64,000 bases of DNA from Alphaproteobacteria bacterium. Lineage in GTDB: Bacteria > Pseudomonadota > Alphaproteobacteria > UBA8317. Positions within the stretch are counted from its first letter, which is position 1; the number at the start of each line of letters is the position of its first letter. A program made the position numbers and the translations under genes. Shown piece by piece: positions 1-64,000 of the stretch. The stretch is taken from contig JAYPQH010000017.1 in NCBI GenBank assembly GCA_038131935.1, positions 1-64,000 of the forward strand, read 5' to 3'. Under the pieces are notes generated by a model. That model made no database searches, had not been told where the DNA came from, and worked only from the letters and a program-made list of their open reading frames with translations.

Positions 1-535
1 CATCTTGTTTGACGTTCCATGCAGACTTACGCGCGATTAAATTATCAATTCGTTCCGATAACGCCTTCAATTGGCGATCAGATAAAGTGTCATGTTTTGC
101 GATACCCAACGCAGAATTTACGACCGCGTCTAGGATACGCTCGCAAAAATCAAGTGCAGTCCTCTTTGGCGAGGTATTAGTTGTAGCAGAACTGGCCGGT
201 TAAGTAATGACGATTTCCGCTACTGCGGGAGCACGACGCGAGCGCGCGCACAGGCGTGCCAAAAAACTCTTCTATCGTCAACAAAGGGTACATAAAGGAA
301 CACAATGCTGGACGACTTAAACTAATCCTTTGTTTTAAAGGAAAAATCACCCAACACGTGGTACCCGCGGCCAGAACACATGTAAATCTCACTGCATTGT
401 TTTTATTGTGTTTTATAGATTATTGACTAGATCCGTGAGTGCCTTTAGAGCCGATTTTGAGTTCCTTATCGATGCACAAATTCAAGAACTGCGCCTGTGC
501 AAAGCGGTCCTCAAACAGCTTTGAAGACCACTTCT

Positions 536-3500
536 TTAGATATAGTCATAGACAATATTCAACTGATCCAGTGACGTTACATCCATACCCGCGAGATCTA
601 TTGTGAGGTTATTCCAAACAAGATTTCCATTGCTGATGTTGCTTTGATCGAGCTCGCTTTGCCCTGACGCTAAGTAGAACTTTAGCTTATCGTCCGAACT
701 ATAGTCACTAATGGTATCAGTCTGAGCATTTGTGCTCGACACAAATTCAAATACATCAGCGCCTGTCCCACCGATCAATGTGTCGTTTCCTTCACCACCA
801 AACAAGACATCATTCCCTGCACCACCATTCAAGGTATCATCACCTTCTGCGGCCCAAAGTATGTCGTCTCCGGCCTCCCCTTCCAAAGTAAGAGCAATTC
901 CACCCATATCGAAAGTTTTGGCGAAGTCAGGTCAACTATATCGTCACCAGCACCAGCCTTAATTGTTTCAAGATTCAGTGCACGAGCTACTGTGGTTCGA
1001 CCAAGACCGTCATCTACTGCTGTTAAACTGGAGTGCAGCCCTGAATAACTGTCATGCAAGAAAAACGCATCCCCTGTTGAGCTATCAGACAGGATGAGTG
1101 TGTCAGCATCGTCTCCTGCATCTAGCACAGTTGAATACTTGGTCTTTCCATCAAGTGCTTGCCGATCGTTCGTTTCAACATTCCAAGCTCGATAGGAAGA
1201 GCTCCATGTATCTGAACTTTGCAGCGTGATGGTATCATTACCAGCTTCCGCCTGAACCAAGTCTGCACCCTCACCGGCTGAAATATGATCCACTTGATCT
1301 GTGCCTAAGAGTAAATCTGAAGCAGGAGTCTGGCTATCATTCAGGAGCGGCAGATTGGTATTAACGCTCGGTAATGCTGTTGAAGCGATTAGATCAGCTA
1401 CTTTAAATCGATGTATTTCAACTATGTTCTCAAAACTTACAGTTGCTGTAATCGATGAGAGATCATCTATCAGACTAACATCGACAGCACCCGTTTCTAG
1501 ATTAACCAGCCCCTCTTGCGAACTTACCCACGAAATAGAGCCCCCATTCCAATTATCTGGAAGCTTAATATAGTTGGCTTTGGTAACAAAATCGTTGTAT
1601 CCTATAAGTGCATTAGCAAGCGCGTTTGGATTAACCATTGTTGCAATTATTTTATTGTCAGCGTAGCTGATGTCGCTTCCACGCGTATCGACTAAGTCAA
1701 CACGAACGAGCTCACCCTTGACGGGCAGGTTCATGCCAAACATTCTGTCACCATGAACTGCCCCGTTGGGCACTGCGAGATGTTCAGTGGACAACCCAGC
1801 ATCAGTCATGTAAGTGACACGAGCGACGAATTCAGTGTTGGAATGAATATCGCCTGAGTTTCGAACTACGTCGAAGTAGTCAGCTGGCAGGTCGCCAATG
1901 CTTTTACGAACTCTCATCGTAATATCTGGTGACGGGATCGCACCAGCACCTAAAGCGCTACCGTTGATGTCGATGAGATCTGCAGTGACATAATAGACAT
2001 CTTGGTTAAATTTATGTGGTAGACGTGCTTCGTCAAAGCCAAACGGATTTTGCGAATTTATAACTACCCACTCTTTTGTCAGGTTAAGAGTGTGAACGCT
2101 TTGATCATCTAGCGTAACTTTTATCAAGAACGCATTGGGCGTTTCGTTGTCAATCTTGATCTTGTTTCCGGGTTTATCCGGCCGCTCTTTGATGGAAATA
2201 ACGGTGTTGTAACCACGATCTGCGCTACGCTCATCTGTGTATATTAATTCGGCTAGAACAATCTCCCTTGCATCGCCAGCTACACCTGTAATTTCACCGG
2301 TATTAAAAGCTCGCTCAGGCAGATCCCATATAGAGAAGTAACCATCACCAGCGTATCCGCCGTCTTCACTATCGACACCATCAATCTCGTTCGGGGACCA
2401 TTTAACCAGCCTATCGGCGTTTGGCATCAACCGCTCAGACAATTCCCAGTCTGAGAATAAGGCAAACTGATAGTCAGAGGCCTTGCTCTGACTTCCTGCC
2501 ATTGGCGAAGTCACCATAGAAACGTTTCCAGATCCATCAATGCGATAGTTAGGAAGGTAAACGCCATTGTCCTGATCAAACGCCCAGTCGGATCCTATCA
2601 TACCGTTGTTGACGTAACTCACGACCGTTCCGTCATCTAGAGTATCAGTAATTTCAAATGAAATGTCCGGATTTACACCCGAGTTATATGGAAAACTGGC
2701 GTCAAAAGCGACGTGACCAATTCCGCCCCCATGACCAAAGAATTCGTGTTGAGTAGTAATCGTACCTACATCACCGCCGCCTTTGTAACCACCACCAACG
2801 CCACCACCTTCGCCGGCATCTATACTGGTATTGGAATACCAACCGTTGTGGGTCCAACCACCAGCAAGGAAGTTTGCACCAACCATCTTAGCCGAGTTGG
2901 CGTAGGCCCAATTAATAGTTCCACCGAATCCACCACCTCCCCAAAAGGTGTCAGCTCCTGGCAAGTTGTCCTTATCACCCGTCATAAGCATAGGTGTAGA
3001 CATAGACCCATTTGCATTAATGGCTTTTTCAACAATGTCTATTGGCCATGTAAGGAAGCGAATACCTGCAAAAGGTGACTTGGCCAAAAGCTCTTCGCCT
3101 AAGCTTGTTAAACCGCCTTCTATGCGACCGATATCTTTATCCACTCCTAATGAGGCGTGATAAAGCGACATCGTGACAACAGCACCCGCTCCTACGTCAG
3201 GAGAAATTAGTCCGCTCTCATCCTCAATCAAATCATAGCCCAGCGACTCTAAGGAGTATGGGGAACCATTTATCAGCAACTCAAATGTTACCCCAGGCGC
3301 CACCCACGCTCCGGGAACGCTGACTACATAGCTGTCATCAAGCGTATGCCCACGATCCAAATCGGCAAGATTGGTATCTGAAGGAAGATCAACACTTTTT
3401 GGCAGTAGATCAGGTCCGCTGAGCACACGCTGCCCTAACTTATTCCCCTGTGCATCGTATACAGCAACCTCGAATTCCGGTGCCGGCTGCCCCGAAGCAC

Positions 3501-6500
3501 TCGTCGCATTCACTTTAAACTGCACCCAGCGATCTGCAACCAACTTCAAGTAGGGATCATCTGGACGTTGCACGTAAGTTTGAGCAAAAAAGACATCTTC
3601 CAATACAAAATCGTCAGAGATCGGCGTTGAATAATCTGCCGCGATAGCGACATATTCAGGATCGTCAAAGCGGATTTCAGTGATGCTGACTGGGCTATCC
3701 GTGTATTCCGTATATGGAATAATTTTAATTGCTGCGGGTGTACTAGTATTCACTCCGTCGCTTACAGTGACATGGAACTGATCATACCCTTTAAACTCTT
3801 CGCCGTTCGGAACATAAGTGTATGCACCGGTCACCGAGTCCAGTGTTAACGTGCCGAAAATCGGTGCGTCCACTAATTCAAATGTTAAGTTACGGCCTTC
3901 AGGGTCTGTTGCGTCGATCTTGCCTTGAATGGCACCAAGCGTTGTTGCGCCACTACTGTCGCCATTCTCAACGATAGCGGAAACAAGCGGCTCGTAGTTG
4001 GGTAGATCTGTTAGCGTAAAGTCAACAATATCGCGACCGAGCATATCCTTCACTGTGACGAGCAAATTTTCACCTGACTCGTCGGTAGTCTGATTGAATG
4101 TTAAATCTTTAAAACGTGAATCGCCATTTGCTATGTAAAGACGCCCAAAATGACCCAAAGGAACATCAACGAAGTTATATTCGACGCCATCGGGGTCGAT
4201 CATTTTAAGATTGATACGATAAACTTTGTTCTGATCGGATTTGGGAACAGCAAACGTCGCTGAAGAAGCCGTCGCATCAGCTGAATTTTCAGCGTAAACG
4301 CCATTGTTAATTTCTATTAAGGATCCGACGACTTCAGGAGTGCGGCCTGCTTCTTTTGCAATCACAAAATCATAAAAAACTAACTCAGAGCCTGAGTCGC
4401 TCTGCACAAGTTGAATCGTATTAGAGGCTGAATCATATTGAACGTTAACAGATCGCCCTGATGGCAATCGAGAGTTAATTTCTGTTTCAATCGAACTTGC
4501 TAGCTCTGCGAGATTATTGCTCAGATTTAATTCAATATATTCCAGTGCCGCCACGTCTTGACCGTCGGCGTCTTTGATGCGTAGGAACAACGCTGCTGCT
4601 TGCTCAGCATCGGACTCGTAAAGACTTAGCTGACTACCTGGGATGTGGTTGAATTCTTCGAGAAGGTTTAACGTTTGATTATCAATAAGCGGGGTTTGGT
4701 TACCGCAGAGACTCTCAAGCGTTAGATCGTCAAATATCAGATCAGGTGATACTTCAAGAGTCGAGGAGGCGTTCGAACTAAGAAGCTCACTAACTACCGC
4801 TATGGCATCGAGTGCAGTTCCGTCAGAGGGTAAGGCTTGGCCCGACAAAACTGAGCTGGGTATTACTTCAAAAACGTCAGAACCAGGTACTTTCCATGAA
4901 ACATTGAAATAATTGAAGTCTTTACCCCACTCATCGTTACTACCGCCATCCTCATATAAAATCCAAAAGCGATAGCTTGCCGTTCTCTTCCAAATTAATG
5001 GAAATATTCTTACCATCAAACTTAGTTTTGTAACGATCGACGTAATGGCGCTGAATACCTCCGTTGACTTCGATGTAGAGGGCTAAACGGTCATCTGCTA
5101 AAACATTTAGCACGTATTGACCGCTTACTTCAGGCGTCAGAACTCCGGCCAATGCAATAATTGACTCATTAGATGCAACCGAAGCAGCGTCTAGCGTCGT
5201 GTCGATTAAATTGGTGGTTAGCTTTTCTTGTGAAACCTTGCCTTTTGTCGGCAGGGTAGGTACTTCATCATAAGCTAACGTATCAGTTGTGAAGAAAACT
5301 GGAGTCGAAGCTTTTAGAAACTCAATATCAATGAGTTTATTAAAGTCGCTAACGCCCTCAATTACAAAGCCAGAAACCGCGTTCGAAAGAGGGCCATGTG
5401 TAGATACATAATACTCAACCTGCTCAGTCGTCCCATCAGGCAGATGTCGTGTCGCAGTCATAACAGCCTTGCCTGTCGAGACTACCACCCCTTCATGACT
5501 AATCACTGTCGTTTCTGAACTACTCCAATCGAGATCACCCAAAGCATCTTGGTTTGGTAGACTCAAACGACCAGAAACAGTAATCGGTGCTAATGAAGAC
5601 AGTCCTATATCGGAATCAAGAGCCAGCAATTCGCCAGCCACATCTTGATGTAATAAGCGATTCAGCAGGTCTTCATCAAACAAATCTGTTCTAGTAGGTG
5701 TATACACCTGATTGAGAGGGCCTCCACTGGTACGAGCGGTTTCTAACCCTAATGAACTTATAAAATCTTGCATAGGCTGCTGAATGGTCGTTGTTCCAAG
5801 ATTAAGGATCACGCCGCCCTCTGTACGAGCCATCCATTCACGAATCGTGTTTATCTCTTCAATTGTTACGTTACCCTCCAGGATCACAAGGTCAACAGGC
5901 TCAGACCAGGTGCTATCTACATCCAACGCATCGGAAAGAATATCACCGGCATTAAGGGCGCCACTCACCGATGAGGGCTTACTGTAATTGAAAGAGGTAA
6001 TCTTGAGCGAATGTGCGTCATCAGCAGAGTAGTTATAGCTACGGGCGTCTTTGTAGGTAAAGTCGCTAGTCACCATCGGGTCACCCAGGTTCAGAACATA
6101 GAGGGTAGTATCGCTATCCGTTCCTCTATTGACCCCACTCGCCCAGTTCATTGAGTTGAAAACAACACGTCCCCAATCGCCATTCCCCGGATCTTGGTAC
6201 AAACCCTCTTGCATTAAATTCTGGATCGCAAATAGAGCAACACGTCCGCCTGTTTGCTGTTGAGAGAACGCAAGTAAAGCCGCCTTTATCGGTATTAAAG
6301 AGAGTGCTCGTTAACGACCAGTCATCAGCCTGTGTGTAGGATTTCGTCGATAAATAGTCATAGTTCCCGCCTCTCAAAGTGCCGTCAGAGTTGCGATCGA
6401 TCATCACCAACCCTTCATTTAGGTTGACCTCAGACACACCTTCAAACAGTTTTGTCTTCACCAAAGAGACAGAATTATCCATTGTCAGCACATGCTGTTG

Positions 6501-9500
6501 CTGTCCAACGTTAAGCGTTACAGACTGCGTTTCCTCATATTCACCATCACTTACATTCACGGAAAAGACATATTCACTTTTTTCGGAAGCTACAGCGGTT
6601 TGTTTAAGCCGGACTTCACCCGACAAAGGATCAATACTCAACAATGAAGCATCCGTTCCGCTAACAGAGTAGGACAAGCTGTCACCGTCAAGGTCTTGAG
6701 CAATAGCCTTAAAGACCACAGTGGTGAGCGGGGCATTCTCCTCGACGAAACCCGACGCATTAGGACTCAGAAAATCGGGAGCATTATCGTTTACATTCAG
6801 CACATTCAGCGTAACCTTCTGAGCGGCGTCAGTATTCACACCATCCGATGCTATAACGGTGAAACTATATGATGATTTAGACTCGTAATCCGCAGGTGTT
6901 TTGAGAGAGACTTCCCCAGTAATTGAGTCAATTTCGAACAGGCCCGCATCCTTTCCACCTAAAGAATAGTCCAGAACGCTTCCGTCGCCATCAGATGCCT
7001 GCGCTGTGACCAATATTGTTCGTAGACGAATTTTCAACCACAGTTACTGTAACCGATGGTGCTGAAAACACTGGCATAGTTTCATCAATATCATTGACCA
7101 CGACAATGACATCTTGACTCGCTACCGATGCTCCACCATCAGATACATTGACAGTAAAATAATAGCTACTCTTAACCTCGAAGTCAGGAACAGACGTTAA
7201 TCTTACCTCGCCAGTTTCTGCGTCAATGACACCCGCATCCTTATCGGTACCACTTAAGGTATAAGTGAGTAAATCCCCATCCTTATCAGATGCTGATGCA
7301 TCAAAGACTACATCAGATGACAACGAGTTCTCATCAATTTTGACGGTCTGTGTCGCAACATCAAAGGTTGGAGCATTATCGTTAAGGTTGTTTACACTCA
7401 CGGAAAGAATTTGGCTATCGCGTGGGTTTATACCGTCGGTCAAAGATAGGGTGAGGCTATAACTCTGCTTAGCCTCAAAGTCTGCGGGCTGAAGAAGACG
7501 AACTGCTCCGCGTTCACTAACAGTGAATAGTGACGCATCCGGTCCTGATAACGAATAACTAATAGTTGCATCCGAAGTAGAGTTATCGCTAAGTTCTGCT
7601 GTGTAGATAACCGGTAGTCCTGCATCGTTTTCGTCAATACTTAGGCTGACCGTTTCAGATGCGAATTGAGGGGCGTTGGAGACAGGGCTGGCCATATCTA
7701 TTGCAGACCAAGTAATCGTCAGCTTTGGGCGCAATGTTGGGTCAGTTGCCTCGAAAGAGTGTATTGGCGTACCGTCGGAGTTGGTGCTGGGAATCAATGC
7801 CCATCCGTTGTTTTGGGATTCTCCTGCAACCCACGCTTTCAAGCTATCAGTGACGTCAAAGGTTAGTGTGGCGGCGGTCGAGGAATAAGGAGCTGAATCT
7901 TCGGCATCAGTAGCTAGCGAGACATTAGAAGGCAGTAGATCAGAACCTTCCCAGGTAATTGAGTCTGACCATTCAGATACGATTGGAACCAAATCAAAAG
8001 ATGCAAACCCCTCGGTGGTTTCCAGCTGAAGGATTGCTTTAAAAATATCGGACTGATACTTAATTTGCCCCTCCGCATCACCAAAAATATCGGTAAATTT
8101 GATGAGTGGAATTGCCTTCTCATTGGGTGCCCATCGTCCATCCACGACAATACGTTGCGAATCCTCCTGTGAGCCAACAACCTCTTTGCCTATGTATGTG
8201 TCTTGGCCTGTTGTAAAAGTTGTCTCTTCACCAACCGCAGCCACAACAGTTATAGATGCCAGCCCGCCATCGGAGTTTGCAACGTTAATTGTAATCGCTT
8301 CGCTACCGCTAAAATCGGCAGAGGGTGTAAACCGAAACGCTCCGCCGCCAAGTGAAATAAGCTCACCGTTTGAAAAATTAGACGCAGGCGTGAATATTAG
8401 TGCGCCATTGCTTTCGAGGTTCCAAACATTGTCTGATAGATCAAAATCAATACTGGTTGAACTGTCTTTCACCAAAACCAGCGTTTCTTCGGGGTCAATA
8501 ACATCGATCACCGACCAATCAGGCAAGTGTGCTACAGCATCTCTATCTGCGGAAGTAATTTTGTTACCGTTCTTATCTTGGAAATTCCATGCGTCAAAGT
8601 GAGGTGACAAATCACGACCGATAATTGTAGATAGCCTCACAAAAAGCTGTGAAACCTCTTGCTGATCGTTCAGCTGATTTGAGCCAAATCCCCAAGCAAG
8701 GCTTTCAGGGCTATCGTCATAGTAGGTTCTAAAAAACGTTTTAAACGGCTCGAAGCCAAATTCCTGTATAATTTGATGATAGAAAGTCAGCTTTTGCCAA
8801 GGATCCCCAGCCTGATAGGTCAGATTGTTATCGAAAAGCGAGTCCGCTTTTTCAACACGGCGATCAGCTGTCGTATTGTAGTGATATATCCCTAGCTGGT
8901 CGTATACATAGAGCGCAAATATATTGACATTAACTTCGGCGTCGCCGCCGATGGTAAATTCAGTATCTTGGTGTAAGTGTGCAAATTCATGAAATGCGCC
9001 CCATAAACCTTCAGCTTGAAGAGTATCAAGATCTAAAAAGTTATCCGCATAATCAAGGGGGCCCTTATTTGGATACCCTGCGCTTAAGAAGCCAGCCTGC
9101 GTATCCACATCGAACGAGTACGCTTCGGGCCTCAGTCGTTCCTTACCCGAAAGGTCGTCAAGTATATCAATTACCCGACTCCACCAAGTCATAACTTCAG
9201 TGGGGTTATCGAGTGTACGCAAGATATCACTTGGTAAATACAGCTCAATATTACCAGCGGCTAAAACACCAAAGGGCGCTGGATTATCGCGAATCTCATT
9301 AACCCACTCGTCATTCGTTGTTTCACCCAGAATGAAATGTGGAGCTTCAATTGCACCATCGATTTTGAGCGTAACCGTTTGAGCTTGTGTTCCCAGTGGA
9401 ACATCAAGATAAATAAGCCCGCCAAACGCACCAGCAACTTTAATGATGGGTTCATCAATATCGTAAATTCGAGATATTGCATAAGGTGCGCGATCCCACT

Positions 9501-12372
9501 CACTTCGACCAGAGAGATCATCGTTCCAAGTTGAGAGCCTAATTTTTGCACCAATGCCCACCATCTCGCTAGGCACTTCGATATACACTAATTCACCAGG
9601 AGCAGCATAAAGTCCGGTTGTGTAGTACGTGCTCGACTGAGCCGTAACAGGGTCACGATATTGCTCGGCGACATCCAAACTAACTTCACGGATAACGCGC
9701 GCAGCACCATCTGGGATTGCACCATATAAAATTTCTGCTGTTGGATCAGCAGTCACCAACTCTGGCGCCATGATTTTGCGAGCATCGGCCTCTGCCAAGA
9801 GCGTGGCGGTTGCCGAAGAATTACTTGATGGGTTGAATGGATTTTCTGGAGTTGGCTGGATGGTCGGCAAATTTTTGACTATTAAGTCGAAGACCATCAC
9901 CTCACTAACTTCTCCAGACGTTCCGCTCGCACGAAAAGAAAAGCTATCATTCCCAACATAATTTTGGTCAGGCACGTAATACCAGTGACCTTGAGCGTCA
10001 TTTTCAAGCGATCCACGGATTGGTCCACTAACAATTTCAATCAGTGCAATCTCGCTACTCGAATCATTGGCAAGCTCATTAAATTGCTGATCTAAGCGAA
10101 CTTTTTCATTGATATTCGTCGCGCGCAGAGCAGATGCGGGTATGTCCACCGAAAGATCGTAGACAAATTCAGAGGTATAATCCGCGGCGCGGATGTTATC
10201 GCTGTTGGATACAGACAACGTGTAAGCGACAGTGCCAGCATTTAGTTCTATTAAGTCTGTTGCTTCGATAACGATTTGAGCCTGATTTGCCGACACCTCA
10301 CTGGTATATGTCTTACCATTCAGCACTAACGTAACTAGCTGCCCATCTTCAACATAGGAAGTTGTTACATTTAGAGTAGCATCGACCTTGACCTCGCTAC
10401 TGGTGAGCTCGGCGCCGAAATCAAAAGACCCCATAATCTTCGGTGTTGTATCTACAGACATTTCACTAAGGGCGCGTCCTACGAGCTTGATACCTTGGGC
10501 ACTAGTATCATATTGATAACTTGAACCTGTCAGGTAACGGTATCCGGCACCCGAATTACTCGACATGTAAAGTCGAAATTCAATCGTATCGTCAACGCGC
10601 GGCAGTGAATCAAGATTGAATTCAATCAACGTGGCCGCGTTTCCATCCAACACCTGTCGAGCGTCAATGCTAGAGGCAAAACCATCGAGACTCGACCGGA
10701 GCGTCACAAAAGTGTCGCCTGATGCAAAAGAGTAAAACGATGCGCTCAAACTAGACAGTGCTAGCTCTTCATTGGCACCCGGTGTAACCGCAAAGCTTAT
10801 ATACTCGGAGGTGTCAATCGAGCCGCGTGCATCCCACCACAGCGCCCAAACATCATCCCAGCTACCATTCCCAACGCTTGACCCACTTAATTCACCAACA
10901 GACAAAGAGGAGAATTGAGTGGTGCCTGAGATAGTGCTCCCAGCAGACTGAGAGTCAGGGTCGTAACTTGCGAGGACACCTAAGCCACTTGTGATCTCAT
11001 ACTGACCAAGGCTACCATAATCGCTGTAACCTTCACCTATCGAGCTACCTTCGCCTTCGACTTTAAGGTAGTACTCTCCAGCAGCAAGATCATCGAGGGA
11101 AATAAAAGCTGACATTGAGTCATTGATCGAACCATTTTTTACCACGTTAGATGACGAGTCATATAGCGTTGCTGAAATATCAAGATTCGGCGCGAAGCCA
11201 GTAGGCTCTACATTAAGTAGCAGCCGGCCTCCAGTGTGGGAAAATTGGAACCAGTCAGCGTCAATGTTTTGTTCAATAATACCTTGGCCAAAAAGTGTTC
11301 CGAAGCCGTCGTCGAGTATGACCAACTTGGTAGCGAAGGCGCTGGAGTCGGCATGATCATCCACGCGATATCCAAAGCCATTAATGCTACTGGTGATCAC
11401 AGCAAGATCATCTTCTTGATTATTTGCGCCGCTATAATCACCAATGCTCCATTGATTAATGCCGGGTTTCGCAATCCCCATGATCGGTATCCATGTGCCC
11501 GTTCCGGCATCATGTCCAACATAATATCCACCGTCACCGGGGCCATCATGTTGCAAGCCCATGGTGTGGCCAACTTCATGAGAAACGGCCTGAGCGATCA
11601 ATTCAGTATCAAAGTACCCCCATGAACCTTTCTCCGATACATATCCCGGGTAATCACTGTTGCTCGAAAAATAACTACCAGACCAAGCAAAACCATACCC
11701 CGGATCCCCACCGATCAGCACAGAAACGCCCCAATTGAGATCATCATCTCCAGATTTGGTTAATGCACCGCTTAAAGGTGTTTCAGTAGTTACATTAATA
11801 TTGAAGGGTGCAAAATCCTCAGCAACAGCGGCCCAAATTTGCTGAATGTTGAAGCGTTCTTGATCAGACAATGAAGCGGAATTTCCATCTAAGTCGTAGG
11901 GTGATACGTAACGACCATCTGTCCCATTGTTGTTGAAATAGTAATCACCGCCAAAAAAATTGAGATAGATAGTATGATCGGCTTCGGGTAAGGAATTTAG
12001 GGATAGAGATTCAGAGAGTGGCGCGACAAAACCATCTTGTTTGTAACCGGTGTCCCGGATAGCCAGCGAGGCAGTGCCCTGAGCAATCTCATAATTCACA
12101 GAATCCACGAGCTGACAGACGACTGTTTCCGATCCCTCTAAGCTGCCGTCCGTTAAGGGGTTAACTGTAAGAACGACCGAATCCTGCCCCGCAGCAAATT
12201 GCACCGTAGTCTGGATGACTTCGTAATCGGTCCCTGATTGGGCTGTACCGCCGAAGTTTACTGTGCAAGATAAGGCGGTGCTCAGGTCGCCTGAACGAGT
12301 TACTAGAAAAGCTCCGCTCTCGCGCCCCTCTTCAGCCAAATAATCGATCGTTTGGACGGATAAGCTCTGCAT
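536..12372 (-). CDS. Giant (~3,900 aa) RTX/T1SS-secreted multi-metallopeptidase: Calx-beta, metzincin-like peptidase + PPC, Ig/cadherin-like, M60, DNRLRE-like, cadherin x4, PA14, M66-like, RTX tail; 4 frameshifts
   Basis: Five overlapping same-strand ORFs (6991-12459, 6126-7037, 4952-6214, 829-5019, 536-907) whose domains continue across single frame changes near 7015, 6285, 4980 and 918. Motifs: [16 protein letters not shown]...[18 protein letters not shown]-terminal GGxGxD repeats. No Sec signal peptide. Likely start ATG 12372. Confidence 0.8.
749..883 (-). repeat. RTX (hemolysin-type) Ca-binding nonapeptide repeats
   Basis: [33 protein letters not shown] and GGTGADVF, followed by a ~70 aa C-terminal tail typical of T1SS substrates. 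Confidence 0.9.
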
Positions 12373-12568
12373 GGTCAATCTGCTCACAATTAATTTTTTA
12401 TAGACTTTACAATGTATTAATTTATTTTCGATCTTGCAATACATTCGCAACTGTCGCAAACATGCGACTTATCTCATGTAACGTTACTAAACTAAGTAGC
12501 TCCAATTAGTTGTTAATCACAACTACCTCTGAATACATTAGCACTCACAGCCTTCATTTATATATTGC

Positions 12569-14174
12569 TCAATCGGTTCTATTTTTTTCATCGAAATATA
12601 CATTATTCGGTACTATTGAAGTGGTTCCCGAAGAAAAAAATGGATCGATTTCGATAAAGAAATTGTCTGTATTTAGCTTGTTGTATGGGTTTCCGATGAA
12701 ATTTACCGAATCTAAAAAAACAGTTCTCAAAAAGCCTGACCATTGACGAATATCCAGTCCGCTATTGAGGAAAGTGCTTTGACTGATATTTAACTGCTCA
12801 ATACTCGAATCAATTAGCGAATTTTGAATTAAGGTATTTGTAATGGTGTTGGAATCTAATGCTTCAATTCTTAAATTGAAAATTACGCTGGAATCAATCA
12901 GCAGCGATCCATTGCTGAAAAAACTATCTACATCTACATCTAGATCTTTGATGTAACCATATCTAGAGTTTAGAGCTCCAATTGTACTGTCAGTTATATA
13001 CACTCCATTCTGAACAGTCGCTAAATTGTCTGAAGTTCCGTCCAATCGAAGCGTGCCCCAGTTTTCAAAGCGATGTCCATTCAGGTTGAGAACAGCTCCT
13101 TCCGAAATGGTGATGGTTGCATTATCCGCTAGCTGTAAATCGCCAACACATCGTATTGTTGGCCAGAATAGATTGTAAGGTCATCGTTAATTATACCTTT
13201 GAGCGACACGGTGACTGCCGGATTGCTTTCATCTAAGACTATAGTAAGAGCTTGCTGAACAGATTCCGAAACTGCACCGGAAGCATCTTCTGCAGTGACC
13301 CGCACTTCGTAGCTCCCATCTGGAACAGCGCTTCCCAAGTTTAATTCAGAACCTAATATAGTCCATACACCTTCTTCAGACGGAGTGGATGAGACTGAAG
13401 CAAGCAATGCATTGCCTTGGTAAAGCTCTAAATTCACAATCGAGGAAGTATCACACTGACCTGACCAAACCATGTCATCTAAACTCTCGGTGTAGGTGAG
13501 CTGGCTGTCGAATTCGTTAAAGCTAGGTAAAGTTACGAAATCTCTTACATCCGAGGACGGTTCGCTAGATATCTGTTCATCGGTACCAAAACCGTCGGTG
13601 TATGAAACCTGTACTGTAATAGATGAGCCAATATCATCTTGGCTGAGTTCATATGCTGAAGAAGTTGCACCTCAATTGGTAATTCATCTCGAAACCATTG
13701 ATAACTGATAGTGCCTATTCCATCCTGATCTGTGATACCTGATACATCAGCTGCGACCTCTTCACCAGCGTACAAGTCACCAACAATAGAAATGGTTCCA
13801 GTAGGCTCAACATTTACATGCGGAACAAACACATTTGGGACTAATAACGTTTCTGATATGCCGTTCAATGAAAATGCAGTAATTGATTGGTTAAACGTAG
13901 CGTCTGCGTTGTATAGAGGTTCAAATGTTAATTTGTATGAACCTGTCGGCTGCCCGTTATAGAGGCTTGAAATTATTGCAACCGATCCATTAATTACGGA
14001 TGAAGACGTTGAGGAGGACCCACCACCAACAAGCTTCGCATCCTAGTATTCAAAAGAAGAATAATTGTAGCTGAAGCGTAAGGAGAGATTATTAACTGAG
14101 CTAGTCCAATTCTCGAAATCAACAATTACTTCAATGTGACCGTTGGAGTAGGATGACGTGACTGAAGTGCCCAT
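12569..14174 (-). pseudogene. Disrupted extracellular Ig-repeat / beta-helix-like protein
   Basis: ATG 14174 is in frame with a TAG at 14043-14045 and with ORF 13545-13868. Frameshifts near 13670 and 13145 link it to ORFs 13129-13473 and 12569-13045. Contains the D-x-DG...YQW...GAT...VSYTDG Ig-like repeat. Confidence 0.65.
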
Positions 14175-14510
14175 AAAAGAACCTTAAATCCTGAAAAATA
14201 TACCGACATGTTACACCCGTTTCTATTAGTTGCAATCAAGGTTGATCGCAAAATTCTGATCGTACGTTCATGTACGTCAAAACATGTTCTGTGTAGAGGC
14301 TTGTATGTAAAGGTTCTTGGATGGGTACGCGGGGCCTAGGTGTATGGCCGTGTAGGTAATTCAGGGTATGCCGACTTTGCGCACTTCGCATCTAAACAAA
14401 TATTAGAGTTGTTTATGTTTTGTACACCAGGATTTGTTAGGAAATAGAAGAGAGGTGAGTGTTGAAGTCCTCAGAAGTCCCGCAGAAGCTTCTAAAAACC
14501 AATCGCAAAA

Positions 14511-14571
14511 ACGGTATTATTTACGGTATTAGAAACAAAAAAGCCACGTAATTATTTGATTTACATGGCTT
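14511..14571. promoter_or_regulatory. att-like site: integrase arm-type direct repeats and IHF site
   Basis: ACGGTATT at 14511 and 14523 (12-bp period). Inverted repeat AAGCCAcGTAA...TTACaTGGCTT (14541-14571) overlaps AATCAAATAATTA on the minus strand (14549-14561), matching the IHF consensus WATCAANNNNTTR. Confidence 0.6.
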
Positions 14572-14584
14572 ATTAGTAATGAGA

Positions 14585-14670
14585 TGGTGCCCTCTGCCGG
14601 ACTCGAACCGGCACGGCCTACGGCCCCGAGATTTTAAGTCTCGTATGTCTACCTATTCCATCAAGAGGGC
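14585..14670 (-). tRNA. tRNA-Leu (UAA)
   Basis: Reverse complement GCCCTCTTGATGGAATAGGTAGAC...CGAGA CTTAAAA TCTCG...GGTTCGAGTCC...GAGGGCACCA; long variable arm, encoded CCA. Confidence 0.97.
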
Positions 14671-14933
14671 GGATGGTCCAAAACTTGATGAGCAATAGGG
14701 GATACACGGATCTGTAGCCCTAGGGCAAGGGTGAAGTGATCTGAAATAGTTGTGAATGCAATCATAACCTTGAATGCTTAAGGGTTTGCCATTTTCAAAG
14801 AACCTATTCATTCTTGAAAATCGAGTGGCAATTTTGTTCCATGAGTCCACTATTTATAAAAATCTATTTCATCGTGGGAATGTTGTATCCATACATTTCT
14901 GTGCTGAAAAAAACCAGGAGAGATCGTGGTCCG

Positions 14934-15080
14934 ATGGACTTTGAGTGGTTATCAATAATAGCGAAATACTTAGTTCCAATCTCGTTTTTAGGATTTGGTA
15001 CAGCTTTTATGCTGTATAATTATAGGAAGTACGCTTCTTGGCTCAAAGATAAGTTATTTGCCGATAAAACAGATAATTAA
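14934..15080 (+). CDS. Small single-TM hypothetical protein (48 aa)
   Basis: MDFEWLSIIAKYLVPISFLGFGTAFMLYNYRKY...; hydrophobic helix followed by basic residues; AGGAG at 14916-14920, with rather long spacing. Confidence 0.5.
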   Translation: MDFEWLSIIAKYLVPISFLGFGTAFMLYNYRKYASWLKDKLFADKTDN

Positions 15081-15290
15081 CAATTCATAATGATTGATCA
15101 ATCTAAGACATGTATTTGAAGCATAAAGGGCAGAATGTTTAAATGTTTTCTATGTCAGTGTAGGGTGCCCTTCAGTTTTCCAAACTAAGATTTTTTATTC
15201 TGTTTGAGTAAGACCTTGAAAAATCACTTACTCTTATGGTTACGTCGCATTTAGTGGATTTATTTGGCACACGAATGACAGGAGGATGTC

Positions 15291-15371
15291 ATGACAAAAC
15301 GCATCATTGCTCTGGGTTTTTTGTGTTTGCTAACAGGCTGTGTTGATGTGCCTCTTATTCCTCTAATCTAA
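15291..15371 (+). CDS. Very small lipoprotein (26 aa precursor)
   Basis: AGGAGG RBS 5 nt before ATG; MTKRIIALGFLCLLTGC-VDVPLIPLI-stop, with a basic n-region, an h-region and an LTGC lipobox. Confidence 0.75.
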   Translation: MTKRIIALGFLCLLTGCVDVPLIPLI

Positions 15372-15394
15372 AACACCCTGGTTGGGCTAGTAGA

Positions 15395-16183
15395 CTAGTG
15401 CAAAGGGGGAAGAAACTGCTCTGTCAAAATACGCTCTGAGAGAGACTGACCTGGATCAAATAGAAGTTTCAACGTGATATCCTGTGACTCCCGAATGCTG
15501 ACAGATTGAACATCGCGAATTTCAATATTGTCTGACACAACGGAAACGGGCCTTTTTCTGGCTTCTAAAACACGAAACCCAATCACAGCATCATGAGGAA
15601 GTAAAGCACCGTGCCAACGTCTAGGACGAAATGCAGAAATTGGTGTGAGCGCTAATAAAGATGCATTGATAGGAAGTATAGGGCCATGGGCCGATAGATT
15701 ATAGGCTGTGCTACCTGCTGGGGTGGAAACCAGGCAGCCATCACAAATCAATTCATTCATGCGAACTTTTTCGTCCACGCTGATTTGAAGTTTGGCCGCT
15801 TGGCGGGTTTCACGCAGAAGAGATACTTCATTGATCGCAAAATTTTCATGTGTTGTTTCATTGATATCAACACATGTCATCTGTAGTGGGTGAAGTTTGA
15901 CCATCTCAGCATGATCTAATCGGTGCATAAGGTTTGGAACAGAATAGTCGTTCATGAGAAAGCCAACAGTGCCACGATTCATGCCATAAACTGGTTTTTC
16001 CAATTCCACCATTTTTCTTAATGTTTGCAACATATGGCCATCACCACCGAGTGCAACCACAATATCAGCATCATCAATTTCTACATGGGGATACTGCTTT
16101 TCTAAATCGTTTTTTGCTTGCTGGGCTTCATCACTGTCTGATGCGGTAAAATGGATTTTACGATGCTCGATTTGCGTCATCAT
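15395..16183 (-). CDS. nadK: NAD kinase
   Basis: GGDG motif, NE motif, [16 protein letters not shown]. Confidence 0.95.
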
Positions 16184-17200
16184 TTATCCTCCGGTGACAG
16201 ACATATGCCTGTGGACACCTGAAATCCCTTTGGTGCGATCTATCACAAAGTCGTGGCCCTTAGGTTTCATTCCTAGAGCATGACGAATAGCTTGCTCGAG
16301 GTCTTCTTGCTTCCGAAGGGTTTCGCGAAGATCATAACAATCATCCTGTCCAAGACATAGGTACAACAAACCCGTGCATGTAAGCCGAACACGGTTACAG
16401 CTTTCACAGAAATTATGACTTAATGGCGTTATAAATCCTAACCGTCCCCCTGTTTGCAATACATCAACATATGTCGCGGGCCCAGCGGTGCGGTGGTTAG
16501 AGGGCACCAAGGTCCATGAAGAACTCAAACGTTCTCGTATTTCTGACAATGGTTGATATTGATCAACACGATCAGGTTCAACCTCTCCCATGGGCATGGT
16601 TTCTATGAGTGAGATATCAAATCCATGACCGTGAGCCCAAGCAATTAAGTTTGGGAGTTCTTGATCATTAAAGTCTTTCATGACGACGGTATTAATCTTG
16701 ACATGAATTCCAAGATTCTTTGCGGCCATAATCCCATCGAGCACGGGTTCAAGTTTCCCCCAACGGGTTATCTGTTGAAATTTTTGAGGATCCAGACTGT
16801 CAAGTGATACATTGATCCTCTTAATGTTGCAGGATACCAGATCTTGAGCGAAGCGTTTAAGTTGGGTACCATTGGTCGTTAAGGTTAACTCTTCAAGCCG
16901 CCCTTGCTCGACCCAACTGCCCATTTGTTTGAGTAGATTAAGGATATTCTTCCGGACCAAAGGCTCTCCCCCGGAAATACGAATTTTCTTGGTGCCGAGT
17001 TTCACAAACATGTCGCAAATTTCGGCGAGCTCCTCAAAACTTAAAAGGTCTTTTTTGGGAAGGAATGTCATATTTTCTGACATGCAATATTGACAGCGAA
17101 AATCACATCGATCTGTTACTGAAACCCGAAGATAGTCCACTGTTCGTCCGTAAGGATCTGTAAGTTTTTGGTTGTTCTCGTCTACCGTAACCATCATCAC
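16184..17200 (-). CDS. moaA: GTP 3',8-cyclase (molybdenum cofactor biosynthesis)
   Basis: YLRVSVTDRCDFRCQYCM radical-SAM motif, C-terminal CxxC...C cluster, terminal GG. Confidence 0.97.
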   Translation of the reverse strand: MMMVTVDENNQKLTDPYGRTVDYLRVSVTDRCDFRCQYCMSENMTFLPKKDLLSFEELAEICDMFVKLGTKKIRISGGEPLVRKNILNLLKQMGSWVEQGRLEELTLTTNGTQLKRFAQDLVSCNIKRINVSLDSLDPQKFQQITRWGKLEPVLDGIMAAKNLGIHVKINTVVMKDFNDQELPNLIAWAHGHGFDISLIETMPMGEVEPDRVDQYQPLSEIRERLSSSWTLVPSNHRTAGPATYVDVLQTGGRLGFITPLSHNFCESCNRVRLTCTGLLYLCLGQDDCYDLRETLRKQEDLEQAIRHALGMKPKGHDFVIDRTKGISGVHRHMSVTGG

Positions 17201-17304
17201 CCTCCCGTGCTCTTTTATTTGCTTTTATGCACTATATGACTAGCTTTATATGGGCCTAGGCATCAAGAGCTTTACCACTTAAGATTTCGTAATCGGGGGA
17301 TAGC

Positions 17305-17490
17305 GTGGAACAAACAAAAGAAGATAGAATCAAAGCGGCTGGCCTCAGGGCAAAACAAGAAGCTGAAGAACGTCGTCAGCAATCAGTGAGCAATAGCCAA
17401 AACCTACAACCTGAGGTTGGTGGTCGCAATGGTCCAGAACCTACCCGCTATGGGGATTGGGAGCTTAAAGGAATCATTTCAGATTTTTGA
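17305..17490 (+). CDS. DUF1674 / SDHAF4-like small protein
   Basis: C-terminal EVGGRNGPEPTRYGDWELKGIISDF signature. Confidence 0.9.
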   Translation: MEQTKEDRIKAAGLRAKQEAEERRQQSVSNSQNLQPEVGGRNGPEPTRYGDWELKGIISDF

Positions 17491-17568
17491 GAGATGGCTA
17501 TCGTTTCTTCCGTGTCATTATGTAAAGTTCCGCTATTTCAATATATTCACTGAGAAAGGGTTTAAGTG

Positions 17569-18584
17569 ATGCAAGCTTGGCAAATTGTTTCTGATAAAGG
17601 TATTGATCATTTAGAACTAACAACGCGTGCACAACCAGAGCCTAATGTTGGGCAAGTGCGTGTCAACGTCAAAGCGACGGCATTAAATTTTCGTGATTTG
17701 TTAACTGTTACGGATCCTGTGTCCCGTAAGCTGCCCTATCCAAGAATCCCTAACTCAGATGGCGCTGGTATTGTTACAGCTGTTGGTCCCAACGTTAAAA
17801 ATTTTAAAGTTGGAGATCATGTCATGGGGTGTTTTTTTCAAAATTGGCTTGATGGTCCTTGTACCCAAGAAGCTATGAACTCGGCGCTTGGTGGTGCGTT
17901 GGATGGTATGCTTGCTACAGAGGTTTGTCTTAATGAGGCTGGTATTGTACAAAAACCCTCCCATTTAAGCTTCGTTGAGGCTGCAACGTTACCTTGTGCG
18001 GCACTTACAGCATGGAATGCCCTTACAGAGGCAGGCCAGCTTAAGGCAGGGCAAACAGTTCTTCTCTTGGGTACAGGAGGTGTATCCATTTTCGCGTTAC
18101 AGTTTGCAAAAATGATGGGCGCACGGGTTATCATAATCTCTTCCAGTGATGAGAAGTTATCACGCGCTGCAAAAATGGGAGCAGACATTTGTATAAATTA
18201 TGTAGATAACCCCAATGGCATGAACAGGTTCTGCATGAAACCAACCAAGAAGGGGTTGATTTGACTGTTGAAGTTGGAGGCGCTGGCACATTGGAACGCT
18301 CCTTGCTCGCAACCAAAGTTGGGGGAACCATCGGGTTGATTGGGGTGCTAACAGATGGTGCCATTAACCCAAATATTATTTTGCGCAAATCAATTCGTAT
18401 AAACGGTATTTATGTAGGTTCCAGACGTATGTTCCTTGATATGAACAAAGCACTGGTTCTTGCAGGGATCCATCCTGTCATTGATCATGTTGTCCCGTTT
18501 GAGCAGGCTCCCCATGCATTTCACGCGTTAAAATCAGCGCGACATTTTGGGAAAATTGTTATAGAAATTCCCCAAGATTCATGA
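17569..18584 (+). CDS. NAD(P)-dependent MDR-family alcohol dehydrogenase/quinone oxidoreductase (1 frameshift near 18212)
   Basis: ALNFRD, PNSDGAG, GTGGVS and HFGKIV motifs. One extra C in the C-run at ~18210 joins the two ORFs. Confidence 0.9.
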
Positions 18585-18606
18585 CCTTAGACTTTAGTTG
18601 CTGGCA

Positions 18607-19302
18607 TTAATCCGTGCTCAGCATCATTTTTATTGCAGCTCGGCAATGAATATCTGTTGTGTCAAACACAGCGAGATTACAGTTGTTGTCATTTACGCTA
18701 AGACATAGTTCCGTACAGCCCAAGATAACAGAATCTGCCCCTCGCATGTGTAATGCTTGAATGATATTGAGCAAGATGTCTTGGCTCTGTTTTGTTATGA
18801 TATTTTGACAAAGCTCGTCGAAAATAATGCTGTTAATAACCTCTTGCTGAGCAGTTTTTGGTATGATCGGTTGCACATTATATTCACGCAGTTTGTCAGT
18901 ATAAAAAGTTTCTGCCATGGTAAATTTTGTGGCAAGAAATGCAGGTTTCTGAAATCCCTCTTGTTTCAATGCTTCTGCAGTCGCCTGTGCAATGTGAAGT
19001 AAGGGAATGTGAATATTGTTCATCATTAATGTTTCCATTTTATGCATCGTGTTGGATGCTAAAATAAGAAAATCACACCTGCTTTGCTGAAGTTGAAAGG
19101 CTTCATGGTGGAGTATACCTCCGATCTGTTCCCATTCATTTTCATGCATCAAATGTGCAATGGGGGCAAAATTTAAGGAGCGTAGGATGATATCAGGCGC
19201 ATGAAGGCCGCCGAGGCATTCCTGTGTTAATCGACATAACTTTTCGTAATAAATGAGTGATGATGCGGCGGATAAACCACCAATAATGCCAATTTTTTTC
19301 AT
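18607..19302 (-). CDS. Aspartate/glutamate racemase family protein
   Basis: KKIGIIGGLS, ASNTMH and ILGCTEL motifs (YgeA/RacX-like). Confidence 0.92.
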   Translation of the reverse strand: MKKIGIIGGLSAASSLIYYEKLCRLTQECLGGLHAPDIILRSLNFAPIAHLMHENEWEQIGGILHHEAFQLQQSRCDFLILASNTMHKMETLMMNNIHIPLLHIAQATAEALKQEGFQKPAFLATKFTMAETFYTDKLREYNVQPIIPKTAQQEVINSIIFDELCQNIITKQSQDILLNIIQALHMRGADSVILGCTELCLSVNDNNCNLAVFDTTDIHCRAAIKMMLSTD

Positions 19303-19316
19303 CGTGAACCTTAGAT

Positions 19317-19493
19317 TTAAAAGCGTTGCCCCATTCCATCCATTGTATTCTGAAGTCTTTGAGGCACATAATTTCTGCTTCCATCCTGCCAGTTTTTAGG
19401 CTTTGTGTCAGGGGCGATAAACGGAAGAATAAAATACAAACCTGTACCCAGTGTTATAAGTACCGCTACCATAATTATCACATTCCTTATCAT
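19317..19493 (-). CDS. Small N-terminally anchored membrane protein (58 aa)
   Basis: MIRNVIIMVAVLITLGTGLYFILPFIAPDTKPKNWQDGSRNYVPQRLQNTMDGMGQRF; ends 14 nt before the co-oriented racemase start; below the ORF-track cutoff. Confidence 0.6.
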   Translation of the reverse strand: MIRNVIIMVAVLITLGTGLYFILPFIAPDTKPKNWQDGSRNYVPQRLQNTMDGMGQRF

Positions 19494-19747
19494 TTTCTCT
19501 GCCTCTAAACACTTTGGGTATGGGCTTTGTACATGTCATGTGCATAAGGAGACACGCAAGTTTTTTGGATTTTTATCCTTTGAAACGATTGGTTTTGTGG
19601 TGCAATGGTTATTTGCTTACCCACATGAACCATTATGATAAGGAATATTTTTGGGCCTCTTTTCAAACGCGCAGAACTTTTGGTCAAAGCGGTGCCATTA
19701 GAAGCTTGAATAGTCACGACGGTGGTGCTATCACGCGGTTTCATTTT

Positions 19748-19822
19748 GCCGGTGTAGCACAGTGGTAGTGCAGCGGTTTTGTAAACCGAAGGTCGGGAGT
19801 TCGAGTCTCTCCACCGGCACCA
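19748..19822 (+). tRNA. tRNA-Thr (UGU)
   Basis: GCCGGTGTAGCACAGTGGTAGTGCA...CGGT TTTGTAA ACCG...GTTCGAGT...CACCGGCACCA. Confidence 0.97.
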
Positions 19823-20150
19823 TTTTTTCCAGAAATTTCCTTTGGTACCTGAAAGGGAATGACACTTCTGGTTTTTCACACACTCCATTTTTTCTATATC
19901 GAAGAGGCTAAGAAAACGCCAATCTGAGTGCCATTTGGCGCGTCGCTAAGTCACCTTTTTTGTATATACTCCATAGACCTGATAGGAAATTTAGGCAGTG
20001 TTCAATTCACGCCTCCAGCTGTCCCTTTGGCAGCACGCTGTTTTCGAGCCTTCCAGACAGTATCAGCTTCTCGATCTTCGCCTCGTAAACGCTAACGAGC
20101 AAAGCCTTGTTGGTCTCGACTATCCGACTCAAAAGACTGTCGATCTGGCG
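19821..20150 (-). pseudogene. C-terminal relic of a large serine recombinase, reading into tRNA-Thr antisense
   Basis: One frame gives RQIDSLLSRIVETNKALLVSVYEAKIEKL...LPKGQLEA*IEHCLNFLSGLWSIYKKGDLATRQMALRLAFS*PLRYRKNG...SFPFRY...KMVP, with stops at 20007-20009 and 19908-19910. I recognise this as resembling C-termini of alphaproteobacterial tRNA-associated recombinases (from memory). Confidence 0.65.
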
Positions 20151-20497
20151 CTATCTTATTGAAATTATCTCATGAAGTCTCAATGATCTTACCTGAAGAT
20201 AGACAGCAGGTTGCCGTTTTGGGGCAAGTATACTTGGTTGCTCGGTAGGGTGACAGAGGAAAGTTAAAGCCAAAAGGACATCTTGATAGCTGGTCTACAG
20301 ATATAAGTTCATCTTTCACGTTGCTTTGACATGATGTGCTCGCAGGTATTTTCTTCCTCAGGGCTTTTGCGACAATCAATCTAATGTGCTTAATTTGGTT
20401 TGGGGCAAAGTATGTTTCGAGATTACGGTGATTTCTTTGGGTTTCAAAAACTGAAGAACTCTGATCCTATGACAAAGATTTAGGTTAAGCCACGAGG

Positions 20498-21286
20498 ATG
20501 GTGCTACTTGCCCCGTTCAGGGAGGACAATAATTTGGTAGCGTTTGATCTTTTTGCTCTTATGCTTGTGGGCCTTGCTTTTGCCATGGGAGGCTTGGTGA
20601 AAGGGCTGATTGGGTTTGGCATGCCAACGGTTGCCATTGGTGTCCTGACATTATTTATTGATTTAAAAACTGCAGTTGCTCTTTTTTTCATACCAGCCAT
20701 TATCGCTAACTTTTTACAGGCTATCGATGGAAAAAACTTTTATGTCGTATTTAAGCGCATAAAAACATATTTATTTTGTTCGGCGATCGCTGTTTTTTTG
20801 GGGGTACATCTTTTGGCCACCGCAAACCCTTATCTTGTAAAGGCGATACTGGCCTGTCTGCTGATCGCATATGGGGTGGCGGGTTTAAAGAACATCACCC
20901 TAACAGTTCAACCCAAACAGGAATTTTGGCTCACACCTGTGGTGGCAGGATTATCTGGTACGCTTGCGGGCATCACTGGGTCCTTTGCAGTTCCTGGTAT
21001 TTTTTACATCAAAGCGTTTGGGCTGAAGCGAGATGATTTTATTCAAGCCACTGGGATTATTTTTACCTGTCTGGCCATCGTATTAACCATTGCCCTTATC
21101 AAAACAGGATTACTTAGCTTAGAAATCACCACATTATCTTTTTACGCTATGCTCCCAACAACTGTTGGAATGATGATTGGACGCTATATTCGACAAAAAA
21201 GCGATGCGCAAAAGTTTGATACCATCTTTTATGTGATGACAATTGTCCTTGGCATTTTGCTGTGGGTGCAAATTTTCTGGGGTTAG
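20498..21286 (+). CDS. Sulfite exporter TauE/SafE family membrane protein
   Basis: GLVKGLIGFGMP and SGTLAGITG repeats; ~8 TM helices. Confidence 0.9.
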   Translation: MVLLAPFREDNNLVAFDLFALMLVGLAFAMGGLVKGLIGFGMPTVAIGVLTLFIDLKTAVALFFIPAIIANFLQAIDGKNFYVVFKRIKTYLFCSAIAVFLGVHLLATANPYLVKAILACLLIAYGVAGLKNITLTVQPKQEFWLTPVVAGLSGTLAGITGSFAVPGIFYIKAFGLKRDDFIQATGIIFTCLAIVLTIALIKTGLLSLEITTLSFYAMLPTTVGMMIGRYIRQKSDAQKFDTIFYVMTIVLGILLWVQIFWG

Positions 21287-21320
21287 ACTCTTGCGGGTCT
21301 AACCCATCTTTTTAAAAAGT

Positions 21321-22093
21321 TTATTTCCCCTTCCACTGAGGCGCGCGCTTTTCAGAAAAAGCTTTAGCACCCTCAATCATATCCTCACTGGAGAGTAGCG
21401 TACGGGCACTTTCATAGTCTTCATTCATAGCGTCTTCCAGGAAGCAAAGCTTAGGCCCTTCTGCACAATATCCAAACTTGTCCTAATGGAGACAGGAGAA
21501 CATTTTGTGATATCCTCTGCTACTTTAAGGGCAACATTTAAGGCCTCTCCTTGGGGAGCTAAGTCAGACACAAAGCCCATATCAAAACCTTCTTGGGCAG
21601 AGACATGTCGCCCCGTCAGAATCATTGCCATCGCTTTTTTATGGGGAATACAACGTGGTAATCGGTGTAACCCGCCCGCGAGGGCAGCCAAGCCTACCTT
21701 GGGTTCAGGGAGGGCAAAAATAGCATTCTCGGCGGCAACGATAATGTCGCAAGCCAATGCCATTTCAAATCCTCCACCCATGGCCACTCCGTTTACGGCA
21801 GCGATCATTGGTTTTGTGCGGTTAAAACGGGTTGTAATCCCACCAAAACCGCTTGGAGGACGCTCGCGACTTCCACCTTCCGCTTGAAATTTAAGGTCAT
21901 TACCAGCGCTAAATGCCCGAGGTCCTGCCCCTGTTAAGATACAAACCCACAAATCATCATCATTTTCAAAATCATTGTAAATTGCATCCAGCTCAAAGTG
22001 AGCAGGCGAATGCAGGGCATTCATACGTTCTGGCCTATTGAGGGTTACCGTTAAAATATGCCCATTTTTTTCAGCATAGCAGAATTCACCCAT
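21321..22093 (-). CDS. Enoyl-CoA hydratase/isomerase (CaiD-like; 1 frameshift near 21440)
   Basis: LNRPERMNAL, AFSAGNDL, AMGGGFEMALACD and LPEPKVGL motifs. The canonical tail EGAKAFSEKRAPQWKGK-stop is in another frame, ending at 21321. Confidence 0.92.
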
Positions 22094-22331
22094 GATCTTT
22101 CTCCTGTAAAATATTTATAGGTTTGTGCCACAAGGGGCTCATAAAAGCCCAGCGGATGTGTAACGTTAATTTAAGCGTACTATTCAAGATCTAAAGAAGA
22201 AGGGCAACAAGGCAGTTGTTGAAGATGGTCTATGTTTGATGATTTTTCAGATCCATGAATTGTTTTCTCAAGCCATTTGAAGATAAGAGTCAGATAACTA
22301 TTGTTTAACTTAGGTCGAATTGGTTGATCCC

Positions 22332-24020
22332 ATGGATAAAATTCTGATTACTTCAGCACTCCCTTATATAAATGGCGTGAAACATCTTGGAAATTTGATT
22401 GGATCTCTTCTTCCTGCAGATGTCTATGCCCGCCACCAGAGATTATTGGGTAAACAGGTGCTTTTTCTATGTGCAACAGACGAACATGGAACACCAGCAG
22501 AATTGGCAGCGCAGGAAGCTGGCTTAGAGGTGTCTGAGTATTGTCAGCAAATGCACAATGTGCAGAGAGATTTGTACGAAAAATTTCACCTATCTTTCGA
22601 CCATTTTGGTCGGTCTTCAAGTAAAGAAAATCATTATATGACGCAGCATCTGGCCGAACGTTTGGAACGTGCTGGGTTAATTGAAGAGCGCAGTATGCGT
22701 CAGGTGTACTCGCATGTGGATCAGCGTTTTCTGCCAGATCGATATGTTGAAGGAACCTGCCCACATTGTGGTTACGAAAAAGCAAGAGGCGACCAATGCG
22801 AGAGCTGTACACGCCTTTTAGACCCTACCGACCTACTTAATCCTCGTTCAGCGGTGTCTGGTTCCACGGACCTAGAGGTGCGTGAGACGCGACATCTGTT
22901 TTTGTTGCAATCAAAAATGAGTGGGGCATTGCGCTCTTGGATCGAAGCACAAAAAACTTGGCCATCTTTGGTTCGTTCCATAGCCCTGAAATGGTTGGAT
23001 GAAGGGCTAGAAGATCGCTGTATTACAAGGGACCTCCATTGGGGTGTTCCGGTTCAAAGAGAAGGTTTTGAGGGAAAAGTTTTTTACGTATGGTTTGATG
23101 CACCCATTGAATATATTGCTGCGACCATGGAATGGGCAGCAAAAGATCCGGAGCATAGGAATTGGGAGGACTGGTGGAAAGGTGCCCCAGCGCAGTCTGT
23201 GCGTTATGTGCAAGTCATGGGAAAAGATAATGTCCCATTTCATACTGTAGGTTTCCCAGCGACCTTAATGGGTGCAGATGAACAGTGGCGTCCTGTGAGT
23301 TTTATCAAGGGATTCAATTGGATGAATTACTATGGTGGTAAATTTTCTACGTCGCAAAAGCGTGGGATATTTATGAACCAGGCACTTGATCTTTTTCCTG
23401 CAGATTATTGGCGCTGGTATCTATTGGCAAATGCGCCTGAGGGATCTGATAGCTCCTTTACGTGGACAAATTTTCAGTCTGCAGTGAATAAGGACTTGGC
23501 CGATGTGCTCGGAAATGCATTCAATCGACTCGTGAAGTTTACCCATGCACGTTTTGATGGTCATATTCCAACCATTGATCTGAGCACTGCCGATGAAGAT
23601 CAGTATATCTTGCAATTGCAAGGTCATTTGACTGCATACCATCAGGCTATGGATATGCTTGAGATCAGAAAATCGGCACAAGAGCTAAGAGCATGCTGGG
23701 TGCTTTGCAATGAATACCTTCAATCAGCTCAACCATGGGCTGTACTCAAGGAAGACCCCTCATTGGCGAAAAAACGTGTTGGATTTGCTTTCTGTCTACT
23801 CCACTCGGTTGCAATAATGTCTAGGCCATTCATTCCTGAACTGTCACAAAAAATGTTACAGATGTTGGGATCTGAACAAGGCGATATGCTTCCTACAGAT
23901 GCCAAAGCTTTGGTCGCACTCACCCCTTTAGGAGGAAAACTTGAACCAGCAGAAGTCTTGGTGCAGAAAATAGATGATGACGAGATAGATGTGCTTGAAA
24001 AGCAATTTTCTGGTGCGTGA
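22332..24020 (+). CDS. metG: Methionine--tRNA ligase
   Basis: ITSALPYINGVKHLGN (HIGH variant), CxxC knuckles, YVWFDAPI, KFSTS (KMSKS variant). Confidence 0.97.
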   Translation: MDKILITSALPYINGVKHLGNLIGSLLPADVYARHQRLLGKQVLFLCATDEHGTPAELAAQEAGLEVSEYCQQMHNVQRDLYEKFHLSFDHFGRSSSKENHYMTQHLAERLERAGLIEERSMRQVYSHVDQRFLPDRYVEGTCPHCGYEKARGDQCESCTRLLDPTDLLNPRSAVSGSTDLEVRETRHLFLLQSKMSGALRSWIEAQKTWPSLVRSIALKWLDEGLEDRCITRDLHWGVPVQREGFEGKVFYVWFDAPIEYIAATMEWAAKDPEHRNWEDWWKGAPAQSVRYVQVMGKDNVPFHTVGFPATLMGADEQWRPVSFIKGFNWMNYYGGKFSTSQKRGIFMNQALDLFPADYWRWYLLANAPEGSDSSFTWTNFQSAVNKDLADVLGNAFNRLVKFTHARFDGHIPTIDLSTADEDQYILQLQGHLTAYHQAMDMLEIRKSAQELRACWVLCNEYLQSAQPWAVLKEDPSLAKKRVGFAFCLLHSVAIMSRPFIPELSQKMLQMLGSEQGDMLPTDAKALVALTPLGGKLEPAEVLVQKIDDDEIDVLEKQFSGA

Positions 24021-24758
24021 TCAATTGTCTAAGCCCCAGTTGAATAAAGCTATGGCAGCAGCATTCGAGACATTAAGACTCTCCATGGTTTCGATAGGGA
24101 TGAACTGAAGATCATCGCAATTTTCACCAACCAGCCTGCGCATACCTTTGCCTTCAGCTCCTAAGACAAGAATATTGGTGGCATGAAGGCTACCAGGGGA
24201 AAGCTTTATATTTGCCGCCCCTGACAGCCCTGTGCTCCAAGCTTGCTCTTCTCTAAGCATCTGTAGGGTGCGGCTTAGGTTTGTTACGGTATAAATACTT
24301 ACATGCTCGCGGGCGCCACTTGCGGTCTTGGCCAGCACGCGGTCAAATGCAGGGGAGTGCCGGTCTTGTAAGATCAAGCGGTTAACTCCAAAAGCCACGG
24401 CACTTCGCATGATGGCGCCAATATTACGGGGGTCTGTTACTTGATCAAGCATTAAGGCTTTTTCGTTCGGTCTAGACCAGTCAATTCTTGCCAAGTCATC
24501 TTCGTTTTTTACATCCAACGGAGCGGATTTAAGGACCAAGCCTTGATGTGCTTCATCATGACCAATGATTTTTTCTAAATCATTTGGATGCGAAATTGTC
24601 ACCTTACATTTGGGCTTGTAACGTAGTTCTTGAAGTGCATTTTTTGTTCCCCATAATTCAATCAATCTTCGCTTTTGGTTGTGAAGAGCAGCTTCGACTG
24701 CATGGCGTCCAAATAGCAAATCAACATGTTGTTTTGGGTTTTCTTGACGTGTTTTCAA
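24021..24758 (-). CDS. rlmB: 23S rRNA Gm2251 2'-O-methyltransferase (SpoU/TrmH family)
   Basis: DPRNIGAIMRSA, LGAEGKGM and ESLNVSNAA motifs; divergent from tRNA-Tyr, as is usual in Alphaproteobacteria. Confidence 0.88.
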   Translation of the reverse strand: MKTRQENPKQHVDLLFGRHAVEAALHNQKRRLIELWGTKNALQELRYKPKCKVTISHPNDLEKIIGHDEAHQGLVLKSAPLDVKNEDDLARIDWSRPNEKALMLDQVTDPRNIGAIMRSAVAFGVNRLILQDRHSPAFDRVLAKTASGAREHVSIYTVTNLSRTLQMLREEQAWSTGLSGAANIKLSPGSLHATNILVLGAEGKGMRRLVGENCDDLQFIPIETMESLNVSNAAAIALFNWGLDN

Positions 24759-24832
24759 TTTTATTAGCCTACAATGGTTGACATCATCGTTCCTAGTCTA
24801 ATAACCAATCGTTTCGATGCTTGTCATCCCAT

Positions 24833-24917
24833 GGAGAGATGCCTGAGCGGTTAAAAGGGGCGGACTGTAAATCCGTTGGCTATGCCTACGCTGGTTCGAA
24901 TCCAGCTCTCTCCACCA
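24833..24917 (+). tRNA. tRNA-Tyr (GUA)
   Basis: GGAGAGATGCCTGAGCGGTTAAAAGGG GCGGA CTGTAAA TCCGT...GGTTCGAATCC...CTCTCCACCA; long variable arm. Confidence 0.97.
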
Positions 24918-24967
24918 TTGATGAACCATTGACGAACCATTGTCGAAATTCATCAATGCTCTTTTTT
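24916..24967 (+). terminator. Hairpin + T-tract after tRNA-Tyr, overlapping three 11-bp tandem repeats
   Basis: CATTGATGAA (24916-24925) pairs with TTCATCAATG (24949-24958), followed by CTCTTTTTT. Confidence 0.45.
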
Positions 24968-25425
24968 AAAGGCTCTGTGACCAAAGTTCAGTTGGTTGCC
25001 GTCTAACCTTCATATATTGGCATGGTTGGAAAAATTACAGGCCTTAACGTTTAAATGACCAGTCTTTCCAACCACTCAGGTTGTCTTCACGATTGGTGCG
25101 GAAACGTTAAAATAATGCTGAACCAGATTTATCCAGATAGTTGATATTTTGGCTTGGATTCATTTTTTGTTCATCTTGGTTACACCATCATGCCCCAATA
25201 GTATTTTCAAAGGGCTTGGTGTCTTTGTTTTACGTCTTAGAGCCAAGAAGCGCGGAAGGTCGGGCTGGTATTCTGATGAAACATGATTTGCATTAAAATA
25301 TTACATCAATGGTTACATTTTCGTAACATTTAGAGACATAAATTTGTAATCCGTGATGAGGTTGCTATCAGCCTTACCCCCATTTTTACGAGCTTCGAAT
25401 ACTCGGTTATTTGTTGGAGTGGTGC

Positions 25426-26445
25426 ATGCTGACAACCAGTTTTCGCATCTTTTTGGTATGTGGCCTTGTGCCAACATTAGCATTGGCCGGATTTATGGTT
25501 GTTGAGACATATAACCGGCATTTGGATCAAACATTTAAACAACTTACATCATATCAGACCAACGTTGCCCATGATATTAAGGGGCATTTTTCTAGAATTA
25601 CACATGCAAAAACCTTGTTGGGAACATTGGCAAATGATCCTAATATGTTGAGAAATAACACAGAGTTATTTGAGTTGATGTTGACGATTATTCAGCTCAA
25701 TCCAGCGTTGAATGGTATTACTATCCACCATCGAGACTTTAATCGTGCATTTTCCATTCACCGAAGTGATGACAAAAATAGGTGGATCGTGAGGCATCGT
25801 CAGGATGAGTTGCTAGGGGCACATACCCTAGATGAAGACCCCGAAACAGGCGAGCGATTTTTCAGGCCAAGCACTGTTGATGACTTCTTAAATAATCTTG
25901 ATCGCTATGCTGAGAAATTGGTTGAACGCCCTACTTTGCATGTGGCTTCGACCAACTCAGAAGAGCATCACATCGAAATGGTGATGCCGCTCGAGAATGG
26001 GAATAAAAATGGAGTGCTCGTCTCAAAAACTGACGTGAAAGAGCTCCATAATATGATGACGAGCTCGCTCCCTGATCAAGAGATGTTCAATTTTTTGGTT
26101 GACGCTCATGGGCTGGTTCTTGCCATCGGATTGGGAAATAATTTGCATAGTGGGTTTCATATTGGCAATCCACAAATTCCGTTTTCCTCAGAGGGGGTGC
26201 CACCTGCAAAGTTGATTGCAGCATATTTGGCAAGCGTGCCTGGCAGTGTGCCAACGGTAGGGTTTGATCCCTCCTCATACGTCTTAACGACATCTGAAAT
26301 TATTCTAGACCAGCACCATGAGTGGCACCTGGTTTCAGGGCAAAAAATTACATCATGGAGAGGGGAGTGGACTGATTTTCTATTTATTTTGCCTCTCATT
26401 ATTTCGGTTATGGGAATCCTCCATCATATCCAAAAAATTCGGTGA
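25426..26445 (+). CDS. Membrane-anchored Cache-like (dCache) periplasmic sensor protein with no cytoplasmic output domain
   Basis: TM1, a ~285 aa soluble region with Cache-like strands (GVLVSKTDVKEL, FLVDAHGLVLA, WHLVSG), TM2, then only HHIQKIR-stop. Confidence 0.7.
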   Translation: MLTTSFRIFLVCGLVPTLALAGFMVVETYNRHLDQTFKQLTSYQTNVAHDIKGHFSRITHAKTLLGTLANDPNMLRNNTELFELMLTIIQLNPALNGITIHHRDFNRAFSIHRSDDKNRWIVRHRQDELLGAHTLDEDPETGERFFRPSTVDDFLNNLDRYAEKLVERPTLHVASTNSEEHHIEMVMPLENGNKNGVLVSKTDVKELHNMMTSSLPDQEMFNFLVDAHGLVLAIGLGNNLHSGFHIGNPQIPFSSEGVPPAKLIAAYLASVPGSVPTVGFDPSSYVLTTSEIILDQHHEWHLVSGQKITSWRGEWTDFLFILPLIISVMGILHHIQKIR

Positions 26446-26448
26446 TCT

Positions 26449-29400
26449 ATGATATTTTTTAAGTTTTTATGGCAACGATCTCTCATACCTTCACTTGCGT
26501 TAATATTTATTGGATTTAATGATCTCGCCCAGGGCATGAACCGAGGAGATTTTTATCCAGATCAAGGATCTAGCTATAATGTAAACCTAGGAAAGGTGAA
26601 TGTAGGTGATACGTTTCGTATTCGCGGTGGTGATAAACGCTTTCGGTTCGAAAATGCCTTTTGGGCAAAGATGCAACAAGGTGATGCCTATTTATGCAAA
26701 TTCAATTCATCGTTGACTAACAATTACAAAGACAACAATGCTCCTGATGCGTGCGTTGCTGATGACTTTAACCCAGCCATAAAAATCCTTGGTGGATTTG
26801 AATGTGAAGAGGAATCGTTTTTTGGATTAACAGTTGCTCGATGGTGTCGAGGACTTGATCTTTTGGCAGAGAAGGCCAGCCCCCAAAATGTCGCAAATCT
26901 GAAAACAGCCAATAACGATCTATTAAGTTTTGAGGGACATGAATACGATATCACCTACACTGTTGGAAACAACCCAACGGCAAGCATAACCAGCTCGAGC
27001 AGGGTAGCTTTATCCCAAAACTTCACTGTTTCATCAAGTTCCACAGATCCAGATGGTGACGCTTTAACATGCCAATGGCGTCAAGTTTCTGGACCATCTG
27101 CTGAGATTATCAATCCGACCAGTTGTACGACCAACATGATTGCGCCGTCTAGCAGTGCCCTTGAAACCTTAGGTATAGGTGAGGCGAACATAAAAATTGG
27201 ACTCATTGTTAATGATGGTGTGGGAAATTCAAATGAGGTCATTCACGATATTGAGGTGTTTAACACAGCGCCAATAGCAGATGCTGGGGATAGTACTTTT
27301 TTATCTCGCGCGGGTGATGTTGTTTATCTTGATGCTTCCGGGTCTATAGATCCTGATGTGACAAATTCTGATCAGATGCTGTCTTTCAAATGGACACAAG
27401 TCACGACCCCTGTCTTGGATACGGGAGAAGTCCCCAAAACCCAGCTGAAGGCGGAGTTGTCGCTCTTGCAAATTCAAGCCAAGTGCGCCCCTCATTCATA
27501 GCGCCTCGATTAAAAAACAATCAGAAATCACAGAGAATTGGATTTCACGTACAAGTCTCAGATCCCTTTGTTGCAACAAGGCAAGCACCTCTTCAAGCGT
27601 TCGTTGACGATGATCAAGATATTGTCTTCGCAGAAATACAAAACACGCCCCCGCTTTTTGATTTCAATATCTCAGGGCTGATGAGTGATAGCCTCACCAC
27701 AGTATCAGGGAAAAAAACTTCTATTATTGCAGAAATAAGAGATCCTGACGATCAAACGCTTCAGATAAATTGGTCTGATCCAAGTTTTGGAACATTGACC
27801 ACAAATGGTGCGTTGGCGGAGTTTACCGCGCCATTACTTGCAGATTTTGAAGCATCACGGGTAACATCGATCAACGTCACCGTTGATGATACCGTTGATA
27901 CATCTACAAAATCTTTGTCAGTTGAATTGGTGAATTCGCCCCCAGTAGCAGATGCTGGTACAGACCGTTTGGTTTATCCCTCGTTCCTGACATTAGACGG
28001 AAGCGCTTCATCAGATATTGACGCACAAACGTTAAGTTATTCTTGGCAACAAATGAGCGGACCCAATGTCACCATATTGAATGGTCAAACTGCAACGCCA
28101 TCGTTTCAAACCCCAATGCTTAGTACGGGTGATGAACCAATTTTTCTGGAATTCTCTCTGGTTGTGGGAGATACGATTACATCTCGTGAGGACCGGGTTG
28201 TTGTTGTAGTACAGGCGCCAAAAAATAAAATTCCAATAGGTGATGCAGGTGACAACCAATCTGTGTCATCAGGCTCTTCTGTGATTTTGGATGGACGTGG
28301 TTCATCAGATGCAGATGGTCAGGATTTGGGTTATCTTTGGACGCAAATCTCTGGTCCATCGGTTGTTTTGTCCGATGCAACATCGATACGCCCAACCTTT
28401 ACCGCACCATTGTTGGATATTGGTGATGAGGCAGCTAGCCTCATATTCTCGTTGGTTGTAAATGATGGGTTTGAGAGTTCGCTGGCCGATGAGGTAACGG
28501 TTACGGTCAATGCACCTGCAAACAGCCTTCCATTATCAGATGCAGGTGACAACCAAACTGTACCATCAGGCTCTTCTGTGATTTTGGATGGACGTGGTTC
28601 ATCAGATGCAGATGGTCAGGATTTGGGTTATCTTTGGACGCAAATCTCTGGTCCATCGGTTGTTTTGTCCGATGCAACATCGATACGCCCAACCTTTACC
28701 GCACCATTGTTGGATATTGGTGATGAGGTAGCCAGCCTTATATTCTCGTTGGTTGTAGATGATGGAATTGATAGCTCTCTGGCAGATGTTGTTGTTGTAA
28801 CGGTGCAACCACCTGGTGTGGTTGCCCCTGTAGCAGATGCTGGTGTTCATCAATTGGTGACGTCAGGATCTCTGGTGAGCCTAGATGGTCGTGGTTCCCA
28901 AGCCACGGGTAGTGGTTCGAATTTGGTTTCTTACCGCTGGACGCAAGTTTCAGGAATGTCCGTGACATTAACTGATGTAAACCAGGTTGAGCCACAATTT
29001 GTTGCCCCCATGCTATCAGTTGGTTCGGCAAGTGAGGAATTGGTATTTGCACTGGTTGTACATGATGGTGTGTCAGATTCTCTTCCCGCAACGGTGATGG
29101 TCACCGTTGATGCGCCTGCAAACAGCCGTCCATTATCAGATGCAGGTGACAACCAAACTGTGCCATCAGGGGTTGAGGTCACGTTGAATGCTGTTGGTTC
29201 ATCTGATGCAGATGGTCAGGATTTGGGTTATCTCTGGACACAAATCTCTGGTCCATCGGTTGTGTTGTCCGATGCAACATCGATACGCCCAACCTTTACC
29301 GCACCATTGTTGGATATTGGTGATGAGGCAGCCAGCCTCATATTCTCGTTGGTTGTAAATGATGGGTTTGAGAGTTCGCTGGCCGATGAGGTAACGGTTA

Positions 29401-32400
29401 CGGTCAATGCACCTGCAAACAGCCTTCCATTATCAGATGCAGGTGACAACCAAACTGTGCCATCAGGGGTTGAGGTCACGTTGAATGCTGTTGGTTCATC
29501 TGATGCAGATGGTCAGGATTTGGGTTATCTCTGGACACAAATCTCTGGTCCATCGGTTGTTTTGTCCGATGCAACATCGATACGCCCAACCTTTACCGCA
29601 CCATTGTTGGATATTGGTGATGAGGCAGTCAGCCTCATATTCTCGTTGGTTGTGAATGATGGGTTTGAGAGTTCACTGGCCGATGAGGTGACGGTTACGG
29701 TCCATGCACCTGCAAACAGCCGTCCATTATCAGATGCAGGTGACAACCAAACTGTGCCATCAGGGCTTGAGGTCACGTTGGATGGACTGTTGGTTCATCA
29801 GATGCAGATGGTCAGGATTTGGGTTATCTTTGGACACAAATCTCTGGTCCATCGGTTGTTTTGTCCGATGCAACATCGATACGCCCAACCTTTACCGCAC
29901 CATTGTTGGATATTGGTGATGAAGCGGCCAGCCTCATATTCTCGTTGGTTGTGAATGATGGGTTTGAGAGTTCACTGGCCGATGAGGTGACGGTTACGGT
30001 CAATGCACCTGCAAACAGCCGTCCATTATCAGATGCAGGTGACAACCAATCTGTGTCATCAGGCTCTTCTGTGATCTTGGATGGAGGTGGTTCATCTGAT
30101 GCAGATGGTCAGGATTTGGGTTATCTCTGGACACAAATCTCTGGTCCATCGGTTGTTTTGTCCGATGCAACATCGATACGCCCAACCTTTACCGCACCAT
30201 TGTTGGATATTGGTGATGAGGTAGCCAGCCTTATATTCTCGTTGGTTGTAGATGATGGAATTGATAGCTCTCTGGCAGATGTTGTTGTTGTAACGGTACA
30301 ACCACCTGGTGTGGTTGCCCCTGTAGCAGATGCTGGTGTTCATCAATTGGTGACGTCAGGATCTCTGGTGAGCCTAGATGGTCGTGGTTCCCAAGCCACG
30401 GGTAGTGGTTCGAATTTGGTTTCTTACCGCTGGACGCAAGTCTCAGGAATGTCCGTGACATTAACTGATGTAAACCAGGTTGAGCCACAATTTGTTGCCC
30501 CATGCTATCAGTTGGTTCGGCAAGTGAGGAATTGGTATTTGCACTGGTTGTACATGATGGTGTGTCAGATTCTCTTCCAGCAACGGTGAAGGTCACCGTT
30601 GATGCGCCTGCAAACACTGTTCCTGTGGCGGAGGCCGGAAACAGTCAAGCTGCACTTTCTGGTATGATGGTGATCTTGGATGGAGGTGGTTCATCCGATG
30701 TTGATGGTCAGGATTTGGGTTATCTCTGGACGCAAATCTCTGGTCCATCGGTTGTGTTGTCCGATGCAACATCGATACGCCCAACCTTTACCGCACCATT
30801 GTTGGATATTGGTGATGAAGCGGCCAGCCTCATATTCTCGTTGGTTGTAAATGATGGGTTTGAGAGTTCGCTGGCCGATGAGGTAACGGTTACGGTCAAT
30901 GCACCTGCAAACAGCCTTCCATTATCAGATGCAGGTGACAACCAAACTGTGCCATCAGGGGTTGAGGTCACGTTGAATGCTGTTGGTTCATCTGATGCAG
31001 ATGGTCAGGATTTGGGTTATCTCTGGACACAAATATCTGGTCCATCGGTTGTTTTGTCCGATGCAACATCGATACGCCCAACCTTTACCGCACCATTGTT
31101 GGATATTGGTGATGAGGCAGTCAGCCTCATATTCTCGTTGGTTGTAAATGATGGGTTTGAGAGTTCACTGGCCGATGAGGTGACGGTTACGGTCCATGCA
31201 CCTGCAAACAGCCGTCCATTATCAGATGCAGGTGACAACCAATCTGTGTCATCAGGCTCTCCTGTGATTTTGGATGGACGTGGTTCATCAGATGCAGATG
31301 GTCAGGATTTGGGTTATCTTTGGACACAAATCTCTGGTCCATCGGTTGTGTTGTCCGATGCAACATCGATACGCCCAACCTTTACCGCACCGTTGTTGGA
31401 TATTGGTGATGAGGCAGCCAGCCTCATATTCTCGTTGGTTGTAAATGATGGGTTTGAGAGTTCACTGGCCGATGAGGTGACGGTTACGGTCAATGCACCT
31501 GCAAACAGCCGTCCATTATCAGATGCAGGTGACAACCAATCTGTGTCATCAGGCTCTTCTGTGATCTTGGATGGAGGTAGTTCATCTGATGCAGATGGTC
31601 AGGATTTGGGTTATCTCTGGACACAAATCTCTGGTCCATCGGTTGTTTTGTCCGATGCAACATCGATACGCCCAACCTTTACCGCACCATTGTTGGATAT
31701 TGGTGATGAGGTAGCCAGCCTTATATTCTCGTTGGTTGTAGATGATGGAATTGATAGCTCTCTGGCAGATGTTGTTGTTGTAACGGTACAACCACCTGGT
31801 GTGGTTGCCCCTGTAGCAGATGCTGGTGTTCATCAATTGGTGACGTCAGGATCTCTGGTGAGCCTAGATGGTCGTGGTTCCCAAGCCACGGGTAGTGGTT
31901 CGAATTTGGTTTCTTACCGCTGGACGCAAGTTTCAGGAATGTCCGTGACATTAACTGATGTGAACCAGGTTGAGCCACAATTTGTTGCCCCCATGCTATC
32001 AGTTGGTTCGGCAAGTGAGGAATTGGTATTTGCACTGGTTGTACATGATGGTGTGTCAGATTCTCTTCCCGCAATGGTGAAGGTCACTGTTGATGCGCCT
32101 GCAAACAGCCGTCCATTATCAGATGCAGGTCACAACCAATCTGTGTCATCAGGCTCTTCTGTGATCTTGGATGGAGGTGGTTCATCTGATGCAGATGGTC
32201 AGGATTTGGGTTATCTCTGGATGCAAATCTCTGGTCCATCGGTTGTTTTGTCCGATGCAACATCGATACGCCCAACCTTTACCGCACCATTGTTGGATAT
32301 TGGTGATGAAGCGGCCAGCCTCATATTCTCGTTGGTTGTGAATGATGGGTTTGAGAGTTCACTGGCCGATGAGGTGACGGTTACGGTCAATGCACCTGCA

Positions 32401-35400
32401 AACAGCCGTCCATTATCAGATGCAGGTGACAACCAATGAGTGCCATCAGGCTCTTCTGTGATCTTGGATGGAGGTGGTTCATCTGATGCAGATGGTCAGG
32501 ATTTGGGTTATCTTTGGACGCAAATCTCTGGTCCATCCGTTGAGATATCAAATGCCTATCATCCCCGACCGTCATTTGTATCGCCTTATCTTCAACCAGG
32601 GGAGCAACCCATTGAAATTATATTTGGTTTAACGGTCCATGATGGTTTTGAAGATTCGTCTTTGAGTACGGTAGCGATCACTGTTCAATCCCCATCTAAT
32701 ACAGTTCCGATTGCCGACGCTGGTATTGATCAAATTGTTACATCAGGCGCGTTGGTCTCTCTTGATGGTTCAGGATCAGAGGATTTTGATGGACAAGACT
32801 TGATATATAACTGGTCACAAGTTTCAGGTGTTGATGTCACACTATCGGATACACAGCTTGCTACTCCGCAGTTCATGGCGCCAATTTTGAATGTTGGCGA
32901 TTTGCCTGCAACCTTTATCTTTGCATTAAGGGTCTCGGATGGCTTTGATGAATCTGAACCAACTTTTACGACTGTACAGGTAACAGCCCCTTCTAACTCA
33001 GAACCATTCGCCTATGCAGGACAAAATCAAATTGTAACATCTGGCTCTTCGGTTACACTTGATGGTGGTGGTTCATCCGATGTTGATGGTCAGGATTTGA
33101 GTTATCTCTGGACACAAATCTCTGGTCCATCTGTTGTGTTGTCCGATGCGAGATCGGTAAGCCCAAGTTTTACCGTACCAACTTTGGATGTTTTGGACGC
33201 TGAGGTCATTTTAGAGTTTGGTTTGACTGTTTCTGATGGATTTTCCCGGTCTGGGTTGGATCGGGTCTTGGTTACAATAACCCCACCTGAAAATAATATT
33301 CCCATGGCGGATGCTGGTAGGAGTCAGCTTGTTTTATCACAGACCGTTGTATCGCTCGATGGCACAAATTCAAGTGATGGTGATAACAACCCTCTTACCT
33401 ACCAATGGAATCAATTGGCAGGGCCAGTGGTCGCATTGTCTGATGCAACATCACCAAAACCAAGTTTTTCAGCTCCATTGGTACAGCCAGGGCAATCTGG
33501 TGTTGTTCTTGAATTTGGATTGGTGGTGAATGATGGCTTTGTGGATTCGCTGGTTGATAAGGTTGTTGTCGCTGTGCAATCTCAATTCACGCCAATACCT
33601 TTTGCTGACGCAGGGAGTAACCAGCTTATTCAAAGTGGATCTCTTGTTCAGTTGGATGGCTCGAATTCATATGTATTTGGCAATGAACAAGCCAGTAAAA
33701 CCTATATTTGGACGCAGGTTTCAGGCCCAACCGTAACATTGTTGGACAACCAAGATGCAAAGCCAACATTTGTGGCACCTATCCTTGCTGTCGGCCAAGA
33801 TGATGTCACCATGGGCTTTAGGCTGGTGGTGGATGATGGGACGCGCCAATCTGCTGCTGATGATGTGGAGATCACGGTTCAAGCTCCAGAGAACAAAATA
33901 CCAACTGCAGATGCTGGTATTGATCAAATTGTCGCTGCGGGTGAGCTAATTTCATTAGATGCCACAAGGTCGCAAGATCCAGACGGGCATTCATTGACGT
34001 ACATTTGGTCTCAAATTGGTGGTCCAAATGTTGATTTGTCGGATAGCTCATCTGCACGTCCTTCCTTCGTAACACCAACGCTAAATTTTGGAGATTTGGA
34101 CCAAGAATTGCTCTTTGGTTTGTTTGTCAACGACGGCTTTGATCAATCAAGTTTGAGCATGGTGAGGGTCAAGGTAAAAGCCCCTGTGGCGAAACGCCCA
34201 ATCGCAGATGCAGGGCCTGATATGCTGGTAAAAAATAGTGAAAAGGTTCTTTTATCTGCTTCGGACTCCCGCTTAGGGTCTGGACCTGGTCCTTTAACCT
34301 ATCTGTGGACTCAGATTTCTGGTCCTAGTGTCATGTTAAATGACGTCACATCACAGGTGCCGGTATTTACAGCACCATCATTAATGCCTTCTTCACCCCA
34401 AGTGATATTACGGTTTGAGCTAAGAGTAAGCGATGGATTAACCACGTCTACCCCTGATTTGGTGACCGTTACCGTAAGAGCCGCAGATAATAATAAGCCC
34501 GTTGCTGATGCGGGGGATTCTCAATCTGTCTCTTCTAATGCGTTGGTTTTTCTCGATGGCACGGCTTCAAAAGACCGTGATGGCCATGCGCTTTCATATC
34601 ATTGGACGCAAATTTCAGGTGAAGATGTCATATTGTCAGATGCCGAAGCTGCGCGTCTTAATTTTAAAGCCCCAACTTTGGATGTGGGAGATGATCCTGT
34701 TGAATTAACTTTTGAACTGGTTGTTTTTGATGGTTTCATACATTCCGCACCAAATCAGACAAAGGTAACGGTTTTACCGCCACTGAACAGATTGCCCATC
34801 GCAGATGCCGGACAAAATCAAACTGTTGAGATGGGGAAGGTCGTTACACTAGATGGCACGGAATCATTTGACCGCGATGGACAAGATTTGTCTTACAATT
34901 GGTCGCAGGTTTCTGGCTTCCATGTTGTCTTATCGGATCACACTCTAGCGCAGCCAACCTTTACCGCTCCGATATTGACTGCTGATCAGCAAGATCAGGA
35001 GGTCGTTTTTAGACTTGTTGTGAATGATGGGGTGGGGGACTCTGGACAAAGCTTTGTTGTGGTTACAGTTCAGGGATCTTCAACAACCAATCAAATGCCT
35101 GTAGCCGATCCTGGGTTAAGCATAATTGCGAATTCTGGTGCGCTGATATCTATAGATGGGTCAGCGTCTTTTGGTTTTGGGCAAGAAGCATTGTTGTACA
35201 ATTGGTCACAGATTTCAGGCCCCACTGTGGTTTTATCAAACCCCTCCTCTGACAAACCAACCTTCGTGGCGCCATCTCTAAAACGTGATGAGTCGAATCA
35301 GTCATTATTGTTTTCACTTGTTGTACAGGACGAATTGGGCAGTTCGGAACCAAAATTTGTTGATGTGACGGTTGTAGCGCCCAGGAATAGGGTGCCTATC

Positions 35401-38400
35401 GCCGATGCGGGTGTGAACAAAACAACAATTTCAGGTTACTCGATTGTTCTTGATGGCTCACGATCTACTGATGCAGATGGAGATGTGCTGACCTACAACT
35501 GGGAACAGGTTTTGGGGGCTGATGTCTCATTATCTAACCCTAAATCTGCGACACCTATTTTTGAAACACCTGTTTTGCATATAGGTGATCTTAATCAAAC
35601 CTTTGCCTTTGATCTTACGGTTGATGATGGTTTCGAACTTTCACAGCCCAGTCGTGTTTTTGTGACCGTAGAAGCGCCACAAAATATGATTCCTTTTGCT
35701 GACGCCGGTGCCGACCAAAGGGTTGTTTCTGCTTCAACAGTTGTTCTAACTGGTGGAAATTCGTATGATCCGAATGGTCAAGCGTTGCGCTTTCACTGGC
35801 AACAACTTTCTGGACCGCTTGTTGATTTGTCGGATGAGAGCGCCGTTCAACCAATATTCAAAGCACCCGATATAGATGTGGGATTATCACATCAAACATT
35901 GGTGTTTTCGTTGATTGTGCATGATGGATTGGCCGCTTCGGTTGCAGATACTATTGTCATTACGGTTGAGCCAGCAAATGCCCCTGAAAGACCTCTGGCG
36001 GATGCGGGTCGTGATCTCATGGTGGATTCCAACATTGTGGTCGAATTAAATGGCACCCGATCACAGCCACAAGGTGATACGCCATTACAGTTTACCTGGA
36101 CACAAGTGGCAGGCAAAGCTGTCAATCTTTTGGACCCATCATCTGCGCGTCCACGCTTTCGAAGCATGAAGTTATCTATTGGCGATGACGTCGAAGATTT
36201 ACAATTCAAACTTATTGTTGATGATGGACTCATGGAATCTTATCCAAGTTTTGTGCGGGTTTCAGTGCATCCCCCAAAAAATACCATTCCTATTGCGGAT
36301 GCTGGCGTAGATCGAGCTATACAATCTGGTGAAACTGTATTTTTAACGGCATTAGGATCAAGTGATGCTGATGGTCAGGGTTTATCCTACAGCTGGACGC
36401 AAGTGACGGGAACACCTGTCCAGCTCTCTGATCCTCAAAGTGCAGAGCCTAGCTTTGTTGCTCCTTTTTTGAATGTTCACAATACCCCCGAGATACTCGT
36501 TTTTTCTGTAGCGGTAAGTGATGGATATGCGGTCTCTGAACCTGATTTTGTAAGCTTAACTGTTGTTTCACCGCCTGAGGAGAACGCACCAATAGCCCAT
36601 GCTGGAGAAAGCCAAGATGTTGATGCTGGGTCTTTGGTTATGTTGGATGGATCTGCGTCTCGTGACGCGACGGGTCAGCCGTTGACCTATGAGTGGAAAC
36701 AAGTTTCTGGAACTTCAGTAAAATTGTTGAATGCATCAACGGCCAAACCAAATTTTGTTGCGCCCGTGCTTGATGTGGGTGACAGCTCATCACTTTTGGT
36801 TTTCTCCCTAACAGTTAACAATGGGCGCTCGGTGTCGCTTGCTGATCAGGTGCAGGTTACAGTTCATGCGCCATTGAATACAAAACCTATGGCGCAGGCT
36901 GGAGAAGATATCACCGTAGCATCTGCCAGTACTGTCAAATTAGATGGATCAGCTTCTTTTGATAATGATGGTCAGGCATTACGTTTTCATTGGCAACAAG
37001 TCGGTGGGGAAACAGTAACCCTCTCAGGCAGTTCGGATATACAACCTTCCTTCTTATCACCTACGTTGAATATTGGTGCGGCTGCCAAAGTTCTCTCATT
37101 TTCTTTAATCGTCAATGATGGCATTGAGGATTCAATAGCTGATCTTGTTCAAGTAACTGTTGTGGCACCGCAAAATACTGTTCCATTGGCTGACGCGGGT
37201 ATGGATCAAGTGGTTCGTTACGGTTCTTTTGTTACGTTGGATGGGGCGGGTTCTTCCGATGCTGATGCACATATGTTGACATACAAATGGACGCAAACTT
37301 CTGGGCCGACGGTCGAGTTATCAGACTCTACAGTTGCTCAGCCAACCTTTTTGGCACCCATGTTAGACATCCATCAGGCAAACATTGATGTTGAATTTTC
37401 TTTGGTTGTTCATGACGGATATGACATGTCTGAACCGGCAAATGTCCGTATTACGATTGAGGCTCCTACCAATGACCCCCCAATTCCTCATGCTGGTATG
37501 AATCAGGTGGTCAAGGCCGGCTCTCAGGTTATTCTGGACGGTAGTGCTTCAGCGGATGCACAAGGGGATCTTATTATGTACCGCTGGCGTCAGATTGATG
37601 GCATGAATGTTACCTTATCGGACGATACAAGCATGCAGCCCCATTTTATGGCGCCCATGGTTTCGAATCCGCAGGTCATGCATTTCGCGCTCAAGACATT
37701 TGATGATTTTCACGCAGAGGATGATGTCGAACAAGAAGACGTGGTCGCAGTTACTGTATTACCAAAAGCGTTGTATCCGGAAATCATTCCTATTCAAGAT
37801 CAGACAAGCCTTCTTAATCAGAAAGTAAGCTACGGCGTGCGAATGTCCAAGGATGTAACGTTACCAGTTGTCTTCACCGCGGATAATTTGCCTGTTGGCT
37901 TGCAATTACATAATCTTACGGGATTGATTTCTGGTATCCCAACTGAACTTGGTGAGCGTAAGGTCACGATTACTGCAACGATAGACAATTACAGTGCAGA
38001 TGTAACATTTCTATGGACAGTTATTGAGCTTCCTGATCCTCGAGAAGATCCTATCTTGCGTTCTACCCTTAAAGCGATGGGTGATATGACGATTCGATCA
38101 GCCAAAAGAGGGTTTGAGTTATTAGATGCACGTTTAGATACCTTGCTAACACTTGATGCCACTTCTCGAGATAATATCAGCGCTCAAGGTGTTAAGTTTG
38201 CTTTTGTTGACCCCACAATACAGGATATGGTCAACCAGACGGGTATCCTTTCATCCATGCAATTTCGTGACAAAAGTTTGCTTCCTGAGGGCTGGGCGGT
38301 ATGGACTGAGGGAACCATTACCTATGGCCAGCGCGATGGTGATCGAATTGACAACAATATGCGTTTTTCAACCAATGCCATTGGTCTTGGTGCAGATTAT

Positions 38401-39109
38401 CGCATCAATAGTGAAGCTCTAATTGGGGTTTCCGCACAGTATGTTACAGATGAGACGCGCGTAGGTGGCTATCAAGGTGTCGTTGATTTCACGGGTCATT
38501 ATGCAAACTTATACGGATCTTACCAGGTAGGTGAGGCGCAATATTTTCAAGGGGTGCTTGGGTATGGTGCCTTAAAGATGGATATGTCGAGGTTCTCGGA
38601 GGGAAGCATATTCACAGCAAGCAGGTCAGGTGACCAATTGCAGGGGCTTTTACGTTTCACCTATCATCAACCATTAGATGAGTTTTTACTCAAGCCTTAT
38701 GGTGAAATAAAACATGTAAATGCCAGTTTAGGTTCTTATGACGAAAGAGGTGGACTGGGTGCCTTTCATGTCTACAAACAAAATATAAGAAGTACCGTTT
38801 TTGGTGTAGGTCTTGGGGTTGATCGGACCATTGATTTTGGTTCCAACCAGACTCATTCTTGGTGTGGATCTCTCTTTTGATAAAAATGTGGAAAGCCAAG
38901 ATGATCCACATGTCCATTATCATGTGGCACCGCTCAATGTTTTTTCATTCAACGAAGAGGAGAATGCTGCTACGCAATTGGCCGGTGGGGTGGGTATAAG
39001 GTATGTACATGAGGACGGAATTTCTTGGCGCTTGGGTTATGAGTATATGAGACGTGGCGAATATGAGGAAGCCCATAATCTTAAGGTGGGGTTGGGCATA
39101 TCTTTTTGA
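26449..39109 (+). CDS. Giant (~4,200 aa) autotransporter adhesin: signal peptide, Cys-containing tip, ~36 PKD/K319L-like repeats, He_PIG-like domain, beta-barrel; 4 frameshifts and 1 in-frame TGA
   Basis: Six consecutive ORFs carrying the PxADAGxxQ...LDGxxSxDxDG..L.Y.W.Q.SGP repeat; ADNLPVGL..GLISGIP (He_PIG-like); WAVWTEG...GLGADYR barrel; terminal VGLGISF. Breaks near 27433, 29787, 30500, 32437 and 38838. Confidence 0.85.
28240..32538 (+). repeat. Near-identical 297-bp (A) and 303-bp (B) tandem units forming a ~1,491-bp AAAAB super-repeat
   Basis: The B-unit marker GTGGTTGCCCCTGTAGCAGATGC recurs at 28818, 30311 and 31801; A units recur every 297 bp between them. Confidence 0.93.
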
Positions 39110-39278
39110 TGAATTTGGTTAGGCGTCTGCTAAAGCACTCATGCGGTGGTAAGGTTTTTACGAAAAGATTTTTTGGATGGTAAATCTGTCTGGTGTATGA
39201 TGATTTCTTTTTCTGGCCTGTTGTCTGAAGCTAAATGGGTTTAACAAATCAATTGCGCATAAACTATGAGGTTTTTTC

Positions 39279-40605
39279 ATGACACGCATGCTGCTTGGGC
39301 TAACCTTATGTCTTGTCATATCAGCTGTAGTGTTTGGGGATATTCTATGGCGTTTCCCCGTTTCTGGATTAAGTATGTATTTTGGTGTTGTTGCGCTGAT
39401 AGCTATGTCAGTAGCACAGATTATAGCTTGTCGCGTGAGGATGTCTGAATGGATTTTAGGGCCTCTTGACCAGCAATACTACCTTCATAAATGGTTAGCT
39501 TTCTTGGCGGTGGCAGCCATGTTTCTTCATGATAGTATTGATGCTGAGATTGCCGGTTTGAATGCGCCATTTGGATTGAAGGATATTGGTAAGCTATTTG
39601 GGGAATGGGGCTATTACGGCGTTTTGATATTGGTTGCTACAACACTTGCAACTTTTATACCCTATCACCTGTGGAAGTTGACTCATAAATTCATGGGTTT
39701 TGTCTTCCTTCTGTCCTTTTGTCATTTTCTTCTCATGCCAAAGCCATTTTCGTTAGGAAGCCCAACAGGCATCACTGTTTTGTTTTTTTGTACTTCTGGT
39801 TTGCTGGCCTACATCGTAACATTGTTTCGAGATAAGCTCACCAGCGTATGGATGCCCTACCAAGTTAAACAAATTGAAAGCTCTGGCTCAGCAACCAGTT
39901 TGATTTTGGAGCCCGTGGATCAACATATGCGTCATAAACCGGGCCAATTCGCTTTCTTGCGTTCTGACTTGGTTGGGTTTCAAGAAGCACATCCATTTAC
40001 AATATCAAATGCGCCGAATGCTCGTGGCCTTGTTAGGTTTACGATCAAATCTTTGGGAGATTATACCTCAAAACTCAATGATTTGTTCACTGTTGGCTCA
40101 TTTTGTCATGTTCAAGGGGCGTTTGGTCGGTTTTTTCCAATATGTGATGACAAAGAACAAATTTGGATTGCTGCCGGTATTGGTATTACGCCGTTTTTAG
40201 CATGGCTTGATGATACATCATTTGGGTCAAAAGCAGATATTCAGTTTTTTGTGACCGTTTATGACAAATCGCATATCCCTCATTTAGCAGAACTCCACGC
40301 GCATGTTGAACGTCATCCTAATATTCATTTGCATGTTATTTGAAACCTATCATGAAGATCGCCTTAACGTCGAAAAAATGTGCGCTCACATCAAATTTCC
40401 AAACCGATGCCGGGTATATTATTGTGGTCCCCAAGAATGGGGAAAAATACTTAAAAAGAATTTTTTAGCAAAGGGAGTGCCTGTATCTTCATTCCATCAT
40501 GAATATTTTGTTTTGAGGTCCGGGATCGATAAAGAGCTGGTTAAAAAAGCTCTGGTGGTACTTAAATATATTCTTACATGGATGATGCGTCGGATTCCTC
40601 GGTGA
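39279..40605 (+). CDS. Ferric reductase-like transmembrane FAD/NAD-binding oxidoreductase (1 frameshift near 40340)
   Basis: Heme-ligand His in LHKWLA and THKFMG; PGQF, HPFTIS, IAAGIGITPF; YYCGP...FHHEYF in the second frame. Confidence 0.9.
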
Positions 40606-40648
40606 TGTGTAGATTTATTATTTTACCTAACTGACGGTGTTTGTCTTC

Positions 40649-40677
40649 TTGATGATTAGATAACTCTCGTCTATAAG
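40649..40677 (+). promoter_or_regulatory. Putative sigma70 promoter for tRNA-Gly
   Basis: TTGATG-N17-TATAAG ending ~30 nt upstream of the tRNA. Confidence 0.5.
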
Positions 40678-40706
40678 GATTTCCTGCCGTGCATTATTTA
40701 TGGCGC

Positions 40707-40781
<75 letters not shown>

Positions 40782-40938
40782 AGATATTTCCACTTTCTTT
40801 ATCTTTTCAACAAACCGCCAAACTGATTGTTTGTTCCATTTGAGCTTCATTTGAACCCGATTTCGATCCTCCCTTGACAAGGTTCCATTATTGCTTCAAT
40901 TCGCGTCAAAATTTTCATTTTTTTTGGGGCATAAGCAA

Positions 40939-42129
40939 ATGGCAAAAGCAAAGTTTGAGCGTAACAAGCCGCACTGCAACATAGGGACGATTGGGCATGT
41001 TGACCATGGTAAGACGTCATTGACTGCAGCGATCACGAAGATATTGGCGGAAGCTGGTGGAGCTGAGTTTGCGGCCTATGATGATATTGATAAGGCCCCG
41101 GAAGAGAAGGCCCGTGGTATAACGATATCGACGGCACATGTTGAGTATGAGACGGAAGCCCGTCACTATGCGCATGTTGATTGCCCTGGTCACGCGGATT
41201 ACGTGAAGAACATGATCACGGGAGCTGCGCAGATGGACGGAGCGATATTGGTTGTTTCAGCTGCTGATGGGCCTATGCCGCAGACACGTGAGCATATTTT
41301 GTTGGCACGTCAGGTTGGTGTTCCAGCGTTGGTTGTGTTTTTGAACAAGGTAGATCAGGTAGACGACGAAGAGTTGTTGGAGCTTGTAGAGATGGAAGTT
41401 CAAGAGCTTTTGACGGAGTATGAGTTTCCTGGTGATGAGATTCCGATTATTAAGGGTTCAGCGTTGTCAGCGTTGGAAGATCGGAATGACGAGATTGGTC
41501 GTAATGCGATATTAGAGCTGATGCAGGCTGTTGATGATTATATTCCGCAGCCGGATCGTCCGATTGACCAGGACTTTTTGATGCCGATTGAAGATGTATT
41601 TTCGATTTCGGGTCGTGGTACTGTTGTGACGGGACGTATTGAGCGTGGTATTTTGTCAGTAGGTGATGAAGTCGAGATTATTGGGATCCGGGATACGCAG
41701 AAGACGACCTGTACAGGTGTTGAGATGTTCCGTAAGTTGTTGGATCGCGGAGAGGCTGGAGACAATGTTGGAGCGTTGTTGCGTGGTATTGACCGTGAGG
41801 GTGTTGAGCGAGGTCAGGTATTGGCGAAGCCAGGATCGATTAAGCCGCACACGAAGTTTAAGGCTGAGACTTATATTTTGACGAAGGAAGAAGGTGGCCG
41901 TCACACGCCATTTTTTGCGAATTATCGTCCTCAGTTTTACTTCCGGACGACGGATGTTACCGGGATGGTGAAGTTACCGGATGGAACAGAGATGGTTATG
42001 CCTGGAGATAACATTGCGCTTGAGGTTGAGTTGATAGCTCCGATTGCGATGGAAGAGGGTTTACGCTTTGCGATCCGTGAAGGTGGCCGCACGGTCGGTG
42101 CTGGGGTTGTGGCGACAGTTCTGGACTGA
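40939..42129 (+). CDS. tuf: Elongation factor Tu (tRNA-linked copy)
   Basis: [26 protein letters not shown]; 396 aa from ATG 40939. Confidence 0.99.
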
Positions 42130-42183
42130 TCTGTCCAACATGTAAGGTTCCCGACCGGGCTATTGGTTCCCGGTCGGTGTTGT
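42130..42183 (+). repeat. 54-bp tuf 3' flank with GC hairpin, identical to 58389-58442
   Basis: CCGACCGGG-N9-CCCGGTCGG stem; sequence is identical behind both tuf copies. Confidence 0.9.
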
Positions 42184-42258
42184 CTTTTTAAGAAAACTAT
42201 CCCTTGCCAGGAAAGGTTCGTTCTGGCATACACCAGTTTTTCCGGTTTTCGGGGCTTT

Positions 42259-42334
42259 AGGAGTGTAGCTCAGTTGGTAGAGCACCGGTCTCCAAAACCG
42301 GGTGTCGGGGGTTCGAATCCCTCCACTCCTGCCA
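42259..42334 (+). tRNA. tRNA-Trp (CCA)
   Basis: AGGAGTGTAGCTCAGTTGGTAGAGCA CCGGT CTCCAAA ACCGG...GTTCGAATCC...CACTCCTGCCA; directly before secE. Confidence 0.97.
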
Positions 42335-42426
42335 AACATACATGGCATGGTATTTGTTATGTTGCCGATTGGTGTGAGCTGTTGGAGGCTAGAGTGGTCG
42401 GTTTGTTACTTGTTGGAAATGGGGAA

Positions 42427-42624
42427 ATGGGCAAAACATCACCAAATCAGTTCGTGCGCCAAGTCCGGCAAGAGGCCAGTAAAATTGTTTGGCCAACGCG
42501 ACGTGAAGCAGGTTTAACGACCCTAACTGTGTTTGTCATGGTGGTTATTGCGTCATTGTTTTTTGTTTTGGTGGATCAGGTTTCGGCCTTCCTCATCAGT
42601 CAGCTTTTGGGGCTGGGTAGATAG
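42427..42624 (+). CDS. secE: Preprotein translocase subunit SecE
   Basis: FVRQVRQEASKIVWPTRRE followed by a TM helix; located between tRNA-Trp and nusG. Confidence 0.95.
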   Translation: MGKTSPNQFVRQVRQEASKIVWPTRREAGLTTLTVFVMVVIASLFFVLVDQVSAFLISQLLGLGR

Positions 42625-42649
42625 TATTTTCAGAGGTTAATGCGGTTTT

Positions 42650-43180
42650 ATGGCTCATCGCTGGTACATTGTTCATGCCTATTCTAATTTTGAAAAGAAA
42701 GTCGCCGAGGCTATTTCTGAGCAGGCGGCGTTGAAAGGGCACGAAGACGATTTTTCTGAAATACTTGTTCCAACTGAGGAAGTTGTCGAGGTTCGTCGGG
42801 GAAAAAAATACTCTACTGAACGTCGTTTTTTCCCTGGTTACGTCTTGGTCAAGATGAACATGAACGAAGAGACGTTCCATTTGGTTAAGTCCGTTGGAAA
42901 GGTAACAGGTTTTTTGGGGTCTGGAAGTAAGCCGCAGCCGATTTCCGATGCTGAAGTTGCACACATCATGAATCAAGTTGAGGAGGGTGTTGAGTCTCCA
43001 CGTCCCTCAATCACTTTTGAGGTTGGTGAGGAAGTTCGTGTAACGGACGGTCCGTTCCAGTCATTCTCAGGTGTTGTTGAAGATGTTGATGATGATCGTG
43101 CTCGTTTGAAAGTGGCAGTGTCTATTTTTGGCCGGGCAACGCCTGTAGATTTGGAATATGGACAAGTAGAAAAAACATAG
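42650..43180 (+). CDS. nusG: Transcription termination/antitermination factor NusG
   Basis: RWYIVHAYSNFEKKV, FFPGYVLV, KOW motif, IFGRATPV. Confidence 0.98.
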   Translation: MAHRWYIVHAYSNFEKKVAEAISEQAALKGHEDDFSEILVPTEEVVEVRRGKKYSTERRFFPGYVLVKMNMNEETFHLVKSVGKVTGFLGSGSKPQPISDAEVAHIMNQVEEGVESPRPSITFEVGEEVRVTDGPFQSFSGVVEDVDDDRARLKVAVSIFGRATPVDLEYGQVEKT

Positions 43181-43187
43181 TTTTTTT

Positions 43188-43217
43188 GGTGGGAGGCTTT
43201 CGCCAGCCTAACCACCG
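43188..43217 (+). promoter_or_regulatory. rplK leader, putative L1-binding autoregulatory structure
   Basis: GGTGGGAGGC-TTTCGCCA-GCCTAACCACC hairpin with internal loop upstream of rplK. Confidence 0.55.
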
Positions 43218-43262
43218 CGCACAAAATGCCGGATTAGTGTCGGCTGAATAGAGGAGTGTGTT

Positions 43263-43693
43263 ATGGCGAAGAAAGTTATTGGCTCGCTGAAGCTTCCAGG
43301 TTCCAGCAGGAAAGGCAAACCCCTCACCGCCCATCGGGCCAGCGTTGGGCCAGCGTGGTTTGAATATTATGGAGTTTTGTAAGGCGTTTAATGCTGCGAC
43401 CCAGGAAATGGAAGCGGGTATGCCAATACCCGTTGTTATTACCATTTTCCAAGATAAGTCATTTACATTCACGACCAAAACCCCGCCGGCGTCCTATTTT
43501 TTGAAAAAAGCAGCTGGCCTGAAATCAGGTGGTAAAGAGCCAGGTCGATCTGTGGCTGGGTCTGTGACAATGGAACAAGTGCGGGGAAATTGCTGAGGCA
43601 AAGATGGCGGACTTGAATGCCAATGATATAGATGCTGCCGGAAAAATTATTGCGGGTTCTGCGCGGGCTATGGGTTTGGAGGTTCGTGATTGA
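43263..43693 (+). CDS. rplK: 50S ribosomal protein L11 (2 single-base insertions, likely errors)
   Basis: Removing one C near 43296 and one G near 43585 restores [30 protein letters not shown]...[14 protein letters not shown] (142 aa). Confidence 0.95.
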
Positions 43694-44397
43694 TGGCTAC
43701 AAAAGCTGGGAAGCGTATCCGTAATCTTCGAGATGGCCGTGATTTTAAGGTCGTTATGAGTCTTCAAGATGCTGTTGCTGCGGTTAAAGAAACATCGAAT
43801 GCCAAATTTGATGAGACGGTAGAAGTCGCTATCAATCTTGGTGTTGATCCTCGTCACGCAGATCAGATGGTGCGTGGAGTTGTGAGTTTGCCGCATGGAA
43901 CAGGTAAGACGGTTCGTGTGGCTGTTTTCGCAAAGGATGCGAAGGCCGATGAAGCTAAAGAGGCGGGTGCTGATGTGGTAGGTGCCGAAGATCTGATGGA
44001 AGCTGTTCAAGGCGGAAAGATTGATTTTGATGTATGCATCGCAGCTCCTGATATGATGGCGATTGTTGGTCGCTTGGGAAAAATTTTAGGGCCAAGAGGG
44101 CTTATGCCTAACCCTCGGGTTGGCACTGTGACCCCAGATGTGGGCAAAGCTGTTCGTGATGCAAAAGGTGGTCAGGTGCAATTTCGTGTAGAAAAGGCGG
44201 GTATTATCCATGCTGGCGTTGGCAAAGCATCATTTCAGCCTGAGCAGCTTGTAGACAATATCAAAGCCCTTGTAGATGCCGTTGCACGTGCTAAGCCCAC
44301 GGGTGCTAAGGGTACGTATTTGAAAAGAATTGCTGTGAGTTCCACAATGGGACCCGGCTTTAAAGTCGAAGTGGGAAGTGTCGGGGCTGACGCTTAA
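43693..44397 (+). CDS. rplA: 50S ribosomal protein L1
   Basis: [27 protein letters not shown]. Confidence 0.98.
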
Positions 44398-44433
44398 CCT
44401 GCTCGATCTTGTTGGGATTCGTTCCAACAAGGA

Positions 44434-44560
44434 CCTGTCCGAGACCAAGGGTGCTCCGGAGATGAAGTTCAAAGGAGCTTAATGATACGGCCGTTGGTAG
44501 ATGGGAGCGTCGAGTGAGGAAACTTAATCGGTGATCCTGAACGGGCATTCGCCGGCTATG
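44434..44560 (+). promoter_or_regulatory. L10 leader (rplJL autoregulatory RNA), approximate limits
   Basis: CTGTCCGAGACCAAGGGTGC...TTAAT...CCGTTGGTAGATGGG pattern in the rplA-rplJ spacer. Confidence 0.6.
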
Positions 44561-44646
44561 AGGCAAGAGCATAACTTGTTCAACTCATGGCCATAACGTT
44601 AACAGGGTCCGCTATTATATGTGGATTCTAGTATGAGGAGCGAAAC

Positions 44647-45195
44647 ATGGACAGAGCCCAGAAACGGGAAATGGTAGGCCAGCTTTCAGAGGTCTTTTCC
44701 CAAGCAGGGGTTGTGGTGGTTGCCCACTACACTGGTCTGACCGTGGCGGATATGACGCAATTACGTAGTCAAATTCGTGACGCAGGCGCTAACTTCAAAG
44801 TTGTAAAAAATCGCCTGGCTAAAATCGCTCTCCATGGCACGCCAATGCAAGGGATTGCAGAGAAGTTCAACGGCCCAACGGCTATTGCATATTCAAATGA
44901 TCCTGTCGCAGCTCCCAAGGTTGTTACCCAATTCGCCAAGAAAAATGATAAATTGGTTGTTTTGGGTGCGGCACTGGGCAATACTGTCCTTGATTTGGAT
45001 GGTGTGAAGGCCCTGGTGGATATGCCACCAATCGAAGACTTGCGTAGCAAGCTTCTGGGTCTTTTGCAGGCACCTGCTTCCAAGCTTGTGGGGCTTCCAA
45101 ATGCTCCAGCACAAAAGCTTGTTGGTGTCTTACCAGCACCTGGCAGCCAGTTGGCCCGCGTGTTCCAGGCTTATTCCTCGAGCCAAGCGGCCTGA
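44647..45195 (+). CDS. rplJ: 50S ribosomal protein L10
   Basis: [28 protein letters not shown]. Confidence 0.97.
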
Positions 45196-45232
45196 GCGTA
45201 ATTTATCCACTTAACCGAAAGAGAGAAAGAAA

Positions 45233-45625
45233 ATGGCAAATCTTGAGCAACTCGTGGAAGATCTTTCTTCCCTTACAGTTCTTGAAGCAGCTGAATTGGC
45301 AAAGCTTCTTGAAGATAAATGGGGCGTTTCTGCTGCTGCTGCAGCGCCCATGGCTATGCCGATGCCAGGTATGATGCCTGCAGCAGGCGGAGAAGCCGAA
45401 GCAGCTGAAGAGAAGACTGAATTTGATGTCATTTTGACGTCAGCAGGCGACAAAAAGATCAATGTGATTAAAGAAGTTCGCGGCATTACAGGTCTTGGCC
45501 TGAAAGAAGCAAAAGAACTTGTAGAAGGTGCGCCAAAGCCAATCAAAGAAGGTGTATCTAAGGATGAAGCAGAAGAGCTGAAGAAGAAGCTTGAAGAAGC
45601 CGGTGCCGGCGTTGAGCTTAAGTAA
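45233..45625 (+). CDS. rplL: 50S ribosomal protein L7/L12
   Basis: [30 protein letters not shown]. Confidence 0.98.
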
Positions 45626-45654
45626 GCTTTGCTGCAGAGCATAGAAGAAAATCC

Positions 45655-45685
45655 AGGAAGCGCAAGCATGCTCGCGCTTCCTTTT
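45655..45685 (+). terminator. Intrinsic terminator/attenuator between rplL and rpoB
   Basis: AGGAAGCGC...GCGCTTCCT stem followed by T residues. Confidence 0.7.
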
Positions 45686-45723
45686 CGCCGTTATGGCATG
45701 GCAGTTATTTAAAGGGGTCAGAT

Positions 45724-54001
<8,278 letters not shown>

Positions 54002-54204
54002 GGGCTAACACTTGACGGGGCTGGCTGATGTCGTGTAATGGCCAGCTCTTACATATCCAATATTTGTTCATGGCGTGAACGGGTTGGATTTGTTCAGCGG
54101 TCGAATGGCTGTTCAAGATACGATATTCGTATCCTCTGGAAATCAAGGGTGCTTGGATAATCCGAGCGCTCATAATGTTTTTGTTGTGTAAGAAGGCGGG
54201 AAAT

Positions 54205-54576
54205 ATGCCCACGATTAACCAGTTAATCCGTAAGCCGCGTCAGGCCCAGGTGAAACGTAATAAAGTACCTGCTCTGTTGGCTTGTCCACAGAGACGCGGT
54301 GTGTGTACGCGTGTTTATACGACCACGCCAAAGAAGCCAAACTCTGCATTGCGTAAGGTCGCAAAGATACGTTTGACATCAGGCTTTGAGGTGATCGGAT
54401 ATATTCCGGGTGAGGGTCACAATTTGCAGGAGCACTCTGTTGTTCTCATCAGAGGTGGACGTGTGAAAGACCTTCCAGGTGTGCGTTATCATATTTTACG
54501 CGGCGTGCTTGACACACAAGGTGTTAAGGATCGTAAGCAGCGTCGTTCTAAATATGGCGCTAAGCGTCCTAAATAA
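54205..54576 (+). CDS. rpsL: 30S ribosomal protein S12
   Basis: [25 protein letters not shown]. Confidence 0.99.
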
Positions 54577-54588
54577 GGAGATACACGA

Positions 54589-55059
54589 ATGTCACGACGT
54601 CATCGCGCGGAAAAAAGAGAAGTTTTGCCAGATGCTAAGTTTGGCGACGTTATCCTGACCAAATTTATGAATAACTTGATGTTGGACGGAAAAAAGTCGG
54701 TTGCTGAGCGTATTGTTTATGGCGCTCTTGATCGGATTGAAACCAAGTTGAAAACCGATCCTTTGTCAATTTTCCACGAGGCTCTTACCAACGTGTCGCC
54801 TGCTGTTGAAGTTCGTTCGAGACGTGTTGGTGGTGCGACATACCAGGTTCCTGTAGAAGTGCGTCCGGATCGTCGTCAGGCGTTGGCTGTGCGCTGGTTG
54901 ATCAATGCCGCGCGGTCCAGGGGGGAAACCACCATGGAAGAGCGGCTTTCAGCAGAGCTTGTTGATGCGGCTAACAACAGAGGGAATGCTGTGAAGAAGC
55001 GCGAAGATACGCACAAGATGGCTGAGGCCAACCGCGCGTTCTCGCATTATCGTTGGTAA
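54589..55059 (+). CDS. rpsG: 30S ribosomal protein S7
   Basis: [24 protein letters not shown]. Confidence 0.99.
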
Positions 55060-55088
55060 TTTTTTAAATATTTTTTTGAGGCATACAG

Positions 55089-57170
55089 ATGGCACGCGAT
55101 AAGCAGCTAAGCGAATACCGCAACATAGGGATCATGGCACATATTGATGCTGGTAAGACCACGACCACAGAACGGATTTTGTTCTACACTGGTCGTAGTC
55201 ATAAGATTGGTGAGGTTCATGATGGTGCGGCCACTATGGACTGGATGGAGCAGGAGCAAGAGCGCGGTATAACAATCACGTCTGCTGCAACCACATGTTT
55301 TTGGCGCGATCACCGTATTAATATTATCGACACGCCGGGGCACGTTGATTTTACGATCGAAGTGGAACGTTCTTTGCGTGTTCTCGATGGAGCTGTTGCG
55401 GTATTTGACGGCAACGCTGGTGTTGAGCCGCAAACAGAAACGGTATGGCGTCAAGCTGACAAGTATCGCGTACCGCGCATGTGTTTCGTGAACAAGATGG
55501 ACAAGATGGGTGCTGATTTTTATCGCACCTACGACATGATCATTGATCGCTTGGGTGCGACCCCGCTTGCAATTCAAATTCCTGTTGGTGCTGAGGACAA
55601 GTATGAAGGTTTGATTGATCTCATCCGGATGAAAAACGTCGTTTGGGAAGGTGAAAATCTTGGTGCGTCTTACACATATGAGGACATCCCAGAAGACTTG
55701 AAGGATCAGGCCGAAGAGTGGCGCAATAAGATGATCGAAACGGTCGTTGAATTGGACGAAGAAGCGCTTGAGGCTTATCTTGAAGGTGAAGAGCCATCTG
55801 AAGACAAAATAAGGGAACTCATCCGCAAAGGTACCATTAATTTTGATTTTGTACCTGTATTATGTGGTTCCGCTTTTAAAAATAAGGGTGTCCAGCCTTT
55901 GTTGGATGCTGTCGTCGATTTCCTGCCATCTCCTGTTGATGTTGAGTCTATTAAGGGTTTCAAAGTTGGTGATGAGACAGTTGAGGTGCCTCGTAAGGCG
56001 GATGATAATGAGCCGTTTTCAGCGCTCGCCTTTAAGATCATGAACGACCCATTTGTTGGATCGCTGACATTTACGCGTGTATATTCAGGGGTTATTGAAG
56101 CGGGTCAATCTGTTATTAACCCTGCGAAAGATAAGCGCGAGCGTGTTGGTCGTATGTTGCTTATGCATTCTAATCACCGTGAAGAGATTAAAGAAGCGCG
56201 CGCTGGTGATATCGTTGCGATTGTCGGTTTGAAGGATACAACTACTGGCGATACTTTGTGTGACCCAGTTAAGCCTGTGGTGCTTGAGTCAATGGAATTC
56301 CCTGATCCTGTTATTGAGATCGCTGTTGAGCCAAAGACGAAGGCTGACCAGGAAAAAATGTCAAATGCTCTTCAGCGTTTGGCGCAAGAAGATCCGTCTT
56401 TCCGCGTAACGTCTGATATTGAGTCCGGCCAGACCATTTTAAAGGGGATGGGTGAACTTCACTTAGATATCTTAATTGATCGCATGAAGCGCGAATTTAA
56501 GGTGGAGGCCAATATTGGTGCCCCACAAGTTGCCTACCGTGAGACATTAGGTCGGGAAATTGAGGTTGATTATACCCATAAGAAGCAATCTGGTGGTTCG
56601 GGTCAGTTTGCACGGGTTAAAATGATTGTATCTCCGAACGAGCCTGGTCAAGGTGAATCTTTTACATCCGAGATCGTTGGGGGCTCTGTCCCACGCGAGT
56701 ATATCCCTGGTGTTGAGAAGGGCATTAATTCAGTTAAAGACTCCGGTCCGTTGGCTGGCTTCCCTGTTATAGATTTCAATGTTCGGCTCATTGATGGTGC
56801 ATACCATGATGTCGACTCATCCGTTCTTGCATTTGAAATTGCCGGCAGAGCCGCGATGCGGGAGGCCATTCAGAAGGCGGATCCCAAGCTGCTTGAGCCA
56901 ATCATGAAGGTCGAGGTTGTAACCCCAGAAGAGTATATGGGTGATGTCATTGGTGATCTTAATAGCCGCCGAGGTCAAATCTCAGGTACAGAGTCTCGTG
57001 GTGTTGCGACTGTGATTATGGCTAATGTTCCACTGGCCAACATGTTTGGTTATGTGAACAACCTTCGCTCGATGACGCAGGGCAGAGCGCAGTATTCTAT
57101 GGTCTTTTCACATTATGAACCTGTTCCAAACGCTGTCGCTGAAGAAATCAAAGCGAAATACGCAAGCTGA
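55089..57170 (+). CDS. fusA: Elongation factor G
   Basis: [34 protein letters not shown]. Confidence 0.99.
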
Positions 57171-57197
57171 TTTATTTTTATTTAAGGAGTTTATGTC

Positions 57198-58388
57198 ATG
57201 GCAAAAGCAAAGTTTGAGCGTAACAAGCCGCACTGCAACATAGGGACGATTGGGCATGTTGACCATGGTAAGACGTCATTGACTGCAGCGATCACGAAGA
57301 TATTGGCGGAAGCTGGTGGAGCTGAGTTTGCGGCCTATGATGATATTGATAAGGCCCCGGAAGAGAAGGCCCGTGGTATAACGATATCGACGGCACATGT
57401 TGAGTATGAGACGGAAGCCCGTCACTATGCGCATGTTGATTGCCCAGGTCACGCGGATTACGTGAAGAACATGATCACGGGAGCTGCGCAGATGGACGGA
57501 GCGATATTGGTTGTTTCAGCTGCTGATGGGCCTATGCCGCAGACACGTGAGCATATTTTGTTGGCACGTCAGGTTGGTGTTCCAGCGTTGGTTGTGTTTT
57601 TGAACAAGGTAGATCAGGTAGACGACGAAGAGTTGTTGGAGCTTGTAGAGATGGAAGTTCAAGAGCTTTTGACGGAGTATGAGTTTCCTGGTGATGAGAT
57701 TCCGATTATTAAGGGTTCAGCGTTGTCAGCGTTGGAAGATCGGAATGACGAGATTGGTCGTAATGCGATATTGGAGCTGATGCAGGCTGTTGATGATTAT
57801 ATTCCGCAGCCGGATCGTCCGATTGACCAGGACTTTTTGATGCCGATTGAAGATGTATTTTCGATTTCGGGTCGTGGTACTGTTGTGACGGGACGTATTG
57901 AGCGTGGTATTTTGTCAGTAGGTGATGAAGTCGAGATTATTGGGATCCGGGATACGCAGAAGACGACCTGTACAGGTGTTGAGATGTTCCGTAAGTTGTT
58001 GGATCGCGGAGAAGCTGGAGACAATGTTGGAGCGTTGTTGCGTGGTATTGACCGTGAGGGTGTTGAGCGAGGTCAGGTATTGGCGAAGCCAGGATCGATT
58101 AAGCCGCACACGAAGTTTAAGGCTGAGACTTATATTTTGACGAAGGAAGAAGGTGGTCGTCACACGCCATTTTTTGCGAATTATCGTCCTCAGTTTTACT
58201 TCCGGACGACGGATGTTACCGGGATGGTGAAGTTACCGGATGGAACAGAGATGGTTATGCCTGGAGATAACATTGCGCTTGAGGTTGAGTTGATAGCTCC
58301 GATTGCGATGGAAGAGGGTTTACGCTTTGCGATCCGTGAAGGTGGCCGCACGGTCGGTGCTGGGGTTGTGGCGACAGTTCTGGACTGA
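57198..58388 (+). CDS. tuf: Elongation factor Tu (str-operon copy)
   Basis: Protein identical to the 40939-42129 copy. Confidence 0.99.
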
Positions 58389-58458
58389 TCTGTCCAACAT
58401 GTAAGGTTCCCGACCGGGCTATTGGTTCCCGGTCGGTGTTGTTTTAGGAAGGTTTGAA

Positions 58459-58767
58459 ATGCTTGGTCAAAATATAAGAATCCGTCTCAAGGCGTTTGAT
58501 CATCGAATTCTCGATGCGTCTACAAAAGAGATCGTGAATACTGCTAAAAGAACAGGTGCCCAGGTTCGTGGGCCCATACCATTGCCGACTCGTATTGAGC
58601 GTTTCACCGTTCTTCGTTCTCCTCACATCGATAAGAAAAGTCGTGAGCAGTTCGAAATGCGCACACATAAGCGCATGTTAGATATAGTTGATCCAACACC
58701 CCAGACAATTGATGCGCTGATGAAACTTGATTTGGCTGCGGGTGTGGATGTTGAAATTCGGACTTAA
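58459..58767 (+). CDS. rpsJ: 30S ribosomal protein S10
   Basis: [24 protein letters not shown]. Confidence 0.99.
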
Positions 58768-58778
58768 GGGGATTGACC

Positions 58779-59537
58779 ATGCGTTCGGGACTAATCGCCC
58801 AAAAAATGGGCATGACCAGGATTTACTCTCCTGACGGTAAGGGGATACCTGTTACCGTGTTAAAGGTTGATAATTGCCAAGTTGTTGGCCATCGCACGAA
58901 GGAGCAGAACGGCTACACCGCTGTTCAGCTTGGAGCTGGTAACAGAAAGGCGAAAAATGTGAGCAGGGCAATGCGTGGTCACTTTGCTATTGCTGAGGTT
59001 GAACCCAAGCATAAGCTTGTTGAGTTTCGTGTTTCTGATGACAATTTGATTGCTGTGGGTGCTTCTATGAAGGCTGACCACTTTGTGGCTGGTCAGTTTG
59101 TTGATGTTGTGGGGACGTCGATTGGTAAGGGCTTTGCTGGTGCCATGAAACGCCATAACTTCGGTGGTTTAAGAGCCTCACACGGCGTGTCTATTTCGCA
59201 CCGTTCACATGGTTCCACAGGTCAATGTCAGGACCCGGGCCGTGTTTTTAAGGGTAAAAAGATGGCCGGGCATATGGGTGCTGAGCGCGTTACCGCACAA
59301 AATTTAGAAGTTATTGGTATCGACAATGAGCGCGGGCTTGTTTTGGTAAAAGGTGCGGTTCCTGGTTCTAAGGGCGGTTGGGTTATGATTCGTGACGCCG
59401 CGAAAAAGTCGTTGCCTGCTGGCGCGCCAAAACCGGGTTCTTTTGTTCTTCCTGGCGAAGAATTGGCTCAGGTAGATACCTCAATTGCTTCTGGTGATGC
59501 TGCTCCTGAAGTGCAAGGACAGGGAGCAGAGGCATGA
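58779..59537 (+). CDS. rplC: 50S ribosomal protein L3
   Basis: [20 protein letters not shown]. Confidence 0.98.
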
Positions 59538-60151
59538 AGATTGATATTAAAAATGTTGGCGCAGACAAAGTGGGTGAGATGGATCTTGCTGATTCCATTT
59601 TTGGTGTCGAAGCTCGCTCAGATATATTGCATAGAGTTGTCACGTGGCAGTTGGCGAAGCGTCAGGCAGGCACACACGCCACAAAAACCCGTTCACAGGT
59701 TGTTGGTTCTGGTCGCAAAATTGTTCGTCAAAAAGGTAGCGGTGGTGCTCGTCACGGTGACAAGTATGCGACCCAATTTCGTGGTGGTGGTATCCCTCAT
59801 GGACCCAAAGCTCGTAGTCATGCGGTCAGCTTGAATAAGAAAATTCGCTCTTTGGGACTTAAAATGGCTCTTTCATCTAAGGCTCAGCAGGGTAGATTGA
59901 TTGTTGTTGATGACATGGTTCTCTCTGATTACAAGACCAAAGATGCAAAGGCATTCATAGATCGGTTTGGGATCAATTCGGGATTGTTTTTGGATGTTGA
60001 TTTCAAGAAAGAGTTTGTTGCGAGTGCACGTAACCTCGTTGGTGTGGATTTAATTCCAGTTGCTGGTGCAAATGTTTACGATATTTTGCGTCGTGATTTT
60101 TTGGTTTTGTCAAAAGCTGCAGCTGAAAAACTTGAGGAGCGATTGTCATGA
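59534..60151 (+). CDS. rplD: 50S ribosomal protein L4
   Basis: [23 protein letters not shown]. Confidence 0.98.
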
Positions 60152-60441
60152 GCAATCTACGCCATTATGACGTTATTCTTTCACCTGTTATCACAGAAAA
60201 AGCTACACTTGGCTCCGAATTTGGGCAGGTGCAGTTTAAAGTGGCAATTGACGCCAACAAGCTTGAAATCAAACGAGCCGTGGAAGAGCTTTTTGATGTA
60301 AAGGTCAAGGCTGTGAACACGATAAAGGTAAAAGGTAAGACGAAGTTGTTTCGTGGGCGCGTTGGGCGTCGGAGTGATTACAAAAAAGCTATTGTTAGCC
60401 TCGAAGATGGTCACTCTATTGATGTAACAACCGGCGTTTGA
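60148..60441 (+). CDS. rplW: 50S ribosomal protein L23
   Basis: [26 protein letters not shown]. Confidence 0.98.
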
Positions 60442-60454
60442 GAAGGGGATTACG

Positions 60455-61291
60455 ATGGCTTTAAAACAATACAAACCTAATACCCCTGGTCAACGTACTT
60501 TGGTTCTTGTTGATCGTTCACAGCTTTGGAAGGGTGGGCCTGTTAAGTCTTTGACAGAGGGTCTTACCAAGTCTGGTGGTCGTAATAATAATGGACGTGT
60601 TACTGCGCGTCGTCGCGGCGGTGGCCACAAGCGCTCGTACCGTATTATTGACTTCAAGCGCCGTAAATTTGACGTCCCTGCAACAATCGAACGTTTGGAA
60701 TATGATCCAAACAGAACTGCCTTCATTGCTTTGGTTCGGTATGAAGATGGTGAGCTTGCATATGTTCTTGCTCCGCAGCGTGTTGCTGTTGGTGACGTCA
60801 TTGTTTCTGGGAGCAAGGTTGATGTGCGCCCAGGTAATGCAATGCCTTTTACGGGAATGCCTGTTGGTACAATTGTACATAACGTAGAATTGAAGCCTGG
60901 TGCGGGTGGAAAGATTGCACGTTCAGCTGGTGCGTATGCTCAATATGTTGGTCGTGATGGTGGCTATGCTGTCTTGCGTCTTTCTTCTGGGGAGCAGCGT
61001 GTCGTTCTTGCTGATTGCATGGCAACGGTGGGCGCTGTTTCAAATGCGGACCATATGAACCAAAATTTTGGTAAGGCGGGTCGTAACCGGTGGAAGGGTA
61101 AAAGGCCTTCTGTTCGTGGTGTGGCGATGAACCCGATTGATCACCCGCATGGTGGTGGTGAAGGACGTACATCCGGTGGACGTCATCCTGTTACGCCTTG
61201 GGGTAAACCTACGAAAGGTAAACGGACTCGTTCAAATAAATCTACCGATAAATATATTACGCGCAGCAGACATCTGCGTAAGCAGCGCTAA
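60455..61291 (+). CDS. rplB: 50S ribosomal protein L2
   Basis: [25 protein letters not shown]. Confidence 0.99.
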
Positions 61292-61302
61292 GGAGTTCAT
61301 TT

Positions 61303-61582
61303 ATGGCACGTTCAGTCTGGAAGGGCCCTTTTGTTGATCATTATTTGTTCAAGAAGGTTGAAGCGGCTCAGGAATCTAAGAAAAAAGAAGTGATTAAGAT
61401 TTGGTCTCGCAGATCTACAATCCTTCCGCATTTTGTTGGGCTTACTTTTGGCGTTTACAATGGGCAAAAACATATTCCTGTGAATGTTACAGAGGATATG
61501 ATTGGGCATAAGTTCGGTGAATTTGCTCCCCACACGTACCTATTACGGTCATGGTGCGGACAAGAAAGCCAAGAGGAAATAG
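61303..61582 (+). CDS. rpsS: 30S ribosomal protein S19 (1 extra C near 61530, likely error)
   Basis: [10 protein letters not shown]...GHKFGEFAP; removing one C gives [16 protein letters not shown]-stop at 61582. Confidence 0.96.
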
Positions 61583-61584
61583 GC

Positions 61585-61965
61585 ATGGGTAAGAAATCTG
61601 CAGCAAGGGCTCTGCCCGATAATGAAGCTAAAGCGGTACTTAGGATGCTAAGGGTTAGTCCGCAAAAATTAAATGTGGTAGCGGGTATGATCCGTGGAAA
61701 GCCTGTTGATAAAGCGTTGACCGCTTTGTCCTTTTCACGTCGTCGGATAGCTGATGATGTAAGGAAATGTTTGCAGTCAGCGGTTGCCAACGCCGAAAAC
61801 AATCATGATTTAGATGTTGATAGCTTGATCGTAAGTGAAGCCAGTGTTGGTAAAAACCTTGTCATGAAGCGCTTCAAACCGCGGGCACGAGGCCGCATGG
61901 GTCGCATTCAGAAGCCATTTTCGCAACTAACGATCGTGGTCCGTAGCATGGAGGAACAAGCCTAA
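61585..61965 (+). CDS. rplV: 50S ribosomal protein L22
   Basis: Own ATG at 61585; [22 protein letters not shown]. Confidence 0.97.
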
Positions 61966-62657
61966 TGGGACAGAAAATTAATCCAATTGGCTTTCGTTTG
62001 GGTATTAACCGGACTTGGGAATCACGTTGGTTTGCCGTGAAAGGCGAGTATGGTAAATTGCTTCATGAAGACTTGGCGATAAGGAACTTTTTGCGCAAGA
62101 ATTTGACGCAAGCCGGCATCGGTAAGATTGTTATTGAGCGTCCACACAAGAAATGTCGCGTAACGCTTTATTCTGCACGCCCTGGTGTTATTATCGGTAA
62201 AAAAGGCGCAGATATTGAGAAGCTTCGTAAGCAGCTAAGTCGCTTTACCGAGTCAGAATTACATTTGAATATTGTAGAAATTCGAAAGCCAGAGATAGAT
62301 GCCACGTTGATTGCCGAGTCAGTTGCCCAGCAATTGGAACGTCGCGTTGCTTTTCGTCGGGCTATGAAACGAGCTATGCAAAATGCCATGAGGATGGGTG
62401 CATTAGGTATTCGTATTTCTTGTGCTGGTCGTCTGGGTGGAGCTGAGATTGCTCGTACAGAACAATATCGTGAGGGACGTGTTCCTCTTCATACATTGCG
62501 TGCCGACATTGATTATGGAGAGGCTCGTTCTTTTAGTGCATATGGGATTAGTGGCATTAAAGTCTGGGTGTTTAAGGGAGAAGTGATGGATCATGATCCT
62601 TCTGCCCAAGAGCGTCGTATGCAGGAAATGCAAGAAGGTAGCCGTCCTCGTCTCTGA
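61965..62657 (+). CDS. rpsC: 30S ribosomal protein S3
   Basis: [26 protein letters not shown]. Confidence 0.99.
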
Positions 62658-62690
62658 CAGGGCGGATGTTAACGAAAGGATTGTCAGGTT

Positions 62691-63104
62691 ATGCTGCAGC
62701 CAAAACGTACAAAATTTCGGAAGATGCACAAGGGTCGTATCCACGGCGTTGCGCATCGTGGTAGTACACTTAACTTTGGCTCTTTCGGCTTGAAGACCGT
62801 CGAGCCTGAGCGGATTACGTCGCGCCAAATCGAGGCGGCAAGGCGTGCTATTACAAGACATATGAAGAGACAGGGTCGTGTTTGGATTCGGGTTTTCCCA
62901 GATGTACCTGTTTCAAAGAAGCCGACAGAAGTTCGAATGGGTAAGGGTAAGGGTTCTCCAGAATATTGGGCAGCCAAGATCAAGCCTGGTCGCATTATGT
63001 TTGAAGTTGACGGTGTGAGTGAACCTGTGGCACGCGAGGCGCTTCGTTTGGGTGGTGAAAAACTTCCTGTTCGCTGGAAGATTGTCGCGCGCATTGAAGA
63101 GTAA
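62691..63104 (+). CDS. rplP: 50S ribosomal protein L16
   Basis: [18 protein letters not shown]. Confidence 0.99.
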
Positions 63105-63118
63105 TTGAGGATATTGAA

Positions 63119-63325
63119 ATGATGAAGGCTAATGAAGTTCGCGCAATGTCCGTAGACCAATTGCAAGACGAGTTGGTAAAATTGAAACGTGCGCAGTTAA
63201 ATTTGCGCTTTCAACAGGCAACTGGTCAGCTTGAGAAGAGTTCGGAGTTTAAGCGTGTGCGTCGGAATATTGCGCGCATTAAGACCATGCTAGCGGAAAA
63301 AACCAACGCAACCGTTGGTGCCTGA
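63119..63325 (+). CDS. rpmC: 50S ribosomal protein L29
   Basis: [20 protein letters not shown]. Confidence 0.97.
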
Positions 63326-63336
63326 GGGGAAATAAG

Positions 63337-63579
63337 ATGCCTAAAAGAATGCTTCAAGGTCAGGTAGTGAGTGACAAAAGTGATAAAACGATTGTTGTGC
63401 GTGTGGAACGGCGCTTTACCCACCCTGCTATGAAAAAAACAGTCCGTACATCCAAAAAGTATCATGCACATGACGAGTTGAATACGGCTCGTGAAGGTCA
63501 AGTGGTGTGGATTGAGGAATGTGTTCCTATCTCTAAGAACAAAAAGTGGAAGCTTGTGGTAGAATCCACAGCATCTTGA
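63337..63579 (+). CDS. rpsQ: 30S ribosomal protein S17
   Basis: [28 protein letters not shown]. Confidence 0.98.
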
Positions 63580-63609
63580 AATTATGGCAATTCTAAGGAG
63601 TAGAATGTA

Positions 63610-63978
63610 ATGATACAGATGCAAACCAACTTGGACGTTGCGGATAATTCTGGGGCGCGCCGGGTGCAGTGCATCAAGGTTCTTGGTGGTGCGAAACGAC
63701 GTACTGCCTCTATTGGCGACATCATTGTTGTGTCTGTCAAAGAAGCGATCCCTCGCGGTCGTGTAAAAAAGGGCCAGGTGTTAAAGGCGGTTGTGGTTCG
63801 TACAGCGAAGGAAACGCGCCGCCCAGACGGTAGTGTAATACGCTTTGATCGCAATGCTGCGGTTTTATTGGGCAACAACGGCGAACCTATTGGTACACGC
63901 ATATTCGGTCCTGTTACGCGGGAACTGCGCTCACGTGGCCAAATGAAGGTGATCTCTTTGGCGCCGGAGGTGTTGTGA
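63610..63978 (+). CDS. rplN: 50S ribosomal protein L14
   Basis: [31 protein letters not shown]. Confidence 0.99.
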
Positions 63979-64000
63979 TGCAGAGAATTAGAAAAGGCGA
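63978..64000 (+). CDS. rplX: 50S ribosomal protein L24, 5' fragment cut by the window edge
   Basis: ATG overlaps the rplN stop; MQRIRKG...; expected spc-operon position. Confidence 0.8.

Follow-up and report, generated by a model that had tools for sequence, protein, structure and literature searches.

The gene and its frame breaks

The window, the whole stretch of 64,000 nucleotides that was analysed, carries on its minus strand (12372..536) five frame pieces that together form one gene. As stop-to-stop frames the pieces lie at 6991-12468 (A), 6126-7043 (B), 4952-6310 (C), 829-5082 (D) and 536-931 (E). The whole gene runs from an ATG at 12372 to a stop at 536-538 and encodes about 3,944 amino acids after allowing for four assembly indels (net -2 nt). 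The start was placed at 12372 because the source's gene call, P0085, is 1793 aa long.

All four breaks appear as indels in contigs from other metagenome work (four runs, four studies; three runs at 911/916). At break 1 (7009/7010) these contigs have 2 nt inserted, i.e. the window is short by 2 nt. At breaks 2 (6274/6276) and 3 (4977/4979) they each omit 1 nt, and at break 4 (911/916) 2 nt, which are thus surplus in the window. By frame arithmetic every indel is of the size that joins the adjoining frames, and every one falls within an overlap where both neighbouring frames stay open. The indels at the first three breaks were found in nearly all covering depth (9.89 of 18.6 for X8 at 7009/7010), and that at 911/916 in every contig of X1, X6 and X8 that covers the site, with X3 giving no cover. 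The essential rpoC gene of the same window is likewise broken, into at least three pieces, and the type I secretion (T1SS) ABC transporter gene of the same genome is split in two; the assembly itself therefore generates frameshifts. Because of the frame-restoring indels in other studies' contigs and the broken rpoC, the four breaks are regarded as assembly errors. The true open reading frame encodes one chain of about 3,944 aa, as the first-pass annotation had proposed (about 3,900 aa after joining four frame changes).

One X3 contig of 6,685 nt spans 1609-8293 with gaps only at the breaks. It connects the M66-like unit with the cadherins and the CBM96 module and overlaps, at equal depth, the next unitig, which bears the M60 domain. 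In X3 three unitigs, all at equal depth (113-118), cover the gene between them and abut or overlap by 30 nt; no single public contig with the whole gene was found. The relatives P0005 and P0010 are collinear with the protein across the C/D break. Depth at the metzincin end (10236-12700) is about 10x below the rest in X1, X6 and X8, and 300-1541 has low depth in X3; some strains may therefore have other ends. The gene occurs in marine, estuary and salt-lake metagenomes.

Modules along the chain

All features lie on the minus strand and are described from the N-terminus. A Calx-beta domain (12055..12360; PF03160, 28.1 bits, cut-off 27) is followed by a reprolysin-like metzincin catalytic domain (11434..12018; Reprolysin_3, 23.3 bits, cut-off 22.4) with a 12-residue zinc motif at 11545-11580 and the Met-turn PIMG at 11476-11487. 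A metzincin-like site with this turn, its motif given as 11 residues at 11548-11580, had been proposed earlier, and the Reprolysin_3 score above the cut-off agrees with it. The module is 45% identical over 356 aa to its counterpart at the N-terminus of P0001, and that counterpart passes both Reprolysin_5 and Reprolysin_3. The PPC-type domain (11053..11262) covers profile positions 1-70 of 70 of PF04151, scores 24.9 bits, below the cut-off of 25.9, and aligns with P0001. The beta-rich region at 10099..11001 is collinear with residues 2-269 of P0086 and gave no family match at E <= 0.01 in the profile scan.

An Ig-like domain (Big_9/Cadherin_5 in Pfam, 9895..10092) precedes the M60 region (8587..9663), which is composed of M60-like_N (9361-9663, 52.9 bits) and the catalytic Peptidase_M60 domain (8587-9357; 150.8 bits, cut-off 25.8, E 7e-44; 156.3 bits in a second scan). 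The zinc site HEFAH lies at 8977-8991 and the downstream Glu at 8935-8937, exactly where the first-pass annotation had located an M60 site. Both HExxH and Glu are conserved in alignment with solved M60 and AcfD chains. The DNRLRE/CBM96-type module (7711..8061) scores 49 bits with NF033679 (cut-off 34) and 21.3 bits with the Pfam profile for CBM96, PF24517, below the cut-off of 26. Four cadherin/Ig-like spacers recognised by Pfam (6513..7644) enclose break 1. Cadherin and Big_9 occur in multiple copies along the chain, and the Calx-beta, cadherin and Ig spacer modules described earlier were all recovered by Pfam.

The region at 5276..6503, an alpha/beta domain followed by a beta-rich part with break 2 (6274-6276) inside, is without family and collinear with P0005 and P0010; its structure model was poor, with a weak best match to IMPa. 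The PA14-like domain (4783..5272) is cut by break 3 (4977-4979) and scores 16.1 bits with PA14 (cut-off 24). The score comes from the first half only, and the second half scanned alone gave no match. The segment of P0005 aligned to it is a PA14 domain (E 3.9e-20). Of the two glycan-binding-type modules claimed before, DNRLRE/CBM96 thus exceeds the NCBIfam cut-off, while PA14 is weakly supported in the window and clear in collinear relatives.

Downstream of a Big_9 Ig-like domain (3721..3936; Pfam) lies the M66-like domain with the StcE fold (2323..3675), consisting of an N-terminal beta-sandwich and a catalytic part. Its 12-residue zinc motif at 2713-2748 holds the hexapeptide HEFFGH (HExxGH), then GxxH, and SPMAG in a Met-containing turn lies near 2494-2505. 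Peptidase_M66 gave 18.9 bits on the fragment, below the cut-off of 20.6, and passes (25 bits) only with in-frame pieces summed. A search of 1.84 billion representatives gave eighty relatives at E <= 1e-3, and 13 of the 20 scanned pass PF10462. An AF2 model of 2203-3675 gave pLDDT 76.9 and pTM 0.79, and its sole Foldseek match at E <= 1e-3 was StcE (3UJZ, E 1.5e-15, 498 columns). In 30 sequences the residues H310, E311, G314, H315 and H321 each show conservation of 90% or more, and 15 of the 80 relatives share the hexapeptide HExxGH, which argues for selection on the site. The earlier assignment to an M66/StcE-TagA-like domain holds for the fold and for relatives that pass M66; with a marginal profile score and a zinc motif of HExxGH rather than HExxH, family membership is unproven and the domain is called M66-like.

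A conserved beta-rich domain (1348..2085) follows the M66-like domain in relatives too, with 32-36% identity to P0005, P0009, P0010 and P0012; against aBig_2 it reached only E 0.047. About 1,300 aa of the protein are left without a family assignment. RTX nonapeptide repeats (750..1317, with break 4, 911-916, inside) match PF00353 (HemolysinCabind) at 25.4 and 68.3 bits, in line with the RTX tail noted previously. The C-terminal tail behind them (539..749) is, from its position, presumed to be an uncleaved T1SS signal. A search for T1SS genes elsewhere in the genome located, on contigs other than that of the giant gene, an LssB-type ABC transporter in two pieces (329.5 and 333.1 bits), HlyD (287.7 bits, cut-off 208.65) and a TolC-like protein (208.4 bits, under the cut-off of 225.15).

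Relatives and known systems

Each of the three zinc-peptidase modules has, in sequence, complete metal-binding and catalytic residues. No other protein with all three families was found in the databases searched, consistent with the earlier remark that no characterised protein is known to combine them. M60 is absent from all 20 M66-like relatives scanned, and none of 45 M60 relatives lists an M66 or metzincin family. No relative covering the full length or spanning fragments came out of the protein searches; one gave four matches, none with M60, and another was empty. Each module is found alone in other large proteins, so that the gene has the look of a fusion, joining three cassettes which other large secreted proteins carry separately. 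The single-module relatives, all uncharacterised, include P0088 (M60 and RTX, 1,451 aa), P0009/P0143 (M66-like and RTX, about 1,810 aa), P0005/P0010 (PA14 and M66-like), P0008/P0142 of Litorivicinus lipolyticus (WP_170272568.1) and P0001, a 4,738-aa Gimesia MAG protein with metzincin-PPC at its N-terminus. Each aligns collinearly, at 30-48% identity, with a single part of the window protein. None combines two or more of the three families, and several of their contigs barely exceed the gene and may be cut.

The gene looks foreign to its lineage; the M66-like domain turned up in none of 400 further genomes in the class. The flanks lend no support to the earlier suggestion of island cargo: G+C is 0.44-0.48 in the gene versus 0.38-0.49 in the contigs, the neighbours between 15.4 and 24.8 kb have housekeeping roles (MoaA-like, racemase, MetRS), and no integrase occurs among 13 neighbouring ORFs scanned. 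On the other flank the contig ends 535 nt from the gene.

The closest known systems for the M66-like domain are StcE (MEROPS M66) from enterohaemorrhagic E. coli and TagA from Vibrio cholerae. StcE shares the N-terminal beta-sandwich and a zincin catalytic part with three His, one Glu and a Met-containing turn. The window motif, HExxGHxxGxxH, exceeds HExxHxxGxxH by one residue; the domain is 15% identical to StcE, and phmmer with it found no PDB chain. The domain is moreover embedded in a 3,944-aa RTX protein of a marine free-living or host-associated bacterium, whereas StcE belongs to an enteric pathogen and is itself exported by a type II system. M49 peptidases use both HEXXGH and HEXXH according to PMC5805324 and PMC9820243, a variant pair like that of the M66-like clade. 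Dipeptidyl peptidase III (M49) is a cytosolic exopeptidase of unrelated fold and family, and by analogy serves as a precedent only for zinc binding by the longer motif.

With M60-like O-glycopeptidases (BT4244, ZmpB and SslE/AcfD-type lipoproteins) the protein has in common M60-like_N, Peptidase_M60, HExxH and the downstream Glu. An adjoining glycan-binding module is also shared, but it is DNRLRE/CBM96 and not the CBM32, CBM51 or BACON named in PMC3267712. The window protein differs further in its RTX tail for T1SS and two additional peptidase domains.

Serralysin-type RTX proteases and MARTX toxins are exported by T1SS via C-terminal nonapeptide repeats. Serralysins are metzincins of about 50 kDa with one catalytic domain; MARTX toxins are single chains with several activities whose effectors act inside cells and are delivered once a cysteine protease domain has carried out autoprocessing (RTX proteins are reviewed in PMC3034196). 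The window protein has nonapeptide repeats of this type, and neither the MARTX cysteine protease domain nor MARTX repeats were found in it with Pfam.

Proposed function and alternatives

On balance, and with moderate confidence, the gene is read as encoding, in an uncultured marine bacterium, one extracellular multi-protease of about 3,944 aa, exported by T1SS and acting on O-glycosylated mucin-type proteins. The protein would leave the cell unfolded, C-terminus leading, through the LssB-type transporter, HlyD adaptor and TolC-like channel encoded elsewhere in the genome. Outside, calcium would fold the RTX beta-roll and stiffen the Calx-beta, cadherin and Ig spacers into a rod carrying three independent zinc endopeptidase modules: the metzincin with its PPC domain, the M60 domain beside DNRLRE/CBM96, and the StcE-fold domain with the PA14-like module ahead. 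The rod may dock on animal or algal mucus or marine gels, where the three enzymes, held close together, could cut different bond types. Heavily O-glycosylated mucin-type proteins are probably the target, judging from the families: characterised members of M60 (BT4244, ZmpB) and M66 (StcE) are O-glycopeptide endopeptidases that cut beside O-glycans (PMC7518263), and glycan-binding modules are present.

It is very improbable that the locus is not one functional gene, whether as a pseudogene in this strain or as neighbouring genes joined by a chimeric assembly. Although four frame breaks, a depth that differs between ends and middle in other samples, and the want of a spanning relative in the protein searches would fit, contigs of four other studies are without the breaks, rpoC is damaged in the same way, and the X3 contig joins modules and overlaps the M60-bearing unitig at equal depth. 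An RTX adhesin that remains on the cell surface, its peptidase-like modules serving mainly as ligand-binding heads, is improbable, if less so. The spacers and RTX tail of the window protein resemble those of large RTX adhesins and the nearest M66-like relatives are Ig-repeat giants (e.g. P0008 and P0142, 4,130-4,212 aa); against this, all three modules keep their full residue sets, the spacers number only about ten with no long tandem array, a Pfam scan recognised no N-terminal retention module, and the genome (89.9% complete) yielded no member of PF06035, the family of LapG-type proteases.

A general degrader that digests ordinary particle proteins for nutrients with three specificities, the glycan-type modules serving only as anchors, is the least unlikely of these alternatives to the mucin-type reading, though still unlikely. 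The family of the metzincin module is broad and made up of general endopeptidases, the M60 relatives are from MAGs of free-living Planctomycetota, Verrucomicrobiota and Acidobacteriota and not from animal mucosa, and the habitats of the metagenomes with the gene would suit it. PMC7518263, however, describes characterised M60 and M66 enzymes as requiring O-glycans beside the cut, and in relatives, too, M60 and M66-like units occur together with CBM96/DNRLRE and PA14-type modules.

The reading frame of the giant gene

The giant gene (536..12372) is divided on the minus strand into five stop-to-stop pieces: A at 6991-12468 (1,825 aa), B at 6126-7043, C at 4952-6310, D at 829-5082 (1,417 aa) and E at 536-931. 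The gene call of the source for piece A (P0085) has 1,793 aa, which sets the ATG at 12372 as start codon, in agreement with the first-pass annotation. The same annotation had joined the pieces across four frame changes into one chain, and the contigs of other metagenomes bear this out. A run search gave 20 holder rows from 11 studies, and contigs of four runs from four studies (X1, X3, X6 and X8; marine, salt lake, estuary and marine) were aligned on 300-12700. The only insertions and deletions relative to the window were found at the four breaks, plus one at 12581, upstream of the gene. Two nucleotides are inserted at 7009/7010 (depth 29.4/29.4 in X1, 118/118 in X3, 9.55/9.55 in X6 and 9.89/18.6 in X8) and one is omitted at 6274/6276, at the whole depth in all four runs. 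One nucleotide is omitted at 4977/4979 (47.6/47.6 in X1, 118/118 in X3, 9.31/9.31 in X8, and in the covering contigs of X6) and two at 911/916, at the whole depth in X1, X6 and X8, X3 having no cover there. The codon phases (coordinate modulo 3) are 0, 2, 1, 0 and 1 for pieces A to E; each indel is the exact change that carries one frame into the next, and each site lies within a stretch open in both frames.

The four frame changes are errors of this assembly. The essential gene rpoC (49811-54001, plus strand) is found in at least three frame pieces, covering positions 1-353, 423-996 and 959-1143 of TIGR02386, directly after an intact rpoB; the assembly therefore carries frequent small indels. 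An ABC transporter gene of the type I secretion system (T1SS) on another contig of the genome, C33, is split by a frame change in the same way. When the five pieces were compared by local BLAST with all collected proteins, the relatives P0005 and P0010 gave collinear alignments over the break between C and D. Because of the matching indels in other runs, the frame arithmetic, the broken rpoC and ABC genes and this collinearity, a natural gene of one open reading frame of about 11,832 nt (3,944 aa) is well supported. The whole gene is not spanned by any single public contig; the tiling in X3 consists of unitigs of equal depth at 1609-8293, 8264-10824 and 10826-12401.

The summed contig depth at the metzincin end (10236-12700) is about 10 times below that of the rest of the gene in X1, X6 and X8, and at the RTX end (300-1541) it is low in X3. 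Since contig depth cannot rank the parts of a gene, this is a lead that the giant gene may differ in its ends between strains.

With 1-2 nt indels so frequent, other genes of this assembly that appear broken should not be read as pseudogenes. A second giant gene, at 27390-38880 on the plus strand, lies in four frame pieces of 854, 256, 645 and 2,146 aa with many cadherin-type repeats, the matches to NF038112 being confined to the repeat part of that model; its product is probably a single surface protein of some 3,900 aa, the frame being interrupted by the same type of assembly error. Adjoining the giant gene on its upstream side, the gene at 12569-14042 (minus strand) is spread over three frames (165, 180 and 203 aa), with a weak Big_13 match, a beta-helix-like end and otherwise no family match. 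One contig of X3 has a 1-nt insertion at 12581.

Peptidase modules and the putative HExxGH zinc site

The N-terminal module has the metzincin-like site and the Met-turn described in the first-pass annotation. The 12-residue motif is of the adamalysin type, HExxHxxGxxHD, its 11-residue HExxHxxGxxH part being located at 11548-11580, and PIMG follows at 11476-11487, 21 residues past the third His of the motif. Among the reprolysin-like models tested (PF13582/PF13688), Reprolysin_3 was passed narrowly (23.3 bits against a cut-off of 22.4) while Reprolysin_5 stayed below (23.7 against 27). The adjoining PPC-type domain covers the full profile length at 24.9 bits (cut-off 25.9). P0001, a protein of 4,738 aa from a Gimesia MAG, has an N-terminal module that passes both Reprolysin_3 and Reprolysin_5 and shares 45% identity over 356 aa with the metzincin and PPC taken together. 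A PDB sequence search with the metzincin gave ADAMTS13 alone, at E 0.21, with the motifs aligned.

At the level of sequence the M60 identity of the second module is beyond doubt. Peptidase_M60 (PF13402) scored 150.8 bits, far above its cut-off of 25.8, and 156.3 bits in the genome search, and is preceded by M60-like_N (52.9 bits, cut-off 23). The site is the one first noticed, with HEFAH at 8977-8991 and the downstream Glu, the third ligand, at 8935. The domain aligns with solved M60 and AcfD chains, and HExxH and the Glu match the same residues of 4FCA.

The third domain had been called M66/StcE-TagA-like. The StcE-type fold stands, as does the H-motif at 2713-2748 followed by SPMAG; the HExxHxxGxxH of the family does not, and Peptidase_M66 (PF10462, StcE/TagA) scored 18.9 bits on piece D, below the cut-off of 20.6. 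In another scan the best stretch reached 17.8 bits, or 25 bits with neighbouring stretches in frame summed. An exhaustive search of 1.84 billion representatives gave 80 relatives at E <= 1e-3 (24 at 1e-10 and 10 at 1e-30), and Peptidase_M66 was passed by 13 of the 20 that were scanned, the better-scoring long ones. The AlphaFold model built from an alignment of 30 sequences had a pLDDT of 76.9 and a pTM of 0.79. In Foldseek it matched StcE (3UJZ) at E 1.5e-15 over 498 columns (TM 0.54/0.45) as the sole match at E <= 1e-3, the runner-up being a generic Ig domain at E 1.5e-3; the PDB sequence search gave no match at E <= 1. Judged by these relatives and this model, the third domain is a divergent relative of M66 with a predicted StcE-type fold. 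It is named M66-like (StcE-fold) rather than a member of M66 because it lacks the defining motif as written.

The 12-residue H-motif of the domain is one residue longer than HExxHxxGxxH. In the alignment the window domain and its nearest relatives read HE-x-x-G-H-G-x-G-x-x-H, whereas canonical M66 reads HE-x-G-H-x-x-x-x-x-H. The hexapeptide HExxGH is found in 15 of the 80 relatives, HExGH in 41 and another HExxH in 2, and the 22 that have no motif are mostly short fragments. Residues H310, E311, G314, H315 and H321 are at least 90% conserved in the 30 aligned sequences; in piece D the candidate zinc ligands are H779, H784 and H790. That the predicted ligands are all conserved across representatives less than 50% identical to each other argues for a functional HExxGH site. 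The M49 (DPP III) family contains both HEXXGH and HEXXH enzymes, according to PMC5805324 and PMC9820243, and the M66-like clade resembles it in having both motif lengths within one family. The HExxGH variant in an StcE-fold domain is a concrete question in zinc-site chemistry and may yield O-glycoproteases of new specificity.

Outside the peptidases, Pfam gave Calx-beta (28.1 bits) and several cadherin and Big_9 domains. A DNRLRE domain (NF033679, 49 bits against a cut-off of 34) coincides with CBM96 in Pfam (21.3 bits against 26) and is predicted to be a module of glycan-binding type. PA14 (PF07691) scored 16.1 bits against a cut-off of 24, and at profile positions 9-77 only; the PA14-like domain is cut by the third frame break and its second half alone is without a match. 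The part of P0005 aligned with this region is PA14 at E 3.9e-20, and PA14 adjoins the M66-like domain in P0010 and P0012 too. About 1,300 aa of the chain have no family match. Piece C gave a structure model of low quality (pLDDT 46.3). Its best VIA match, to a domain of the O-glycoprotease IMPa (residues 127-296, Z 7.4, rmsd 4.0, 153 aligned), is within the chance range and is a lead only. The best score of piece C in the ESM Atlas, 0.76, is below the level counted as more than a lead.

Relatives, a probable fusion and genomic setting

The BLAST comparison of the five pieces gave three collinear blocks. Residues 151-493 of piece A align with P0001 and P0003 (metzincin-PPC). Residues 392-1801 of piece A align with P0086 and 781-1588 with P0087 (PPC-like, Ig, M60 and CBM96). 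Pieces C, D and E align with the whole proteins P0005, P0010, P0009, P0012 and P0013, which comprise an alpha/beta region, PA14, Ig, the M66-like domain and a beta domain, with RTX in P0009 and P0012. A further relative, P0088, consists of M60 and RTX. The three blocks suggest that the giant gene is a fusion of cassettes.

The combination of three zinc-peptidase families in one chain, for which the first-pass annotation knew no characterised example, was not encountered elsewhere in the searches made. No M60 or separate metzincin was present in the 20 scanned M66-like relatives, no combined families in four further cluster members or longer forms, and neither PF10462 nor a metzincin family among the matches listed for the 45 M60 relatives. 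Several relatives are on contigs hardly longer than the gene and may therefore be truncated; at least P0142 (in a complete genome), P0010, P0007, P0013 and P0009/P0143 lie on contigs that leave ample space beyond the gene. A full-length search with residues 150-1400 of piece A among proteins of 3,139-5,000 aa gave four matches, none with M60, and piece C had no match among proteins of 792-2,260 aa. In JGI metagenome contigs 199 stretches matched the pattern for piece C, none of which was confirmed, and no intact orthologue was obtained as protein or locus. No paper naming both Peptidase_M60 and Peptidase_M66 was found in main texts, and the available portions of PMC3267712 and PMC7518263 describe no chain with two M60/M66-type domains. 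Text matches to 'M60' in an RTX review were accession and DOI strings. The architecture is unusual and made of parts of known kinds with a known export route. What is most original about it is that three families are fused and that the StcE-fold domain has the HExxGH variant.

Marine, estuary and salt-lake metagenomes of 11 studies contain the giant gene at about 99% identity (four runs aligned); 3 of the 20 holder rows are labelled by organism and not by metagenome. The genus has one other genome, and all other relatives compared belong to other families of the class. A search of 400 further genomes of the class (308 scored genera, that of the source included) did not find the M66-like domain. 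A query with the M60 region matched 3 of 41 genomes, counting the source, the other two only at the Ig-like end (query 401-491), so that the M60 catalytic part was found in none of the 40 relatives. The nearest named relative is from Litorivicinus lipolyticus. Because of the isolated lineage, the lack of matches to the modules in the genomes searched and this nearest relative, the gene looks acquired.

The proposal that it is carried as island cargo was not borne out by the flanks. The flanking genes are housekeeping genes with the same G+C as the giant gene, no integrase was found among 13 neighbouring ORFs scanned, and the other flank is the contig end. In the genome of the same genus, the corresponding contig stops about 125 nt past the NAD-kinase gene. 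There was no tRNA or Rfam family at 1-700 and no terminator-like site at 200-600, and 12300-12700 had one promoter-like site, on the plus strand, against 1.6 expected. At 328-414 a stretch of about 85 nt is the sole match of many contigs in all four runs, which have unrelated sequence beyond it. The stretch is therefore a short element that also occurs at other places or in other organisms, and it contains no tRNA and no Rfam family.

Predicted export and activity

RTX repeats (PF00353) scored 68.3 bits in piece E and 25.4 bits in piece D, and the tail has three GGxGxD motifs and looser copies. T1SS genes, which were to be sought elsewhere in the genome (2.48 Mb, 67 contigs, 89.9% complete), were found on two contigs not linked to the giant gene. 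C33 (7046-10022) encodes an LssB-type ABC transporter in two frame pieces (TIGR03375, 329.5 and 333.1 bits, positions 129-433 and 433-694), directly followed by an intact HlyD adaptor (TIGR01843, 287.7 bits, cut-off 208.65). A TolC-like protein on C42 is below its cut-off (TIGR01844, 208.4 bits against 225.15). From the RTX tail we infer that the giant protein would be secreted by this T1SS. Past the HlyD gene C33 carries a 5'-nucleotidase-like gene and a choice-of-anchor I gene. A LapG-type protease (PF06035) was not found in the 89.9% complete genome, nor a LapA-type N-terminal retention domain by Pfam in the giant protein. The five pieces had no MARTX cysteine protease autoprocessing domain and no A/B/C repeats among Pfam matches at E <= 0.01, which speaks against a MARTX toxin.

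For two of the three modules, the related families supply mucin-specific reagents for research. Chains that combine several catalytic domains are, to our knowledge, well known among enzymes that degrade polysaccharides and uncommon among proteases. Three distinct zinc peptidases in one protein would be a natural test of proximity synergy on dense glycoproteins. BT4244 and ZmpB (M60) and StcE (M66) are endopeptidases acting on O-glycopeptides and mucins (PMC7518263, in part), and M60-like domains are usually partnered by glycan-binding modules (PMC3267712, in part). By analogy with these activities and partners, the most likely role would be extracellular degradation of mucin-type glycoproteins. 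The M60 relatives are mostly from free-living environmental bacteria, and the natural substrate may therefore differ from animal mucin. Given the identity of about 99% across metagenomes of 11 studies, the predicted activity could be relevant to how mucus and gel particles are turned over in seawater.

A broader reading is put forward as a speculative one, which we consider rather unlikely to hold in full. A widespread uncultured marine bacterium would have joined three cassettes for secreted proteases, each with an evolution of its own, into a type I-secreted rod, a 'mucinase cocktail' in which two O-glycoprotease families and a general metzincin act processively on one mucin-type polymer. 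The StcE-fold module would represent an uncharacterised clade binding zinc via the hexapeptide HExxGH, the second zincin lineage after M49 with that spacing, and the gene ends might be swapped between strains.

P0001, likewise giant and uncharacterised, also carries more than one peptidase module; it has two metzincin-type sites in one chain, reprolysin-like at 215-295 and matrixin-like (HELGH) at about 4685.
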